DNA of 38,982 bases, taken from contig CAZNFE010000001.1 in assembly GCA_964571945.1 (NCBI GenBank), positions 1-38,982 on the forward strand. The letters are read 5' to 3'. Of this stretch, positions 1 to 38,982 are shown in pieces. The notes beneath the pieces were generated by a model. The model made no database searches. It worked only from the letters and a program-made list of their open reading frames with translations, and was not told the DNA's origin. Made by a program: the position numbers and the translations under genes. This DNA is from an uncultured Pseudomonadales bacterium. GTDB lineage: Bacteria; Pseudomonadota; Gammaproteobacteria; Pseudomonadales; Azotimanducaceae. Positions within the stretch are counted from its first letter, which is position 1; the number at the start of each line of letters is the position of its first letter.

Positions 1-544
1 AATCCCCACACATCACGCGATGATTCCCAAGTTGGTAGATCGCCCCGCGTTCGCTCTTGGGCTCTTCTGGCGGCTCTGGTATAGCATCCGGGTCCCCGTT
101 CCCACCACCTCCCGGGTCTGCAATCGGGCTGGCCATCTCGTCAAGCATTTCCTGGAGGGCCTCATTATCGACAGAGATTTCCTGCAGCAGCCCATCCAGA
201 ATCTCCTGGTCGGTTGCGGCCAGGGCCCCGATTGGGTCCAGAGTGGCAATGGCGAGCTTCTCTTCTTCTTCGGTGAGGTCCACATACATGCATGGGACCT
301 CGTTCTGTTCATGCCGGAGGGCAAGCTTGACCCTGAGGTGGCCGTCGATTAGGTGGCCGGTCTGGCGATTGACAACCACGTTTTGTATCCATCCGAGCTC
401 GTCGAGTGCGCCCTCCATAACTTCTTGTTGTCCTTGTGGATGGACGCGGAAATTGTGCGGATTTGCCAGGAGCTGGTCGGCCTGCTCGAATCCCTGGCCC
501 ACAATACGGTCCCGCCATTTACTCTTGAGCTTCTTCTTCGTCAC
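1..544 (-). CDS. ParB-like nuclease domain / DNA methyltransferase fusion, N-terminal part only (3' end lies beyond the left edge of the window)
   Basis: Not in the ORF track because it has no stop in the window. Minus-strand translation from GTG 544-542 reads TKKKLKSKWRDRIVGQGFEQADQLLANPHNFRVHPQGQQEVMEGALDELGWIQNVVVNRQTGHLIDGHLRVKLAL...EEPKSERGAIYQLGNHRVMCGD. This shows ParB/sulfiredoxin-fold motifs, then the LG.HR..CGD entry into the amino-methyltransferase domain usual in ParB-MTase fusions. GTGA start/stop overlap with the upstream RHH gene. Track ORFs 13..324(-), 309..518(-) and 57..635(+) are out-of-frame shadows of this gene. Confidence 0.7.
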   Translation of the reverse strand, partial: MTKKKLKSKWRDRIVGQGFEQADQLLANPHNFRVHPQGQQEVMEGALDELGWIQNVVVNRQTGHLIDGHLRVKLALRHEQNEVPCMYVDLTEEEEKLAIATLDPIGALAATDQEILDGLLQEISVDNEALQEMLDEMASPIADPGGGGNGDPDAIPEPPEEPKSERGAIYQLGNHRVMCGD

Positions 545-771
545 TGGGCTGCCCCTTGGTGGTTGCCAATTGCCTGTCTTGCCTCGGCCCACATGGCCTT
601 TTCCCGTACCTCCGGTAATATCAACCTGCGGATGAGCGCCGAATGGGTCTCCCCTGAATGCTCCGCGGCCTGTTCGATGAGGTCCATTTCTGATTCATTG
701 AACGAGATTTTGACGATCCGCTTTCGCTTTTTGGACTCGCTGAGGCGGGGGCGCCCGATCTTTGCCATCAT
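541..771 (-). CDS. small ribbon-helix-helix (MobC/CopG-like) DNA-binding protein; paralog of 7257..7436
   Basis: Track ORF 541..807 begins at TTG. ATG ATG at 771/768 follows AAAGGAGAAGGC. MMAKIGRPRLSESKKRKRIVKISFNESEMDLIEQAAEHSGETHSALIRRLIL reads as a basic N-arm, a beta-strand and two helices. The N-terminus MMA.IGRPRL matches the other RHH (MMAGVGRPRL). Confidence 0.6.
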   Translation of the reverse strand: MMAKIGRPRLSESKKRKRIVKISFNESEMDLIEQAAEHSGETHSALIRRLILPEVREKAMWAEARQAIGNHQGAAQ

Positions 772-792
772 GCCTTCTCCTTTTGTGGCCTT

Positions 793-820
793 TTTATACC
801 CGGCCAAAGTTGAGAAGCAA
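793..820 (-). promoter_or_regulatory. candidate sigma70-type promoter for the RHH / ParB-MTase operon
   Basis: Minus strand reads TTGCTT (820-815), a 16-nt spacer, then TATAAA (798-793). About 20 nt downstream lie AAAGGAG and the ATG at 771. The spacer ends CCGGGTATA, resembling the CCCGGTATA of the two strong promoters. Confidence 0.35.
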
Positions 821-846
821 GTCTTTTCTGGAAGATTTGGTGGGTT

Positions 847-865
847 GTGGCCTGGTAGTGGCCTG
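847..865 (-). repeat. two exact 8-bp direct repeats (minus strand CAGGCCAC) with 11-bp period, 26 nt upstream of the -35 at 820
   Basis: Plus strand has gtggcctg at 847-854 and again at 858-865. It lies in a 215-nt non-coding gap, large for this compact genome. The architecture matches that at 7517-7534. Confidence 0.45.
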
Positions 866-986
866 ATTCTGGCGCTCAGTATGGGTGTTTCTGGCCGTGA
901 CGCGCTCTGATTGCTTTGGGGTGTCCTACAGCGCCTGGGCCGGCCGGTCGCTCAGAATCGATTTATGGGGGTTTTTTTGCTATGCT

Positions 987-1364
987 CTACTGCATCACCT
1001 CAAACGTCCATTGCCCTGTCGACCTGTTCCAGGCCGCCGCGGTGAATTGGAGGATTGGGTACTGCTCAGCCACCACTTTGAACTTGACCCTGGCGTCATC
1101 TTCCCAGTGCGGCTTTCCGTCTTTTGCCCATATCTCCTTAATTTCAAAGCAGTTCAGAATGCAAGCTTCATCCATAACAACGAAATCCGGCGTGTACCAG
1201 GTCCTATCTGCAAGCCTTAGCTTCAGTGCCTCGAACCTGAACCATTGGATGATTCCCCGGTTGACATCTACGGTCAGCCGGTCCCGGAATGCGGCCTCTG
1301 CCTTCGTCATCCTGCCGGCCTGGTTGCTCTTGGGGCGTCGGCCCTTGGCTTTGCGGATTATCAC
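987..1364 (-). CDS. DUF1064-like PD-(D/E)xK nuclease (putative resolvase/endonuclease)
   Basis: The track start (GTG 1469) would overlap the HNH gene by 109 nt. An in-frame GTG at 1364 follows GGAGGTGGATGC and makes a GTGA overlap with the HNH stop. VIIRKAKGRRPKSNQAGRMTKAEAAFRDRL...YTPDFVV...CFEIKE...WEDDARVKFKVVAEQYP fits the DUF1064 pattern as I recall it (SKxEA ... YxxDF ... ExK ... KxK). Confidence 0.55.
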   Translation of the reverse strand: MIIRKAKGRRPKSNQAGRMTKAEAAFRDRLTVDVNRGIIQWFRFEALKLRLADRTWYTPDFVVMDEACILNCFEIKEIWAKDGKPHWEDDARVKFKVVAEQYPILQFTAAAWNRSTGQWTFEVMQ

Positions 1365-1666
1365 GCATCCACCTCCGTCTCTCCAATCTCCTGCCAGCTC
1401 CAGGTGCGGAACCGCTCCGTCCCGGGCCGGCGCTGATGGACGGCCATATGACAGCCGGCGCAAAGCCACACCGCATTATCCGCCCCTCCCCCTGGCCCGT
1501 GATTCTCAATCTCATCCTTGCGCAACTGGCTGCGGCGCTTCTTGTGGTGGCAGGATGAGCCAAAAGCGCGGTTGAGGTCCTTGCCGCAGCGGGCGCACTT
1601 GCCGTTCTGGCGTGTGTGCACATCAAGCCGCACGGATGTTCTGAAGCTCTTGTCCGGCTTTCTCAT
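1361..1666 (-). CDS. HNH endonuclease
   Basis: CARCGK ... HHKKRRSQ ... N ... WLCAGCHMAVH gives a CxxC plus HH..N..CxxCH His-Me finger. ATGA overlap with the upstream methyltransferase gene. Confidence 0.8.
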   Translation of the reverse strand: MRKPDKSFRTSVRLDVHTRQNGKCARCGKDLNRAFGSSCHHKKRRSQLRKDEIENHGPGGGADNAVWLCAGCHMAVHQRRPGTERFRTWSWQEIGETEVDA

Positions 1667-2286
1667 CCACCATACCCCATGAACCTACGGGCGATGTATC
1701 CGATGCACTTTGGGTTGACGTCCGATAGGATCCAGTTCTTGCCGTGCTCCATGCACTGCTCCGCTATGTGGCCATACCCGCAGCAGAAGTCAAGGACAGG
1801 CCCTTGGGCTTTTTCGCATATGAACCGCTCTGCCTGCAAGGTGGTCTTCTTGTGGACGTTCCTGGACGCTCCCCCATACAGCCCATAGAATGCCCACCCG
1901 CCATGAACCGGCATGTAGACATCAACCACCGCATCGGGACTCATCTGGCGAATCATGGACTTGCCCATCAGCACATAGGCGGGACATCCAGCCCGCCGCA
2001 CAATCGCGCGGACGTTTCCCAGATACTGCCGGTACAGCTTCGACGGCACCTCCACCCCGGCCTTGGCCATGAACTTCACGAACCCGTGCCGCCACGCCGG
2101 CTCACAATAGATCACGCCCGCGCCCCCAAACCTGCGATCCCATCCCACCATGACGTCATGAGCGAATGCCAGGTTTCCATCAGCCGCATATTCATCGATG
2201 GGCTCACAGTCAACGTCGCAGCCCCTGCCATTTACCGCTGAATGGTATGGTCTAGCCACAATATGCCATCCTAGCTTGTCCTTCAA
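1663..2286 (-). CDS. SAM-dependent methyltransferase-like protein, permuted (motif IV-like before motif I), atypical catalytic motif
   Basis: C-terminal VLDFCCGYGH...WILSDVNP looks like the SAM-binding motif I loop. N-terminal VIYCEPAW sits where beta-class amino-MTases carry (D/N/S)PP(Y/F/W). The start is uncertain. Track GTG 2355 overlaps the upstream gene by 73 nt, TTG 2286 gives a TTGA overlap, and GTG 2259 follows AGGATGG. Confidence 0.55.
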   Translation of the reverse strand: MKDKLGWHIVARPYHSAVNGRGCDVDCEPIDEYAADGNLAFAHDVMVGWDRRFGGAGVIYCEPAWRHGFVKFMAKAGVEVPSKLYRQYLGNVRAIVRRAGCPAYVLMGKSMIRQMSPDAVVDVYMPVHGGWAFYGLYGGASRNVHKKTTLQAERFICEKAQGPVLDFCCGYGHIAEQCMEHGKNWILSDVNPKCIGYIARRFMGYGG

Positions 2287-3086
2287 TCGTCGAAAGCAAA
2301 ACACTGTTGTCCTTCTGGCGACTGCTTTCCGTGACCGTCGTGTTTGAGCCACCACTCGAACATCTCATCTGGCGTCTCCCAGTCAGTGAATGGCTTTCCC
2401 CTGGCGATTCGGTCATCCCACAACAGCTTCATATATCGTCTCCACTGCATTGCAATACGTGGGTATCTTCTCGCCTCTTCCTCGCGCTGTTCGGTTGACG
2501 CCGAAGGACACATAAGACAACCGATACGCTTGCGTCCCTCATCATATAACTTGCAGTATAGCATATCATATTCGTGGATAAATTCCCACACGTCTCCTTC
2601 TGTCCAGTCTATGATGGGATGGAGGTATTTTCGGTTCTGCCCTTTGCGACACACCTCAAAGACCTTGCGGTTTTTTCGCTTGGTAGACTCCTCCCACCTG
2701 ACTCCTGTTACTATTAACCTGCCGGCCCCTCCGCGCTCCTTTAGTAGCTTACAACACCACCGTGCCCAGCGCATTGGCGGGAACCCATTGGACTTTTCGA
2801 GCATCATACTGTAGATGGTTTTTTCAGGGCGTTCGAAAATGACATCCGGATGGTCTCTCTTGATAAACCATACAAGTTCTGGTGGGTCTATTCCAGTGAC
2901 GTTGTAGTGTGCGTCATACTTTACACCAGCTATGTCAGCAAGCGCCTTAATGCAGCATGAATCTTTCCCGCCGCTGAAGGCAATGTAGAACCCTTTGCCT
3001 TCTGTCAGTTCCTCATATTGCCGAAAGCGGTCGATGGCCTGCTGCACCTTATCAACCTTGCCGAATAGCGTCTGTTCAATCAGCAT
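2283..3086 (-). CDS. PAPS-reductase-family PP-loop ATP pyrophosphatase (DndC/IbrA-like)
   Basis: FYIAFSGGKDSCC carries the SGGKDS PP-loop, followed by GVRWEESTKR and a C-terminal RIGCLMCP cysteine pair. ATG at 3086. Confidence 0.8.
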   Translation of the reverse strand: MLIEQTLFGKVDKVQQAIDRFRQYEELTEGKGFYIAFSGGKDSCCIKALADIAGVKYDAHYNVTGIDPPELVWFIKRDHPDVIFERPEKTIYSMMLEKSNGFPPMRWARWCCKLLKERGGAGRLIVTGVRWEESTKRKNRKVFEVCRKGQNRKYLHPIIDWTEGDVWEFIHEYDMLYCKLYDEGRKRIGCLMCPSASTEQREEEARRYPRIAMQWRRYMKLLWDDRIARGKPFTDWETPDEMFEWWLKHDGHGKQSPEGQQCFAFDD

Positions 3087-3107
3087 TTAATCATCCTACC
3101 CTTCCAT

Positions 3108-3136
3108 ATACTATATGATGAATTGGCAATATTCAA
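3108..3136 (-). promoter_or_regulatory. weak candidate promoter ahead of the PAPS-reductase-like gene
   Basis: Minus strand reads TTGAAT (3136-3131), a 17-nt spacer, then TAGTAT (3113-3108), in the 52-nt gap before ATG 3086. The match is only moderate. Confidence 0.25.
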
Positions 3137-3138
3137 CC

Positions 3139-3408
3139 CTAGAACGGCAGCTCATCATCATCGAACATCTCAGCCCCATCATGCAGGCGCTCCTCTTCCG
3201 GCGGCTTCTCTTCCGCTCGCTTCGGCCTGCGCTTCAGGATGTACCAGTCCGGGCTCCCATCCCGCTCTTTGCGGAAGTTCCGGAACATCACTACGCCTAT
3301 GGTCTTGCCATCAACATCGATCTCACCGGACATATAGGTGCGCTCATACTTGTCCTCCTTCTCCCACATCGCTCCCATTCTGTCTGTCGGTTTCTCGCCC
3401 TTCGCCAT
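3139..3408 (-). CDS. small DUF736-like protein ending in an SSB-type acidic tip (..MFDDDELPF)
   Basis: Track ORF starts at TTG 3438. ATG 3408 follows AGGAGAACAGC. The protein has three parts. A compact N-domain reads MAKGEKPTDRMGAMWEKEDKYERTYMSGEIDVDGKTIGVVMFRNFRKERDGSPDWYILKRR. A charged linker reads PKRAEEKPPEEERLHDG. The C-terminus DDDELPF resembles the bacterial SSB tip DDDIPF. Confidence 0.55.
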   Translation of the reverse strand: MAKGEKPTDRMGAMWEKEDKYERTYMSGEIDVDGKTIGVVMFRNFRKERDGSPDWYILKRRPKRAEEKPPEEERLHDGAEMFDDDELPF

Positions 3409-3477
3409 GCTGTTCTCCTGTTTGCAGCCGCCTGTCAATCTCGGGCAGCTTGACGGTCATCATCTTTGCCAGGCACC

Positions 3478-4149
3478 CTATCGCCTTATCCGCCTATCTG
3501 GTCCGGTGATCTCTATGTTCTCGAAACCGCCGAGGCGTGAAGCAATGCGCGGCTCAAATTCAGCTATCTCTTCGAGCGTGCAATTGCTCGTCACTATCGT
3601 GTCAAGCATCTCTGCCTCTCTTCGCCATATGATATTGTACATGGTATCCCATGCCCACTCTGATATTGTGCGTGCCAAGTCATCAATCACCAGGACAGGA
3701 ATCGTCTTGTATTTCTGCATCGCGTCGTAGGCTGAGCCGCGACCATCAAATGTCTTCTTAATCTCATCGAAGATTTCACCTGAATGTGCGAAGATCCCGA
3801 TATCATTCTTCCTGTTTGGCTTCAGCTGTGCGGCCCTATGGCGCAATAGGGCGCAAGCGACCTGAGTCTTGCCCCTACCTGGCTTGCCCCATAGGAATAC
3901 GCCTGAGCGCTGCCATTCGATATTGAGCAGCCTTTCCAGCGTTTGCCCCTCGTAATCACCTATATCAACCTTACGGTATCGGCGAGGAAGATATATCTTG
4001 GATACAGATTGCTCGGTAGATTCAGCGTCCTCTTCACTCGTCTCCTCCGATGACAAAGTCTGGCTTTCTATCTCGGAACTCTGCTGCCGCTTCAGACAAA
4101 ACTCCTTCATTCTTTCCAGAGGATCGCCGATTCGTTCCGGATCTGCCAT
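3478..4149 (-). CDS. DnaC/IstB-like AAA+ helicase loader
   Basis: Walker A is GKPGRGKT and Walker B is PVLVIDDL, followed by TSN. ATG 4149 follows AAGGAGAAAGGCA. The N-terminal approx 38 codons overlap the upstream gene (see findings). Confidence 0.8.
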   Translation of the reverse strand: MADPERIGDPLERMKEFCLKRQQSSEIESQTLSSEETSEEDAESTEQSVSKIYLPRRYRKVDIGDYEGQTLERLLNIEWQRSGVFLWGKPGRGKTQVACALLRHRAAQLKPNRKNDIGIFAHSGEIFDEIKKTFDGRGSAYDAMQKYKTIPVLVIDDLARTISEWAWDTMYNIIWRREAEMLDTIVTSNCTLEEIAEFEPRIASRLGGFENIEITGPDRRIRR

Positions 4150-4810
4150 TGCCTTTCTCCTTTGGGTAGCCTTCCAGCCGCCAGTTCTTCAAAATACCGT
4201 CCACATAGCCCGGAAACTTCTTTCCGCACGCCTCGGCTTCCGCCATTGCCTTGCGGATCCACTGGGCATCATGCACCTCCAGCCACAGCGAGATCTTGCC
4301 GCTTGCCGGTGAACCAAAGACCCGCATGGCTTCTGATTCAAGCTGAAGCAACTGCTCTTCTGCTTCCTCGCGCACGCGAGAGAGACACTTATTTGGATCT
4401 GACTCTAACTCTAACATGCTTCGGCCTGGCTTACTTTTTGCTTCAGCCTGGCTTAAGCCTGGCTTATCATGCATCCCTTTACGCTTGCTGACTTTACCAC
4501 CACGCCTGCCTGCCTCACTCAATTTTTGCCTCTTATCCATGAGCTTTGCATACTCAGCAGTCACCCGCTTGTTTGCCCACCCTTCATGGGTTAGCTCAAA
4601 GCCTGCCTTAAGCACGGCTTTAGCCTGGCTTATCTCGCATCCCTTGCCGATCCTGCACAGCATGTCATCGTCATCTGGGAGCGGCCCGTCAATCCATTGG
4701 CTGAACATAAATGCCATGTAGATTCCGAACTCAGCTGCGTCCATGCAGATGACCTTGCGATCACTCATCAGGTCAGCTATCCAAAGAGGCATGTAAGGTA
4801 GATCGCCCAT
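4034..4810 (-). CDS. replication initiation/organizer protein (DUF1376-like N-domain + DnaD/DnaB_2-like C-domain)
   Basis: N-terminal LPYMPLWIADLMSD...AAEFGIYMAFMFSQW is DUF1376-like. C-terminal ISLWLEVHDAQWIRKAMAEAEACGKKFPGYVDGILKNWRLEG is DnaD-like. Track start is GTG 4828. ATG 4810 follows GGGGG and gives a normal N-terminus. Confidence 0.7.
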   Translation of the reverse strand: MGDLPYMPLWIADLMSDRKVICMDAAEFGIYMAFMFSQWIDGPLPDDDDMLCRIGKGCEISQAKAVLKAGFELTHEGWANKRVTAEYAKLMDKRQKLSEAGRRGGKVSKRKGMHDKPGLSQAEAKSKPGRSMLELESDPNKCLSRVREEAEEQLLQLESEAMRVFGSPASGKISLWLEVHDAQWIRKAMAEAEACGKKFPGYVDGILKNWRLEGYPKEKGNGRSGTNRRSSGKNEGVLSEAAAEFRDRKPDFVIGGDE

Positions 4811-4994
4811 ATAGACCCCCAGTGCCACGCGTCAAGCGGTTGGCAAAGAACAACCCGCGCCAGGTGGACGCAGCCATAGAGGAACTATGGAAGGGCCTGG
4901 GCGGGTTGAAATATTGGTTTCATCGCTTGCATCCTCTAGCACTGCGTCCATTAGCAAGCATACCACACCGACTCATGATGTCCAGCCGTATTCC

Positions 4995-5051
4995 AGAAAA
5001 TCGGTGGTGGGCGCGATCTCAACCCTGCTCGCGCTCTTCATGGGCACCACC
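4995..5051 (-). terminator. possible interrupted-stem terminator after the annealase-position gene
   Basis: Minus strand reads GGTGGTG-(10 nt)-GCGCGA-(12-nt loop)-TCGCGC-CC-CACCACC-G-ATTTTCT. It has two nested stems (7 bp and 6 bp) and a short T tract, in the 240-nt gap 4829-5067. Confidence 0.3.
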
Positions 5052-5067
5052 AACGGGGTGGGGGGGG

Positions 5068-6156
5068 TCAGTCTAATTGTTCGATGATCTGAAGGAACAG
5101 CATCTCGAGCTGCTCAGTGTCCTCTGCCTCCTCATACTCAAGAAGAGACTTCATGTTGAGGCCAGTGAGTTCTGCGTCGATCTCCTCGGCTCGTGTGCCG
5201 TAGAGTTCACACAGCTTGGCGTAGTTCTCGCGCTTAGGGGTGTCCTTCTTCTTTTCCTTCTTGTCCTTGATTTTTTTGGCTACCTTGGCGGCCTTGGCGC
5301 TCTCCTCGCCGTTTGCCTCGGCGCCTTCGTTGACGCTGGTCATCACTTCGGCCCACGTGCATTCGCCTTCCTTGATGGCCTGGAAGATCTGCCGCAGATC
5401 GTCAATCTCACCTGGGGTGATATAGTCCAGCTCATGGCCGATGTATTTGGTGATGTGGATAGGCTTCACGCCAATGCCACTGAAGGCGTCCAGCATACGG
5501 TGGAGCGCTTCCTTCGGGTCCGTGTTGTACTCTGATTGCGCGCAGCCCTCCGCCACATCCATGCACTCATCCACTATGTCCCGGGGGAGGATCTGCAGCT
5601 CAAGGTTCCGCCGGCAGATGCTGCACATGGCCGCTTCCTTGATCCGGACCTCATCGTCCGTGGCCCGCACGATGTAGACCGTATCCCCGTAGGTGTTCTC
5701 CCGGCTGCCCAGCACTTCCTGGCCAGGCCTCACCTTCCGGCGCTCGATGGTCTTGCTGACAGTGATGGTCTTGCTCTTGCTCAGGCATGCCTCTAGGTCA
5801 AGCACAGTCACCTGCACCATGCGCTTGTCGCCGTCCTCGTAGACCACGCTTTCCTGGACGTCCACATTGCCATAGAGCTTGATTGCCTCGTCTGCGAAAT
5901 GAACGCTAGGCCCAGGCATCAGCTCCTTGCCAATAGGCTTCAGGTACCGGGCAACCTTGGCGAACCGCGGACGCTTGCACGTATGCAGCATCCTCACCCG
6001 CACATCCTCAACGTCCCTCGGGCGGTTCAGCGCAACCGTGAACTTAGCCTGAATCATCGCCTTGGCGTGCTCTGCGGTCGCTGCAGTTGATGTCTCTGCC
6101 GTCAGCTCAACCTCATTGCCCTCGCCGTCTTTCTTCACCACTCCACGCTCTTCCAT
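5068..6156 (-). CDS. putative single-strand annealing / recombination protein (assigned by position next to the YqaJ exonuclease)
   Basis: Sits immediately downstream of the YqaJ-type exonuclease, as in exo-bet/recE-recT pairs. It has a Lys-rich segment (KKIKDKKEKKKD) and an acidic C-terminus. Track start is TTG 6183. ATG 6156 follows GGAGGGATTGGAA. I do not recognise a specific family. Confidence 0.45.
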   Translation of the reverse strand: MEERGVVKKDGEGNEVELTAETSTAATAEHAKAMIQAKFTVALNRPRDVEDVRVRMLHTCKRPRFAKVARYLKPIGKELMPGPSVHFADEAIKLYGNVDVQESVVYEDGDKRMVQVTVLDLEACLSKSKTITVSKTIERRKVRPGQEVLGSRENTYGDTVYIVRATDDEVRIKEAAMCSICRRNLELQILPRDIVDECMDVAEGCAQSEYNTDPKEALHRMLDAFSGIGVKPIHITKYIGHELDYITPGEIDDLRQIFQAIKEGECTWAEVMTSVNEGAEANGEESAKAAKVAKKIKDKKEKKKDTPKRENYAKLCELYGTRAEEIDAELTGLNMKSLLEYEEAEDTEQLEMLFLQIIEQLD

Positions 6157-6210
6157 TTCCAATCCCTCCAGCAGACAAGTCAAAACTATCCAAAATACAA
6201 CCGGTTTATT

Positions 6211-7245
6211 CTACCAGGATTCAGGCTCGAGGTCAAGCTCCTGGCCCCACTTTTTCGCCGGAACCAGGAACCTTCTTGAGCCCTTGCGGTGTTCGCTGTG
6301 CTTCCTCATCAGGTCGGCAAACTCAGGATGGTCACAGTAGCTCTCCGCAATGGACTTCCAGTCAACCTTCTTGCCGTCCGCGGCCTTCTTCCACGTGACC
6401 CTGAATTGCTTGCCCTTGATGCCCTCATGCTCGCCGATGCACTCTTTGAGCTTCTGGGCCTCTTTATCGTATTCGCGCTTCGCCCGCTCTGCGGCAAACC
6501 ACTTCTCCCGCAGGCTTGCCAGCAGGTAGTTCTCACGGTCGCCGGCCGCCAGCATCCCAAGCTTCGGTTCAATCAGTGACATATCAGGATCAGGCAGCGA
6601 ATCACCACATACGTATGTCTGCCAGAACTCACGCTCGGCATCGACCATCGTATCGATGAAGTCATCGTCCCGCTTGATGTGATAGACCCGAATGTCCATC
6701 TGGGCCATTACCTTGCGGATGAAGTCCTTTCGGACCCGCTGCTCCACCATGGCCACCAGACACTCAAAGACAATCTCATCCGCAATCAGCACGATGACAT
6801 CACACCAGTCCCGCTCAGTCACGAACATCTGGTGCTGCACCTGGATGTAGTAGTGGTCGGGGATCTCCTCAGTCTCCTCAGGACCCCATTCATGCGCCGC
6901 CCACTTGTTTGTAGTTTTGACCTCCACCAGGCCCAGCCGGCCAGTGAGCCCGTCAGGCGTACATCCCATCCAGGGCTCGGTCTTGCTCACCACGAACTTG
7001 CTTTTCCGCACCCGGTTGCCCGTAATCTTCCGGTACACGTTCAGGATCGACGCCTCCAGCAGCGTGCCCCTGGCTGTGAACTTCGAGCCGTTGTCCTGGT
7101 CTGGCAATTGCCCTTTCTTGTCCAGCGCCAGATCCAACCGCGTCCTCCATGGGCTCAGCCCAAGCGCAATAGGAGCGTCACTCGCGCCCATGTAACGCTT
7201 CCGCCGTTTCAGCCAATCTTCCCGCTCTACCTGCTCCGCACTCAT
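6211..7245 (-). CDS. YqaJ-type viral recombinase exonuclease (PD-(D/E)xK)
   Basis: RYMGASDAPIALGLSPWRT is the typical YqaJ N-terminal motif. TPDGL ... VEVKT is the nuclease core. AAGGAG lies 6 nt before ATG 7245. Confidence 0.85.
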   Translation of the reverse strand: MSAEQVEREDWLKRRKRYMGASDAPIALGLSPWRTRLDLALDKKGQLPDQDNGSKFTARGTLLEASILNVYRKITGNRVRKSKFVVSKTEPWMGCTPDGLTGRLGLVEVKTTNKWAAHEWGPEETEEIPDHYYIQVQHQMFVTERDWCDVIVLIADEIVFECLVAMVEQRVRKDFIRKVMAQMDIRVYHIKRDDDFIDTMVDAEREFWQTYVCGDSLPDPDMSLIEPKLGMLAAGDRENYLLASLREKWFAAERAKREYDKEAQKLKECIGEHEGIKGKQFRVTWKKAADGKKVDWKSIAESYCDHPEFADLMRKHSEHRKGSRRFLVPAKKWGQELDLEPESW

Positions 7246-7256
7246 TCCAATCTCCT

Positions 7257-7436
7257 TTATCCCTTCCAGCGCATGTATTTCGCAATCAGCCGCCGCAGCA
7301 ATCCCATGCGGCTTATCCCAAGTTTCTTGGCCCGCGCATCCAGTTGCCTCAGCTCCTTCTTTGTGAGGTACGCATAGGCCCGCTCGTCCTTTCGCTCGTC
7401 ATCAGGCAATCGAGGTCTTCCTACTCCAGCCATCAT
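7257..7436 (-). CDS. small ribbon-helix-helix DNA-binding protein (59 aa, below the ORF-track cutoff); paralog of 541..771
   Basis: My own translation: MMAGVGRPRLPDDERKDERAYAYLTKKELRQLDARAKKLGISRMGLLRRLIAKYMRWKG, ending at TAA 7259-7257. AAAGGAG lies just upstream. It is the first gene after the consensus promoter at 7464-7491. Confidence 0.6.
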   Translation of the reverse strand: MMAGVGRPRLPDDERKDERAYAYLTKKELRQLDARAKKLGISRMGLLRRLIAKYMRWKG

Positions 7437-7463
7437 TGCTCCTTTCTCTATAGTGCCTCATAT

Positions 7464-7491
7464 ATTATATACCGGGTTTATTGTGTGTCAA
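7464..7491 (-). promoter_or_regulatory. consensus sigma70 promoter (TTGACA-16-TATAAT)
   Basis: Minus strand reads TTGACA (7491-7486), a 16-nt spacer, then TATAAT (7469-7464), followed by RBS AAAGGAG and ATG 7436. It shares a 17-nt identical core AATAAACCCGGTATATA (7466-7482) with the promoter at 10901-10929. It overlaps the last codons of the HNH gene. Confidence 0.65.
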
Positions 7492-8062
7492 GAGGTTGTT
7501 GGATAATCAACCTACGCTGTCCAGTCCTGTCCAGCTTCTCCTTCCTGCGGCGCTCCGCGGCACGGGCCGCAACCTGAGCAGTGTCCAGCTTGTGGCACCG
7601 TATGCAAAGTGTCCGCAGGTTCTCGAGCTCATTGCCGCCGCCCTCGCTTACCGGGATGATGTGGTCTGCATCCCATATGTCACCGCGCCTGATGCACCAT
7701 TGGCGCTCCAGGCTTCTCTTGACATTGATCCACTCATAGATATTGTGCTCATTGGCCCATCGCCAAAGCGTATGGGTGGCGATGCGGTGCACCTCGCGCT
7801 TCTTTTCAGTGTCGAGCCCGCAGGCTGCGCATATTCCCTTGTCGCGCTCAAACACCTTAAAGCGGATATAACCCCAGTCAGTCAGGAGGCTGAAGCGATC
7901 CACGCATTCCTGACTGCACCAAGTTCGCCGGCCACGCCCAACCGGGCGGTCACAAAAGCAGCAGATTGGTTCACCATTGGACGTCACCCTGCCATAGATC
8001 CTCGTGATCTTCTGGCCCGTCCTGGGTGCGCGCGTCACAATCCTGCGTATCTTCTCGGTCAT
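7478..8062 (-). CDS. HNH endonuclease with N-terminal Cys-rich (zinc-ribbon-like) region
   Basis: CCFCDRP..WCSQEC lies at the N-terminus. ERDKGICAACG ... WDADHIIPVSEGGGNELENLRTLCIRCHK is a canonical HNH core. ATGA overlap with the upstream gene. Confidence 0.85.
   Translation of the reverse strand: MTEKIRRIVTRAPRTGQKITRIYGRVTSNGEPICCFCDRPVGRGRRTWCSQECVDRFSLLTDWGYIRFKVFERDKGICAACGLDTEKKREVHRIATHTLWRWANEHNIYEWINVKRSLERQWCIRRGDIWDADHIIPVSEGGGNELENLRTLCIRCHKLDTAQVAARAAERRRKEKLDRTGQRRLIIQQPLDTQ
7517..7534 (-). repeat. two exact 8-bp direct repeats (minus strand CTGGACAG) with 10-bp period, 25 nt upstream of the -35 at 7491
   Basis: Plus strand has ctgtccag at 7517-7524 and 7527-7534. It lies inside the 3' end of the HNH ORF. 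Position and periodicity match the repeat pair at 847-865 upstream of the paralogous RHH gene. Confidence 0.4.
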
Positions 8063-8289
8063 GTATCAGTCCTTCGGTCAATGACTTCTTCCAGCATAGC
8101 CGCATCAAACTCGCAGAACCGCCATGCGGCCTTGCGGAATATCTCGTCACCATGAATAGATGCCACCGCGTCATACACACCTGGTATCGCCAACAGGTCG
8201 CGCCCTGTCATGTCCTCGACTATCTCGCAGGCGCACTCCATCAGCAGTTCCCTGATTTGCCCGTCATATTGAGGTCCGTCATGTGGCAT
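8059..8289 (-). CDS. hypothetical protein (76 aa)
   Basis: ATG start. Tightly coupled to its neighbours, with an 11-nt overlap upstream and an ATGA overlap downstream. No recognisable motif. Confidence 0.5.
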   Translation of the reverse strand: MPHDGPQYDGQIRELLMECACEIVEDMTGRDLLAIPGVYDAVASIHGDEIFRKAAWRFCEFDAAMLEEVIDRRTDT

Positions 8290-8623
8290 ATGTCATCCTT
8301 TCAAGTTCATCGCGAGCTTCTTCCACTGTGCTCCCAAAGCCGGCAGGTGACTCTTGCAGGTTGATGAAATCAGGCATGACAGCACAGTATTGATCGCCGT
8401 CCATAAAAACCCGGCTTTTCGGGCCGCCGTGGTCCGGACAGGCCAGGGCAGGCACATAGCCATCAAAGCGAGTATTCGATCTGCGTCCGATAATCGCTTC
8501 TGGTCTCCCGTATGCTGGTTCGTTACAGAACCCATCAGGCATTCCCATGCACCACATAGGCACAGAACACTTGCCTATACCATCGACGTCCAGTTCCATG
8601 TGTTGCTTTCCGCAGCGTGCCAT
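8279..8623 (-). CDS. hypothetical Cys-rich protein (114 aa)
   Basis: Track start 8659 overlaps the ATPase gene. ATG 8623 lies 1 nt after the ATPase stop, behind GAAGGGAAGG. MARCGKQHMELDVDGIGKCSVPMWCMGMPDGFCNEP...ACPDHGG has multiple Cys/His. Family not recognised. Confidence 0.5.
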   Translation of the reverse strand: MARCGKQHMELDVDGIGKCSVPMWCMGMPDGFCNEPAYGRPEAIIGRRSNTRFDGYVPALACPDHGGPKSRVFMDGDQYCAVMPDFINLQESPAGFGSTVEEARDELERMTYAT

Positions 8624-8624
8624 C

Positions 8625-9938
8625 TTATACCTTCCCTTCCAATACCTGGCCATCTTCAATAATGACGCTCACCTCATCACCATCTGACACACGCTCTATC
8701 CACACCTGAGCCCCGGCCTCTTCGGACATATCCGAAATCATCTTCAGGTTGTCCTCATCCAGCAGGCTTCCGTCACGAATCAGCATCACCTTGAGCTTCG
8801 GGTTCAGTGAGATCCCCATGGCCAGGCTCACCCGCATCTGCTCAGCTGAGCTGCATTGGCTGAACGGCACGTCATTGTAGGTCACGCCATGCTCATTGAA
8901 TGACAGCCCCTCTACCGGGAACTTGGCGCTGGCCAGCAGCTCCTGCTTCTGCTTGTCGATCTTCTCCATGTCGCCCGTGAGAGTGTCCGCCTTCTTCTGC
9001 AGGCCTGCATGCTTATCGACCAGCTCATTCCGGCGCTGCTGCTGGGCCGCCCGCTCATTGGTGACCTCGGCCAGCTGGATCTGCTCGCGGATCTCCTGTG
9101 TGTCCTTGCTCTCCGTGGAGGCCGCTTGCTTGCGCATCTCATTCTCTTTCGATATGTGTTCTTCGGCGGCCTTCTCACGATCCTTGACAAACTCCCACTT
9201 CACATCGATGTCTTTCTTGAGCTGTTCGATATGCGCTTCGATTCCCTTGATTTCCTCCAGTGTTCGCTCATGATCTGTGATTGCCTGACCGGCCAGTTCT
9301 GCCTCACGGTCTGCATCCTGGAGCTTGTCATCCAGCTCGTCATTGAACGCTTGGCGCTTCTCCAGCTCGGCAAGCAAGTCAGTCACCGATACCGCCTTGA
9401 CATCGTCCTCCGGTATGGCGTCAATCTGCGCAGCCATGTCCTTCACCTGCCGGTTGACCACAGTGCGCTCGTCATACCGCTCCCCGTAGTCAATATCCAG
9501 CTGTGTCGTATCGACCCCAACCAGCTCACGTAGCGTTCTGGCCTGCTGCCGCTGCCCCTCCTTGCTGTTGCCCATGCGGGCGAACTCCAGGGGGTCGAAG
9601 CTCAGCGGTCCCACCAGGTCGTCCAGAATCGCCTGAGGGGACTTCAGCGTCCCGCATTCCTTTTTCTCGACGTTGATGTAGGAACCCTTCTTGGTGAACC
9701 GCCGCGTCACCACAAGCTCCTCAGTCTCCAGCACGATGCGCGCCTTGTCCTGCCCCTTGCGGATAGGCTCCTCTGCATTCGGCTTGCCCCCAAGCGCATA
9801 CTCGATGGAGTCCAGCAGGCTCGACTTCCCCTGAGCGTTCTTGCCGCCCACAATCACCACAGGCTTCCCGTCCGGGGAGATGCTCACGGCCTGCAACCTC
9901 TTCACGTTTTCCGCTTCCAGCTTCACAATCGTTGACAT
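8625..9938 (-). CDS. SMC/Rad50/RecF-like ABC-type ATPase with coiled-coil insertion
   Basis: Walker A is GGKNAQGKSS. A long heptad-rich middle follows (about residues 130-330). The C-terminus has the signature-like SSAEQMRVSLAMG and Walker B KVMLIRDGSLLD. Track start is TTG 9944. ATG 9938 follows GGAGGA. Confidence 0.75.
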   Translation of the reverse strand: MSTIVKLEAENVKRLQAVSISPDGKPVVIVGGKNAQGKSSLLDSIEYALGGKPNAEEPIRKGQDKARIVLETEELVVTRRFTKKGSYINVEKKECGTLKSPQAILDDLVGPLSFDPLEFARMGNSKEGQRQQARTLRELVGVDTTQLDIDYGERYDERTVVNRQVKDMAAQIDAIPEDDVKAVSVTDLLAELEKRQAFNDELDDKLQDADREAELAGQAITDHERTLEEIKGIEAHIEQLKKDIDVKWEFVKDREKAAEEHISKENEMRKQAASTESKDTQEIREQIQLAEVTNERAAQQQRRNELVDKHAGLQKKADTLTGDMEKIDKQKQELLASAKFPVEGLSFNEHGVTYNDVPFSQCSSAEQMRVSLAMGISLNPKLKVMLIRDGSLLDEDNLKMISDMSEEAGAQVWIERVSDGDEVSVIIEDGQVLEGKV

Positions 9939-9953
9939 ATCCAATCCTCCACG

Positions 9954-10031
9954 CTATTGAGCCATCACGGCCTGGACCACAGTGGCCAGTACCGCAACCG
10001 CTACGAACATCCAAAACATCCACATTCTCAT
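9954..10031 (-). CDS. possible 25-aa hydrophobic micro-protein
   Basis: My translation is MRMWMFWMFVAVAVLATVVQAVMAQ, then TAG. It fills the gap between two genes, and GAGGAAG lies about 10 nt upstream. It is too short to be confident. Confidence 0.25.
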   Translation of the reverse strand: MRMWMFWMFVAVAVLATVVQAVMAQ

Positions 10032-10064
10032 GGTTTTTCTTCTTCCTCATCACTGTAGAACACC

Positions 10065-10415
10065 CTATCGGTAAAGTCGTGTTGCGCCACAAAACTGTTC
10101 ATCATCTGGCCTGCATACCTCCAGCGTACCGAGGCAACAGCTCAGATCGTTATCGGCGTCAGTGACGATTCCCCAAAATTCCTCAGAGAATGGCCGCGGA
10201 GCAATGTTGCAATTATGCGTCATGCTCCAGTTTGCCGCGAATGATGTTGCCAGACGCGCCGCGATAGCGTGGCACGATACGTTGCGAGACTCCTCAACAT
10301 ATGCGTCTCGCGCTGTTCGCGACGAAAAAACCCTGACAATGGTATCGTTCGAAAATCCGTGGCTTGACTCATTGCCGTGGGCCGACTCCGCTGCAAAATA
10401 ACGTTTCTTTCCCAT
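10065..10415 (-). CDS. hypothetical protein (116 aa)
   Basis: ATG 10415 follows GAGGAGGAGTGAG. The track start 10460 lies further upstream. No recognisable motif. Confidence 0.55.
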   Translation of the reverse strand: MGKKRYFAAESAHGNESSHGFSNDTIVRVFSSRTARDAYVEESRNVSCHAIAARLATSFAANWSMTHNCNIAPRPFSEEFWGIVTDADNDLSCCLGTLEVCRPDDEQFCGATRLYR

Positions 10416-10510
10416 CTCACTCCTCCTCAAATATCTAATCCACCAGTTGGCTTGCCTCATCAGTGCGGCGGGAGCAACCCAACCGCAGACCGCCAGCAGG
10501 CGGTTTCGGC

Positions 10511-10858
10511 CTATTCAACCGTGCTGAGTAGTTCCTGCGTCTCGAAGTGTGCGGAAATGTCAATTACTGCAAACAGGTCAGTCAACTGTGCAGCAAGTGC
10601 TGTTGCAGTCATGTGTGATGTGGCATAGCCATAATACAGCCCGAACTCACGCGCACTATTAGGCGAGTGTTGCTCGCCAATCTGGATGTATGTGATGATA
10701 GCATCGGCAATGGCCTGGCGGCAAGCTTTGCAGAGTGCCCCGTTCTGTGCATGGGCAAACTGCAGGTCAAGCAGCTTCTTATATTCATCCATGAGTCCAA
10801 TGTGGTGGTCTGCCATGGCATGGTATTTCTGTGCGTTCGTGTCTGCGCTCGTCCACAT
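10511..10858 (-). CDS. hypothetical helical protein (115 aa), first gene after a consensus promoter
   Basis: ATG 10858 follows AAAGGAGAAAAAC. The track start 10894 would fall at the predicted transcription start itself. Confidence 0.55.
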   Translation of the reverse strand: MWTSADTNAQKYHAMADHHIGLMDEYKKLLDLQFAHAQNGALCKACRQAIADAIITYIQIGEQHSPNSAREFGLYYGYATSHMTATALAAQLTDLFAVIDISAHFETQELLSTVE

Positions 10859-10900
10859 GTTTTTCTCCTTTGCAAAAGTGGCTGTATTGTTCATACCCTA

Positions 10901-10929
10901 AATATATACCGGGTTTATTTAATTGTCAA
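10901..10929 (-). promoter_or_regulatory. consensus-like sigma70 promoter (TTGACA-17-TATATT) with A/T-rich upstream region
   Basis: Minus strand reads TTGACA (10929-10924), a 17-nt spacer, then TATATT (10906-10901). It shares the 17-nt core AATAAACCCGGTATATA (10903-10919) with 7466-7482. AATTTTTCAATAAAATA lies upstream of the -35 and looks UP-element-like. Confidence 0.65.
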
Positions 10930-10975
10930 GGCTTTTTCTGGTGTATTTTATTGAAAAATTAAGCTTCGCGTATAA

Positions 10976-11000
10976 GGCTACCAGAGTCCGTCTGGTGGCC
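10976..11000 (-). terminator. hairpin at the end of the late operon (terminator or operator; weak)
   Basis: Plus strand reads ggctaccaga-gtccg-tctggtggcc, a 10-bp stem. On the minus-strand RNA it has one C/A mismatch and no clean U tract, and is followed by an A/T-rich stretch. It lies between the late-operon stop (11039) and the promoter at 10929. Confidence 0.3.
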
Positions 11001-11038
11001 GTTTGTGGTAGGTGTGGCTTTGCTGCCCGGAAAGTTTC

Positions 11039-11752
11039 TTACGGTTTCTCGACAAGGAGGTAGATGATCTGCTCGTTCTCCACCACCCGCCGCACATGGG
11101 TTCCAATGACAGTCAGGCCAGCTGCCGTTACGGCATTGACCAGGCAGTCAGGGGTGAAATAGTGGAGGTGGTCTGCGTTCCCGAGGTCCTCGTCATCCGG
11201 AATCACTATGTATAGATGGCCGCCAGGCAGCACAAGGGACGCCATCTTGGTCAGGGCCGCATATGGATCAGCCATATGCTCCAGCACATGCAACCCCATG
11301 ACTAGTTTGAACTGCAAGTCAGTGGAATAATGTTCAAATGAGCCCGTCAGGATCTGAACGCAATATGTCTGGCGCATATACTCGGCCGCCCATCTGCTGG
11401 GCTCAACGGCGAAGTAGCGCATCTTGAGCCTAAGCATCCATGGAATGAGCCTCCCGGTACCGGCCCCAACCTCGATGCAATCACCGCCCTCGGTCGGGCT
11501 CCAGCCAATCGCCATCCATGCATCGAGCGACTCCATAATATATCCAAGATTCTGCGGGATACCATTATCATCGAATATTCCAAGGCTACGATAATACTCA
11601 AGGTCGGGCTCAGGATTGGTATATTTCCTGTGGTGGCTGCATATCTGTTTCTTATGCTTCAGACCGCATTGCCCGCAGATCTCAATTTCGCAGCCACAGG
11701 GAAGTTCCTTGAATGGCACCCATTGACATGAACAAATCATCACCTCCCCCAT
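11039..11752 (-). CDS. class I SAM-dependent methyltransferase with N-terminal Cys-rich zinc-ribbon-like segment
   Basis: CIEVGAGTGRL is motif I. YFAVEPS is the acidic motif II loop. LVMGLHVLEHMADP and LVLPGGHLYI resemble Methyltransf_11/23. The N-terminus CSCQW..CGCEIEICGQCG..CSHH is Cys-rich. Start is ATG 11752 (or 11740), overlapping the upstream stop. Confidence 0.8.
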   Translation of the reverse strand: MGEVMICSCQWVPFKELPCGCEIEICGQCGLKHKKQICSHHRKYTNPEPDLEYYRSLGIFDDNGIPQNLGYIMESLDAWMAIGWSPTEGGDCIEVGAGTGRLIPWMLRLKMRYFAVEPSRWAAEYMRQTYCVQILTGSFEHYSTDLQFKLVMGLHVLEHMADPYAALTKMASLVLPGGHLYIVIPDDEDLGNADHLHYFTPDCLVNAVTAAGLTVIGTHVRRVVENEQIIYLLVEKP

Positions 11753-14121
11753 CTCACACTCTCCCCTATCGTGTGCCATTTCGTTGTTCCTATTGCGATG
11801 TTCTCCTGCCTCCTGAGTGGGTACCATTGGTCATCCTTTCTGTCTTCGTGCTCGATGTGGTAGACGAGATCAGGCAACCGCTTCACCTTCTCGCATACTA
11901 CCTTCGCTCGGTCAAACAGCTCCCCATCTTCCCGCCCATAGCCATACATCCGCTCATCGTATCCACGAAGGGCATCCCAGTCATCTCGGTGGAGCGCCAT
12001 GGTCCCGACGCTCCTGCTTGGATGCTTGCCAGGCCCCAGGCGCTCTGGGCTGCTGGTGAGCATATAGTATGGGGCTTGTCCCTGTCCACGCACTACCAGA
12101 GGCAGCTTTTTCCAGAAGCCGGCGGTCAGCAGGCAGTCAATGTCAGTCTTTACCACCACCTCGCACTTGTCCTTGATGGCCTGGCGAATCCCGATGTTGC
12201 TCATGCGGCTCGGGCTGTAGATGCTCTGCCGGCCCACCACAACCTGTTTCACCATTGGGCCAATCTCCTTGGGGATGTCGCTCACCAGATATACCGTCAC
12301 CCCATGCTGCTCGAACTGCTCCACGTTCCAGGCCATGAACTCATAGAGGCGTTTCATGGGTAGCGCCACATGCGCAACCACCAGCCCGACCGCCATGCTT
12401 TTTTGGGGCTCCGGTGGACGCTGAGGAACTTCGGAGAGCTCACCCAGCTTAGGGCTTACCCTACCCTTCCAGTTGCGCTTGTAGGCCCCATGAGGCAGGT
12501 GAATCACATCGAACTCAGGGACTGGAAGACTCTTCACCTTCTCGGCCGGCCATGTCTTCATCCCAAACACCATATCGGCATATTCTGCCGTATTGTACTT
12601 CTCGTCATACCACCGCTCCCCAAGGCGGCCGATGCTCTTCGCCGCGGGATGCCAGAGCTGGAAATACCCATAGGGGAAGTGCTCAACGTCATTCCCCAAC
12701 CTGTCCGTCTTCCGCGCCTTGGTCTTGTTCGCATGCTTCCAGTATAGGTCATGCCATGTCATGCCCGCATCAAGGCCATCAAGGAATGGCGTGAGGTTCT
12801 CTTCCAATGGTCCCCATCTCTTGGTGTAGTAGAGCGCTCCTGGATTTAGCACATAGCCATTGATGCTCTCCATGAACCCATCAGGCAGGATGATGTCGGA
12901 GTCCAGGATGAGCACCCACTGGTTCTTGGGCAGCGTCCGCAGGCCGTCATTCATGCCCTTGGCCTTGTTGAATGGGGCTCCCCCCTCATGGATCCGATCT
13001 GAGATTATCACCTTCGCGCCATGCTTGCGCGCGATTTCCTGCGTTGCCTTGTCCTTGCTGGTAGTCACGACCGTAAAGCTATCCACCTCCTTGACGTTGC
13101 GTGCCAAGGTGATATCCAGATAGTCCGAATAGTTGACGCATACCGTGATTGCATTGACCTTCTTCTTATAGATGCTGGCCTCGGTGTTGCACTGCACCCG
13201 CGTCGTATTGTCACCATCGTCCGGCAGATACCATTCATAGTTCTTGGTATTGCGCTGGTACTCACCCTCATCGTAGGAGGCAGGGTCAAATGCCTGGAAT
13301 GTTCCACGTAGAACTTTCGGGCTCCCCACCTCCTTGAGCTTCTCGAGTAGCGCTGGGCTGATAATATCCTGGCTGGAATGCGCTTGCTTGCGCGGCACCG
13401 GCAGGCAGGCAGAGCAAAGCTCGCACCACTGGAGCTGGTCACCGAAATCCTCTGGCTTGCGGCGCCACCATCCCTCAACGATTGGCCATCCCCCGGGACC
13501 ATCAAATAGCATATCAAGCGCGCCAGCGACCTCACAAAAGAAGGCACCCTTTGGTGTTATGCTGGAACTCCATAAGTTCTGTATCCAGCATTCATCTCGG
13601 TATTTCACCCATTTCTCATCAGGTATCCCAAGCTCCTTCCTGGTGATGAGAAGCGCCTGGTGGAGGCCGGTATTGGTGTGGTCATTGATGCATTGGTAGC
13701 CGAACACGTCCTGGATGAGCTCATAGTGCTGAGCATAGCGTTTCCCAAGGCTTGTCCACAGTCCACGGCGATTTGTGTCCACCCGGTTGAGATTCTTGTT
13801 GCGGTGCTGGCAGAAGTCCTTGATCGGCTCAGCCACATCCCCGCGCAGCGGAACAGCAGGGATATGCTGCTGATAGATGTTGATGAGCTGCTCGAACTTG
13901 GGATGAATTGTAGGCTCACCACCCATCACCCCCACCATGCCTTTGTACCCATTCATCGACTTCACGGCCTGCTCAAAAGCCATCTCTTCCATGAAGTATG
14001 GTTTCTTGTGGTGGCCACAGAAACGCGTGCAATTCGCGCAACTATGCTGACATGCATTGGTGATATCGATCTGGATGATCTTCTGGTTTGCAGGTGACTT
14101 CATGTCTCGCTTGGCCTCCAT
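11740..14121 (-). CDS. triple-domain enzyme: radical SAM (CX3CX2C) + GT-A glycosyltransferase + second GT-A glycosyltransferase
   Basis: Residues 17-75, IQIDITNACQHSCANCTRFC...GVMGGEPTIHP, form a radical-SAM core with C24/C28/C31, and a further WCELCSAC lies at 232-239. Residues ~322-545, AITVCVNYSDY...WVLILDSDIILP, form a GT-A fold with a DxD motif. Residues ~575-760, GLVVAHVALP...VVVKTDIDCLL...YGYGREDGEL, form a second GT-A-like domain. An alternative ATG at 14103 makes an ATGA overlap with the sulfotransferase stop. Confidence 0.8.
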   Translation of the reverse strand: MEAKRDMKSPANQKIIQIDITNACQHSCANCTRFCGHHKKPYFMEEMAFEQAVKSMNGYKGMVGVMGGEPTIHPKFEQLINIYQQHIPAVPLRGDVAEPIKDFCQHRNKNLNRVDTNRRGLWTSLGKRYAQHYELIQDVFGYQCINDHTNTGLHQALLITRKELGIPDEKWVKYRDECWIQNLWSSSITPKGAFFCEVAGALDMLFDGPGGWPIVEGWWRRKPEDFGDQLQWCELCSACLPVPRKQAHSSQDIISPALLEKLKEVGSPKVLRGTFQAFDPASYDEGEYQRNTKNYEWYLPDDGDNTTRVQCNTEASIYKKKVNAITVCVNYSDYLDITLARNVKEVDSFTVVTTSKDKATQEIARKHGAKVIISDRIHEGGAPFNKAKGMNDGLRTLPKNQWVLILDSDIILPDGFMESINGYVLNPGALYYTKRWGPLEENLTPFLDGLDAGMTWHDLYWKHANKTKARKTDRLGNDVEHFPYGYFQLWHPAAKSIGRLGERWYDEKYNTAEYADMVFGMKTWPAEKVKSLPVPEFDVIHLPHGAYKRNWKGRVSPKLGELSEVPQRPPEPQKSMAVGLVVAHVALPMKRLYEFMAWNVEQFEQHGVTVYLVSDIPKEIGPMVKQVVVGRQSIYSPSRMSNIGIRQAIKDKCEVVVKTDIDCLLTAGFWKKLPLVVRGQGQAPYYMLTSSPERLGPGKHPSRSVGTMALHRDDWDALRGYDERMYGYGREDGELFDRAKVVCEKVKRLPDLVYHIEHEDRKDDQWYPLRRQENIAIGTTKWHTIGESVRWGR

Positions 14122-14735
14122 TCCTCAAATAACTCCAACTCTGGCTCTAAGCCAAGGAACTCCGAAAGCATGCTGAGCGATTCCGGGATCTTCTCATATT
14201 GAACAATGCGCGCATTATCGCTCCATTCGGTCCGCCGATACATCTTATCATATAGATCCCGCATCCGACTGATATCTTCATTATAGAATCCGAAGTGCTT
14301 ACGTATCGACCGCTGATTTGCCATCTCATCACGCTGCATTATCACCAGCCGGTAGTCATCAAAAAGATTTGATTCATCCACATATTGGGACAAAAGTCCC
14401 TCATCAAATTCATGGTCTGGGCATTTGCTCACGAGGTTTGGCTTGCTTTGGTCTAGACCGCCTATGGCCAATCCATCAATTACCCCGGCGCCACGATGGA
14501 TGAAGCTGTGGGTCGCGTATCGCCCGATTTCGATGAGTTGATCGCCCAAGGCATGACCAGTGAGCGGCACTGAATCATAGCCATCACGATGCCATTTGGA
14601 GAACCATCTGGTTTCCAGGAGCTTGTGAAGGCCCTGCTCCTCAGCCCCGCCAGTGCATTGCTCATGTAATCGAAGTTGATTCAGCATAAACGTGGTTCCA
14701 CTTCTATGAAACCCCGTTATGTATATCAAGCGCAT
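14100..14735 (-). CDS. PAPS-dependent sulfotransferase family protein
   Basis: IYITGFHRSGTTFMLNQL is the 5'-phosphosulfate-binding loop (xRSGTT). VIMQRDEMANQRSIRKH is 3'-phosphate-binding RDxxxxxxS-like. GGGAGGAAACCA precedes ATG 14735. Confidence 0.75.
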   Translation of the reverse strand: MRLIYITGFHRSGTTFMLNQLRLHEQCTGGAEEQGLHKLLETRWFSKWHRDGYDSVPLTGHALGDQLIEIGRYATHSFIHRGAGVIDGLAIGGLDQSKPNLVSKCPDHEFDEGLLSQYVDESNLFDDYRLVIMQRDEMANQRSIRKHFGFYNEDISRMRDLYDKMYRRTEWSDNARIVQYEKIPESLSMLSEFLGLEPELELFEEWRPSET

Positions 14736-14756
14736 TGGTTTCCTCCCGTGCCGCTT

Positions 14757-15722
14757 CTATTCTGCCAGGGTGTCAGGTATGGTTTCACTGCCCCCTATAT
14801 CATATGGCAACACTATATCGAGGTTATCACGGAACCATGATTGAATCACGCCGTCATCCGTCACCACAGCCGCTGCCATCTCATATTTATCGCTAGCAAC
14901 ATAGGGGATGAGAAGTGTGATTTCGATATCAGCATCAGTGCCAAGAGCAGCAATGTTGATACTACCAGCCAGCCCTGAACTATTCTGTTCAGTGATGGTT
15001 AGGTCGCCGATGGCAGTATAGGTTCCATCGAATACCCGATTTGTGTCAGCCGTCCTATCAGCTGAACTTTTATGGGCACGAATTGTATAGGTCGGGCCGC
15101 CAGAGATATCGATATATACTTTGCCATTAGCATCACAGTTGCTTGACCGCACGCCGCCGGTGATTGGGATGGCCGTCGGGTTGCCAATCAGGCCACCGCC
15201 ATCATTCGCTACTGCACTGGCTGGCGCATTGATCGTGAACTCGATTCCGGCCTGGTCAGTATCACCCTCATATAGCGTCCCAGTCGTCGCGCGATTGCTC
15301 AATAGACCGCGGCGCATTGTCCTCACTGTCCATTGGTCACTTCCGGCGGAGACGTATTCAAGCTCAATCACATCATCATTGAGTAACATTTGGCTTGGAG
15401 TCACCTGTCCGAGCGTAGGCACCCCATTATCCTGGATTGAACCAGTGCCCTCACCTGTGAACGAGATGGCACCAGCCGTTACTGAGTTTCCATCAACGGT
15501 CTGGCTGTCATCATCCATGCGTGATTTCAATATGGCGTAGAGGTCCGAGAGACTCGTCTCAACAGCCTCAGCAACATATTTGAAATTGTATTGGATATAC
15601 GATTGTACCCAATTGATGCTCTGTATGAGCATCTCAGTCGCATTTGTGCTGTTAGCATTCGCCTCTTTGATTGCCTTGCCGATGCTGCCGAACACACCAC
15701 CGGAGCCCCATGTGATTGCCAT
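14757..15722 (-). CDS. distal tail / receptor-binding-position protein (hypothetical)
   Basis: Third gene after the tape measure. Gly/Thr/Ser-rich and beta-type in composition. AGGAGGG lies 7 nt before the ATG. Confidence 0.5.
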   Translation of the reverse strand: MAITWGSGGVFGSIGKAIKEANANSTNATEMLIQSINWVQSYIQYNFKYVAEAVETSLSDLYAILKSRMDDDSQTVDGNSVTAGAISFTGEGTGSIQDNGVPTLGQVTPSQMLLNDDVIELEYVSAGSDQWTVRTMRRGLLSNRATTGTLYEGDTDQAGIEFTINAPASAVANDGGGLIGNPTAIPITGGVRSSNCDANGKVYIDISGGPTYTIRAHKSSADRTADTNRVFDGTYTAIGDLTITEQNSSGLAGSINIAALGTDADIEITLLIPYVASDKYEMAAAVVTDDGVIQSWFRDNLDIVLPYDIGGSETIPDTLAE

Positions 15723-15737
15723 TGAAATACCCTCCTG

Positions 15738-17150
15738 TTATGGCGTTTGATATCCCTGAGCTATTGTTCCACCTGTGCTTGCTGTGGCCTGAGTAAGTAA
15801 GAAATCGGCATCGACAGTCCCTGATTGAAAAAGGCCCTCTGAAACAGCATAGATCCGTATACCGTTTATCGGGTAGCTTAGGAAGCTGTCGTTACTGTCA
15901 AAAGTTGCGAATGCCTGATCCTTTGATTCATAACGATCTCCGGCATTTGTATATCTGTCGCGATAGTGAAGCGGTGCAATGGATCTCTTAATTGCCCCGT
16001 TTGTATTTCTCAGATCAATATATATTTTGAATCCTTTAGCAGAACCTGTACTGCTCAGTGTATAATCTGTTGTTAATGTCCATACGCCAATATTATATAA
16101 CCAGAAAAATCCAGCATGATATTGCATCTGGACACTATTGACATTAACCCATGCACTTGCTCCGGCCCAAGGCAGTGATTGACTGCTGAGATTGATTTCT
16201 GGCTGCCCAGTCATGGTGAATCCAAAAGAGATTACATTCCCACCAGAGACTGTAGATGCCTTAAAAGGGCGGGGGCGCGCCAGACCTCCGAGCTGGCCCA
16301 TACAGCGGAAGCCTGTGTTGTCTTTTGCCATAGTCCAGGCGCCACTGACAGTTCCAATGTCATCACCGGTTGCGGGCGAGCCAGTCACGGTCACCAACGC
16401 GAGCTTATTCACATCGCCCGGGAAAAAGCATAGGCCTGTATCATTCGCTACAATCGAACGTGGAATAATCACCACCTCATTGAGGTTGTCAGCGGTCGGC
16501 TTGACTACCGTATAGGTGAGGATGCCATTCAGCTCTATCAGGCCGGTGATTTCGGCCGCGCTGTTGTCAGGTATGGTTTGGCCTGAATCATTACGGCATT
16601 GGATCTCATCGACTGCTGATTTGCCAAGCTCAACGATTGCCCATGTGGTACCGGTTGTGGCCTGCTGCCAGAGAATCCTATTGTTCCCAGTTGCGATTGT
16701 TTCCAGCCGATATGTCCCGCTGCTCGCACTTAGGGTGACGTACATGTCCTCAGCATTGTTCACCACCACTTGCGTCACTACCGGGCCAGCAATGATCGCC
16801 CTTGCTATATCTCCACTGTTCAGCGGCTCAGCCAATACAGCAAAAAGATCTTCTTCACTGGAGAAGGTACCTTGCTCAAAGACCAACCGCTGCCGCAGAA
16901 ACTCCAGGTCTTCCGGTACTGTCCCGGGGTCGGTTGCCAGTGGATCACCGATGGCAACAATATCGCCAATATCAAGCGTATCACCAATGCCCCGCAGGTA
17001 GATCTCATTCACCTTGTCTGCAGTGCTAAACCCACCGGTTGATATGTTGGTCTCATTGACCTTGCGGATCGTATCAATCATCGCATTGTAGACAGGAGCA
17101 GGGAAGCTGAATGGATCGCCCGGGCGTACCTTCTTCTCAATATCTGCCAT
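15738..17150 (-). CDS. tail-associated protein in the Tal position (hypothetical, 470 aa)
   Basis: Second gene after the tape measure, with a TAATG junction to the upstream gene. No catalytic motif recognised. Confidence 0.5.
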   Translation of the reverse strand: MADIEKKVRPGDPFSFPAPVYNAMIDTIRKVNETNISTGGFSTADKVNEIYLRGIGDTLDIGDIVAIGDPLATDPGTVPEDLEFLRQRLVFEQGTFSSEEDLFAVLAEPLNSGDIARAIIAGPVVTQVVVNNAEDMYVTLSASSGTYRLETIATGNNRILWQQATTGTTWAIVELGKSAVDEIQCRNDSGQTIPDNSAAEITGLIELNGILTYTVVKPTADNLNEVVIIPRSIVANDTGLCFFPGDVNKLALVTVTGSPATGDDIGTVSGAWTMAKDNTGFRCMGQLGGLARPRPFKASTVSGGNVISFGFTMTGQPEINLSSQSLPWAGASAWVNVNSVQMQYHAGFFWLYNIGVWTLTTDYTLSSTGSAKGFKIYIDLRNTNGAIKRSIAPLHYRDRYTNAGDRYESKDQAFATFDSNDSFLSYPINGIRIYAVSEGLFQSGTVDADFLLTQATASTGGTIAQGYQTP

Positions 17151-17977
17151 TATGGATTCAACCTTGAAAAGTCAGTCAGCTTGTAGACCTTCTCCACATA
17201 GACATACTTCGGCTTCATGATGTTGAACTTCTTGCCAGCGGACTCAATCACCTCCTCGGTGAACCTGGCCCACACATATTCCCAACCCCTATGGGTCACG
17301 TTGGTGAAGTCCGGGAACCGCGGGTCACTGGTGACATTCTCACGCACGCTGAACGTGAATGTGATTTCCCAATCATCTTCACCTCTGGCTGATCCGCTCG
17401 CCCCATCAAATCTCACCTCACCAGCGGAGAAGCTGCGGAAAGATGATTGATTTACTGTACCCGTGAGGTCCCGCAACGTTTTCTTGTATGCATCAGTTAC
17501 CTTGTCAGCGTCAATATAATGCGTTTCGCTGAACGTGTAGGTAGGCACGAGGATATCAACACCCTGCACTCCGTCCTTGGTCACACCGATGGTCTGCTTC
17601 ATATCCGGTGCAGCTGAACCACTGCCATCGTAGGATGCTATGGTCTGCAGGCTATTATTGATATGCTCAGTTGCTCCGCCGGTATTGAAGCTGAATGAGC
17701 TTTCACCAGTATCAGGTGATGTTGCTCTGACACCATATGTTACCTCAGCTCTCCATCGCTCGGTATCAGTTGGGTCACCATCTGGAGTGATAGACCAGCT
17801 CGTCCTCACCAATTGATTGAAGCCAACAGTCCAGTATACAGGAGTATTGGCCCGCACATATTCCGAGGCAACGCTTTCATCGCCGGTTCCGGTCACGATA
17901 TATTTCGTCGTACCAGATGAATCATCGCCCATAGAGAAATCTCGGCTATCAAAGAGTTCCTGAATCGCGAGTATCAT
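17150..17977 (-). CDS. distal tail protein (Dit)-position protein (275 aa)
   Basis: Lies immediately downstream of the tape measure (3-nt gap). Assigned by synteny only. Confidence 0.5.
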   Translation of the reverse strand: MILAIQELFDSRDFSMGDDSSGTTKYIVTGTGDESVASEYVRANTPVYWTVGFNQLVRTSWSITPDGDPTDTERWRAEVTYGVRATSPDTGESSFSFNTGGATEHINNSLQTIASYDGSGSAAPDMKQTIGVTKDGVQGVDILVPTYTFSETHYIDADKVTDAYKKTLRDLTGTVNQSSFRSFSAGEVRFDGASGSARGEDDWEITFTFSVRENVTSDPRFPDFTNVTHRGWEYVWARFTEEVIESAGKKFNIMKPKYVYVEKVYKLTDFSRLNP

Positions 17978-17979
17978 GA

Positions 17980-20900
17980 TTACGCTCCACTGGAGAAGGT
18001 CAAACTCTTCCCCTTCCTTTGCTGGGCCAGAATTTCTTCGAGAGTCACATGCATCTTCGTCTGCACGGCAAGCATCTTGTCTTCGGTAGTATTCTGCAGG
18101 AATGAAGCGAATCCACGGCCAAATTGCCCGAAGCCTCCAACTGCGATTTCCTTGGTCCTTTCTTCAGATGCCTGCAGGTCCTGCGCAAGCTTCTCCTGCT
18201 GATTGCGTACAGCCTGGTCGATGGACAGCATTGCGTCTTTCTCTGCGTTCGCAGCATCGGCCGCATCGCGAGCTGCCATCAGATCTGCTTCATCTCCTGA
18301 TGTGATGGCTGCCCGGAATAGATCTGTCGCCCTTCCAAATACCTCTTGAGCCTGTTGCTTCATCCTGTCGCGTGCTTCCTTCAGCAATGCCAGGTATTGC
18401 TTCGGGTTTTCCTCAGCGGCATCGGCCATCTTCTTTCCGATTTCACGCGCCCTCATCTCCTCCCTTGCTTCTCGCAACCCACGCGCCCATCCCCTGGCTT
18501 CCTCCAGGGCCTTCTGGCTATTTTCCTTTGATGCCTTCAGTGCCTTGTCACGGATGGCCTGCTCTTTCCTCTGCTGTTCCTGCATACTGCGTTCTTGGCT
18601 GGATAGCTGAGCTTCCCTTGCACTATTGGCGCGCAATAGCATCGCATAGGATTCTTCTTCGGCCCTGACTCTCAGGCCAGCAATACGTCTGGCTTCAGCA
18701 AAGTGTTCTTCTGCTGCCTGGATGTCTTCCTCATCTATCTTCTGACCGGCGTTCTTTCGCGCCTTCAGCTCAGCCAGCACGCGCCCGGATGCTTCCGCCT
18801 CATTTATCGCTACCTTTGCCTCCAGGCCAGACCGTTCAAGTTTGGCCTGTGCGTCAGCAATAGCCTTCTGTGGGTCAAGCTCAAGAGTTGCCTCGAAGAT
18901 CGTCTTTTCTTCTCTGACAGTACCGCGTTCCTCAAATTTCCGGCGTTGCTCAATTATGTCACGGAGCGTCTTATCTGCGAGCTTTGTAATCTCATCTTCC
19001 AGATCTCTCTGGACCTGAAGGCGCTTTTTGGCAATTTCACGCTCGACTTCAATCTTGCCATTTCCTGCGCTATTCAGTGCATCGACCTCGCCATCCAATA
19101 TCTTTTTAATGGCAATTGCAGTGAAGCGAGCCTGAAAGATGCGCTCCCGCTGTATCTTCTCGCTTTGGGATGAGCGGCTATCAACCCGCTGGGCACCCGC
19201 CTGCTTGGCTGCCTTCAATTGCTCCTTCAATGCAGTTGTGATTTCTTCCTGGGTCTTGCCCTGTGCCCGAAGCTCAGCGATATATTCTTTCTGCTCATCT
19301 ATCGCGCCCCGTATGGTAGCGGGCTTTTTGCCGATAAGTTCCTCCAGCTCGATATTCGCAAGCGCTGTCGATCTTTCCAACGCATCGGTTTCATCAACCA
19401 CTTTCTCAATATCAAGGGCCAAAGAAGTCGCATATCCCGCCGCCGCAAGTGCAGCCACCGTAGCCAATGCCGCGCCTACGGTAGCAATCGCAGGAGCTGC
19501 TGCTATTGCGGCTGCTTTGATGGAGGCGAATGCCCCAACGGCTGCGGTCTGTAGTGATGTGAATGCGGCTGAGGCCGCCGCTGGAGCGCCCTTCAGGGTT
19601 GTGAGCATGCTGGAAAAGGCTGTCTTCGATGCCGTGCTGATTGAGGTCAAAGCTCCAGCAATTGACGTCTTGAGCGCCGCCATGCCAGCAGTTGCTGCGC
19701 CTTTGATTGCCTCAAAGGCCGCCGTCGGACCAGGTATGGCCTTCAGCATAGTCCAAAGATTTTTTGTGTTTGCGGCAATTGCTGACCCAACGCTCCTGAA
19801 ACCAGATGCCAAGCTCTGCAGCACCGGACCCATCTTCGTCGCCAGATTGGCATCCATTACGAAGCGGAATGCCTTGTTGAGGGTGATTATGCTGGATATT
19901 GCACCAGCCACCGCCTTCAGGCCTGCGCCAGTCGCCAGAAGCGCGACGCCAAGCTTCCCAACCCCAATGACCAGCCCATGATTCTCTGCTATCCAGACAG
20001 TGATGGCCGGCACAATTTGTTTTATCCAGACGATAAGCGCCCTGACCGGCTCCTTTATAGCAGCACCAATCTCTACCATAGCGCTCTTAATCTCTTGTAC
20101 CATCTTTAGGTACTGACGATTTATTGTATTTACCATCTTGCTTGATGCGGCCTCTGTTGCGCCGGCCGCTTTCTGCATGGCATCAAGATCACCCTGGAAT
20201 TGATCCATGGCATTCAGGGCCGGCAATAGGCCAGTCACCGCTCCAATGTTCGGGAATAGCTTCGCTACTGTGTCGCTAGGCAGCCCGGCAATCTCCTGGA
20301 AGACGCCACCAAGACCCTTCGCCTTCAAAGCCGCTGCGTCCAGCTTTAATCCCATCTGTTCGGCAACATCAGCCGCCTCTTTAGTCGGCTTCAGGAAGCT
20401 CGAAATAATGGCTTTGATGCTAGTTATAGCCTCAGATGTCTGCACGCCGTTACGCGTGAGGAGGGCCAGCATTGCTCCAAGCTCTTCGAATGACACGCCG
20501 GCATTATTGGCTAAATTGGCCACTTGGCCAATAACCGGCGCCAGCTGAGCGAACGTTGTCTTGCCTCGACGCTGGATCGTGAAGAATACATCCGATACTG
20601 CCGCCGCATCTTCGGCTGACTTGCCATAGCTGTTCAGCACAGTAGTTAGCGCATCTGCTGCGGTCTTAGTATCAGTGAAGCCACCAACGGCAGCCTTGGT
20701 TGCGACGGTCAGGACGTCTATGGCCTGACCGGTAGGCACTGAAGCTGACAGGATATCATAAAGCCCATCAGCCATTATGCTTGTATCAACACCAAACTGA
20801 GTGCTCAGTTCGCGTACCTGCTTGCCGAATTTATCCATTGCTGTCTGGTTGCCATCAATGACAGTCCCAACCTTCGCCATTGATTCTTCAAAGCTGGCAA

Positions 20901-21093
20901 ACTCTTTTGAAGCTCCGGCCAGCGGCGCCAGGATCCCCACCCCAGCGGCGGCAAATGACGTTCCGATTGAGCTCAGCTTCCGGCCAAACGCCTGCATCTT
21001 ATCCTGGGCTGTCTTCAGGTCTTCGCTGAATTTATTCAGGTCGATCCGAAGATCCACCAGCCCTTCACCAGCTGGTACGCTTCCAGCACTCAT
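17980..21093 (-). CDS. tail tape measure protein (1037 aa)
   Basis: Supported by its size, Ala/Gly-rich hydrophobic central segments, long charged helical regions, the TP901-type core (..TSIMADGLYDILSASVP..), and its position after the G/GT chaperone pair. Confidence 0.9.
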   Translation of the reverse strand: MSAGSVPAGEGLVDLRIDLNKFSEDLKTAQDKMQAFGRKLSSIGTSFAAAGVGILAPLAGASKEFASFEESMAKVGTVIDGNQTAMDKFGKQVRELSTQFGVDTSIMADGLYDILSASVPTGQAIDVLTVATKAAVGGFTDTKTAADALTTVLNSYGKSAEDAAAVSDVFFTIQRRGKTTFAQLAPVIGQVANLANNAGVSFEELGAMLALLTRNGVQTSEAITSIKAIISSFLKPTKEAADVAEQMGLKLDAAALKAKGLGGVFQEIAGLPSDTVAKLFPNIGAVTGLLPALNAMDQFQGDLDAMQKAAGATEAASSKMVNTINRQYLKMVQEIKSAMVEIGAAIKEPVRALIVWIKQIVPAITVWIAENHGLVIGVGKLGVALLATGAGLKAVAGAISSIITLNKAFRFVMDANLATKMGPVLQSLASGFRSVGSAIAANTKNLWTMLKAIPGPTAAFEAIKGAATAGMAALKTSIAGALTSISTASKTAFSSMLTTLKGAPAAASAAFTSLQTAAVGAFASIKAAAIAAAPAIATVGAALATVAALAAAGYATSLALDIEKVVDETDALERSTALANIELEELIGKKPATIRGAIDEQKEYIAELRAQGKTQEEITTALKEQLKAAKQAGAQRVDSRSSQSEKIQRERIFQARFTAIAIKKILDGEVDALNSAGNGKIEVEREIAKKRLQVQRDLEDEITKLADKTLRDIIEQRRKFEERGTVREEKTIFEATLELDPQKAIADAQAKLERSGLEAKVAINEAEASGRVLAELKARKNAGQKIDEEDIQAAEEHFAEARRIAGLRVRAEEESYAMLLRANSAREAQLSSQERSMQEQQRKEQAIRDKALKASKENSQKALEEARGWARGLREAREEMRAREIGKKMADAAEENPKQYLALLKEARDRMKQQAQEVFGRATDLFRAAITSGDEADLMAARDAADAANAEKDAMLSIDQAVRNQQEKLAQDLQASEERTKEIAVGGFGQFGRGFASFLQNTTEDKMLAVQTKMHVTLEEILAQQRKGKSLTFSSGA

Positions 21094-21232
21094 GACGTTT
21101 CTCCATTCTGGTGGTGGATAGGTCGATCACTTGCCGACTGAATGCCTCTGGCGGCCAGTATGGCGCTCATTTCCTGGAGGTATACTTTTGGTCGGCTTGT
21201 CACGTCAATCGTCCTCAGGGCCTACATACGGC

Positions 21233-21948
21233 CTATTTTCTTCTATTTGGAACCAATACCTTCAATTGCTGAATATCCGTCACTGGAATGCCAGTGCGGT
21301 TCCTACCGCGCTTCTTCTGTGTTGGATCGAAATCGCGCGGAGAGAATGGCTTTGGCTTCTTCTTGGGATCGCGCCTGGCATTGGCCATCATGCAGAGAAC
21401 GCTACTGGTATGATGCCATGCTTCCCGCTTGGCACCCTCAAACATCTCGCTCAGCTCCCAGAAGGTGAATCCGCCGGGGTTGATTCCGAGTGCTCCTGCG
21501 ATTCTGTAGATGCTGAGCTCAACAGGATCTCGCGCTCTGCCTCTGCCATTTTGGCCTCCACCACCGCCGGCACGTTTTCCGTCATCTTGCTCATCACGTT
21601 CAGGAATCTGCGGTACATCTCTCGCAGGCTTACGCGCAGATTCGGGTCCAAGAAAAAATCCGGCAGCACCTCCGTTAGGATACGCCGACCTTGCGTCAGC
21701 GTTTCCGCATCCATTCCCTCGGTGAATGCCTCCTGGGTGATGCCTTTCTTGTCCGCCTCTGGATGGATAAAGGCCCACAAGATATCGCAGATTTGAAATG
21801 GATCTGTCAGCATAGTCCAAAATACCGACTCCTCAATCTGGTCAATCTCGAACAGGTTTTGCCCGGTCATATCCCGGACCCGTTTGAATGCGGCCACATT
21901 CGCTTCAATTTGATACTGGTTCCCATGTCGATCTGTAAGAATTTTCAT
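21233..21948 (-). CDS. tail assembly chaperone G-T fusion made by -1 programmed frameshift
   Basis: The -1 frame (track ORF 21233..21820) is open across the whole 3' half of G and continues 218 nt beyond the G stop. A canonical T TTT TTC heptamer lies in the G frame at 21658-21652. Confidence 0.55.
21451..21948 (-). CDS. tail assembly chaperone G (165 aa)
   Basis: ATG 21948 follows GGGAGGACCGTG. The track start 22077 would overlap the tail tube gene. It lies between the major tail protein and the tape measure, and has an acidic Ser/Glu-rich C-terminus. Confidence 0.7.
   Translation of the reverse strand: MKILTDRHGNQYQIEANVAAFKRVRDMTGQNLFEIDQIEESVFWTMLTDPFQICDILWAFIHPEADKKGITQEAFTEGMDAETLTQGRRILTEVLPDFFLDPNLRVSLREMYRRFLNVMSKMTENVPAVVEAKMAEAEREILLSSASTESQEHSESTPADSPSGS
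21652..21658 (-). other. candidate -1 slippery heptamer T_TTT_TTC
   Basis: In G-frame phase it reads ccg gaT TTT TTC ttg (D97 F98 F99). It is the only X_XXY_YYZ heptamer I find in the G/T overlap. Confidence 0.5.
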
Positions 21949-22021
21949 CACGGTCCTCCCGTATAATCGGCGGGGAACGCCCTGCACGGGAGGAACCATG
22001 CAGAACGCCCCCACCATCTCA

Positions 22022-22486
22022 TCAGCTGCCGGTTTGCTCGTACCAGCTCGTGTCGCTCGACGGCTTGATCGATACATCCACCATGATTGCCTCTTCCAGG
22101 CTTTCGTCCCGGGAGAAGTTCGTCACGGTGAAATTGCTCGCCAAGCCCTGCGCACCAACTGTGTCCTTCGCAGTATCCAGCACTAGACCGGCGATCTCAG
22201 TGCTGTTCAGCCAAGCATCACGGAGGGCCTCAAACCCGGTGATGTCGTCAGGATCCCAGCGAAGCTGGAACTCCACCGTCCCATCCTTGAGCGTTGGAGC
22301 CGTAGCGCGCCATCCGTTGTTTCCACGGGTGGTGATATCAGACTCACCGGTCTCAAGGTTCAAGGTCAAATCCTTGACGTTGCTCTGCTCGGTCCAGGTA
22401 ACTGCCTCGACGGCGGCCTCATCCGTACCATCAATCAGCGCATTGCCGAGGTACATCTTGGCATTCATGCCCAGACGGTAACCCAT
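22022..22486 (-). CDS. major tail (tube) protein, TP901-1/lambda-V-like
   Basis: Track start is TTG 22504. ATG 22486 follows TAAGGAGATAGGC. It lies directly upstream of the chaperones. The 154-aa beta-rich sequence includes ..TLNLETGESDITTRGNNGWRATAPTLKDGTVEFQLRWD.. Confidence 0.65.
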   Translation of the reverse strand: MGYRLGMNAKMYLGNALIDGTDEAAVEAVTWTEQSNVKDLTLNLETGESDITTRGNNGWRATAPTLKDGTVEFQLRWDPDDITGFEALRDAWLNSTEIAGLVLDTAKDTVGAQGLASNFTVTNFSRDESLEEAIMVDVSIKPSSDTSWYEQTGS

Positions 22487-22496
22487 GCCTATCTCC

Positions 22497-22934
22497 TTAC
22501 TCAAACATTACATAGTTCAGGGTCATGACTGTTCCCATGACCCGCCATCTCAGATTGTCCTGCGGCTTCACACCAGCGTGGTCCGTTCTGGTCCACATAC
22601 AACGGGGGCTTGAAAGGATTTCTCGGTTGTCCTCAAAGTAGGCACCGATTTCCTCCGCTACCCGCGCCAATGGGTCAGCATCCACTTCTTTCAGGTGGTC
22701 AACCGCCACCGAGATGACAACATCGACCTGAAACTCGCGCTTGACTTCCAAGCGGGAATCCAATAGCCGATCTGCCAACCGCGGAATCACCGCGACATGA
22801 GGTTTTCTAAGCTCCCATACCTTTCGAAAAGGCGGAAGGGTTCGCTCGACGTCAATCTCCACATCCCACGTTTCGGTGGATATGATGTCATAGACTGCAT
22901 CTGCTATTTTGGTCAGCACGCCCTCTTGAGCCAT
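22497..22934 (-). CDS. tail terminator / tail completion-position protein (145 aa)
   Basis: Lies immediately upstream of the tail tube gene. The size and position resemble gp11/DUF3168-type proteins. Assigned by synteny only. Confidence 0.45.
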   Translation of the reverse strand: MAQEGVLTKIADAVYDIISTETWDVEIDVERTLPPFRKVWELRKPHVAVIPRLADRLLDSRLEVKREFQVDVVISVAVDHLKEVDADPLARVAEEIGAYFEDNREILSSPRCMWTRTDHAGVKPQDNLRWRVMGTVMTLNYVMFE

Positions 22935-22944
22935 GCCGTTCCTT

Positions 22945-23307
22945 TCAGCCGATAACGCCAGATAAGGCTGCTACAATCACCACCGCGAGGGCAGTAAGCA
23001 ACGCACCAAGAACTACCTTACCAATGATGCCGGAAAGGTCTTGCTTCACAATCACGCCATGTTTTGCCACATGATCGTCTATCTTATCCTCAACGCCATC
23101 ACATTTTCCGCATGACTTCAAGGGCATATGAATATCCTCCCTGGCGATGTGATTAGCGAGCCGTTCAGCAAATACCGCCGTAGCATTGCTGTGCTGGTCC
23201 TGCTTCTCGGCAACGTCATCGATCCTGCTATGGACTCGCTCCAGACCGGCATCAACCTTGTCACCGATATTCTGAATCGCTGTCAGGAAGACTTCTGTAT
23301 CCGGCAT
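22945..23307 (-). CDS. C-terminally membrane-anchored protein (120 aa)
   Basis: ATG 23307 follows AGAGGAGAAGTG. The track start is GTG 23331. A helical soluble part is followed by a C-terminal hydrophobic segment IIGKVVLGALLTALAVVIVAALSGVIG. Confidence 0.5.
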   Translation of the reverse strand: MPDTEVFLTAIQNIGDKVDAGLERVHSRIDDVAEKQDQHSNATAVFAERLANHIAREDIHMPLKSCGKCDGVEDKIDDHVAKHGVIVKQDLSGIIGKVVLGALLTALAVVIVAALSGVIG

Positions 23308-23352
23308 CACTTCTCCTCTCTGTTTGATCACATGGTGTCTTGGCCGGAATGT

Positions 23353-23988
23353 TCAGCTCATAGGAGGCGCTGATGCGATTGATTTTCGCTCACGCAGCCC
23401 GCTATCCTTATAGGCTGCAGCAATCTCCAGGTCTACATCATGGGCCTCTGCGATCTTGCTGATTGCTGCTCCACCTCCTGGGAGTGCATCAGCAGTCTCG
23501 ATAGCCGTCCTGGTAATGTTAGCGACGCGATTCTGTTCTGCTGCAAGCTGTCTAGCTCGTCGCCTTGCAAGCCATGTACCGATGCCGCCGAATATCGTAC
23601 CCACTACCGTCACCACACCGCCAATCGCAGCGACTGCTCCTGAATACGGACCAGCCATAGGTGAACCTGTGGTCAAGGCAGTTCCTACATTCTGAGTTCC
23701 ATGGGCAATGCGGGTTAATCTATTCCCTACCTCGGCGCCGGCCTCAGTTGGAATGAGCTCACGACCAACCACATCTTCCGTCCTGTCAACCATCGTAGTC
23801 GCGGGCTCAATGAGCTGCCGCGATTTTGCGAGGCCTGCCTCGATGCTTTCCATTTGGCCTTGTATTTTTGCAGCCATTTCATTCAGATTTGCCGACCCGT
23901 CCTGCTGGCCTGCATAATCACATCCGATAGACGCCAGGCAAAACAGGCAGCAGATAACCGGCATGATTCTGCTCCATCCGTTCTTCAT
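23353..23988 (-). CDS. putative lipoprotein with an additional internal transmembrane segment
   Basis: ATG 23988 lies 6 nt after GAGGAGGA. MKNGWSRIMPVICCLFCLASIGC|DYAG looks like a signal peptide with a lipobox-type Cys. A Gly/Ala/Val-rich TM segment GAVAAIGGVVTVVGTIFGGIGTWL is followed by RRRAR. Confidence 0.5.
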   Translation of the reverse strand: MKNGWSRIMPVICCLFCLASIGCDYAGQQDGSANLNEMAAKIQGQMESIEAGLAKSRQLIEPATTMVDRTEDVVGRELIPTEAGAEVGNRLTRIAHGTQNVGTALTTGSPMAGPYSGAVAAIGGVVTVVGTIFGGIGTWLARRRARQLAAEQNRVANITRTAIETADALPGGGAAISKIAEAHDVDLEIAAAYKDSGLRERKSIASAPPMS

Positions 23989-24051
23989 AACCATTCCTCC
24001 TCAGAAAAAAGACAAGCCAATGTTGATAGCCTCATTTAGGCTATCATGATT

Positions 24052-24591
24052 TTACAACGGACATACAGTATTATGAATAACCCGTCTCGTCACGTCAAAC
24101 CATACAGAAAATCTAGCCTCTTTTGCACATCGGCACCAATCCAGGTCAACCGGCTCAGCTTCCGGGAATGGAACGGCCTGCAATACCTTCCTGGACATCA
24201 GCAAGCATCCGCTACCAACAGCATCACACTCATATAACCCGTCCCCAGGCTGAGGATGAAGTTCTCCGTTTTCATCCAGACGAAAGGCAAGCCTAATGAT
24301 GCAGCCATGCTGGACTGTGTTGATATTGGCGCTACAAATATCTTTCCCGTTATCAATCATTCCCAAAAGGTCATGGCAGGGACTCATGTCATCATCTATC
24401 TTCAAACACCATTCCGCGTCGCTTTCCAGGAAACCATCTCGCATGATCTTATGAGCAAGTGTGCTTGGTCGCACGTATGGGATGGGGAAGAATTTCACAT
24501 CATGCCCATATTTGTCAAGAGTATGCGTCCATTGCCAGAGTTCATATTGTATTTTGCCGAGCGTAGGAAGCGCCACCATTACTCTACTCAT
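24052..24591 (-). CDS. small GT-A (family-2-like) glycosyltransferase
   Basis: VMVALPTLG.. is the Rossmann-like start. CLKIDDDM is the DxD motif. DAVGSGCLLMSRKVL is the typical GT2 acceptor-loop region. GGAGAT lies 7 nt before the ATG. Confidence 0.6.
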   Translation of the reverse strand: MSRVMVALPTLGKIQYELWQWTHTLDKYGHDVKFFPIPYVRPSTLAHKIMRDGFLESDAEWCLKIDDDMSPCHDLLGMIDNGKDICSANINTVQHGCIIRLAFRLDENGELHPQPGDGLYECDAVGSGCLLMSRKVLQAVPFPEAEPVDLDWCRCAKEARFSVWFDVTRRVIHNTVCPL

Positions 24592-24616
24592 GATGAGTAT
24601 CTCCGAGTCGTTGGTT

Positions 24617-25288
24617 CTAGCTGGTCAATACCGTAAGACCACGAGTGGATGTCCCACCAGAAGCGAATGATGTAGTGATGGTTGCAGAAATCCCGCTATG
24701 CTGATAAACCTTATTCGCTATGGCATCAACCGACCATAAATCAGTGCCGTCAAAGGCCAGCCCAGAACAGGCAGTAGCAGGGCTTGCAAATGTGCTGTTA
24801 ATCGTATTTGTCAGGCCGCTATGAACATAGATTGTTGAAGGATCACAATGAATCAAATCTGTGCTATCATAAGTCAGGCCAGATTGATTTAACCCGGATG
24901 CAGCAAAACTTGTTAGGATGGTTGAGCTTATTCCACTATGCTGATATATCTTACCAGCTAATTGATCAATTGACCATAAATCGCCCGATGCGACTGTAAT
25001 ACCACTTGGAGATCCTGCTGGGGTGGAAAAACTACTGGAAATAGTAGATGTATATCCACTATGAACAAAGACCTTGTCTAAACTATCGCCGACACTTATA
25101 AGATTTCCTGATGTGTTGGCGAGACCGCGTGGGAATGTATCCGGCGAAGCAAAAGTTGTCCTGACGGTTGACGATCCGCCAACGTAAAAAACGATTTCAT
25201 TAGCCGACGCACCTGCCCTGACCAAATCTCCGATCTGAGGCGCAGCACCAGCCTCGCCACCGAACAACGTATATGGAAAAGTCAGCAT
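24617..25288 (-). CDS. five-repeat (beta-propeller-like) protein next to the fibre gene
   Basis: Five units of about 41 aa share K(V/I)(Y/F)xHSGx(S/T)xTIxxSFxxPxxxxxGLxxxxxDLxSxD. Confidence 0.6.
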   Translation of the reverse strand: MLTFPYTLFGGEAGAAPQIGDLVRAGASANEIVFYVGGSSTVRTTFASPDTFPRGLANTSGNLISVGDSLDKVFVHSGYTSTISSSFSTPAGSPSGITVASGDLWSIDQLAGKIYQHSGISSTILTSFAASGLNQSGLTYDSTDLIHCDPSTIYVHSGLTNTINSTFASPATACSGLAFDGTDLWSVDAIANKVYQHSGISATITTSFASGGTSTRGLTVLTS

Positions 25289-25299
25289 CGGTGTCTCCC

Positions 25300-28122
25300 C
25301 TACTTGCTATCATTCACCATCTGGCAGTGGATGTTCGTGCCATCGCTTACCCCGGTGAGAACGTCCACCGCCAGGCCAGTTGTAGTGAGGACCGGAGCGG
25401 TGCCGCCTGGGAACTTGAACACAGCGTTGTAGGCGAGAGTGCGGCTGCCAGTTGCGTCCTGTTTGATAATCCAGATGTATGTTGCTCCGTTCTTGAGGTT
25501 TGTGGGCGCGCCAAGCGTCCGGTTACCCGCTAGTGTAACGGTGTGGACGTTGCCGTTGTCGCAATCCGTAGCAATTGTTGCGGCGTCAGTAAGTGTATCT
25601 GTATCGCTCCATGCCTGACCTCCAACCTGCACATTTCCAGTCGTCGTCAGTGTGGACAATGTTGCGGTGCCGCCAGTGATTGCTACAGAAGCCGCTGATT
25701 GAGTTGCAATCGAACCAAGGCCGAGGTTTGACCGTGATGTTCCGGCATTCGCCACATCAGAAAGATTGTTGTCCGCCAATAAAGCCCCGGTCGGGAAATC
25801 ATGCCATTGGCTGCCGATTCTGAATTGCATATTGGGAGAATTGTATCTTATGATCCCGTTCGTCGTATCTGATGTGCTGCCCAGCTTGATAGCACCGCCT
25901 GATGTGATGTAAGCGAGAGCTGTCTCTGAGCTATCTATCCAATCAGTCAGATGGCCAGATTGACTGACTGCCCCCTTAATGGTGAAGGGTACATCAGTAT
26001 CAGTTTGGCACGTTACCCGGAAGAGATGACCGGTGTTATTGTATGTCAAACCAACCGCACCGCCGAATGAACCACCATCATTGAATTGAATTTGATTACT
26101 GCTGCCTCCAGGCGCTCCACCGGCTGGCGTTGCCCAGGTACCATCACCGCGCCAGAACGTAGAACTGCTCGCACCTGTTCCACTATTGAGATTCGTGACA
26201 GGGAGATTGCCAGTGACGCCAGTAGTAAGAGGAAGACCTGTGCAGCTTGTAAGCACACCCGAAGCGGGAGTGCCAAGCGCAGGCGTGACAAGGGTCGGTG
26301 AGTTGGCGAACACAAGCCCACCGCTGCCTGTCTCGTCACTTATGATACCGGCCAGCTGCGCCGAGGTCGTCGCTGCAAATTGACTCAGAGCATTTGAGGT
26401 CAGTGCATCACCAATTCCAGCTCCCAAGGTTGCCCTGGCGGTTGCGGCATCCGCATCATCCAAGAGAGTTCTGGCAAAGGAAGAGAGAGCTGTCACTGCA
26501 TAGGTATCCAGACCAGTAGTATAGATCATCTTATCCGCGGCGGTTACCAATGCGGCAATACTGGTGAGGCCGGCATCAATTGCCTGCTTACCACTATCAA
26601 GAGTATCCAACGCATTAGATACGAACGCGCCAGCCACCCCGGAGTCATTATCAACCTGAGAAGCATCATAGTCTGAAGCCGCAGCAGCCACCGCTCCAGT
26701 CCTACCAAATACTGAAGCAACTCCTCCACTGACCGTCGCCCAAGAGAGATTCCCTGCCCCATCATTCTGGAGGTATTGACTTCCTGTACTGTTGCCTGTT
26801 GGGAAGGTGTAGGCATTATGGAATTTGATCCCTGAAATGTTCACTTCCAAGACAGGAGTGGAATCATTTTGCAATACTTCGAGAATGTTATTTGTTTGAA
26901 TTGATCCGCCCTTGATCTTGGCCACCACATGATCCAATGAAGGATCTGGTAGAATCTCAATAGCTGCATCATTTGGTATATGGAGTCTCTGAGAACTTCC
27001 TACGGCTATCGAAAGCTGATTGGCAGCAGGAGAATATAATCCCGTATTCGCTGCGTTATTCAAACCATATGCAACGTTACTGGCAGAACCAGCAGAACGG
27101 GTCCTTACCTGGCCACCATTTCCAATCTCAAAGAGATTCACCCCTGTACTGTTATCTATCCGGAGAATATTGGCTGTCTGACCCAATACTCCCTGAATCC
27201 TGAGTTGATATTCATCTGCATTTCCATCAATGAATACCCTGGCATAGGATTCTGGACTTGTATTCCCAACCCCAATATGACCATCTACAACGAGCTGGTC
27301 CAATATACGGGCATCAGAACAATTGAAATTGCCCCCTCCGGTATCAGTGTTATTTCGGATCGTGAGAGTGTCATTTGATACATTCCGAAGAATGACAGGA
27401 TTGGCGGCCTCACTGATTCTGAGAGGAAGAACTGCCGTAGGGTTGCTTGCATCTAAGCGGAGGCTCTCCACCCCACCAGCAATCAGACTTAATTCATCCG
27501 CTGCATTATGGCCAATGCCTGTATCCTGGTCGTTTCGACTTGGAATGAGTGAAGGCACCGTATTCGAAGCTGCAATGCTGCGAACCATCCATGACGTAGA
27601 CAGGTCAGACTTGATGCCATCTGCATCAATGAAACCAACATCGGCTCCATTGATGGCAATTTTGACGGTATTATCTACTGATTCATAGAATCCGCTATTG
27701 CCATCCCCAAATGCTAAACTGGGAGATGCAGCGGTTCCGCCTGCGGCGATTGTGACCTGTGATACGCCTACAACGCTACCGCCTGTAATCGCAACGCTAT
27801 CGGCATCCTGAACCGCAATCGTTCCAAGCCCGAGGTTTGTCCGGCTGATGGCTGCGTCATCAAACGTGTTGTCGCATGTGCGACTATCAGATAGACGAGA
27901 GTCATTGCCCTGGCAGACCGTGCCAGCAGATGACCCAAAATCCTTGTTGAAAGCAGTATTTTTGGAGAATGCCAGCTCATAGTAAGTATCGAATAGATCT
28001 TTCATCTGCTGAACTGTCAGCCCGACGCTGGTTGGACCTGGGAGCTGTGATGCCTCAATCTTGTCAGTAAGCTGCGCCGCAGCTGCTGCTGGTAATCCTG
28101 AAATCTTAATGTTGGACATCAT
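25300..28122 (-). CDS. long fibre protein (940 aa)
   Basis: N-terminal [10 protein letters not shown]...LTDKIE, then [10 protein letters not shown]. The motif R(T/S)NLGLG(T/S)[11 protein letters not shown] recurs at both ends. Long Gly/Ser/Thr/Asn beta-rich repeats are typical of phage fibres. ATG ATG at 28122/28119 follows AGGAGAAA. Confidence 0.75.
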
Positions 28123-28128
28123 TTTCTC

Positions 28129-28314
28129 CTACTCTGTGATTCTCTGGTCGCCAGCCTCTGTGATCCGAGTATCCTCATCCTCAGTGATTCGGAGATGGAC
28201 ATTCGGCGGAACAGGCGCCGGATCATATGTATTGATGATTCCGCGCTTATGGCCGTTTACAATATCGCGCACATGCGGATCTGTGGTCACATATTGGTGG
28301 ATGGTCGAAGGCAT
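28129..28314 (-). CDS. hypothetical 61-aa protein with three RITE octad repeats
   Basis: GGGGAAG precedes the ATG. It packs tightly between its neighbours. The C-terminus is HLRITEDE-DTRITEAG-DQRITE. Confidence 0.4.
   Translation of the reverse strand: MPSTIHQYVTTDPHVRDIVNGHKRGIINTYDPAPVPPNVHLRITEDEDTRITEAGDQRITE
28132..28190 (-). repeat. 11-nt core recurring three times with an exact 24-nt period
   Basis: Plus strand has ctctgtgattc at 28132, ctctgtgatcc at 28156 and ctcagtgattc at 28180. These encode the RITE repeats. Confidence 0.6.
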
Positions 28315-28315
28315 C

Positions 28316-28759
28316 TTACTTCCCCAGCTTCACAATGACCGTATCCGTCCCATAGTCGCCGGTCGCGATGCCGACGCGGTAGACAGTGTTCTCTGCCGCG
28401 TCCACGATGTAGGCTTCCTGGTCTGCGTTGAAGTTCTGCACGTCCCGGTAGACCGCGCCGCCATCGTCCGAACGCTGCAGCGTGACGAGCGAATCTACGA
28501 CACCAGAAATGCTGAGATTCAACATGAGCGGGTTTGCCAGGTCCTTATCGCGCACCGGGACACCATCAGTCCAGATGTTTTGTCCAGTGATTGTCACGGT
28601 ATTGGATGGTGAGGTATCGGTCTCAGTGAAATCCGCATTTCCACTCAGATCCTCATATGTCTCAATGGACTCGCCAGGATTCACCTTTTGGGTCTTGTCA
28701 TAAATGTCCTTGACGATATAGACGCTTGTCGTTGCATCGTTCCTATAGGTTGGCATCAT
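28316..28759 (-). CDS. hypothetical virion-module protein (147 aa)
   Basis: GGAGGA precedes ATG ATG. Beta-rich composition. It lies between the gp10-like adaptor and the fibre block. Confidence 0.5.
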   Translation of the reverse strand: MMPTYRNDATTSVYIVKDIYDKTQKVNPGESIETYEDLSGNADFTETDTSPSNTVTITGQNIWTDGVPVRDKDLANPLMLNLSISGVVDSLVTLQRSDDGGAVYRDVQNFNADQEAYIVDAAENTVYRVGIATGDYGTDTVIVKLGK

Positions 28760-29212
28760 TCATCCTCCATCTCTCAAATTCTGCATCAGGGTATCCCTGG
28801 CTTCCACGATATTGCTCAGCGCTACCGGCATCTCTGCCCTTGGATTTCCGCCCTCCTCTTTCGCCGGCCATTTTGTTACCGGAGGGTCACCAATATTCCA
28901 CCGCTTGACAGCACCGCCTGCGATATATTTCGTACCCTCAATCAGATACCTCGCATAATAGACGTTGAAGGCAATTCCGCCGATTATCTGGCCTCCATAA
29001 GTCGTAATGAATGGCTGGGTCGTTTTCTTGAGCATCCCCCTCGCAGTGCGGGTGAATTGCCCTGGTCCGACTGCAGCGCGCACAGGTATGACCTTGATGG
29101 TTTCTCTATGCCACCATGTGACTGCTTTGGTCATTGCCTTGCGGCTGCGGGCCGTGAACTCCTTCTCCATGCGCTTGATGTCAATACGGCCTTTGAATGT
29201 CAGCTTCATCAT
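28760..29212 (-). CDS. HK97 gp10-like head-tail joining protein
   Basis: ..IKVIPVRAAVGPGQFTRTARGMLKK...FNVYYARYLIEGTKY resembles the gp10-family pattern (vP.dTG.Lr.s ... YA.yvE.Gt). ATGATGA junction with the connector gene. Confidence 0.65.
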   Translation of the reverse strand: MMKLTFKGRIDIKRMEKEFTARSRKAMTKAVTWWHRETIKVIPVRAAVGPGQFTRTARGMLKKTTQPFITTYGGQIIGGIAFNVYYARYLIEGTKYIAGGAVKRWNIGDPPVTKWPAKEEGGNPRAEMPVALSNIVEARDTLMQNLRDGG

Positions 29213-29766
29213 TCACCCCATGGACGATAATGATGTAGAATCTCCTGAACTTCCTTGCTGAGATTCATTTGCTGCCGAATCGTCTGGCTCCAGTCATCAT
29301 GTTTTTCACTCTGCAGAATGTCCTTGCCGGTTTGGCCAAGCCGTAGCAGGTTCCACTTAGTCTGAAGCGTGCTCATGGCCGCCCAGTAGATGTCATCGGG
29401 AATCGTGGCAAACCCGGCGCTGTAGATTACCTGAATGTTCTTGCGCCCTATGGTCCATACCCCACCCGATACTCTCTCCACCGCCATATCGTCGAGAAGG
29501 TAGTCACCTGAATCTATTGGGTCAACCGTCCAATCCGCGGATGAACTGATTTTGATGCTGGTGATTGCCTCTGCAGGCTCTCTGAGCCACATCGCATAGC
29601 CTCCATCACCATCGATATATTCTGTCACTGATGCGCTCTCAATCGTGCGGAACGCTTCCTTCTCGAATAGTCGTGTGGTTGCGGTCAGGATACCAGTCAC
29701 CTCAGTATCATATGTTGCATCAGTGAGGCCAAGGAGTGTCTTGGCGTATGACAGCGTCAAAATCAT
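29209..29766 (-). CDS. gp6-like head-tail connector (DNA-packaging/adaptor) protein
   Basis: LSYAKTLLGLTDATYDTEVTGILTATTRLFEKEAFRTI is the typical N-terminal helix pair of Phage_connect_1-type proteins. Track start is TTG 29778. ATG 29766 follows GGAGGATGGT. Confidence 0.65.
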   Translation of the reverse strand: MILTLSYAKTLLGLTDATYDTEVTGILTATTRLFEKEAFRTIESASVTEYIDGDGGYAMWLREPAEAITSIKISSSADWTVDPIDSGDYLLDDMAVERVSGGVWTIGRKNIQVIYSAGFATIPDDIYWAAMSTLQTKWNLLRLGQTGKDILQSEKHDDWSQTIRQQMNLSKEVQEILHHYRPWGE

Positions 29767-29774
29767 ACCATCCT

Positions 29775-29815
29775 CCAAACGAAAACGGGGGGAAGGGGAG
29801 ATTCCCCCTCCCCCC
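29775..29815 (-). terminator. GC-rich intrinsic terminator/attenuator immediately after the major capsid gene
   Basis: Minus strand reads GGGGGGAGGGGG-AATCT-CCCCTTCCCCCC, with 11 of 12 positions paired, followed by GTTTTCGTTT. It lies in the 72-nt gap between the capsid stop (29839) and the connector start. Confidence 0.6.
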
Positions 29816-29838
29816 GGTGTTGCTTACTGTGCTCCGGT

Positions 29839-30993
29839 CTAACTGCCGTTCACGACCCCTGTGGCGATCCTGAACGCATCGGTCAGCACGGGCTGGCCAT
29901 CCCACTTCTCCACAATGGTGATTTCCTTGGAGAAGTTGCGCGGGCTGTCACCGCTCATCATGTACATCAGTCGGTTGATGTAGACCACATACCGGCTGAA
30001 GTCACCGGCAAGGATCTTGCCGCTGGTGACATATGCGCTTTCCTCCATGTTGGGGAGCTTGTTGAGCAGGAACTGCGCTGCCCGAACATTCTCAGCCAGC
30101 TCCGCGATGATGCTGAAGAGGGTCTGGCCCTCCATGAGCATCAGACTCCGCGCACGGTATCGCTGCGGGATTTCCTGCGCGAAGTTGAGGATGCGCGCGA
30201 TGGTCGGCGCACCACCAAAGTCCACCGTGGTGATGCCGGCGCTGGCGTCCATCAGCCCCAGCGGACGGCTTGACCCGGAACCTGGACCGACAATCGGCTC
30301 GCTCTCGTGGTCGATTGCAAACGCATCGGCCGCGAGGTCCATCAGCTCCTGGACGATGTCATCGGGGCTGTCCTCAATGAGGTCAATCTTGATGAACGTG
30401 CGCATATCGTAGTAGCGCATCGTCCACGTGAGCTCGCCATAGGTCGGTTCCTGCTCGGTCACATCGTCCGAGCTGGTGGTGCTGCTCGACTTGGCCGCCG
30501 TCCCCTTGTTGCTGCTCGGGTAGGCAGTAACCTCACGCTTGGTGACGCTGTCCCGGCTGGTCCGGCGCTTGGTAATGAGCGGCCATACGATGGCTGGCTC
30601 ATCAGCCTTCTTCTCAACGCCGAGCTGGAAGTCCACCGGAACGGCATAACCGCCCTTGCTTGGCGTTGCCGGACCGAGTGCCTGGGTAACAACCCCATCT
30701 TCGTCCAGGTCCGGATCCGGTGTGCCGCCAAGAATGGCACAACGGAAGAACTCGCCCTGCTGCTCGAGGGACATGCTCTCGTGCTTGCTCCGGCTCTTCT
30801 TGGCCTGGAGCTGCTTGGCGATGATCTCCTGATTCTGTCGCTGTTGCTTGGCATTCTCAATGGCGACAGAAAGATCCTCGCCAAAGAGTGCCTTCAGCTC
30901 TTCGCCTACGACCGTCTTAGTCATGCTGGCGAGCTTCTCAACCGTCTGCTCATTGATCGCTACAGACGCCTTGTCCTTGTTTTCCTCAGCCAT
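29839..30993 (-). CDS. major capsid protein, HK97 fold family
   Basis: An N-terminal helical delta-like region (..EELKALFGEDLSVAIENAKQQRQNQEIIAKQLQ..) is followed by SKGGYAVPVDFQ, the GGYLVP-type motif. It lies directly after the prohead protease. AGGAGA lies 6 nt before the ATG. Confidence 0.85.
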   Translation of the reverse strand: MAEENKDKASVAINEQTVEKLASMTKTVVGEELKALFGEDLSVAIENAKQQRQNQEIIAKQLQAKKSRSKHESMSLEQQGEFFRCAILGGTPDPDLDEDGVVTQALGPATPSKGGYAVPVDFQLGVEKKADEPAIVWPLITKRRTSRDSVTKREVTAYPSSNKGTAAKSSSTTSSDDVTEQEPTYGELTWTMRYYDMRTFIKIDLIEDSPDDIVQELMDLAADAFAIDHESEPIVGPGSGSSRPLGLMDASAGITTVDFGGAPTIARILNFAQEIPQRYRARSLMLMEGQTLFSIIAELAENVRAAQFLLNKLPNMEESAYVTSGKILAGDFSRYVVYINRLMYMMSGDSPRNFSKEITIVEKWDGQPVLTDAFRIATGVVNGS

Positions 30994-30997
30994 TGCC

Positions 30998-32290
30998 TTA
31001 TCTCCTGTTTTTGTTTCTCATGTTTTCCAGCGCCAACTCCGTCCTCATGTCGCGTAGGCGCTTCAACTCAGGGTCGATCCGTAGCTGCTTCCTGATTGTC
31101 TGCCTGAGGGCGTCAACATCCACCTCAATCTCCTGCGGAGTTTCCTCGGCAGGCTTTTGCTGTAGAGTCGTATCGCGCTCAGCAAGGGCAGCTTCCAGAC
31201 GTTCCATTGCCTCTTTCTGTTGCTCCAGTGCTTCGCAGACCTTGGCAAACATCTCGATCATCTTGCTGTCCACCGCCTGCTGCACCATTTCTTCCATGCT
31301 CGCGGGGGTCTTGGCCCCCGGGATGCGAATCACTCCCTGCTGGTGGAGCTGCTCAAGGTACGCTTCGATGGTATCGTCCTGGCTCTCGTATTGCTCAGGG
31401 GGCTCCATCTCCAGCTCGCCATAGTGGGCGCAGAGGTGGCGATAGGCGGCATCCCTTCCGCCATCATCCACCCCCGCCAGGCCGTTCCGTGCCCCTAACA
31501 CGATGGCCATTGACTGCATTACCGCGTCCCTGTCCAGCTCACCGTCCTTGTGGTGGACAAGCTTCGGCTTCTTTCCGTTGGACAGGTTTATGGCATGAGT
31601 CTCACCATCCTTGGCCTGCACCCACTTTGGCTCCTCGAACCCGAGGCACACCAGCTCACGGTCAACGTTGAGCGTCTTGACGAAGTCGTCCTCGCCCATG
31701 TCGAGCTTCTCGGACCATTTGCTGTCAGCCTGGCAGGTCACGCCCTGAATGAGCGCTGTTTCATGCGCGCCGATGGTCACTACGCTGACCTCGATGATTT
31801 CGAGCTTCAGGATCCGGATATACCACACATCGGGATTCTTCGGGTCTTGGACTTCCTCATATTCATGCACATAGAAGCCGATGCTGACCGCCTTGACCAG
31901 CCCGCTCTGCACCATTCCACGGACTTCCCGCAGTTTTGCCATAGCTTCAGTATCAAGGAAACTCTCATCGAATCGGCTATCCCCGGGAATCATGCCACGG
32001 ATCTTTACTTGAGTCTTTGTCACAGTGACCGTCTCGATGAAGCCAATCGGAGGTGCATATGTTTCATGCATCCAATATAGCCTGCCATTTTGCTGCAATG
32101 GCGTCACATCAACATCGGCGGGAGACTTCCAATCAAAGACGAATCCCTTTCGATTGGGCTTGCGCTTCTTATCGAGCGCCAGAGCATCGAACCGCACATC
32201 CCCTGTCTTCTCATCCGTCTTGATCGCCTGGTCCACTTTGCCGGACGGGAGATCGAACTCGCATCGGACAACCTGGGTCTTATCAAACAT
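30998..32290 (-). CDS. HK97-family prohead protease (S78/U35-like) with a long C-terminal scaffold-like extension
   Basis: RLYWMHETYAPPIGFIE, AVSIGFYV and IIEVSVVTIGAHETA match the protease pattern (l.nHd...piG / S.Gf / E.S.V..pA). The C-terminal approx 200 aa is helical and charged (..EALEQQKEAMERLEAALAERD..). Confidence 0.8.
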   Translation of the reverse strand: MFDKTQVVRCEFDLPSGKVDQAIKTDEKTGDVRFDALALDKKRKPNRKGFVFDWKSPADVDVTPLQQNGRLYWMHETYAPPIGFIETVTVTKTQVKIRGMIPGDSRFDESFLDTEAMAKLREVRGMVQSGLVKAVSIGFYVHEYEEVQDPKNPDVWYIRILKLEIIEVSVVTIGAHETALIQGVTCQADSKWSEKLDMGEDDFVKTLNVDRELVCLGFEEPKWVQAKDGETHAINLSNGKKPKLVHHKDGELDRDAVMQSMAIVLGARNGLAGVDDGGRDAAYRHLCAHYGELEMEPPEQYESQDDTIEAYLEQLHQQGVIRIPGAKTPASMEEMVQQAVDSKMIEMFAKVCEALEQQKEAMERLEAALAERDTTLQQKPAEETPQEIEVDVDALRQTIRKQLRIDPELKRLRDMRTELALENMRNKNRR

Positions 32291-32305
32291 CAGCCTCTCC
32301 TCGAC

Positions 32306-34348
32306 TCAAAACACCCCAACGGCAACACAGCCGCAGTTCACATTCTCTTCCGCCAGGCTCCCGGACCCCGGGAATGGCATATTGTCAGCACCAACCCTGA
32401 AATTCTCTCCCTGCCCAACAATCTGGCCATCAGCATCCTGATGCGTCTCACGGCTATTCACGAAGCTCGTGACCCATTGCTTCTTTGGAACTTTATTGTG
32501 ATTTCTGAACGCATCACCGCCGGCGTTCCACATCCTGGTGGTCTCAGTATGGGCAATCATGGCTGCCCGGCTCTCGCTCATTTGGCCCATCTTATCAATG
32601 ATGGCGCCCTTGATCTCATCGAATGTATTCCTATTGGCCAATCCCTCTGAGATTGTCTCCTTGATAGCCTCATGGGTAGCACTTGCCATCTCATCCACAT
32701 AGGCGCCCCCATAGCTGTTGGTGTAGCTATCGATGATGGGTAGCTGCTCATCCCACTCAACCTCGGCATCCCCGGCGAGTTCGCTATTGAACTCCCCGCC
32801 AAGGTATACGCCCTGTCGGTCAATCTTCGATTTATTGCGTGCAATGCGCTCTTTCAGCTTGGTAACCTCTATGACGCTATCCACATTTGGCGTTTCGGGT
32901 CCCTGCTGGCCATAATCACGTTCAAGAGCATCAATTATATCCTTTGTCAATGCATTGAAGATCTGCTCCATGAAAGCAGCATAGCGATTCTGATAACGCT
33001 CTTTGCTGTCCGTCCATGCCCGCACAATCCTATCCCGCTCGCTGCCGCTATAGAGCTCTAGCTTTTGCTGGCCAGGCCCACCTGGCGCTCCCTCACTAAG
33101 TGGTCTCAGACCGGCGCTCACCAGTGGCTCATCACCCCACGGCACAGCATCAAGTCCTCGTGCAGCCCGGATCTCATTGATGGTCCTGACCCCAAGCTCA
33201 AGGTCCTGTTGCTCCTGCTTCTGAGTCAGCTCCTTGTCCTCTGGCGCAATGTCGTCAAACACAAGGCGCTGTGACTCACCGTAAAGTGGAGCAACGTCTT
33301 GGTTTACGCGGGCAGTAACCATTCTGACTATCGGCTGGAGAGTGTTGCGTGCCAGGACTGTATGCATGCCCCATATGCTCGCGCGGTTGGCGTCAACATC
33401 CATACCCAGCATGGACTTCGGTACCTTCATGACCGCCAGAATCGTATCCCGCAGCCACTCCCGGCCCTTCACGTCGTTGATTAGCGGCGACATGGGCGGG
33501 AACTTGACGTCCATCGTCTTGGCAATGCCGATTGTCCGGCCTGCCTTGCCCGCGCCAGTATATTTGTCGTTGAACTTGGCAAGGTATTCGGCGCGCTTCT
33601 TCTCGTCCTGGGTGGCCATGCTCAGGATGGCGCTTGGGAAAATGCCCTGCTTATATTTGGCCCACATGCTGCGGGTAGCTTCCTTGTCCAGGCCGATCTC
33701 CGCCGCCGCTGCCTCAGCCAGGCCGTAGCCTTCCCAGAAGCTACCGGGCTTCGGGATGCGCAGGAACATCACCTCTTCAGGCGTGAGCTCATCCGTTTTC
33801 TCTATGCCCTTGTTGTTCTTATACTTATGCTTCCAGTTCAGCAACTCAACCCGATCACTTGCGACCGTTGGTGTCATTTCCCCGGACAGTGGGTACATCT
33901 CGGCCGGCTCGTTCAGCCCGTTCATCACAATCCGCCAGTAGCTCTCGCCAACCATAGCCAGCTCAACGGCTACCCAATACCAGAACTCCTGACCGGTCAT
34001 GAATGGATTGACATCGTGCAGCATGGTGGCCATTGGGCCATCTGGGTCATCTTCCCACTCCGCGGTATCACTGGAGCGGGTCTGGACATTATAGCCGGCC
34101 ATCATGATGCCAAAGCCGATCTGACTCGCAGCCGCGAAGGCCCAGCGGATGAAATATTTCTCGAGTTGGTTCTTGGAGATTTTGGTGGGTACATGGTCCG
34201 GTGAGCTGCTGCCCAGCATGGCCCCTAGGTCTATGGCCTGGACAACGTAGTTGCCACTATCATCCCGGCCTGCAACTATTGGCCGGTCGGATAATGCGAC
34301 CTGGACGCCCGCCCGTAGTCTGGAGAGTAGATTCATGTTGACCCCCAT
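32306..34348 (-). CDS. portal protein fused to a MuF/SPP1-gp7-like head morphogenesis domain
   Basis: The N-terminal approx 430 aa is portal-like (..LHDVNPFMTGQEFWYWVAVELAMVGESYWRIV..). The C-terminal approx 250 aa is MuF-like (..AHTETTRMWNAGG...SRETHQDADGQ...NCGCVAV). An alternative ATG lies at 34336. Confidence 0.8.
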   Translation of the reverse strand: MGVNMNLLSRLRAGVQVALSDRPIVAGRDDSGNYVVQAIDLGAMLGSSSPDHVPTKISKNQLEKYFIRWAFAAASQIGFGIMMAGYNVQTRSSDTAEWEDDPDGPMATMLHDVNPFMTGQEFWYWVAVELAMVGESYWRIVMNGLNEPAEMYPLSGEMTPTVASDRVELLNWKHKYKNNKGIEKTDELTPEEVMFLRIPKPGSFWEGYGLAEAAAAEIGLDKEATRSMWAKYKQGIFPSAILSMATQDEKKRAEYLAKFNDKYTGAGKAGRTIGIAKTMDVKFPPMSPLINDVKGREWLRDTILAVMKVPKSMLGMDVDANRASIWGMHTVLARNTLQPIVRMVTARVNQDVAPLYGESQRLVFDDIAPEDKELTQKQEQQDLELGVRTINEIRAARGLDAVPWGDEPLVSAGLRPLSEGAPGGPGQQKLELYSGSERDRIVRAWTDSKERYQNRYAAFMEQIFNALTKDIIDALERDYGQQGPETPNVDSVIEVTKLKERIARNKSKIDRQGVYLGGEFNSELAGDAEVEWDEQLPIIDSYTNSYGGAYVDEMASATHEAIKETISEGLANRNTFDEIKGAIIDKMGQMSESRAAMIAHTETTRMWNAGGDAFRNHNKVPKKQWVTSFVNSRETHQDADGQIVGQGENFRVGADNMPFPGSGSLAEENVNCGCVAVGVF

Positions 34349-34404
34349 TTCAGGAAACCTTCAGGATTCGAGGGCCTGTGTCAAGCTATTTCTTTAATTG
34401 GGCC

Positions 34405-34433
34405 ATAAAAATAGGGGCCTGGGAGGTGGCCCC
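34405..34433 (-). terminator. rho-independent terminator closing the upstream accessory block
   Basis: Minus strand reads GGGGCC-ACCTCCCA-GGCCCC followed by TATTTTTAT. It lies 37 nt after the stop of the 53-aa ORF and about 60 nt before the portal start. Confidence 0.65.
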
Positions 34434-34469
34434 AGACCCCCTGCAGCAAGGAGTTCCCCTGATGCTGCA

Positions 34470-34631
34470 TCAATCCCACACAGCCTTCCCGAGCTGCTCT
34501 TCATTGTCCATGCGGTCGAAATGCTCCAGCAGATCATCACGCTTCTCCAGGATCTCGAACGCCACATCCCGCAACAGCCTGCCAGCTCCATCCAGCCCCA
34601 TATACTCCTCCGGCCATCCAGTCTCTTTCAT
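34470..34631 (-). CDS. hypothetical 53-aa acidic helical protein (below the ORF-track cutoff)
   Basis: My translation: MKETGWPEEYMGLDGAGRLLRDVAFEILEKRDDLLEHFDRMDNEEQLGKAVWD. GAAAGGTG lies 7 nt upstream. It is the last gene before the terminator. Confidence 0.45.
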   Translation of the reverse strand: MKETGWPEEYMGLDGAGRLLRDVAFEILEKRDDLLEHFDRMDNEEQLGKAVWD

Positions 34632-34644
34632 TGTGCCACACCTT

Positions 34645-34812
34645 TCAAAGATTTGTCATCTTTTTCATTTGTCCTACCTGCCGCTCTGGCCGCTTGCCTT
34701 TCTCCTGGTGGCACCCGCGGCAATACGGTTTCCCGTTTTCCCACTTGACGCCGCTCTCACGTTCCGCCAGGCCAGTCTCCTTCAGTGGCTCATTGCACCG
34801 GTTGCATCGCAT
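34645..34812 (-). CDS. 55-aa zinc-ribbon protein (below the ORF-track cutoff)
   Basis: My translation: MRCNRCNEPLKETGLAERESGVKWENGKPYCRGCHQEKGKRPERQVGQMKKMTNL. It has CxxC...CxxC. GGGAGG lies 5 nt before the ATG. Confidence 0.5.
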   Translation of the reverse strand: MRCNRCNEPLKETGLAERESGVKWENGKPYCRGCHQEKGKRPERQVGQMKKMTNL

Positions 34813-35014
34813 TCTTGCCTCCCTTCGTGCCGCGCGTCGATATGCTGATTGAAATGCTCAGCCCCGCCTTATCCGGCAGGATCTCCACCATGACGTCCAG
34901 GCCGTCCGGCATGTCAGCACATACGCCAGTGCTGAGCAGCTTAGTCAGATCGTCAAGGCTTACCTCGGTCATCTGCAGCCCGCCGTCCTTTGTGATTGTC
35001 ACCTTCAATCCCAT
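34790..35014 (-). CDS. hypothetical protein (74 aa)
   Basis: ATG start inside the stop region of the upstream gene. No motif recognised. Confidence 0.4.
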   Translation of the reverse strand: MGLKVTITKDGGLQMTEVSLDDLTKLLSTGVCADMPDGLDVMVEILPDKAGLSISISISTRGTKGGKNAMQPVQ

Positions 35015-35349
35015 GCCTCCCCTGCCAAGATCTTGTCATCATAGACCATATTGTAGTAGGTCTCCCATGACAATGTCCAGCCAATGATGTTCTCTATTTC
35101 GCGTTTGCGCTTCACCTTTGGCATGGACTCCAGTTCACGGAATAGCTGATGGACACGCATGCGCAACGCTCTGGCGAATGTGCTGCGGTAGTCCCTGCAT
35201 ATGGTCCACACCCTATCGCACTTACGGCACCTCAGGTCCCTGGCCTCAGTTTGAGTGCGGATGCCTCCCAGATCCTTGACCATTCGTATTCGCAGCTTGT
35301 TCGTATAGACATCATCATTCCCACACTCAGGGCAAATCTTTCCGGCCAT
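35005..35349 (-). CDS. zinc-ribbon protein (114 aa)
   Basis: MAGKICPECGNDD...RCRKCDR has CxxC...CxxC. ATG 35349 follows GGAGGACATC. The track start 35361 is an alternative. Confidence 0.55.
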   Translation of the reverse strand: MAGKICPECGNDDVYTNKLRIRMVKDLGGIRTQTEARDLRCRKCDRVWTICRDYRSTFARALRMRVHQLFRELESMPKVKRKREIENIIGWTLSWETYYNMVYDDKILAGEAWD

Positions 35350-35360
35350 GATGTCCTCCA

Positions 35361-35486
35361 TTAAAATCCAATGGTTGCTATAAGAATTGCTGCTGCCAGA
35401 TATAATGCAGCTGTCCCATTATCACCTGCGCGGCTTACCACGATGCCAATGACCAGCAATATGGATGATGCCGCTGCTTCAATCAT
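35361..35486 (-). CDS. 41-aa two-segment hydrophobic micro-protein
   Basis: My translation: MIEAAASSILLVIGIVVSRAGDNGTAALYLAAAILIATIGF. It starts inside the GATGATTGA stop of the upstream gene, and its TAA overlaps ATG 35361. Confidence 0.4.
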   Translation of the reverse strand: MIEAAASSILLVIGIVVSRAGDNGTAALYLAAAILIATIGF

Positions 35487-35661
35487 CGTCATCCCCATGC
35501 TTAACATATCGTGCTGCCCTCAAGTCAACACTATCAACCGTCCATCTATCAATGACCCTGAGTGCTTCTCCCTCTGTTTGAAACGCCCCGAGGCTTCCCA
35601 TCACAGACCATTCATCATCACCATAGCGCGCTTCAATCATCCAGATGCCTCGTGTTGTCAT
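35479..35661 (-). CDS. hypothetical small acidic protein (60 aa; 53 aa if started at 35640)
   Basis: ATG 35661 follows GAGGGGCCAA. An alternative ATG at 35640 lies in a GATGATTGAAGC junction identical to the one at 35486. Confidence 0.45.
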   Translation of the reverse strand: MTTRGIWMIEARYGDDEWSVMGSLGAFQTEGEALRVIDRWTVDSVDLRAARYVKHGDDDD

Positions 35662-36118
35662 TTGGCCCCTCTGCCTCAAGATATTCAGCCTCCCTGCTGA
35701 TGACGTATATTCTAGTCCCTGGCCCGACCCAGAGCTGCTTGCCTACCTGGCCGCTGAATGGATGGTCACATGGTATGCCGCATGTCTGTGTCACCACATA
35801 TACATTCGGCGCCACCTCTCCCCCGCAACCGCCCAGCAACATCACCAATATCAGGGCCGCCAGCAGAACCGCAATCCAGCATATCCGCTTGTCAATGTCT
35901 CTCACTCCTTCACCTCCCTCTTCTTGTTCCTTCTCTTGACATCCGGATCGTCTATTCCATGCTGTCACTAGCGCCTTGCGGCTGAAGTATCCTGCGCCTG
36001 CCGCATCCTCACGCAAATAGCATCCCTTGGTCGGGCAGCGACTCACCGTGTACATCATACCCGGACCCCTGACCTTCATTTTGGCACCGCAGAATGGGCA
36101 TGGCCTTAGCTCGGTCAT
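35633..36118 (-). CDS. Lar-like (restriction alleviation family) zinc ribbon continued in frame into a signal-peptide/lipobox-like segment and a small extracytoplasmic domain
   Basis: MTELRPCPFCGAKMKV...YTVSRCPTKGCYL...SRKALVTAWNRR matches the Lar-family pattern (LKPCPFCG ... C..C ... A...WNRR). Then come an acidic linker, KRICWIAVLLAALILVMLLGGCGGE and about 70 more aa. ATGA overlap with the upstream gene. Confidence 0.6.
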   Translation of the reverse strand: MTELRPCPFCGAKMKVRGPGMMYTVSRCPTKGCYLREDAAGAGYFSRKALVTAWNRRSGCQEKEQEEGGEGVRDIDKRICWIAVLLAALILVMLLGGCGGEVAPNVYVVTQTCGIPCDHPFSGQVGKQLWVGPGTRIYVISREAEYLEAEGPNDNTRHLDD

Positions 36119-36339
36119 CTATCCTCCTCTCCGCGCAGTGCTTTACGTACAATCTCTTGCCTAGTCTTCGTGAACGGACAGGTCTTCAACCATGCTTGAT
36201 GATATATTCCACCGCTTCCGCGCCAAGTAACATCAGGCATATCTCCGTTCTTCTCTGCATGACATTCAGGACACCAAGCCTCCGTCCCTTCATCACTACG
36301 ATAGGTATCCTTGCATATCTCGCAGACCCTTGTATGCAT
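36115..36339 (-). CDS. zinc-finger protein (74 aa)
   Basis: MHTRVCEICKD...WCPECH has CxxC...CxxC. ATG 36339 follows GGAGGTGGAGTG and shares one nt with the upstream TGA. Confidence 0.55.
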   Translation of the reverse strand: MHTRVCEICKDTYRSDEGTEAWCPECHAEKNGDMPDVTWRGSGGIYHQAWLKTCPFTKTRQEIVRKALRGEEDR

Positions 36340-37919
36340 CACTCCACCTCCTCTGCTGGTGTGGCAACAACGTACCCAAGTATGCTCAAATGTGTTAGCA
36401 CAGCATCTACGGCCTCCATTGACGCTTGATCTTCCTGCCCTACGTTAACACTGTTTGATATTAGTTCGACAAGCGATGAGTCCCATGTCCAACCACCTTT
36501 GCCGAGATGCTGCCTTGGCAATGGTTTGCACAGCACCTTCTCCCCGTCAGCATCGGCGGGGTGTTGCTTTGGCTTGAAAATCTTATACCCATCAGAAGAT
36601 AGAACCCTGAACCTTTTGGCCACAAACCGCATGGCATGTTCGTAAAAACGCTTATACCCTACAAGAGATGTTGGCTTAATCTGGTCACTCATGGTGTCTA
36701 TATCGTCAAGCATACACCATAGTAGTCCTGCGTCGGTATTCGTTAAATCCTTTCCCTCGTCAGCATCGGCAGGTGGTGCTGGTCTCTGTGTTACTGGTCT
36801 GCCACCGATTTTCCCTTGTTTCTTATCCAACTCCGGCAGCTTGCCGTCTGTGAGAATAATGCGGTAGTTGCTCAGCGAACCCCAACCGGATAGACTATCC
36901 TTATGCTTTACTGAACACCATTCGCCATTGCCGTTGATATATTGCGATATTCCGTTAGGTACTGAATAGTGCTCGTCCCACATCGCCATTGTGTCTTGCT
37001 CGGACCAGCCAAGGTTGACCAGTTCGTCCAGCTGAATGTTTGGGGCTGGCTTGTAGCACACCATGCAGATCACAAATGCGCCGTGTGTGCCGTCGTCCAT
37101 TATTGCGTAATCACGCTTCGCGCAGCAGTCCTCCTGCGGCTGTTGCTTTGGGGTGAAGTGCTTGGCCGACCCTCCACAAGCCCACCAAGCACCGCGGGCA
37201 TGCTTCTGTGTCCACTTCTGCCCTGGTTGAGGAGATGGCACGTCGTACACTCTGGGGTCGACGTTACATGTTCCATCGGCATTGCAGTTGCCGCAATCCT
37301 CGCACCGCCGTTCTGGTTGCTTGGTGTCTACATAGCGTCCACGACCGCAGCCGCAAACCTGCCCAATGTATGAGAAGTCTTGACGCTCACCGCACATGGA
37401 ACACTCGCATTGACGTTCTGGTTTCTTGGGCTTGAAGTTGTCTGTGTATGATCGATTCCTGCTGCAGTACTCGCAATCATCCGATGGCTCACCCCAGGCC
37501 TCACAGCATTCGCCACACTCAGGTTCTTCTGGTTGTGACTTCTCAAGCGCCGCAATGCGCCCCATCTGCTGCATGGCGACCTCGGCCGTCCTCTCTTCCG
37601 ACTTCTCCAGTTCGTCCACGCGCCTCATCGTTGCCAGGACCTGCTCGTTGACCCCGTGGATGCTGTATGCGGATTCCTCGTTCTCTAGTGCTTCGATACG
37701 CTCATCAAGTCCACCCCATGCCGAGGTTGCACAATCTTCCCTCGCCTTTACGGAAGTCATATCCTGCTCCAGGGCATCGACCTTCTTCTCGAGCTCAGCG
37801 AACGCCGCATTGTCCGGCGTATCGCACTCAAGGTTTGAAATACGCTCCTTTATTGCGTCAATGCTCTCGTTTACCTGCATCTCCCAAGCGATACGAGCGC
37901 GTTCGTTAATATCATCCAT
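36339..37919 (-). CDS. large hypothetical protein: N-terminal coiled coil, Cys-dense repeat region, C-terminal globular part
   Basis: Residues ~1-130 are heptad-like (..ELEKKVDALEQDM.. ..RIEALENEE.. ..RVDELEKSEE..). Residues 136-289 contain about 19 Cys by my count, with recurring ..PK(K/Q)PER(Q/R)CE.C.. units. PPADADEGKDL and HPADADGEKVL are duplicated later. ATG 37919 overlaps the radical-SAM gene by 8 nt. Confidence 0.6.
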   Translation of the reverse strand: MDDINERARIAWEMQVNESIDAIKERISNLECDTPDNAAFAELEKKVDALEQDMTSVKAREDCATSAWGGLDERIEALENEESAYSIHGVNEQVLATMRRVDELEKSEERTAEVAMQQMGRIAALEKSQPEEPECGECCEAWGEPSDDCEYCSRNRSYTDNFKPKKPERQCECSMCGERQDFSYIGQVCGCGRGRYVDTKQPERRCEDCGNCNADGTCNVDPRVYDVPSPQPGQKWTQKHARGAWWACGGSAKHFTPKQQPQEDCCAKRDYAIMDDGTHGAFVICMVCYKPAPNIQLDELVNLGWSEQDTMAMWDEHYSVPNGISQYINGNGEWCSVKHKDSLSGWGSLSNYRIILTDGKLPELDKKQGKIGGRPVTQRPAPPADADEGKDLTNTDAGLLWCMLDDIDTMSDQIKPTSLVGYKRFYEHAMRFVAKRFRVLSSDGYKIFKPKQHPADADGEKVLCKPLPRQHLGKGGWTWDSSLVELISNSVNVGQEDQASMEAVDAVLTHLSILGYVVATPAEEVE

Positions 37920-38775
37920 CACTCATCCCCTTCGCTCTCATTCGTTCCCTACACAGCTTCTTGACCTTCGCCTTGGTGATCGACGGCCTATCCCACGCCC
38001 GCTGCAAATCGTCCCAGTCCTCATTGCTGTTCCCATGCTTGTCCATCCATAGCATCCCAAACGGTAGAAAACCGGCCATCCACGCATCGAGCAGGCGATT
38101 CTCTGCATCACGCATGTTGTCTCCAGGCCACCCCATCAACACGTAGCACCGGAGATGTGAGCGGGTGAAGTTTGCGATTCGCAACATGCGCCCTGCCTCA
38201 AACAGCGGTTCCCTGTCGTCCGGTGTGTCGTAGGCAAAGAACATGGATGATGGACGCAGATCCCACAGGTGCTCTACGTGCCACCACTCAAGCCGTGCGG
38301 CCTCAAGGCCGCCCTTGAACTCTATGGCACACCCCTTGTGGGCCTGCACATCCAGCATTCCAAACACGCGCTCAATGTGGACCCGAGAACAGGCCAGCAG
38401 ATTGTCGTCTTGCACGATATGTCCCGGCTGAATTGGCAACTCTACCACCTCTCGATTATGCCTTTTCCACACCTCGCAGAACCAACAATCATTCGGACAC
38501 CCACGAGACGTGATGGTGATACCCTTCTTCAGGTAACGCCCTGGAACAAATTCTCCGTTGCGCTCTGGCGTGGCCGGCCCGCCTATCTTTACCGGAGCAA
38601 CGTGTCGCCACATATCTGCAAGGTCATCCGCTCTTTGCTGGTCGAATGTGAACGCCACAGACACATGGACCTCATCAATGTCGTCAGATAGGCCGATTGC
38701 TGGAGGTGTGCCAATGAACGCATAATCATCTACTGGCGTGTATCTTGTCTGACGCGGGAACACCCTTGCTATCAT
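37912..38775 (-). CDS. radical SAM enzyme (287 aa)
   Basis: ITITSRGCPNDCWFCEVW is a CX3CX2C cluster in the SRGCP..C.FC context seen in MiaB/B12-class radical SAM proteins. No SPASM-type C-terminal Cys cluster is visible. GAGAGGA lies 6 nt before the ATG. Confidence 0.75.
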   Translation of the reverse strand: MIARVFPRQTRYTPVDDYAFIGTPPAIGLSDDIDEVHVSVAFTFDQQRADDLADMWRHVAPVKIGGPATPERNGEFVPGRYLKKGITITSRGCPNDCWFCEVWKRHNREVVELPIQPGHIVQDDNLLACSRVHIERVFGMLDVQAHKGCAIEFKGGLEAARLEWWHVEHLWDLRPSSMFFAYDTPDDREPLFEAGRMLRIANFTRSHLRCYVLMGWPGDNMRDAENRLLDAWMAGFLPFGMLWMDKHGNSNEDWDDLQRAWDRPSITKAKVKKLCRERMRAKGMSDG

Positions 38776-38837
38776 TCTTCATCCTCTCGGATACAATCAA
38801 TCACCAACGACTTGCAGGCCCTCACTAACCTCACTCC

Positions 38838-38982
38838 CTAATCATCCCCTCCATCAACTTCCTCAATGCACTCAAGTCGTCCGCAGCGAAACTTGCCGCT
38901 GGTATTGTATGGGACCACCGTATCCGCAAGGTCAATCCATCGGATGCGGCATTTCCACAGTTTGGCAGTTGTGTAATTACTA
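38838..38982 (-). CDS. C-terminal fragment of a hypothetical Cys-containing protein (5' end beyond the right edge)
   Basis: The open minus-strand frame from the window edge reads ..SNYTTAKLWKCRIRWIDLADTVVPYNTSGKFRCGRLECIEEVDGGDD, then TAG at 38840-38838. It is not in the ORF track because it has no start in the window. Confidence 0.35.
   Translation of the reverse strand, partial: SNYTTAKLWKCRIRWIDLADTVVPYNTSGKFRCGRLECIEEVDGGDD

Follow-up and report, generated by a model that had tools for sequence, protein, structure and literature searches.

A candidate phage DNA-modification gene set with a PAPS-reductase-like enzyme, a miniature methyltransferase and a ParB-methyltransferase fusion

INTRODUCTION

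Positions 1–3086 of a 38,982-nucleotide stretch of DNA from an uncultured Pseudomonadales bacterium (contig CAZNFE010000001.1, hereafter the window) carry six consecutive minus-strand genes, here designated A to F (Table 1). An original prediction, made from the sequence alone, suggested that they form a self-contained module that modifies DNA and either cuts or protects it. Which of the six genes belong together, and what would they do to DNA? Folds, motifs and gene associations lead us to infer that A, B and F cooperate, and these three genes fit a recurring phage gene set that probably modifies DNA, while C, D and E are ordinary neighbours outside this set.

RESULTS

Organization of the locus

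The six consecutive genes claimed in the original prediction are present both among the open reading frames of the window and in an independent JGI gene call on contig L001, which is 99.98% identical. The locus belongs to a tailed phage and is flanked by its replication module and its terminase genes. Replication and recombination genes, encoding a DnaC-like loader, a primosomal protein and a RecE-like exonuclease, are located upstream of the six genes, a second HNH gene sits within the recombination module, and on contig L001 the genes after F are TerS and TerL. PAPS-type genes, B genes and ParB domains each occur exactly once in the window.

The gene string had been portrayed as mostly overlapped by 4 nt, and this description holds in part. 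The overlaps at the B/C (ATGA), C/D (GTGA) and E/F (GTGA) junctions are present, with GTG 502 as an alternative to the overlapping start of F. The TTGA overlap of A and B requires that B start at TTG 2286, and GTG 2256, preceded by AGGA at a distance of 9 nt, is no less likely as a start. D and E are uncoupled by a non-coding gap. Scoring gave neither a consensus promoter nor a consensus terminator in this gap, no Rfam match was obtained, and folding was not better than that of shuffled sequence (z −1.5). Overlaps of 4 nt are commonplace in phage genomes, and therefore provide no evidence of shared function.

Table 1. Features of the locus.
Feature	Description	Positions	Strand	Basis or remark
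A	PAPS-reductase-superfamily PP-loop enzyme, 267 aa	2283..3086	-	PF01507 PAPS_reduct, E 1.9e-21
B	Methyltransferase-like protein, ~200 aa	1663..2256 (or 2286)	-	Sequence hits sub-threshold; predicted fold of a beta-class DNA methyltransferase
C	HNH endonuclease, 101 aa	1361..1666	-	phrog_740, E 1.3e-10
D	PD-(D/E)xK-type nuclease, resolvase-like, 125 aa	987..1364	-	phrog_190 'Holliday junction resolvase', E 8e-14
D/E gap	Non-coding, 212 nt	775..986	none	Splits the gene string into 4 + 2
E	Ribbon-helix-helix-like protein, 77 aa	541..774	-	Sub-threshold NikA-like, DUF6290 and RHH_7 hits
F	N-terminal 181 aa of ParB_N + beta-class N6/N4 DNA methyltransferase	1..544	-	phrog_498, E 3e-31 (fragment)

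B is predicted to be a miniature beta-class methyltransferase

The family of B has no Pfam, PHROG or NCBIfam model, and sequence comparison yields only sub-threshold methyltransferase matches. The AlphaFold2 model of B (pLDDT 93.7), whose top Foldseek matches are exclusively N6A/N4C DNA methyltransferases (M1.HpyAVI, CcrM, RsrI and phage N4/N6 methylases), supports the earlier description of the gene as methyltransferase-like and predicts a miniature beta-class amino-methyltransferase of an unannotated family. As in other beta-class DNA methyltransferases (PF01555; M1.HpyAVI, CcrM, RsrI, PvuII), the predicted fold is permuted, with a motif IV variant, EPAW, following strand 4 and preceding motif I, DFCCGYG, at the C-terminus. 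The B family comprises 457 cluster representatives at E ≤ 1e-3. Its members share motif I, the aspartate of motif II and the Trp of motif IV, and nearly all of them keep the acidic residue of motif IV; every family-invariant residue is retained in B of the window. Unlike the known enzymes, B is only ~195 aa long and falls under every Pfam threshold, and its family mostly carries EP[ASP]W as motif IV (with canonical DPPW or EPPW in some members) and is associated with PAPS-reductase and ParB genes, not with restriction enzymes.

B-family genes travel with PAPS-reductase-like and ParB genes

Outside the window, the B family occurs almost only in phage clusters with IbrA-type PAPS-reductase-like and ParB_N genes. 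Within 3 kb and on the same strand, a PAPS-reductase-like gene accompanies B in 24 of 33 non-redundant lineages and a ParB_N gene in 26 of 33, family assignments being confirmed with Pfam. Where both flanks extend for at least 2.5 kb (12 lineages), these numbers are 12/12 and 11/12, respectively. The pairing of ParB with PAPS reductase proposed for this locus is thus a real theme, to which the 33 lineages tie B. In several independent phages the B cluster is located directly upstream of terminase, as in the window.

Among the closest known arrangements is IbrA/IbrB (E. coli YbdN/YbdM), in which phages and prophages encode a PAPS-reductase-superfamily PP-loop enzyme together with one or more ParB_N proteins, frequently immediately ahead of terminase. 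These are the very clusters in which the B family resides, although the pairs of cultured phages lack a B-type methyltransferase. The PAPS-type partners of B elsewhere are all IbrA-type (PAPS_reduct plus DUF3440, no CC/CxxC). A belongs to a different subfamily, and its pairing with B is therefore so far unique. Also unlike IbrA/IbrB, the window has no free ParB_N gene, because the single ParB domain is part of a methyltransferase fusion. The window is a variant: A stands in the place of IbrA, and F joins ParB to a canonical methyltransferase.

A is a PP-loop enzyme with Fe-S-type cysteines

The PAPS-reductase-like PP-loop assignment of A proved correct (Table 1), and a PHROG match (phrog_424, E 3.8e-34) accompanies the Pfam match. 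The best defence-system profile is BrxP (PADLOC, E 3.6e-18), and the best PDB matches of the AlphaFold2 model (pLDDT 91.9) are the [4Fe-4S] APS reductases 2goy and 7lhr. The SGGKDS motif is kept in 78 of 78 relatives, in which Cys111, Cys112, Cys178, Cys190 and Cys193 are invariant and Cys146 is present in 95%. A appears to be a short, BrxP-like PP-loop enzyme with an Fe-S cluster site. A is neither IbrA-type nor DndC-type: it has no DUF3440 domain, possesses Fe-S-type cysteines, and gave no match to the DndC profile. A nonetheless shares the SGGKDS PP-loop and conserved cysteines with the phosphorothioation enzymes DndC, SspD and BrxP (Dnd, Ssp and type 4 BREX), and Dnd likewise has a ParB-superfamily partner, DndB. 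In contrast to BrxP, A spans only ~210 of 779 profile positions and lacks DUF4007; in contrast to Dnd and Ssp, no DndA/D/E or SspA/B/C genes were recognised near A, and neither a cysteine desulfurase nor a DndD/E/SspB/C-like partner was identified among the scanned open reading frames of the window.

The clade of A (6170 relatives at E ≤ 1e-20) has heterogeneous neighbours, with 43 Pfam families in 101 flanking genes and no family in more than 3, and usually comes without B, ParB or a constant partner. Directly beside A-clade genes, DNA methyltransferases show no significant enrichment (3 of 97 neighbour positions, p 0.36), and HNH, RusA, DUF1064 and PDDEXK genes are sporadic in the surroundings of the clade.

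F is a typical phage ParB-methyltransferase fusion

Read past the window edge, F is indeed the anticipated fusion of ParB and methyltransferase. Full-length F in L001 comprises 411 aa (phrog_498, E 4e-87), PF01555 is recorded for the gene, and DPPY and FLGSGST motifs are visible, making its catalytic domain a regular beta-class member (DPPY plus FxGxG). F is a typical phage ParB_N-methyltransferase fusion of phrog_498, with nothing notable different. The family is very common in phages, IMG/VR containing at least 600 matching relatives, and the small terminase subunit is its conserved neighbour, TerS being directly downstream in 26 of 80 inspected relatives, as in L001. A PAPS reductase was found near none of the 80.

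C, D and E are ordinary neighbours

The match to phrog_740 and the residue pattern CxxC...HH...N...CxxCH bear out the prediction of an HNH nuclease for C, which scores 19.8 bits against Pfam HNH, just under the cut-off of 21.4. C matches small phage HNH families, terminase-associated ones among them, and several related loci have an HNH gene directly upstream of the ParB-methyltransferase and TerS genes. For D, the predicted PD-(D/E)xK nuclease is supported by a visible D...ExK motif (YTPDF...FEIKE), but its placement in DUF1064 is not, as D has no Pfam match and lies under the DUF1064 threshold. Only three close relatives of D were found in IMG/VR. For E, the suggested RHH regulator is backed by RHH-like hits, all of them sub-threshold. 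In PHROG match, length and location at the end of the replication module, C and D resemble phage HNH proteins near terminase and Holliday-junction resolvases (phrog_190, DUF1064, RusA), respectively, except that three genes separate C from TerS.

Near relatives of A, B or F, HNH genes are rare (0/12 in the well-flanked B lineages), and PD-(D/E)xK and RHH proteins are essentially never found. D-like genes occur in none of the A, B or F neighbourhood sets, and E is upstream of F relatives in 0/50. The notion of a self-contained modify-and-cut module of six genes fails on these data: conservation with A, B and F is lacking for the nucleases and the RHH protein, and the gene string is interrupted at the D/E gap. 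C probably helps terminase-linked cutting, D probably resolves branched replication or recombination intermediates, and E is probably a local regulator.

DISCUSSION

Our preferred explanation, held tentatively, is that the locus encodes a ParB-assisted enzyme set that modifies phage DNA after replication, beside housekeeping nucleases. For A, B and F, the DNA-modifying role in the original prediction is the best reading. The ParB domain would load on, or open, phage double-stranded DNA and thereby activate the partner enzymes. F, as a standard fusion of ParB_N with an N6/N4 DNA methyltransferase, would methylate phage DNA, and B and F would transfer methyl groups to exocyclic amines. A may adenylate a DNA group with ATP and so install a second mark, our best guess for which is either an altered base or a backbone change resembling phosphorothioation. 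A ParB-family partner of a DNA-modifying enzyme has precedents: the activity of a thymine dioxygenase on double-stranded DNA requires a phage ParB homologue (PMC13229309), and DpdB and DndB work with DpdA and DndC, respectively (PMC12839542, PMC10853773). The analogy to the dioxygenases and DpdA/DpdB is mechanistic only, as these systems employ an Fe/2OG dioxygenase and a transglycosylase, whereas a PP-loop enzyme and methyltransferases are present here.

The most serious competitor, which we consider rather unlikely, is a pure mosaic, in which six accessory genes were acquired independently at a site prone to recombination, A, B and F function separately, and B has been orphaned by the loss of its IbrA and ParB partners. 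The heterogeneous neighbours of the A clade, the lack of a PAPS reductase near F relatives, the absence of conservation of C, D and E with any other gene of the string, and the position of A outside the subfamily that B normally accompanies all favour a mosaic. However, B has kept all family-invariant residues, directly adjoins a gene from the superfamily of its obligate partner, and has a ParB domain 1.7 kb downstream in the same orientation. With a PAPS-superfamily gene in every well-flanked B lineage, chance adjacency of B to another is therefore unlikely. An accessory role in regulation or packaging is improbable. It would agree with the annotation of IbrA/IbrB as co-activators in SEED and phage records and with a location directly upstream of terminase that is shared by the window, several B lineages and cluster-B mycobacteriophages, the last of which have no annotated small terminase; but the IbrA/ParB pair is not beside terminase in Streptococcus and Flavobacterium phages, a recognisable TerS is also present in the window phage and several B loci, and two catalytically intact enzyme families, PP-loop and SAM methyltransferase, are hardly expected of mere DNA-binding factors.

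Two further readings are more remote. That the HNH and PD-(D/E)xK nucleases cut DNA lacking the A/B/F mark is very improbable: both genes are translationally coupled to B (ATGA, GTGA), but the absence of HNH from the well-flanked B lineages and of D-like genes from the A, B and F sets, the resolvase-type PHROG match of D, the small phage HNH families matched by C and the additional HNH gene in the recombination module argue against it. Least probable of all is that A is an auxiliary metabolic, CysH-like sulfonucleotide reductase boosting host sulfate assimilation, unrelated to DNA. The database family name 'phosphoadenosine phosphosulfate reductase', the structural matches to APS/PAPS reductases and a CC...CxxC pattern resembling that of APS reductase point in this direction, but the catalytic ECG[LI]H cysteine of sulfonucleotide reductases, missing from the C-terminus of A, occurs in 0/78 relatives, whereas the canonical ATP-pyrophosphatase SGGKDS loop is universal among them; the NCBIfam CysH score, 55.6, is far under the cut-off of 154, and the gene is surrounded by DNA-metabolism genes.

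On the explanation that we tentatively prefer, a ParB-assisted modification set, the locus would be an accessory segment of many tailed phages, placed between replication/recombination and terminase genes, and the marks added by A, B and F may together protect phage DNA from host restriction before it is packaged.

Position and layout of the six genes

Every coding region in the first 3.1 kb of the window lies on the minus strand. The original prediction of six consecutive genes in 1-3086 agrees with independent gene calls on L001, a JGI metagenome contig that is 99.98% identical to window 1-4207, carries the same genes A-F, and reaches 2.1 kb beyond the left edge of the window. Its proposal that the genes are joined by 4-nt junctions holds in part: B/C overlap by ATGA, and C/D and E/F by GTGA, while the A/B junction is TTGA solely if B starts at a TTG codon, and D and E lie 212 nt apart. 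In window 1-4300, predicted promoter and terminator sites are no more numerous than in shuffled sequence, and none is scored in the 212-nt gap. The gap yields neither an Rfam match nor a significant RNA structure, and the whole window contains no tRNA and no Rfam family.

The region 5′ of A encodes a DnaC-like loader, a primosomal/initiator protein, a RecE-like exonuclease, a second HNH endonuclease, and an SbcC-like protein. Past the left edge of the window (L001 4899-6319), a 45-aa ORF, TerS (134 aa), and the N-terminus of TerL come after F. The stretch is thus an accessory segment of a tailed phage, placed between its replication/recombination and packaging genes. The window, in which no TerL was found, is most of a phage genome, without the segment from the C-terminus of F to TerL. 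A circular window was considered and rejected, since the right end does not continue F and L001 instead has TerS and TerL past the left edge. A nucleotide similarity search of GenBank phages returned a single weak match, limited to a methylase, and close relatives of the DnaC-like gene, sought for synteny comparison, were not found.

Features of the six-gene stretch and other genes elsewhere in the window
Feature	Position	Strand	Description
A	3086..2283	-	267 aa; PF01507 PAPS_reduct, E 1.9e-21; phrog_424
B	2256 or 2286..1663	-	without Pfam, PHROG or NCBIfam family
C	1666..1361	-	101 aa; HNH
D	1364..987	-	125 aa; phrog_190 'Holliday junction resolvase'
Gap between D and E			212 nt
E	774..541	-	77 aa; RHH matches below cut-off
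F	544..1	-	ParB domain and methyltransferase start, at window edge
Second HNH endonuclease	7478-8062	-	194 aa; 18 HNH PHROGs; in recombination module, adjoins RecE-like exonuclease
Lar-like restriction-alleviation match	35633-36118	-	161 aa; phrog_599, E 1.2e-6; between terminase region and portal gene
ORF between radical-SAM-like and Lar-like genes	36339-37922	-	527 aa; no PHROG or Pfam match
Radical-SAM-like protein	37912-38775	-	287 aa; CPNDCWFC; phrog_9298, E 2.5e-10; Pfam Radical_SAM under threshold

Gene B represents a family with a DNA methyltransferase fold

A word-index search returned one relative of B only, and a full HMMER scan was needed; in 1.84 billion representatives it identified 457 relatives at E <= 1e-3, of which 278 also pass E <= 1e-10; almost all are stand-alone proteins of 185-205 aa. 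Species-representative genomes (185,579) contain 2 loci only, and tblastn with three members against 50,697 GenBank phage records gave no match. The conserved motifs of the family are YHS, (D/E)-x-x-W after a strand, DFCCGYG, and SD-N--CIGYI. In profile searches the C-terminal SAM-binding motif alone is detectable, with weak matches to RsrI, MJ0882, and PF01555; B itself does not match PF01555, and 12 of 100 family members do so weakly.

The AlphaFold2 model of B has a pLDDT of 93.7. Its significant Foldseek matches in the PDB are beta-class N6-adenine/N4-cytosine DNA methyltransferases and METTL3/14 only, and its matches in BFVD are phage N4/N6 methylases (TM about 0.5-0.6). Specifically, B and the beta-class enzymes have in common a permuted Rossmann fold in which motif IV precedes the C-terminal motif I. 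DFCCGYG of B aligns with FxGxG of RsrI and of F. When the B family was compared by hhalign with the methyltransferase family of F, motif I alone aligned, and alignment of the B family to the short methylase of Methanosarcina virus MetMV was not significant. The canonical motif IV is (D/N/S)PP(Y/F/W), whereas B of the window has EPAW, and the family has EPAW (29 per 100), EPSW (14), EPPW (12), DLPW (7), or DPPW (4). The position of EPAW after strand 4 fits motif IV, and the profile alignments do not cover it. We infer that it is a derived but probably active amino-methyltransferase motif.

The B family occurs in IbrA/ParB clusters

We collected B loci from IMG/VR, metagenomes, genomes, and Logan contigs and clustered them at 70% identity into 33 lineages. 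Genes in the fetched loci were simple ORF calls. For ParB, PAPS, HNH, and TerL we used HMMs iterated on the fetched sets themselves, whose sensitivity is below that of Pfam; key assignments were spot-checked with Pfam. On the same strand within 3 kb of B, a PAPS-reductase-like gene is present in 24/33 lineages and a ParB_N gene in 26/33. Where at least 2.5 kb of sequence is available on either side of B (12 lineages), the PAPS-type gene is always present and ParB is present in 11, the remaining ParB being 3.1 kb away. Pfam confirms the partners as PAPS_reduct plus DUF3440 (IbrA type) and ParB_N. The clusters are tightly packed, 4-nt overlaps are common, and gene orders include ParB-B-IbrA-ParB-ParB-ParB-TerS?-TerL, IbrA-B-ParB, and ParB-B′-B-X-IbrA.

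B′, which often lies directly upstream of B, is a second small beta-class methyltransferase paralogue (about 213-229 aa; DPPW, DTPW, or DSPW), found among fetched loci L068-L121, e.g. L071 5358-7343 and L073 4124-5532. In the same set, a 245-290-aa protein without a Pfam match often lies between B and IbrA. In a 410-aa database protein (P0004), a second methyltransferase-like region is apparently fused to B.

The stand-alone ParB beside B and the N-terminus of F match the same PADLOC model, suggesting that adjacent ParB and B genes are a split form of the ParB-methyltransferase fusion. Furthermore, IbrA/ParB/B clusters lie just upstream of terminase in several other phages, the same position as the set in the window, and IbrA/ParB pairs without B occupy this pre-terminase position in cluster-B mycobacteriophages. 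In cultured phages of this cluster, as in Mycobacterium phage Morty007 (L219, 73-5236), the left end of the genome encodes, in order, a ParB-like protein, two small ORFs, an IbrA-type PAPS reductase, a second ParB-like protein, and terminase, with no annotated small terminase.

Gene A encodes a PP-loop enzyme distinct from CysH and IbrA

The match of A to PF01507 shows that the PAPS_reduct fold is present. The model of A (pLDDT 91.9) has [4Fe-4S] APS reductases as its nearest structures, with 2goy, 7lhr, 2oq2, and 1sur as top Foldseek matches. The A clade comprises 6170 relatives at E <= 1e-20, including genes of archaeal viruses, Clostridium phages, and Bacteroides phages. In the 78 aligned sequences of the clade, the ATP-pyrophosphatase loop SGGKDS is present in all, Cys111, 112, 178, 190, and 193 are invariant, and Cys146 is present in 95%.

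In sulfonucleotide reductases (CysH), the cysteine of a C-terminal ECG[LI]H motif is catalytic. CG[LIVM]H is found in 0/78 sequences of the A clade, the last 60 residues contain no conserved cysteine, and A scores far below the cut-offs of the curated NCBIfam cysH / APS reductase models (55.6/154, 53.5/165, and 49.6/235 bits); assimilatory CysH was thus rejected despite the match to the PF01507 fold. The IbrA type was rejected as well. IbrA (YbdN) has PAPS_reduct followed by DUF3440, in about 360-430 aa, and an adjacent stand-alone ParB_N protein (IbrB), whereas A is PAPS_reduct alone and the window has its sole ParB domain at the N-terminus of F, 1.7 kb downstream of A. In pairwise comparison, the IbrA-type partners of B reach 114-943 bits with one another and A reaches 15-27 bits with them.

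The best defence-system profile for A is BrxP of PADLOC (E 3.6e-18, covering positions 122-331 of 779 only), the PAPS-reductase-type component in the phosphorothioation branch of BREX (PMC12839542). A has SGGKDS and conserved cysteines in common with DndC, SspD, and BrxP, whereas IbrA-type proteins contact the BrxP and DndC profiles at the PP-loop only; the PADLOC DndC profile does not match A. No cysteine desulfurase, DndD/E, SspB/C, or DUF4007 was recognised with PHROGs, Pfam, or PADLOC among 26 ORFs of the window and L001, and host genes could supply such functions. A is thus neither a CysH nor an IbrA protein, and not demonstrably DndC/SspD; it is a PP-loop enzyme that apparently has an Fe-S site.

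Gene F is a ParB-methyltransferase fusion

The predicted ParB/methyltransferase fusion is confirmed past the window edge. In L001, the full-length F (411 aa) consists of ParB_N and an N6/N4 methyltransferase (PF01555) with visible TDPPY and FLGSGST motifs, and it matches phrog_498 (E 4e-87) and phrog_620 (E 4e-16). We inspected 80 F relatives among at least 600 matches; TerS lies directly downstream in 26, and none has a PAPS reductase, D-like, or E-like gene nearby.

Genes C, D and E are not conserved with A, B or F

The assignment of C as an HNH nuclease was upheld: CARC...CHHK...N...CAGCH, with zinc-binding CxxC pairs, is visible, and eight HNH PHROGs match (best E 1.3e-10), while Pfam PF01844 (19.8 bits) is just under its cut-off of 21.4. 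D, by contrast, had been read as DUF1064, a label that is not confirmed: no Pfam family, DUF1064 (PF06356) included, matches it at E <= 0.01, and phrog_190 matches instead. PF06356 was present in the searched library, since a neighbour of an A relative elsewhere matches it at 1e-28. PDB sequence searches with C and D gave no usable match. E scores 25.1 bits with NikA-like, 20.3 with DUF6290, and 19.3 with RHH_7, all under the cut-off of 27.

The counts at the loci of relatives do not bear out the proposal that the six genes form one modify-and-cut unit. HNH genes occur in none of the 12 well-flanked B lineages, in 9 of about 58 A loci, and in 7 of the 80 F loci, several of them directly upstream of F. 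Likewise, the inclusion of D and E fails, as D-like genes are absent near relatives of A, B, and F, and an E-like gene occurs at one A locus and at 0/50 positions upstream of F relatives, so that RHH is not conserved upstream of ParB-methyltransferase genes. The six-gene 'island' is not a unit, and only three of its genes belong to the modification theme. C, D, and E show no conservation with A, B, or F, and the best explanation is that they are genes usual for this part of the genome: C one of the small HNH nucleases that occur near terminases, D a resolvase-like PD-(D/E)xK nuclease located where the replication module ends, and E a putative small RHH regulator.

Other features of the window

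Elsewhere in the window, a radical-SAM-like protein may be a partner of A. It has weak similarity in the PDB to the methylthiotransferases MiaB and RimO, in the CxxxCxxC region only. At 8 of about 58 loci with A-clade PAPS-reductase genes, a relative of this protein is encoded no more than 6 kb away. In the reverse comparison, a PAPS-type gene is present within 7 kb in 11 of 59 non-redundant radical-SAM lineages (directly adjacent in 6), and a C5 or N6/N4 DNA methyltransferase is nearby in 32/59. The Lar-like protein is a separate anti-restriction candidate, outside the six-gene stretch. GATC is under-represented in the whole window (142 observed vs 230 expected under a maximal-order Markov model), as are CTAG, AATT, CATG, and GTAC. 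The GATC deficit is too unspecific for a methyltransferase target to be assigned from it.

A, B and F as a possible three-component system

The window contains exactly one gene of the PAPS superfamily, a single B gene, and a single ParB domain; all three share one orientation, lie within 3 kb, and come immediately before terminase. B is essentially never found without a PAPS-superfamily neighbour. The simplest reading, drawn from this one instance, is that A replaces IbrA and that the ParB domain of F replaces the free ParB. Substantial weight has to be given to the alternative, in which B would be an orphan and A an unrelated gene that occurs solo. The neighbourhoods of A relatives bear on this choice. 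At 66 viral loci with A relatives (39-62% identity over the best-matching segment), no true B-family gene was found; one locus matched the iterated profile, which cross-matches other methyltransferases. A ParB domain is found at 5-6 loci and an N6/N4 methyltransferase at 9-10. The 101 flanking genes belong to 43 Pfam families, each present at most 3 times, and DNA methyltransferases are not significantly enriched directly beside A-clade genes (3/97 positions, p 0.36). In the closest A relatives inspected (contigs L205, L206, and L214/215), a methyltransferase gene lies directly upstream, and in MetMV one lies two genes downstream, at +2.

L205, a 48.8-kb contig, carries one of the closest relatives of A (region 10709-12673; 59% identity in the search table, 54% in alignment) in a dense DNA-modification gene cluster. 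The gene immediately upstream encodes a 557-aa N6/N4 methyltransferase, and genes for a TRM5/TYW2-type methyltransferase, a ParB_N protein, and a Mom-family protein lie 4-6 kb downstream.

ParB-like proteins have precedents as helpers of DNA-modifying enzymes. A phage ParB homologue is needed for the action of a thymine dioxygenase on double-stranded DNA (PMC13229309), DpdB serves DpdA, and DndB accompanies DndC (PMC12839542, PMC10853773). On these precedents we propose that phage DNA would be modified after replication with the assistance of ParB. With functions read from folds, motifs, and gene neighbourhoods, methylation of the DNA would fall to F and B, and an ATP-dependent step to A. In its strongest form, which we offer as a speculative and on balance rather improbable proposal, the B family, a PAPS-superfamily PP-loop enzyme, and one or more ParB_N proteins would constitute a dedicated and so far undescribed three-component phage system, which would place a compound mark on replicated DNA just before packaging by ATP-dependent adenylation-substitution and N-methylation, with ParB as the double-stranded-DNA loader or activator.

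Implications for IbrA/ParB clusters

IbrA/IbrB-type pairs occur widely among phages and prophages, and E. coli K-12 also encodes one. The name reportedly goes back to work by Sandt and Hill on eib gene activation in E. coli ECOR-9, and to our knowledge the function of such pairs has been undefined for two decades. Our search of the accessible literature found no paper that links a methyltransferase family to IbrA/ParB clusters or defines their chemistry, consistent with the lack of a Pfam, PHROG, or NCBIfam model for B. What is new is a variant of the IbrA/ParB theme and not a new category; the theme itself is already known, though uncharacterised.

A family with a DNA methyltransferase fold that occurs almost exclusively within IbrA/ParB clusters provides independent genomic evidence that these clusters act on DNA, and its association yields a concrete three-protein set for co-expression. 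If the three-component system is real, its PP-loop component would be swappable, from the IbrA type to a BrxP-like Fe-S type, and its ParB could come as a fusion. Should the PP-loop step introduce a new mark, phage counter-defence would gain a further chemistry, and there would be another case of ParB as a cofactor of DNA-modifying enzymes.

Follow-up and report, generated by a model that had tools for sequence, protein, structure and literature searches.

Three enzyme genes that close the late structural operon of an uncultured tailed phage raise the question of what they build and on which acceptor. The genes lie on the minus strand at positions 11039-14735 of the window, which is the whole stretch of 38,982 nucleotides that was analysed (contig CAZNFE010000001.1, from an uncultured Pseudomonadales bacterium), and are present there as three translationally coupled ORFs encoding a sulfotransferase, a large radical-SAM/glycosyltransferase (GT) protein and a methyltransferase. 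A sequence-only reading had proposed that they assemble and decorate a glycan on a virion protein or on DNA.

The tight coupling of the three genes to the late operon was confirmed. The upstream gene ends with a TAG at 14759-14757, and the sulfotransferase ATG stands at 14735. Read from the sequence, the ribosome-binding site GGGAGG (14742..14747, minus strand) lies within the 21-nt gap, 6 nt 5' of this ATG; the motif had been recognised correctly, but the 21 nt assigned to it is the distance from the upstream stop to the start codon. The sulfotransferase stop and the start of the large gene form an ATGA overlap, provided that the large gene begins at Met7 (14103). From this coupled start the large protein has 787 aa, the same length as called for P0001, rather than 793 aa; its description as a fusion of a radical-SAM domain and two GT-A domains stands. 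At the next junction, the large gene ends and the methyltransferase gene (233 aa) begins within a TGATG, the start lying at 11740. Both junction types were verified by direct reading.

Within the cassette, promoter-like matches are no more frequent than expected by chance, and scanning of its minus strand found no terminator-like site, which agrees with the claim that neither a promoter nor a terminator interrupts it. A hairpin with a 10-bp stem and no strong T-run (10976..11000, minus strand), 39 nt past the methyltransferase stop, is a possible end of the late transcript. A sigma-70-like promoter (TTGACA-17-TATATT, 11/12; 10901..10929, minus strand) precedes the next gene (ATG at 10894). In the scan of positions 1-37999, only one other minus-strand match reached 11/12 or more, and the 18-38 kb part had none. 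This strongest promoter-like site of that region, located 3' of the cassette, marks where the late operon gives way to the recombination/replication genes. The designation of the upstream 321-, 470- and 275-aa genes as tail genes is based solely on position after the tape measure gene and on synteny, and searches returned neither a family match nor a PDB match for them. Inside the head-tail module, a small GT-A-like protein of 179 aa with an IDDDM motif is encoded (24052..24591, minus strand). It has no Pfam or PHROG match of its own, and is 23% identical (E 2e-10) to a protein from locus L080 that matches phrog_1574 and, less strongly, a glycosyltransferase-annotated PHROG; judged from this similarity, it is tentatively considered a possible extra member of the glycosylation function. 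The window also encodes a PAPS-reductase-like protein, a second radical-SAM protein and a Lar-like protein.

The enzyme assignments for the two smaller proteins were upheld. The sulfotransferase (211 aa, 14100..14735, minus strand) is of the PAPS-dependent type, has GFHRSGTT as its 5'-PSB motif and RD-x6-S as its 3'-PB motif, and matches Pfam Sulfotransfer_3 (PF13469) with 34 bits (cut-off 27). RSGTT and RD-x6-S are kept in relatives from loci L001 and L009, and both motifs align in weak PDB sequence matches to tyrosylprotein sulfotransferases. The methyltransferase (11039..11740, minus strand) is a class I SAM enzyme with an N-terminal Cys-rich, Zn-ribbon-like motif (CxC...CxxC...CxxH) and a Methyltransf_23 match of 55 bits (cut-off 27). 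Six cassette-linked relatives retain both this Cys motif and a GxGxG motif.

The large protein begins with the radical-SAM domain (residues 7 to ~300; 13222..14103, minus strand), which contains CX3CX2C (C24, C28, C31) and GGEPT. Its Pfam Radical_SAM match over residues 20-87 reaches 25.5 bits, just below the cut-off of 29.5; the assignment nevertheless holds, with both motifs conserved in alignments of 32-38 homologs and a model (pLDDT 94) whose best PDB folds are SpeY (E 6e-9, TM ~0.49) and BtrN (E 1.5e-5). Four more invariant cysteines (C178, C196, C233 and C236) fit a predicted auxiliary Fe-S cluster of the twitch type, and the auxiliary-cluster ligands of BtrN have a spacing similar to that of these extra cysteines. 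SpeY (spectinomycin pathway) and BtrN (butirosin pathway) share CX3CX2C with the window domain and oxidise a secondary alcohol on a sugar or cyclitol. However, the two are stand-alone enzymes of antibiotic pathways, whereas the domain of the window type is fused to GTs and occurs in phages and glycan loci. Identity is 11-17%, and because the fold match is moderate (TM ~0.5), a SpeY/BtrN-like reaction predicted from the model is a lead and not a result.

These two structures act on small aminocyclitol or glycoside substrates, and the radical-SAM family occurs in many genomic contexts, which would suit an auxiliary metabolic module directed at a soluble or lipid small molecule (the nucleotide-sugar pool, a sulfated glycolipid or a metabolite) with no macromolecular target. 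We consider such a target improbable: two GT domains are present, yet no gene to make or export a small-molecule scaffold accompanies them, nucleotide-sugar synthesis genes were not found among the scanned window ORFs, and the cassette consistently lies inside virion modules.

The remainder of the large protein consists of two GT-A domains. The first (residues ~320-560; 12442..13164, minus strand) has a DxD motif (D407-S-D409), conserved NPG and GYFQL motifs and weak Pfam GT2 matches, and accompanies the radical-SAM domain in 23 of 82 loci, 81 of them viral. The second (residues ~576-793; 11740..12396, minus strand) is beta-1,4-galactosyltransferase-like with a D-I-D motif; it matches Pfam Glyco_transf_7C (31.9 bits, cut-off 23) and, by Foldseek, B4GalT1 and B4GalT7, and is restricted to the closest relatives. 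The AlphaFold model of the whole protein (pLDDT 88) shows a tandem GT-A fold like that of K4CP, PmHS2, LH3 and B4GalT, in support of the two proposed GT-A domains. Among viral proteins, its fold is matched by multi-GT proteins from giant viruses and from uncultured Caudovirales, and by glycosyltransferases of Gordonia phages. The top tandem folds, the chondroitin polymerase K4CP of E. coli K4, the Pasteurella heparosan synthase PmHS2 and LH3/ColGalT1 (E 6e-16 to 1e-9), each have two active sites and are either soluble or peripheral, and LH3 and ColGalT1 use a protein acceptor, collagen hydroxylysine. At 10-15% identity and a whole-chain TM of ~0.2, these model-based matches indicate a two-GT-A architecture rather than orthology, and polymerase activity is not implied.

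The radical-SAM family of the cassette is uncharacterised and comprises 257 clusters at 50% identity. Its members are found in at least 168 bacterial species and in at least 134 IMG/VR contigs, in the latter mostly beside head or tail genes; the homologs are thus not confined to host polysaccharide loci. A search of phage and metagenome data showed that the trio of methyltransferase, radical-SAM/GT protein and sulfotransferase recurs in four phage lineages of differing morphotype, always in or beside virion genes, and the cassette is therefore a functional unit. Besides the window, the trio occurs in a siphovirus (L001, large protein 54% identical), in a BPP-1-like podovirus between the portal and capsid genes (L161) and in a 102-kb element (L163), where it follows the tail genes in a 'moron' position with an integrase ~9 kb downstream. 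In podovirus relatives, the cassette lies between portal/capsid genes or between tail/internal-core genes, and in L164 virion genes flank it on both sides. Five of the six sulfotransferase relatives with informative flanks adjoin a radical-SAM/GT gene, and a GT-A-like domain is fused to the radical-SAM domain or lies at most three genes away in 46 of 75 viral loci, whose annotated neighbours are mostly head, packaging and tail proteins. Elsewhere the radical-SAM domain is fused to GT2, DUF5672, Glyco_transf_7C or Methyltransf_24 domains. The codon overlaps, the strong promoter lying only past the cassette, the flanks in L164 and the viral neighbours were counted for late expression together with virion genes. 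Against a virion target, we counted the remoter radical-SAM relatives, which stand alone between scaffold/capsid genes or between RNA ligase/Thg1-like genes, and the lack of homology to GenBank phages: the family was not found in GenBank phage isolates, and tblastn against 50,697 GenBank phage records, including phages with proven virion glycosylation, gave no match.

Bacterial homologs of the radical-SAM domain lie mainly in polysaccharide or glycan loci, so the cassette chemistry is not specific to protein glycans. Their neighbours include GT2 proteins, sugar epimerases/dehydratases, nucleotidyltransferases, UDP-glucose dehydrogenase and FkbM methyltransferases; in one locus, a Wzx flippase is encoded together with Alg13/14-like and GT2 proteins. 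A host envelope glycan (capsule, LPS O-unit or exopolysaccharide) could instead be the substrate: the enzymes would work from the cytoplasmic side of the membrane on a polymer that is lipid-linked or ABC-transporter-dependent, and host machinery would then export it. The polysaccharide loci, the one with Wzx among them, agree with such a target, as do the integrase and post-tail position in L163 and the best GT fold matches, K4CP and PmHS2, which are capsule polymerases without transmembrane segments and with lipid acceptors; all these points also count against a virion acceptor. Sulfotransferases of bacteria are known chiefly for their part in making surface or secreted glycolipids. Nevertheless, the cassette is coupled to late structural genes without a promoter of its own above chance, a conversion gene would be unusual at the podovirus positions, the scanned window ORFs include no integrase, and the cassette comes without an exporter, flippase or membrane GT. 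We regard an envelope glycan as the main rival target, but as less likely than a virion protein. If it were the target, superinfecting phages may be excluded, progeny may be kept off debris, or the serotype may be converted in temperate relatives.

Two bacterial loci are compatible with a protein acceptor. In L120 a family member stands beside fliC and fliD among sugar-activation and GT2 genes, and in L149 another lies near a Maf glycosyltransferase and flagellin. These are flagellin glycosylation islands, that is, cytoplasmic protein-glycosylation systems, and just 2 of the 77 bacterial loci have flagellin within 8 kb. As in the system proposed for the virion, such islands (Maf-type and GT2-type) modify a self-assembling extracellular protein in the cytoplasm without a flippase; in contrast, their radical-SAM proteins lack the phage-type GT-A fusions, and no sulfotransferase was seen there.

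The claimed absence of transmembrane segments and Gtr-type partners was borne out: no 19-residue window in the three proteins exceeds a Kyte-Doolittle value of 1.4, and family searches of the cassette gave no flippase, exporter, membrane GT or Gtr match. The earlier step from this absence to a virion protein or DNA is unsafe, because lipid-carried polysaccharides are also built at the cytoplasmic face by soluble or peripheral GTs; a virion protein is still the best reading, and DNA gains no support. Hypermodification of phage DNA, in which a glycan on a modified base would be methylated and sulfated against host nucleases, is very unlikely. In its favour, the enzymes are soluble proteins of the cytoplasm, DNA-glycosylating GT-A enzymes have been described from phages (Pyle et al. 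2024, as cited in PMC12619734), and the three additional proteins noted above are other modification-type products of the window. However, hydroxymethylase, base-exchange and kinase genes were found neither beside the cassette nor among the scanned ORFs, the cassette lies in the late structural operon away from the replication genes, and the bacterial homologs are in glycan and flagellin loci instead of DNA-modification loci.

Our preferred reading, held tentatively at a probability of roughly 0.45, is that virion proteins are glycosylated in the cytoplasm late in infection, and that their glycan is methylated, sulfated and tailored by the radical-SAM domain. From the gene structure, coupling, folds, motifs, recurrence and contexts, we infer the catalytic steps, their order and the acceptor as follows. 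The cassette would be a horizontally mobile set of soluble, late-expressed enzymes that build and tailor the glycan in the cytoplasm. Sugars from nucleotide-sugar donors would be added by the two GT-A domains; the twitch-type radical-SAM domain would use a 5'-deoxyadenosyl radical to take hydrogen from a sugar carbinol carbon, so that, as for SpeY and BtrN, a keto-sugar or an epimer would result; and the glycan would be O-methylated by the Zn-ribbon methyltransferase and O-sulfated by the sulfotransferase with host PAPS as donor. The acceptor would most likely be at least one virion protein from the same late transcript, with the upstream tail-tip/fibre proteins, the capsid, a 940-aa fibre-like protein and a 223-aa Ser/Thr-rich protein as candidates, and the released particle would carry an anionic, methyl-capped glycan coat. 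A protein acceptor is compatible with the absence of transmembrane segments, flippase and exporter, with the flagellin-island relatives and with the mycobacteriophage precedent.

Chlorovirus PBCV-1 provides one comparison in its A064R protein, a multi-domain enzyme encoded by the virus that works in the cytoplasm, where it assembles the glycan of the major capsid protein and caps it with methyl. A064R has two glycosyltransferase domains and a methyltransferase domain. Unlike the cassette, it has no radical-SAM or sulfation step and belongs to a eukaryotic virus; a profile of the first GT-A region matched the A064R structure 2p6w weakly and not significantly (E 0.11). The GtrA/GtrB/GtrC modules of temperate phages are likewise phage glycan-modification genes placed after tail genes, but Gtr proteins are membrane proteins acting in the periplasm. 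The nearest functional parallel to a methylated virion glycan comes from mycobacteriophages of clusters F and O, such as Che8 and Corndog, whose soluble GTs, grouped with an O-methyltransferase, modify capsid and tail-tube proteins in the cytoplasm (Freeman et al. 2023, as cited in PMC11600133 and PMC12619734). Those cassettes differ in lacking a radical-SAM domain and a sulfotransferase, have no detectable sequence homology to the window and serve actinobacterial hosts, which the window host is not; the virion target is only predicted here. Methylated virion glycans, first taken as new, thus have a precedent (PMC11600133), while the novelty of sulfation and of a radical-SAM step would stand. 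If virion proteins are indeed the acceptor, a virus-encoded glycosylation that includes sulfation and a radical-SAM step would be new, with methylation already known.

The window is part of a tailed-phage genome, and nearly all of its genes lie on the minus strand. The structural region was recognised by PHROG matches to a portal protein (32306-34348, minus strand), a protease/scaffold-like protein, the major head protein (29839-30993, minus strand) and a tape measure protein (17980-21093, minus strand). The cassette (11039-14735, minus strand) comprises genes for a sulfotransferase, a large radical-SAM/GT-A/GT-A fusion protein and a Zn-ribbon methyltransferase, and is separated from the tape measure gene by three ORFs of 275, 470 and 321 aa. 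The genes upstream of the cassette had been called tail genes in the sequence-only reading; Pfam, PHROG and PDB sequence searches returned no match for these three ORFs and did not confirm a tail role. Genes for replication and recombination are located downstream of the cassette, namely, an SbcC-like ATPase, an HNH endonuclease, a RecE/YqaJ-like exonuclease, a primosomal protein and a DnaC-like loader. The same phage was met again in JGI metagenome 3300002231.

Other features were observed around the head genes. A strong G+C-rich terminator-like hairpin (29786-29816, minus strand) stands directly after the major head protein gene, as is customary where the capsid protein is over-expressed. 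A second strong G+C-rich hairpin of this type is found upstream of the portal gene (34413-34441, minus strand). The ORF at 35633-36118 (minus strand) contains a Lar domain for restriction alleviation (Pfam PF14354, 32 bits), and a second, unrelated radical-SAM-like ORF of 287 aa (37912-38775, minus strand; phrog_9298, weak Pfam match) lies immediately upstream of a 527-aa ORF which, judging by its position, probably encodes the large terminase.

The junctions of the cassette were read directly from the sequence. The gene upstream ends with TAG at 14759-14757, followed by GGGAGG at 14747-14742 and the sulfotransferase ATG at 14735. The sulfotransferase stop overlaps the ATG of the large gene as ATGA, so that the large protein likely starts at Met7 (14103) and has 787 aa, the length called independently for P0001, a metagenome protein 99% identical to it. 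The TGA of the large gene overlaps the ATG of the methyltransferase (233 aa) as TGATG, with GGGGGAGG before it. Promoter-like matches within the cassette were no commoner than in shuffled sequence, and no minus-strand terminator-like site was found there. The three genes exist and are coupled, as first described. A hairpin with a 10-bp stem occurs 39 nt past the methyltransferase stop, and a TTGACA-17-TATATT site (11/12; 10901-10929) follows it ahead of the next gene. The only other minus-strand site scoring at least 11/12 in the scanned 38 kb (1-37999) is located deeper in the replication region. From the overlaps, the absence of internal signals, and the hairpin and promoter after the cassette, we infer that the cassette closes the transcription unit of the late structural genes. 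A 12/12 sigma-70 consensus, TTGACA-16-TATAAT, was also observed upstream of the RecE/YqaJ-like exonuclease gene (7464-7491, minus strand); together with the 11/12 site, it suggests that the host uses canonical sigma-70 promoters.

The model of the whole large protein reached pLDDT 88, and a separate model of residues 1-310 reached pLDDT 94. The N-terminal domain carries C24-x3-C28-x2-C31 (CX3CX2C), the motif that holds the SAM-cleaving [4Fe-4S] cluster and that at least 90% of the 32-38 aligned homologs share, and a GGE-type SAM-binding motif, GGEPT, which is invariant among aligned homologs. The window protein scored 25.5 bits against Pfam PF04055, below the gathering cut-off of 29.5, close homologs reached 30.1-30.2 bits, and all NCBIfam radical-SAM matches were sub-threshold. 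The domain model matched radical-SAM structures, whose fold is a partial TIM barrel, with a Foldseek probability of 1.0, the best folds being the twitch radical-SAM dehydrogenases SpeY (E 6e-9) and BtrN (E 1.5e-5), a class that oxidises secondary alcohols of sugar or cyclitol substrates. Four further cysteines (C178, C196, C233 and C236), invariant in the 32-38 homologs, fit a putative auxiliary [4Fe-4S] cluster in a shortened SPASM (twitch) domain. Motifs and predicted fold thus place the domain in the radical-SAM (twitch) class. A RiPP-type peptide maturase role was rejected, as EpeE, SuiB, SkfB and anSME ranked far below SpeY and BtrN; it is also disfavoured by the linkage of all close radical-SAM relatives to glycosyltransferases.

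From residue 320 or so onward, Foldseek matched the model to tandem GT-A enzymes, including K4 chondroitin polymerase, heparosan synthase 2, LH3, ColGalT1 and beta-1,4-galactosyltransferases, and in a viral library to multi-GT proteins of giant viruses and uncultured Caudovirales and to Gordonia phage glycosyltransferases. The first GT-A domain has a nearly invariant DxD (D407-S-D409) and scores below Pfam cut-offs; the second has a D-I-D motif and matches Glyco_transf_7C at 31.9 bits against a cut-off of 23. Two domains with the GT-A fold and DxD features are accordingly predicted.

The sulfotransferase matched Pfam Sulfotransfer_3 at 34 bits (cut-off 27). Its PAPS-binding motifs, GF(H/P)R(S/T)GTT and R(D/E)-x6-S, are kept in three relatives, and its 5'-phosphosulfate-binding loop and 3'-phosphate-binding motif align with those of TPST1/2, which points to a PAPS-dependent member of the Sulfotransfer_3 family. 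Tyrosylprotein sulfotransferases were the only PDB sequence matches, at a weak E of ~0.008, and the acceptor may be either a sugar or a tyrosine. The NCBIfam search returned nothing, and a single-sequence search returned the query alone. The methyltransferase scored 55 bits for Methyltransf_23 and 40 bits for Methyltransf_11 (Pfam), its motif I (GxGxG) is conserved as VGAGTG, and its N-terminal Cys-rich motif is kept in six cassette-linked relatives; by family score and motif, it is clearly predicted to be a class I SAM-dependent enzyme. Overall, the enzymatic assignments made at first sight for the three genes were upheld by Pfam, motifs, models and Foldseek. Among the replication genes, a PAPS-reductase-family protein (2283-3086, minus strand; Pfam PF01507, 77 bits; phrog_424) was also noted, which is probably not a true PAPS reductase because its scores are far under the NCBIfam cut-offs for CysH. 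Even so, a gene of the PAPS-reductase fold accompanies the PAPS-using sulfotransferase in this phage.

The trio was found at three collected loci besides the window, which bears out the view of it as one cassette. A siphovirus with syntenic tail genes (L001, 45.5-kb contig) carries Methyltransf_24, radical-SAM/GT/GT (54% identity), a sulfotransferase relative and Methyltransf_23. A BPP-1-like podovirus (L161) carries methyltransferase, radical-SAM/GT (600 aa) and sulfotransferase genes, a set flanked by the portal gene on one side and the Bbp19/GP7/Bbp16 head genes on the other. A 102-kb element (L163) has DUF5672/radical-SAM/GT, Methyltransf_24 and sulfotransferase genes after tail-like genes, with an integrase ~9 kb downstream. 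In another podovirus (L164), radical-SAM/GT and methyltransferase genes are flanked by a tail gene and by a core gene resembling T7 gp14. Sulfotransferases of this subfamily are very few: a profile search recovered seven proteins, and scans for more relatives added one viral and two metagenome loci; the radical-SAM/GT gene adjoins the sulfotransferase in five of the six subfamily members with informative flanks. This adjacency and the recurrence in unrelated phages define the cassette as a mobile functional unit, which moves between unrelated phages and always lands within or at the edge of virion modules. Nucleotide comparison (blastn) of the window with the loci collected by then gave no match. 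The contig of P0001 and that of a bacterial locus, L147, are both 16,750 bp long; this is taken to be coincidental, given that blastn result and the 43% identity of the L147 match. Spurious opposite-strand or wrong-frame ORFs produced by simple ORF calling (neighbour clusters c6 and c84; L005:591-1487) were left out.

More than 1,200 proteins in a 90%-clustered collection are related to the large protein, and its radical-SAM domain alone matched 257 clusters at 50% identity (E <=1e-30) among 1.84 billion representatives. Radical-SAM relatives are encoded on at least 134 IMG/VR contigs and in at least 168 bacterial species genomes of many phyla. By tblastn, no isolate among the 50,697 GenBank phage records encodes a relative of this family, and blastn/tblastn of the cassette, capsid protein, sulfotransferase and radical-SAM domain against these phages matched only the generic N-terminal radical-SAM motif. 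The domain was found fused to GT2, DUF5672, Glyco_transf_7C and Methyltransf_24 domains. A GT-A-like domain is fused to it or lies within three genes of it in 46 of 75 viral loci, and at 20 loci one particular GT-A-like gene precedes a stand-alone radical-SAM gene. Where neighbours in viral loci could be annotated, most were proteins of the portal, terminase, head-morphogenesis or tail type. Bacterial neighbours are chiefly GT2 enzymes, NAD-dependent sugar epimerases/dehydratases, nucleotidyltransferases, UDP-glucose dehydrogenase and FkbM or class I methyltransferases, with a Wzx flippase at one locus. Two bacterial MAG contigs contain flagellin glycosylation islands: one (L120, 8001-12209) with FkbM, UDP-Glc dehydrogenase, two GT2 enzymes, the radical-SAM protein, nucleotidyltransferase, flagellin and FliD, the other (L149, 7968-15602) with the radical-SAM protein, Maf glycosyltransferase and flagellin.

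Other settings of the family were also observed in viral loci. At six IMG/VR loci (L036, L037, L039-L041 and L026), a stand-alone relative (35% identity) lies between scaffold-like and Phage_capsid_2 major capsid genes, and no GT-A-like gene was found nearby by profile search; this hints that some of the family work directly on the capsid or together with it. At three loci (L028 5916-10303, L022 and L029), the radical-SAM gene follows the portal gene, accompanied by a gene like the first GT-A domain and two unannotated neighbour proteins (clusters c71 and c47); these look like glycosyltransferases by eye, in which case the head module would hold a larger glycan cluster. At five further loci, on IMG/VR contigs of 41-349 kb (L072, L073 and L075-L077), genes for an RNA ligase and a Thg1-like tRNA-His guanylyltransferase flank a more distant relative (33% identity). 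This is an RNA-repair rather than a glycan context, and the wider family may therefore not share a single function.

The shared theme of the cassette enzymes is sugar chemistry. In the proposed mechanism, the GT-A domains would add sugars, the twitch radical-SAM domain would take hydrogen from a sugar carbinol carbon to yield a keto or epimerised residue, and the methyltransferase and sulfotransferase would then cap the glycan. The acceptor may be virion protein, to which we assign a probability of roughly 0.45. This reading is favoured by the apparent coupling of expression to structural genes, by the position of relatives' cassettes between head or tail genes, by the use of the radical-SAM family in cytoplasmic flagellin glycosylation, and by a precedent: passages of PMC11600133 and PMC12619734 describe mycobacteriophage capsids and tail tubes glycosylated by phage-encoded GTs with an O-methyltransferase. 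The former also records that virion glycosylation in phages of actinobacteria weakens the neutralising-antibody response (PMC11600133).

The lack of an encoded membrane or export partner also favours a virion acceptor. No membrane-helix-compatible hydrophobic stretch occurs in any of the three cassette proteins, and none has a GtrA/GtrB-type Pfam or PHROG match, as anticipated from the sequence. Gtr modules combine the GtrA flippase and the bactoprenol glucosyltransferase GtrB with a serotype-specific GT that is an integral membrane protein, whereas the cassette has no TM segment; Gtr-type seroconversion was rejected because the cassette encodes no membrane proteins. The initial argument from absent membrane segments to a cytoplasmic substrate is nevertheless incomplete, since soluble tandem GT-A enzymes can build capsule polymers on lipid acceptors. 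This capacity, the location of most bacterial homologs in polysaccharide loci and the integrase of one cassette-bearing relative all count against a virion acceptor, and modification of a host envelope glycan is a possible, though somewhat unlikely, role. A small-molecule or other role is improbable. Modification of DNA is very improbable; no hydroxymethylase, kinase or transglycosylase supplying a DNA acceptor was found among the larger window ORFs scanned.

Inside the head-tail module, a 179-aa GT-A-like protein with an IDDDM motif is encoded at 24052-24591 (minus strand), near genes for a 223-aa protein with 29% Ser+Thr (24617-25288, minus strand) and a 940-aa protein with weak tail-fibre PHROG matches (25300-28122, minus strand). 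The first could be an extra glycosyltransferase and the other two candidate glycan acceptors.

The PBCV-1 protein A064R is a multi-domain capsid-glycan enzyme. It and the mycobacteriophage cassettes are the closest functional analogues of the window cassette; both lack a radical-SAM and a sulfation step. The mycobacteriophage GTs share no homology with the cassette proteins, and none was matched by tblastn in the 50,697 GenBank phage records; the likeness of the Gordonia phage GTs to the large protein is at fold level only. A full-text literature search found no paper on the radical-SAM/GT fusion family or a phage sulfotransferase cassette, in agreement with the initial remark that no described phage system with this combination was known. 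The novelty claimed for sulfated or methylated virion glycans held in part: methylated ones are already known, according to passages of PMC11600133, and sulfated or radical-SAM-tailored ones would be new.

The radical-SAM/GT-A family is uncharacterised and stands at the core of a predicted virus-encoded glycosylation machinery; its size and the absence of papers in the literature search mark it as an enzyme family of bacterial glycan and flagellin-glycan biosynthesis that is still untouched, and new whatever the target of the cassette. Tentatively, and with considerable doubt, we propose that tailed phages infecting uncultured bacteria cover their virions with a glycan that is sulfated and O-methylated, and in which one sugar is remodelled by the GT-fused radical-SAM family. 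If true, no sulfated glycan would have been known before on any phage virion, and the system would reveal new radical-SAM sugar chemistry at the level of glycan assembly, which bacterial flagellin and polysaccharide pathways would share. Sulfation would give the particles a strong negative charge, which could affect adsorption, adhesion to mucus or matrix, and the way host defences recognise them. If the mobile cassette glycosylates virions in unrelated siphoviruses and podoviruses of environmental bacteria, the strategy would be widespread, beyond actinobacteriophages.

Follow-up and report, generated by a model that had tools for sequence, protein, structure and literature searches.

A phage-encoded protein with a radical SAM domain and two GT-A glycosyltransferase domains, a candidate glycan-building enzyme

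A gene in the window (the whole stretch of 38,982 nucleotides analysed here) encodes a single polypeptide which consists of a radical SAM (rSAM) core and two separate GT-A units. The protein is encoded by a tailed phage, and it belongs to a conserved family which occurs in phage virion-gene modules and in bacterial surface-sugar gene clusters. The function that we somewhat favour is that of a three-domain enzyme which would build a glycan and whose rSAM domain would tailor a sugar by radical chemistry, with virion proteins slightly preferred as the acceptor.

This architecture, which an earlier reading of the bare DNA (the sequence-only reading) had put forward, is confirmed by domain scans, structure prediction and fold searches. 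The AlphaFold2 model of the whole protein (mean pLDDT 88.8, pTM 0.76) shows three confident domains, at residues 7-300, 320-556 and 575-793. The weak stretches of the model are limited to residues 300-320 (the inter-domain linker, pLDDT 76-79), 561-572 (a linker), 726-729 and the final six residues. The motifs named in that reading are all present: C24/C28/C31, GGEP (67-70), CELCSAC (233-239), DSD (407-409), TDID (659-662) and YGYGREDGE (726-734). It had also proposed to check the conservation of the cysteine triad and of both DxD motifs, and the alignments bear this conservation out (see the table). Its interpretation is supported overall.

In the ORF listing of the window, the gene lies within an uninterrupted 793-codon ORF on the minus strand (11740..14121); residue numbers are counted from M1 of this mechanical ORF, as in the earlier reading. 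Barring a few homologs with N-terminal extensions, the alignments of the 120 listed homologs start at a query residue of at least 7. The ATG of M7 (14103-14101) shares an ATGA with the stop codon of the sulfotransferase gene, a GGAGG lies 11 nt upstream, and the gene called independently on a contig of 99% identity is also 787 aa long. Therefore, M7 at 14103 is most likely the start, the protein has 787 aa and the gene extends over 11740..14103.

A separate JGI assembly (L169) contains the intact gene, at 99% identity and with the same neighbours, and five full-length homologs from other samples (P0002-P0006), which are 48-54% identical, retain the uninterrupted fusion gene. Since independent sequences keep it, the fusion is not an assembly or frameshift artefact, and no frameshift splits the ORF. 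The view that the fusion is such an artefact, or that at least one domain is degenerate and non-catalytic, is largely refuted and keeps hardly any probability. The Pfam scores of the rSAM and GT2 parts, which are under the gathering thresholds, and the substitution of D407 and D409, which affects roughly 17-20% of the wider family, would fit this view, but besides the unbroken ORF in these other sequences, invariance extends to all the cluster ligands, the GGEPT motif and all the catalytic motifs of the second GT-A domain, and each of the three domains has a highly confident model.

Table. Features of the gene and its neighbours, with residue ranges, window coordinates, strand and basis of assignment
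Feature	Residues	Position	Strand	Basis
rSAM-GT-A-GT-A gene, 787 aa from probable start M7		11740..14103	-	
Radical SAM domain with twitch-type extension	7-300	13222..14103	-	Pfam/PHROG rSAM matches, model, Foldseek
CX3CX2C, predicted SAM-binding [4Fe-4S] ligands	C24, C28, C31	14029..14052	-	invariant in 111/111 homologs
GGEPT, SAM-binding 'GGE' element	67-71	13909..13923	-	invariant in 111/111 homologs
Putative auxiliary [4Fe-4S] site	C178-x13-G192-x3-C196 ... C233-x2-C236	13414..13590	-	invariant Cys and G192, model
GT-A domain 1	320-556	12454..13164	-	weak Pfam GT2, invariant residues, tandem GT-A fold matches
DxD of GT-A domain 1	D407-S-D409	12895..12903	-	D407 92/111, D409 88/111; both invariant in alignment A4
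GT-A domain 2, GT7-like	575-793	11743..12399	-	Pfam, PDB profile, Foldseek
DxD of GT-A domain 2	D660-I-D662	12136..12144	-	invariant in 8/8 module-bearing sequences
YGYGREDGE, counterpart of the B4GalT WGWGGEDDD catalytic-base loop	726-734	11920..11946	-	alignment with B4GalT1 GWGGEDDD
Sulfotransferase gene, 211 aa, upstream in cassette		14100..14735	-	Pfam Sulfotransfer_3, E 4.7e-8; stop overlaps rSAM-GT start
Class I SAM methyltransferase gene, Cys-rich N-terminus, 233 aa from probable start, downstream		11039..11740	-	Pfam Methyltransf_23, E 1.1e-14

The N-terminal domain matches Pfam Radical_SAM at residues 20-87 (E 1.7e-5, with a score of 25.5 which is below the gathering score of 29.5) and rSAM profiles in a PHROG search, and it is modelled alone with a pLDDT of 92 and a pTM of 0.91. 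The cysteine triad is located in ITNACQHSCANCTRFC. The 111-sequence alignment contains further invariant blocks in this domain (RGLWTSLG, INDH..G.H, ITPKGAFFCE and GPGGWP). The best Foldseek match is SpeY (E 3e-8, TM about 0.5 over about 300 columns, rmsd about 10 Å) and BtrN is found at E 2e-5; both outrank the peptide-modifying SPASM enzymes. CteB, EpeE, SuiB and anSME are among the fold matches, at E 8e-4 to 1e-2. The sequence likeness to SpeY, BtrN and Tes is confined to the first ~80 residues. Function is not reliably predictable inside the SPASM/twitch class (PMC6231123).

The domain probably has one auxiliary cluster. C178, G192, C196, C233 and C236 are invariant in the 111-sequence alignment. 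The sequence-only reading had singled out CELCSAC: C233 and C236 stand, as part of a four-cysteine twitch site with C178 and C196, whereas C239 is not conserved (62/111). Between the cysteines of the site, the AlphaFold2 model shows a β-hairpin (185-194) and a helix (197-205); cysteines which flank a β-hairpin and a helix are the layout of the auxiliary-cluster site in the definition of the twitch domain (PMC6231123). A HMMER alignment pairs C233/C236 with C232/C235 of BtrN, whose Cys4-ligated auxiliary cluster has been proposed to act as electron acceptor while an alcohol is oxidised by two electrons (PMC9012708, PMC10337720). A second auxiliary cluster was not found: only four extra cysteines are invariant in the 111 homologs.

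The first GT-A domain gives weak Pfam GT2-type matches at residues 325-429, under the gathering threshold, and has no significant sequence match among solved glycosyltransferases (best E 0.009). In the alignment of 17 sequences of this domain (A4), D357, K386, W402, D407, D409, G485, Q488, D516 and H541 are invariant, and the domain carries a family-specific GYFQL motif. Weak sequence resemblance is seen to GmaR (E 0.035) and to domain 1 of PBCV-1 A64R (E 0.075), both of which glycosylate proteins. The second GT-A domain matches Pfam Glyco_transf_7C at residues 706-758 (E 1.1e-7, over the gathering score) and the PDB profiles of B4GalT1 (E 3.9e-5) and B4GalT7 (E 7.8e-5), which Foldseek also retrieves. 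K-T-D-x-D, GYDER, G[YF]GREDG and H..H (HxxH) are invariant in all 8 sequences that have the C-terminal module, and a stand-alone homolog of this domain exists (P0121, 207 aa). By fold, the tandem GT-A part resembles K4CP, PmHS2, LH3 and LARGE1; K4CP, PmHS2, LARGE1 and CHSY3-CHPF are top Foldseek matches over 560-600 columns (E 3e-14 to 1e-9).

The presence of LH3 among the top fold matches (E about 1e-10) is compatible with a different order of events, in which the rSAM domain modifies a side chain of a protein and the GT-A domains then glycosylate that protein, as an anaerobic analogue of the LH3 logic. The occurrence of CteB, EpeE, SuiB and anSME among the rSAM fold matches, the faint resemblance of the first GT-A domain to GmaR and A64R, and the structural-module context in phages all agree with this scheme. 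We nevertheless regard it as improbable: the peptide enzymes score orders of magnitude below the carbohydrate and cyclitol dehydrogenases SpeY and BtrN, the protein has neither a RiPP-recognition element nor a second auxiliary cluster, its cellular homologs lie in polysaccharide clusters and not in RiPP clusters, and the LH3 match is accounted for by the two GT-A domains of LH3 alone.

The sequence-only reading recognised this domain order from no characterised enzyme, and the searches agree. The whole protein has no match among PDB sequences or GenBank phage sequences, no NCBIfam model comes near its cut-off, and a literature search returned no relevant paper on such a domain order; no characterised relative was found by sequence, profile or literature search. 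Multi-GT proteins of a Gordonia phage and of giant viruses are among the fold matches in BFVD. A signal peptide or membrane segment is absent, the most hydrophobic stretch of 20 residues containing 13 hydrophobic ones.

The rSAM domain is fused to the first GT-A domain in 174 of the 248 sampled family members (about 70%), most of which bear this domain as their one GT-A. Among the matches listed, 39 of 80 viral loci have a GT-A domain that is fused or at most three genes away, and all 39 fall in the 62 loci (L089-L150) with matches at E <= 4e-34. The 39 include 6 loci in which a stand-alone homolog of the first GT-A domain adjoins the rSAM gene. The rSAM module stands alone in many phages, so that the triple fusion represents one of the architectures within a wider family and not a unique event. 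The fusion and fission of the rSAM and first GT-A domains across many genomes indirectly support the channelling of an unusual sugar, which the earlier reading had suggested and which can reasonably be inferred.

The gene is translationally coupled to the sulfotransferase and methyltransferase genes. The start of the latter lies in a TGATG stop/start overlap, preceded by GGAGG. The sulfotransferase/rSAM-GT arrangement is repeated in L169, and a Methyltransf_23 gene is also alongside the fusion in L001 and L170/L171. The cassette comes after the genes of the distal tail in the window, in L001 and in L169; in L170/L171, it directly precedes the terminase genes on their upstream side. In 7 podovirus-like contigs, the P22-type coat gene and the SU10-type adaptor gene enclose a GT and rSAM pair. 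Nucleotide-sugar synthesis genes are absent from the window. The window also encodes Lar and a BrxP-like PAPS-reductase-domain protein.

In cells, the main types among the 124 genes around 15 homologs are GT2 (21), NDP-sugar epimerases/dehydratases (10), GT1 (6), Polysacc_synt_2 (6), RmlC (4) and RmlA (4), and the homologs in L002 and L003 have Wzx, pyruvyl transferase and capsule genes nearby. The contexts point in two directions regarding the acceptor: in cells the homologs lie in polysaccharide clusters, in phages they lie in structural modules. In mycobacteriophages, cassettes of glycosyltransferases and an O-methyltransferase glycosylate the capsid and the tail tube (PMC11600133).

It is possible, if less probable than a virion acceptor, that the same chemistry serves a host envelope polysaccharide (the repeat unit of an O-antigen, capsule or EPS on a lipid carrier). 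The surface of the host would then be remodelled, for instance to prevent superinfection or to keep the progeny from re-adsorbing to debris. The surface-polysaccharide clusters that contain the cellular homologs (with Wzx, GT2, GT4, Rml, pyruvyl transferase and capsule synthesis genes) are in line with such a target; a protein without a signal peptide or membrane segment fits glycan assembly on the cytoplasmic face, and morons commonly occupy the slot behind the tail fibre genes. However, the scanned ORFs of the window show neither an integrase nor a repressor, so that classical lysogenic conversion is unsupported, and the coat-adaptor interval that houses the GT and rSAM pair in the 7 podovirus-like contigs is inside a tightly packed structural operon. 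The known seroconverting phage glycosyltransferases are mostly membrane-linked Gtr-type systems, and the protein is not of this type.

Very unlikely is a third target, phage DNA or nucleotides, which the enzyme would hypermodify with a glycan against restriction, the rSAM domain tailoring a base-linked sugar. In a large phage (L004), the homolog P0120 is found among DNA-metabolism genes, with a thymidylate kinase on one side and an N6/N4 DNA methyltransferase on the other. Pyle et al. are said to have described in 2024 phage glycosyltransferases which build multi-sugar glycans on DNA. Lar and the BrxP-like protein can also be counted in favour of this target. Against it, the ORFs of the window that were scanned show no dNMP hydroxymethylase, thymidylate-synthase-like gene or phage DNA polymerase, the cassette belongs to the late structural operon and not to the replication module, and polysaccharide clusters house the cellular homologs.

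Returning to the glycan-building enzyme that we favour, we infer catalytic activity, the kind of radical chemistry, the order of the steps and the acceptor as follows. Each GT-A domain would take a nucleotide-sugar and a divalent metal, the metal being held by its DxD motif plus a histidine, and transfer the sugar onto the growing glycan; the second domain would be an inverting, β-1,4-galactosyltransferase-like transferase. The rSAM domain would be an active twitch-type enzyme, whose CX3CX2C cluster cleaves SAM to produce the 5'-deoxyadenosyl radical. The hydrogen which this radical abstracts would come from a carbon of a sugar, in either the substrate or the product of the attached transferase, and the second electron would pass to the fully Cys-ligated auxiliary [4Fe-4S] cluster. 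The net outcome would most likely be the conversion of a sugar hydroxyl into a ketone, as with BtrN and SpeY; epimerisation or a related radical tailoring seems less likely. Given the coupling to the sulfotransferase and SAM methyltransferase genes, the product of the cassette would be a short sulfated or methylated glycan, made late in infection, and phage virion proteins would be slightly preferred over the host envelope glycan as its acceptor.

The rSAM domain shares with SpeY (PDB 7wzv/7wzx) and BtrN (PDB 4m7t) the partial TIM-barrel core, CX3CX2C and GGE, and, in the C-terminal β-hairpin and helix, a single auxiliary site with one cysteine on either side of the hairpin and a CxxC farther along the chain. 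Both enzymes act on carbohydrate-like substrates, and BtrN catalyses the two-electron oxidation of an alcohol to a ketone (PMC9012708). However, sequence likeness is seen only in about 80 N-terminal residues (E 0.002-0.03) with a TM of about 0.5, the motif is CX13GX3C instead of the canonical CX9-15GX4C, and SpeY and BtrN are stand-alone enzymes of antibiotic pathways whereas the present rSAM domain is covalently joined to glycosyltransferases.

The bifunctional tandem GT-A enzymes K4CP (2z86, from E. coli K4), PmHS2 (8vh7, from Pasteurella), LARGE1 and CHSY3-CHPF similarly have two DxD-bearing GT-A domains per chain, one with a Glyco_transf_7C-type catalytic loop. Their identity with the protein is 10-14%, with no sequence-level match, and they have no radical SAM domain. 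K4CP is a chondroitin polymerase and PmHS2 a heparosan synthase, a polymerase role for which the present protein gives no evidence. The second GT-A domain resembles the GT7 enzymes B4GalT1 and B4GalT7 in its DxD, in GYGREDGE (GWGGEDDD in B4GalT1) and in HIEHE (HIRHS), over about its last 80 residues; it is a soluble bacterial/phage domain, whereas the B4GalTs are Golgi type II membrane proteins.

The capsid-glycan enzyme A064R of chlorovirus PBCV-1 unites a methyltransferase domain with two GT domains. Like the present cassette, A064R and the GT and O-methyltransferase operons of cluster O/F mycobacteriophages combine virus-encoded soluble GT-A domains with methylation, with or near structural genes. 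They have neither a radical SAM domain nor a sulfotransferase, and the homology is at the fold level only. LH3/PLOD3, which has no sequence relationship to the protein, also combines GT-A domains and an oxidising domain in one chain, but this domain is a C-terminal O2/2-oxoglutarate dioxygenase acting on lysine in LH3 and an N-terminal radical SAM domain in the phage protein.

The open reading frame at 11740..14121 (minus strand) runs uninterrupted for 793 codons. The motifs that a sequence-only reading had picked out lie at the numbered residues (counted from M1 of this frame): C24, C28 and C31, GGEP at 67-70, CELCSAC at 233-239, DSD at 407-409, TDID at 659-662 and YGYGREDGE at 726-734. That reading had proposed a single polypeptide joining a radical SAM (rSAM) core to two glycosyltransferase (GT) domains, hereafter the rSAM-GT-GT protein, and the fusion withstood a check for frameshifts and misassembly: a separate JGI assembly (L169, 99% identity) contains one intact gene with identical neighbours, and five full-length homologs from other samples (48–54% identity) retain the fusion. 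An assembly or frameshift artefact is essentially excluded. Homolog alignments start at query residue 7; the ATG codon of this residue (M7) forms an ATGA overlap with the stop of the preceding gene and has a GGAGG 11 nt upstream; and an independent gene call on the 99%-identical contig gives a protein of 787 aa. Thus, the gene most likely starts at M7.

The AlphaFold2 model of the protein, built on 111 homologs, shows three globular parts (pLDDT 88.8, pTM 0.76), and its confidence dips to 76–79 over about residues 300–320 and to 53 over about residues 561–572. Mapping of the domains with AlphaFold2 and Foldseek (PDB) assigns the N-terminal third to an rSAM fold (match to the twitch rSAM dehydrogenase SpeY) and the remaining two-thirds to tandem GT-A domains, in agreement with the domain order first read from the sequence.

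The three cysteines of the CX3CX2C motif (C24, C28 and C31), whose conservation had been an open point, are invariant in 111 of 111 homologs. GGEPT (67-71), G64, H148, H154, C178, G192, C196, C233 and C236 are also invariant in this alignment. At the sequence level, the domain is a divergent member of the radical SAM superfamily: the Pfam model Radical_SAM (PF04055) covers residues 20-87 only and stays below threshold (E 1.7e-5, 25.5 bits for a gathering score of 29.5), and the NCBIfam matches are all to rSAM models and all far below threshold. The PHROGs matched by the whole protein are rSAM and galactosyl-transferase families. When residues 7-318 are modelled separately (pLDDT 92, pTM 0.91), all Foldseek matches with E ≤ 1e-3 are rSAM enzymes, as are almost all of the 40 best. 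SpeY ranks first (E 3e-8, TM 0.47–0.51 over ~300 columns) and BtrN second (E 2e-5); the SPASM/twitch enzymes that modify peptides, CteB, EpeE, SuiB and anSME, come lower, with E between 1e-3 and 1e-2, as do GDGT-MAS, AbmM, DesII and BlsE. With a TM of about 0.5, the modelled domain is a moderate match to SpeY. The sequence similarity to solved rSAM enzymes is limited to the first ~80 residues (GDGT-MAS, E 3e-4; SpeY, 2e-3; BtrN, 0.03), and the profile similarity to SpeY and BtrN spans about residues 10–85 only. The domain therefore forms a distinct rSAM lineage, which resembles BtrN and SpeY yet stands outside their families.

A twitch domain consists of a hairpin followed by a helix, with a cysteine before and another after the hairpin, a conserved glycine and further ligands downstream; it is a shortened version of the SPASM motif, CX9-15GX4C-gap-CX2C... 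(PMC6231123). The 111 homologs share the invariant layout C178-x13-G192-x3-C196, with C233-x2-C236 downstream. In the AlphaFold2 model, C178 lies just before a β-hairpin (strands 185-189 and 192-194) and C196 directly follows the hairpin, where helix 197-205 begins. The predicted arrangement of cysteines, hairpin and helix is that of a twitch domain, whereas the spacing CX13GX3C departs from the canonical GX4C of SPASM/twitch proteins. Since only four additional cysteines are invariant, a single auxiliary cluster site is predicted, and the seven-cysteine SPASM motif is absent. The cysteines other than the predicted cluster ligands vary (C35 is present in 65, C144 in 94 and C239 in 62 of the 111 sequences). 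A HMMER alignment, which is not significant alone, sets C233 and C236 opposite C232 and C235 of BtrN. BtrN oxidises a cyclitol alcohol to a ketone in a two-electron reaction, and its auxiliary cluster, ligated by four cysteines, is proposed to take up the second electron (PMC10337720, PMC9012708). Predicting function within the SPASM/twitch subclass is difficult (PMC6231123).

Other assignments of the rSAM domain were considered and rejected. A cobalamin-dependent C-methylase would call for a B12-binding domain, and there is none in the protein; a glycyl-radical activase would call for a partner enzyme, and none was found, while a twitch domain is present. The similarity to viperin, which could have indicated an antiviral or anti-defence enzyme, is generic and N-terminal only (pVip/PADLOC, E 0.002, residues 8-78 only; NCBIfam viperin, 13 bits for a cut-off of 180). 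Similarly, the weak NCBIfam and PDB matches to the 5'-deoxyadenosyl-adding enzymes ArsS, HpnH and Tes are confined to the cluster-binding N-terminus.

The closest structures to the tandem GT-A part in the PDB (Foldseek) include the chondroitin polymerase K4CP (E 2.7e-14), PmHS2, LH3, CHSY3-CHPF, LARGE1 and COLGALT1, and the final domain on its own matches β-1,4-galactosyltransferases. A phmmer search of the PDB sequences with the whole protein gave no match. The first GT-A domain (GT-A#1, residues 320-556) reaches no Pfam GT threshold: GT2-type models align weakly over residues 325-429, with 14–15 bits for cut-offs of 23–27. A profile search of the PDB returned no significant match to a solved structure (the best E-values were those of MpgS, 0.009, GmaR, 0.035, and PBCV-1 A64R, 0.075). 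Both DxD motifs noted earlier proved conserved, D407xD409 in an alignment of 17 GT-A#1 sequences which includes a stand-alone phage homolog, and D660xD662 of the second domain (GT-A#2) in 8 of 8 sequences. The other invariant residues of GT-A#1 in the 17-sequence alignment are D357, K386, W402, P427-G428, G485 and Q488 of a GYFQL block, D516 and H541, a set that is typical of metal-dependent GT-A enzymes. With its GYFQL motif, GT-A#1 appears to represent a GT-A lineage that has not been described.

GT-A#2 (residues 575-793) matches the Pfam model Glyco_transf_7C (PF02709) over residues 706-758 (E 1.1e-7, 31.9 bits for a gathering score of 23). Its motifs K-T-D-x-D, GYDER, G[YF]GREDG and H..H are invariant in 8 of 8 sequences, a small set because the search for homologs of the C-terminal module yielded a single stand-alone protein, of 207 aa. 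Profile comparison with the PDB gives B4GalT1 (E 3.9e-5) and B4GalT7 (E 7.8e-5), and the residue-level alignment places GYGREDG opposite GWGGEDDD of B4GalT1, and HIEHE opposite HIRHS. GT-A#2 looks like an inverting transferase of the GT7/GT2 type and, judging from their conserved motifs, both GT-A domains look catalytically competent.

A profile search of 1.84 billion representative proteins (clusters at 50% identity) returned 339 proteins with E ≤ 1e-30 and 645 with E ≤ 1e-10. The rSAM match is shared by 248 family members, a sample biased toward the close relatives of the query. Of these, 174 combine rSAM with GT-A#1 (12 of them also have GT-A#2), 56 have a different C-terminal extension and 18 lack any C-terminal partner (16 consist of the rSAM module alone, and 2 have an N-terminal extension only). 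In a few homologs, other domains are fused: Methyltransf_24 (PF13578) in P0103 (816 aa), PF18922 in P0058 and P0118, and PF19668 in P0065. The methyltransferase fusion of P0103 echoes the frequent Methyltransf_24 neighbour of the phage loci.

More than 60 IMG/VR contigs encode the rSAM module, mostly as a stand-alone protein of 270–330 aa. Of the 80 viral loci returned, 39 have a GT-A domain fused to it or encoded no more than three genes away, and these 39 are all within the 62 loci with matches of E ≤ 4e-34 (L089-L150). The neighbours in the viral loci, annotated by basic ORF calling and a few family scans, include a stand-alone GT-A#1 homolog (6 loci), a 261-aa protein with a DxD motif (14 loci), Glyco_tranf_2_4 (10 loci) and a Methyltransf_24 gene (20 loci). 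This pattern of fusion and fission across loci argues that the rSAM and GT activities share one pathway.

The window represents a siphovirus-like phage, either as a complete genome or as a fragment of one, and every scanned gene with a family match is on the minus strand. The rSAM-GT-GT gene lies directly after the distal tail genes, in a cassette with a sulfotransferase gene and a Methyltransf_23 gene. The cassette genes overlap stop to start, as ATGA (sulfotransferase/rSAM-GT-GT) and TGATG (rSAM-GT-GT/Methyltransf_23). No integrase or repressor was detected among the scanned ORFs of the window, and DNA and protein searches found no relative of this phage among GenBank phages.

Features of the window, in descending coordinates where these are available
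Feature	Position	Strand
Second rSAM-like ORF (287 aa)	37912-38775	-
ORF of 527 aa	36339-37922	-
ORF with N-terminal Lar domain	35633-36118	-
Portal	32306-34348	-
Protease/scaffold-like	30998-32290	-
Major head protein	29839-30993	-
Head-tail adaptor	29209-29778	-
Protein of 940 aa	25300-28122	-
Tape measure	17980-21093	-
Three distal tail/fibre-sized genes, without annotation	14757-17977	
Sulfotransferase (Sulfotransfer_3)	14100-14735	-
rSAM-GT-GT gene (most likely start at M7)	11740-14103	-
Methyltransf_23 gene	11039-11740	-
PAPS_reduct-domain protein (267 aa)	2283-3086	-
Recombination/replication module (AAA_23 SbcC-like, HNH, RecE-like exonuclease, DUF1376, DnaC-like loader, resolvase)		-

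Several other genes of the window deserve mention. The methyltransferase of the cassette has a Cys-rich N-terminus (CSCQW..CGCEIEICGQCG..CSHH) resembling a zinc ribbon; the gene probably begins with the ATG at 11740, which overlaps the rSAM-GT-GT stop, and not at 11827 as in the ORF list. The PAPS_reduct-domain protein (Pfam E 1.9e-21; BREX BrxP model, E 3.6e-18) is encoded by the same phage as the sulfotransferase, which would need PAPS. The second rSAM-like ORF has a CX3CX2C motif of its own (CPNDCWFC) and matches phrog_9298 (E 2.5e-10) and, weakly, Pfam Radical_SAM; it was rejected as a relative of the rSAM-GT family, having no similarity to the family or to any ORF of the fetched loci. The Lar restriction-alleviation domain is recognised with a Pfam E of 1.4e-7. 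The 940-aa protein gives weak matches to tail-fibre and tail-protein PHROGs and is encoded between the head genes and those tail genes that precede the tape measure, an odd site for a fibre-like protein. No terminase large subunit was recognised among the scanned ORFs; the 527-aa ORF, which has no Pfam or PHROG match, could encode a highly divergent terminase; alternatively, part of the genome could be missing from the contig.

In a related phage (L001) the gene occupies the same slot, between a Methyltransf_24 gene on its upstream side and a Methyltransf_23 gene on its downstream side. In a T7-like phage (L170/L171), Methyltransf_23 and a 993-aa rSAM-GT-GT gene lie just upstream of the terminase genes, and seven podovirus-like contigs have GT-like and rSAM genes between P22-type coat and SU10-type adaptor genes.

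Some large phages show other neighbourhoods. In one of them (L004, 10001-11623), the rSAM-GT-A#1 homolog P0120 is encoded between a thymidylate kinase and an N6/N4 DNA methyltransferase, near an intein-containing RecD2-like helicase, RuvC and RecA, a DNA-metabolism context which departs from the structural-module pattern. Four AT-rich contigs (L123, L124, L126 and L127, about 6945-11062) encode a stand-alone rSAM homolog of 272 aa, with an RNA ligase on one side and a Thg1-like tRNA-His guanylyltransferase homolog on the other; within three genes of it, no GT gene was detected.

The cellular carriers include Beta- and Deltaproteobacteria, Lachnospiraceae, Anaerotruncus, Sporofaciens, Selenomonadaceae, Desulfospira, Acidobacteriaceae, Thermodesulfovibrio, Scalindua and Planctomycetia, and also PVC-group MAGs, and their homologs are located in polysaccharide loci. 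Two cultivable carriers are Anaerotruncus sp. G3 and Sporofaciens musculi (loci L012 and L013). The commonest Pfam families among 124 neighbours in 15 cellular loci are GT2 (21), Epimerase (10), GDP_Man_Dehyd (9), GT1 (6), Polysacc_synt_2 (6), RmlC (4) and RmlA (4), and none of the top 25 is a phage family. Individual loci also contain Wzx, pyruvyl transferase, capsule-synthesis and Glyphos_transf genes. Three genes in the polysaccharide locus of the cellular homolog P0106 stand out (L002, 569-2284, 4725-7166 and 8433-9986): two encode further radical SAM/SPASM proteins, and C2185-like_N (PF22674) is present in one of these and, weakly, in a separate 813-aa protein. Radical SAM chemistry may be used repeatedly in this glycan pathway.

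The best-supported reading, whose catalytic part we infer, is that the rSAM-GT-GT protein is a glycan assembler with radical tailoring of a sugar. The two GT-A domains would assemble a short glycan, and the twitch rSAM domain would tailor a sugar of that glycan, or of its nucleotide-sugar precursor. The precedents of BtrN and SpeY suggest that a hydroxyl is most likely oxidised to a ketone, and the Cys4 auxiliary cluster would serve as the electron sink. The product would then be decorated by the enzymes of the adjacent sulfotransferase and methyltransferase genes. The fold ranking, the association with GT-A domains and the polysaccharide context in cells point to a carbohydrate substrate; that the rSAM domain acts on a protein side chain instead, following an LH3-like logic, is a minor rival.

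If the product is a glycan, it is quite possible, at somewhat short of an even chance, that the acceptors are virion proteins. They are favoured by the late-operon and coat-adjacent positions of the genes, by the absence of a detected lysogeny module and by the mycobacteriophage precedent, in which cassettes of GT and O-methyltransferase genes glycosylate capsids and tail tubes (PMC11600133); DNA glycosylation is a minor rival to this proposal. A lipid-linked envelope glycan, to which the polysaccharide contexts of the cellular homologs point, is only slightly less likely as the acceptor.

The component parts of the protein, a twitch rSAM, a GT-A and a GT7-like domain, are known. Their combination matched nothing among the curated family models or solved structures searched, and the literature search found no paper on it or on a family of rSAM-GT fusions. 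The BFVD contains many viral proteins with multiple GT-A domains, and none of the 50 best matches is described with a radical SAM domain. We see in the protein two lineages that have not been described, one of rSAM and one of GT-A, coupled in a single chain. The conserved family is widely distributed among phages and anaerobes and lends itself to direct testing. A broader proposal, which we think rather unlikely, is that it represents a new class of enzymes in which a twitch rSAM domain is hard-wired to a GT, so that a sugar would be oxidised or rearranged while the glycan is being built; in phages, such enzymes would form the core of an oxygen-independent virion glycosylation, placing sulfated or methylated keto-sugar glycans on capsid or tail proteins.

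The family is found where glycan structure decides phage-host recognition, in surface-polysaccharide loci and in phage structural modules. If the rSAM domain modifies the sugar of the attached transferase, the family would add radical reactions to the known means of assembling polysaccharides and glycoproteins. Unusual sugars (keto, epimerised or bridged) would then be expected in the glycans of anaerobes and their phages, virion glycosylation would extend past actinophages and giant viruses, and the protein would offer a compact one-chain system for studying how glycosyl transfer and radical tailoring are coupled.

To our knowledge, no oxygen-independent virion-glycosylation system with such glycans has been described for viruses of anaerobes, and the characterised radical SAM enzymes that tailor sugars, as far as we know, are all stand-alone and belong to antibiotic or cofactor pathways. 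The rSAM-GT-GT protein has no sequence-level relation to K4CP or PmHS2, and most members of the rSAM family are without GT-A#2, but it shares with these two enzymes the arrangement of two GT-A domains in tandem.

Follow-up and report, generated by a model that had tools for sequence, protein, structure and literature searches.

We lean towards reading the eight small genes g1-g8, carried by the minus strand of the window (the whole 38,982-nucleotide stretch of DNA analysed), as the rapidly evolving, distal end of an operon with translational coupling and as a mixed accessory array of a poorly sampled tailed phage, placed in a diderm host by binning alone. The block is probably not one system. 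One gene, g2, encodes a Lar-type zinc ribbon running in frame into a lipoprotein-type module, and the gene content of the slot differs from that of the only known relative.

Organization of the operon

The features of the locus are as follows:
37912-38775, radical-SAM gene, in the same coupled operon as the 527-aa gene
36339-37922, minus strand, gene for a 527-aa coiled-coil and Cys-rich protein, upstream of g1
36115-36339, minus strand, g1, 74 aa
35633-36118, minus strand, g2, 161 aa
35630-35641, minus strand, 12-mer GATGATTGAAGC, copy 1, at the g2 stop and g3 start
35479-35640, minus strand, g3, 53 aa
35476-35487, minus strand, 12-mer GATGATTGAAGC, copy 2, at the g3 stop and g4 start, 154 nt downstream of copy 1
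35361-35486, minus strand, g4, 41 aa
35005-35361, minus strand, g5, 118 aa (the start at 35349, giving 114 aa, is more likely)
34790-35014, minus strand, g6, 74 aa
34645-34812, minus strand, g7, 55 aa
34470-34631, minus strand, g8, 53 aa
34413-34441, minus strand, intrinsic terminator (12-pair stem with 8 G-C pairs, and a T-run)

The first-pass annotation had described eight small ORFs of 41-161 aa between the 527-aa Cys-rich gene and the terminator, and these are indeed present on the minus strand (34470-36342). They belong to an operon of at least 10 genes, which contains an ORF truncated at the contig end, the genes for the radical-SAM enzyme and the 527-aa protein, and g1-g8. The 527-aa gene and g1 meet at a TGATG with a 1-nt overlap, the TGA stop lying on the g1 ATG (GTGATG), and the g1/g2 junction is ATGA. 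The overlap is 8 nt at both g2/g3 and g3/g4, 10 nt at g5/g6 and 23 nt at g6/g7; g4 occupies the g3-g5 gap exactly, and its junction with g5 is a 1-nt overlap, which becomes an 11-nt gap with the g5 start at 35349. The claim that the genes of the chain are joined by overlaps is therefore valid for six of the seven internal junctions, but not for g7/g8, a 13-nt gap that makes g8 the sole gene of the chain with no overlap to its upstream neighbour. In a crude longest-ORF gene set, the stretch from the radical-SAM gene to g8 has nine junctions, of which eight are overlaps; in the rest of the window the share is about one third. The terminator, a strong one, begins 28 nt past g8 and separates this operon from the portal operon; the portal gene adjoins the block, with no terminase in between. 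The arrangement would be consistent with a single polycistronic mRNA, on which ribosomes re-initiate at the overlapping stop/start sites.

Coding potential and translation starts

All eight ORFs are true protein-coding genes. Log-odds of codon usage, with the long genes of the window as the training set, ranged from 0.12 to 0.59 per codon in the annotated frame and were negative in the other five frames for all eight ORFs (reference 55-codon windows: 0.35 ± 0.18 in frame and -0.61 ± 0.26 off frame). Most of the starts have a Shine-Dalgarno (SD) site. Of the 72 GGAGG motifs on the minus strand of the window, 10 lie in the block, which accounts for 4.8% of the sequence, and seven of these 10 precede a start codon of a g1-g8 gene; about half of the GGAGG motifs of the window have no start codon behind them. 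The start codons of g3, g4, g6 and g8 are ambiguous, as other in-frame starts with a better SD lie upstream or downstream. These include 35661 (ATG) and 35679 (TTG) for g3, ATG 35507 for g4 (which would then encode 48 aa), TTG 35008 for g6, with better SD spacing, and 34601 for g8, with GGAGG 5 nt upstream.

The Lar-type head and lipoprotein-type module of g2

Residues 2-57 of g2 (35948-36115) constitute a Lar-family zinc ribbon, which is followed by an acidic linker. This region matched positions 1-57 of the 58 positions of the Pfam model PF14354 (Lar_restr_allev) with 32.1 bits, above the cut-off of 28.6; the same family was matched with 33.6 bits in a six-frame search, and a Lar-like PHROG was also matched. 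The Lar zinc-binding cysteines (C7, C10, C28 and C33) and the W-N-R-R tail are present. The earlier identification of one Lar-like gene thus stands by the Pfam cut-off but not by that of the NCBIfam model TIGR03655 (anti_R_Lar), for which g2 scored 29.6 versus the required 39.6 bits. Nor is g2 a stand-alone Lar protein (~60-75 aa): beyond the ribbon, its 161 residues take in the linker, a hydrophobic helix and another 64 aa. By analogy with the Lar protein of the Rac prophage, the head of g2 may modulate a type I restriction-modification enzyme.

An internal SD (GGGAGGTGA) lies 7 nt from a GTG at 35905 (V72), and the lipoprotein-type signal starts exactly at this internal SD/GTG. The ORF beginning there would encode a 90-aa lipoprotein-type precursor, with an n-region (RDIDKR), a hydrophobic stretch, a lipobox (LLGG-C98) and a 64-aa mature part. 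Translation from this GTG would read MRDIDKR-ICWIAVLLAALILVMLL-GG-C27, the lipobox cysteine being residue 98 when counted from the annotated g2 start. The PROSITE rule for lipoproteins (PS51257) comprises a basic n-region, a hydrophobic core and a lipobox cysteine about 15-35 residues from the start, a pattern that g2 would show only with translation from GTG 35905. On these sequence features, we infer that ribosomes starting at the internal SD and GTG make the second half of g2 on its own, yielding a small lipoprotein that possibly serves in receptor blocking or superinfection exclusion. The AF2 model of g2 was of low confidence. A spanin or lysis cassette formed by g2 and g4 was also considered and rejected: no significant holin, endolysin or spanin match was obtained (the best Rz-like PHROG reached only E 0.07), and no lysin family was found in the neighbours scanned.

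The other proteins of the chain

The proposal that at least four of the genes encode zinc ribbons is borne out, with the CxxC...CxxC spacing seen in g1, g2, g5 and g7; four of the eight genes are Cys-rich, and three have no Cys at all. The orphan g1 has a strong SD (GAGGAGGTGGAGTG-ATG) and an N-terminal CxxC-x12-CxxC ribbon. The 114-aa form of g5 (35005-35349), the MAGKIC start of which is favoured by its SD (GGAGGACATC-ATG) and by the gene call on record, is basic (pI 9.2) and consists of a CxxC-x31-CxxC ribbon followed by a helical C-terminal half. It is weakly similar to DUF6431, and a single distant homologue shares its CxxC..KDLGG..CxxC layout, both proteins touching DUF6431; a weak touch on the Cys-rich peptide family TIGR04165 (E 0.024) was also recorded. 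The protein looks like a DNA- or RNA-binding zinc-ribbon protein, with a structure model of low confidence and no significant match in a fold search. Its helical tail is, in the model, a candidate HTH region. Also basic and preceded by a strong SD, g7 has a CxxC-x24-CxxC ribbon, and its match to HNH models corresponds to their zinc-binding C-terminal end and is below the cut-off. Its assignment as an HNH endonuclease, which calls for a catalytic His-Asn-His core, was rejected, with only positions 28-55 of the 56 positions of the model matched (20.9 versus 27.5 bits).

Among the remaining genes, g3 is acidic (pI 4.5, computed for the 60-aa form) and lacks Cys, and g8 is very acidic (15 D+E) and also lacks Cys. 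The mildly acidic orphan g6 has one Cys and a per-codon coding score second only to that of g8. The protein encoded by g4 is very hydrophobic (GRAVY 1.49), with two hydrophobic stretches, and is predicted to be a two-helix membrane hairpin.

Junction repeats and relatives of the locus

The identical 12-mer previously noted at two junctions does exist, with its coordinates shifted by one base. It forms a direct repeat bracketing g3, which restores the stop/start overlap. A 12-mer repeat anywhere in the region was obtained in 14% of shuffles; only 2 of 5000 random position sets reached an in-register 12-nt run at two of the eight start codons, so the register at two start codons is not attributable to chance. 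The local duplication previously suggested is nevertheless limited to these 12 nt, as the flanks are at chance level and there is no paralogy among the eight proteins.

All eight genes are orphans, each a singleton at 90% identity. For the portal, a word-indexed search of 5.8 billion proteins yielded one homologue at E≤1e-10 (43% identical), on the phage contig L005. In the same slot before its portal, L005 carries seven other small coupled genes, four of which are Cys-rich and one weakly Lar-like, but none of which is homologous to g1-g8. It also has its own junction repeats, with junctions shared by genes A/B and E/F. No radical-SAM gene is seen on this 4.2-kb contig, which stops 2 kb before the portal on the upstream side. 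Between the sole two known relatives, the slot is hypervariable, as is typical of accessory or counter-defence regions. Lar homologues on two other viral contigs also lie within chains of small Zn-ribbon genes, and in one of these contigs, for which the neighbours were scanned, the chain comes after the replication genes. The homologues on L002 and L003 have 75 and about 70-89 aa, respectively.

Alternative interpretations

The locus had been put forward as a candidate anti-defence locus, and what remains of this proposal is a set of real coupled genes, one Lar-family ribbon and a variable slot. A dedicated island, in which the majority of the eight proteins would act as inhibitors of host immunity (restriction-modification, CRISPR or signalling systems), is unlikely. 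Mobile elements do carry clusters of anti-defence genes (PMC7648647), gene content is hypervariable between relatives at a fixed position, and the small acidic proteins of g3 and g8 may serve as DNA mimics or sponges. However, searches of Pfam, PHROGs, NCBIfam and PDB sequences yielded no match of g1-g8 to known anti-defence proteins other than that of the Lar-type head, the only part of the block homologous to a validated anti-defence protein, which itself falls below the NCBIfam cut-off; this head apart, no likeness to any anti-defence or defence protein, solved structure or inhibitor, or RNA family was found. No HTH family that might mark an Aca-like gene was matched at E≤0.1, and HsdS, the specificity subunit of type I systems, did not turn up in the 88%-complete bin. 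In its second half, g2 is a predicted exported lipoprotein, and the affinities of g5 and g7 are with nucleic-acid-binding or nuclease-derived zinc ribbons. A quite unlikely interpretation is that of a regulatory and packaging-accessory block, in which one or more of the zinc-ribbon proteins g5, g1 and g7 switch on the late operon or act as helpers of the terminase or of an HNH nuclease. There is precedent for late activators with zinc fingers, such as P2 Ogr; the block lies directly upstream of the portal operon, the late operon starting 121 nt downstream; the gap past the terminator has a perfect TTGACA with no recognizable -10 (read by eye; the scan lists none); and g5 is basic, with a ribbon and helices, and g7 resembles the tail of HNH models. 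No Ogr/Delta, ArpU/RinA, sigma or terminase small-subunit family was, however, matched at E≤0.1, and the slot genes are unrelated in L005, although the regulators of a late operon that is itself conserved should be conserved too.

It is very unlikely that the small Cys-rich proteins are modified by the radical-SAM enzyme, or assemble with it and the 527-aa protein. The common coupled operon, the four Cys-rich genes of the eight and the contact of g5 with TIGR04165 are compatible with this idea, but the Cys patterns are those of classical zinc ribbons, precursor-like repeats are missing, three genes lack Cys, no RiPP family was matched, and the L005 contig has no such enzyme, although it ends 2 kb upstream of the portal. 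It is more improbable still that the shortest ORFs, g3 and g4, are spacer that is open by chance: a weak SD at their MIEA starts, a low GC3 (0.34-0.42) and the lack of homologues would fit, but their coding score is positive in the annotated frame only, each ORF fits its slot exactly from upstream stop to downstream start, and in-frame upstream starts have a better SD.

Under the preferred reading, a mixed accessory array, g5, and perhaps g1 or g7, would bind nucleic acid and may regulate the late operon, which appears activator-dependent. The gene content of the slot may turn over through recombination at short junction sequences; g3 is bracketed by the 12-bp repeat and L005 shows a similar habit, so that the idea draws on a single repeat pair in this locus and on a few repeats in L005. 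An unlikely extension is that the junctions act as recombination linkers, at which single genes, each with a copy of the junction, are inserted, lost, swapped or fused in frame with the coupling kept, renewing a counter-defence and exclusion toolkit before the portal. This would fit the bracketing of g3 by the 12-mer, the shared A/B and E/F junctions of L005 and the structure of g2, in which a Lar gene is joined to a lipoprotein gene whose former SD and start persist internally. Two features are slightly unusual: the Lar-type head in frame with a lipoprotein module retaining its own ribosome site, and the micro-repeats at junctions bracketing single genes in two distant relatives. The remaining arrangement is as expected of a phage accessory region. 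As the lineage is almost unsampled and the genes are singletons, g1-g8 add eight new sequences to the small-protein pool mined for anti-defence, exclusion and takeover functions.

Comparison with known systems

The likeness to Lar (RalR) of the E. coli Rac prophage (PF14354, TIGR03655) extends over residues 2-57 of g2 and the whole Pfam model, but g2 has 161 aa rather than about 64-75 aa and runs in frame into a lipoprotein-type module. A further parallel is offered by the nin region of lambda and the pL accessory genes of lambda and Rac (ral or lar, kil, sieB and their neighbours). The block resembles them in being a run of small, dispensable-looking genes whose stops and starts overlap, at a distal operon end that comes after replication-type genes and before the late ones, and in including a restriction-alleviation-type gene. 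It differs in that no similarity to Nin (NinB, NinG, NinH and others), Kil, SieB or Ral was found in Pfam, PHROGs and NCBIfam, and in that g1-g8 abut the portal gene with no terminase between, the region upstream ending at the contig break. Clusters of anti-defence genes in mobile elements (Pinilla-Redondo et al. 2020, PMC7648647; AntiDefenseFinder, PMC11370490) are likewise composed of small, fast-evolving, clustered genes, the content of which varies between relatives; here, however, the only homologue of a validated anti-defence protein is the Lar-type domain, with no Aca-like HTH gene. T4-type hyperplastic regions contain PeSL cassettes, in which orphan genes lie between short repeated regulatory elements (Arbiol et al. 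2010, PMC2839356). The repeats described here are 12-21 nt long and consist of stop/SD/start junctions within an operon; they include no promoter or stem-loop, and a single pair is present in the window, but they share with the PeSL cassettes the flanking of orphan genes by short repeats that could mediate the gain, loss and swapping of single genes.

Layout and coding status of the small ORFs

The eight minus-strand ORFs g1-g8 (34470-36342) were confirmed, with their sizes, their junctions and the downstream terminator (34413-34441), largely as described in the first-pass annotation, subject to four corrections, one of them to the repeat positions given below. The g7/g8 junction, reported as an overlap, is a 13-nt gap. 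The most likely start of g5 is at 35349 (MAGKIC...), with a GGAGG 5 nt upstream, and the recorded protein is this 114-aa form; g3, g4, g6 and g8 have other possible starts in frame, in some cases preceded by better SD sites. The chain begins before g1: the gene encoding a coiled-coil Cys-rich protein of 527 aa (36339-37922) overlaps g1 and is itself overlapped by a radical-SAM gene (37912-38775), so the unit comprises at least 10 genes. Eight of its nine junctions overlap, versus about one third elsewhere in the window, as estimated from a crude longest-ORF gene set.

To assess coding potential, 17 long genes from the window were used to train a model of codon log-odds. Every ORF scored between 0.12 and 0.59 per codon in its annotated frame, with negative values in all five other frames; reference 55-codon windows gave 0.35 ± 0.18 in the true frame versus -0.61 ± 0.26 off-frame. 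The g1-g8 region, 4.8% of the sequence, contains 10 of the 72 minus-strand GGAGG motifs of the window, seven of which precede the start codon of a block gene, and g3 and g4 each fill their own slot exactly. On these sequence signals all eight ORFs are taken as coding, and the alternative that the block is partly non-coding ranked last among the readings considered, as highly improbable. The low GC3 of g1, g3 and g4 (0.34-0.45, versus 0.61) would fit a foreign origin.

Phage setting and putative host bin

The window spans a complete contig (C1, 38,982 bp), which belongs to a bin (G000) of 601 contigs that is 88% complete. Genes lie on the minus strand throughout, and PHROG and Pfam scans identified the window as a tailed phage from the following features:

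32306-34348, minus strand, portal-MuF fusion
17980-21093, minus strand, tape-measure protein
within the window, minus strand, protease/scaffold and major head protein
within the window, minus strand, glycan cassette
within the window, minus strand, RecE-like exonuclease, HNH nuclease, DnaC-like loader and PAPS-reductase-like protein

Scans of long ORFs in the window, and of the bin using PF03237 and PF03354, detected no large terminase. One ORF runs off each contig end; the phage genome is thus incomplete. The bin contains LpxC and lacks Spo0A, and is therefore diderm; binning is the sole basis of the phage-host link.

A Lar-type protein with a lipoprotein-type half

Residues 2-57 of g2 matched the Pfam family Lar_restr_allev above the cut-off, and also PHROG 599; the score against the NCBIfam Lar model was under the cut-off. 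The Lar part is followed by an acidic linker, and then by GGGAGGTGA, seven bases and a GTG (35905). The internal SD is an 8-nt perfect anti-SD match, GGAGGTGA, within the interval 35825-35917, and lies 4 nt upstream of the in-frame GTG (7 nt when counted from its GGAGG core). Directly past this GTG, the protein reads RDIDKR-ICWIAVLLAALILVMLL-GG-C, which would constitute a lipoprotein-type signal were translation to begin at this codon, with Cys98 as the lipobox cysteine; the mature part would then have 64 aa and two further cysteines. We infer translation from the internal GTG, and the combination of SD and GTG at such a signal suggests either that a 90-aa product is nested here or that two genes were recently fused in frame. 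We read g2 as a putative Lar gene and lipoprotein gene joined in frame, with the former ribosome site retained. The lipoprotein half gave nothing significant in 400 genomes of the order.

The CPFCGAKM zinc knuckle opening g2 is the same motif as that found at the C-termini (YCP(F/N)CGAKMDGGN) of two adjacent proteins at 6384-7044 of an unrelated viral contig, L002. In small phage proteins this knuckle seems to move between the N-terminus and the C-terminus.

Other small proteins of the block

The g5 protein is basic, with a zinc ribbon and a predicted helical tail. Its one real relative in a HMMER search of 1.84 billion representatives was P0012 (118 aa, 30% identity, E 4e-4), with which it shares a CxxC..KDLGG..CxxC layout and a below-cut-off match to DUF6431; g5 is more probably a nucleic-acid binder than an inhibitor. 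A further HMMER match, P0011, was dropped as an artefact of a 1060-aa tandem-repeat protein, and the sole hit of the g5 fold search, an NrdR zinc-ribbon, was non-significant. The g7 match was confined to the final zinc-binding portion of HNH models, and g1 is a zinc ribbon without relatives. The g3, g6 and g8 proteins have acidic pI values (4.4-4.7); g3 and g8 have many acidic residues and no Cys, whereas the acidity of g6 is slight (9 D+E versus 7 K+R) and it has one Cys. The very hydrophobic g4 (41-48 aa) has two hydrophobic stretches and is read as a putative two-helix hairpin. A lysis cassette formed by g2 and g4 was considered and rejected, there being no lysin among the neighbours scanned and no significant spanin match.

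Beyond these matches, g1-g8 had none in Pfam, PHROGs, NCBIfam, PADLOC, PDB sequences or Rfam, and single-sequence AlphaFold models were too poor for use. All eight were singletons at 90% identity in a collection of 15 billion proteins, and word-based homologue searches with g5 and g2 recovered only the queries themselves.

Related loci

No close relatives of the 527-aa protein, g2 or the portal were found in IMG/VR, JGI metagenomes or GTDB genomes, the sole yield being two distant Lar homologues. The 527-aa protein was absent from 300 genomes of the host family, INPHARED phages gave no blastn match, and a portal-alignment scan recovered only relatives of ≤27% identity. In a word-indexed search in which 8000 candidates were scored, a single portal homologue had E ≤ 1e-10: P0010 (43% identical), carried by a 4.2-kb JGI contig, L005. 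Upstream of its portal gene, L005 has seven other small coupled genes (A-G), four of them Cys-rich and one weakly Lar-like (E 0.009), with no detectable similarity to g1-g8. In L007, the contig of a distant relative (portal identity 27%), a 451-aa ORF, terminase-like by size alone, directly precedes the portal gene. The Lar homologues of viral contigs L002 and L003 (37% identity) both lie within chains of small zinc-ribbon genes, with a replisome organiser and a resolvase located upstream of the L002 chain. The slot before the portal gene, conserved in kind with its content replaced, fits an accessory region.

Repeats at gene junctions

Two copies of an identical 12-mer are present, as first reported, at the g2/g3 and g3/g4 junctions, with positions corrected to 35630-35641 and 35476-35487, respectively. 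Both contain a stop codon and, in identical register, a possible start; across eight starts, 2 of 5000 random position sets gave a run of 12 in register. The local duplication initially proposed was not borne out: the flanks of both copies match at chance level and comparison of the eight proteins led us to reject paralogy among them, so no extended duplication surrounds the 12-mer. A direct repeat of 12 bp thus lies on either side of g3, and recombination between its copies would place g4 directly after g2, joined at GATGATTGAAGC, and preserve the overlap.

Similar features were present in L005. Genes A and B have 20 of 21 nt in common at their starts (1-21 and 255-275), and AATCATGAGCAArCC is found both inside E, at an ATG in frame (M41, MSKP...), and where F starts (MSKP...), with a shorter match to this repeat, AATCATGA, at the D/E junction. 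The repeat sites are:

L005 1169-1193, D/E/F repeat site
L005 1289-1320, D/E/F repeat site
L005 1484-1498, D/E/F repeat site

Gene E looks like an in-frame fusion with an internal SD and ATG retained, and gene G (1834-1938, 34 aa) is a partial copy of its Lar-like neighbour F (residues 39-70; 47% over 32 aa, E 7e-9). In this small sample, the junction repeats of the two loci may be a sign of cassette turnover at junctions.

Two further resemblances were observed within the block. The g2 start, AGATGACCGAGCTAAG (MTEL.., 36105-36120), has a one-mismatch copy in g6 at the in-frame Met15 (MTEV.., 34959-34974), and the g8 start, MKETGW, resembles g7 residues 10-15 (LKETGL; 19 of 25 nt), at the same 154-nt spacing as the 12-mer copies.

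Interpretation of the block

We consider g1-g8 somewhat more probably than otherwise to be a mixed accessory array, the reading ranked first. The first-pass annotation had proposed a candidate anti-defence locus, and this is supported in part, by the Lar-type domain and by the general tendency of small variable genes to be grouped with those for counter-defence (PMC7648647). Type I systems are the target of Rac Lar, which enhances methylation (PMC2993543); the type I specificity subunit HsdS (PF01420) was not found in the bin at 88% completeness. However, the other recognisable pieces, namely the putative lipoprotein, the probable nucleic-acid-binding zinc ribbon and the HNH-tail-like zinc ribbon, point elsewhere, and a dedicated anti-defence island, ranked second, is unlikely. 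The lipoprotein half may serve in exclusion or receptor masking.

A set of regulatory or packaging helpers, ranked third and likewise judged improbable, draws on the gap between the terminator and the portal gene (34349-34412), which contains a perfect TTGACA, then AAGGTT 17 nt further on, and lacks a usable -10. This arrangement after a terminator makes a regulator among g1-g8 plausible, and the late operon may require an activator or a different sigma factor. A role as partners of the radical-SAM protein, encoded in the same overlapping unit, ranked fourth and is very unlikely.

Within the mixed accessory array favoured here, only the proposed g2 fusion and the junction repeats deserve a bench test. 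Chains of small, coupled zinc-ribbon genes with a Lar-like gene among them are a common and already-known arrangement, and it is the sequences that are novel here. The cassette turnover proposed for the junctions follows a logic like that of the PeSL cassettes in T4-type phages (PMC2839356).
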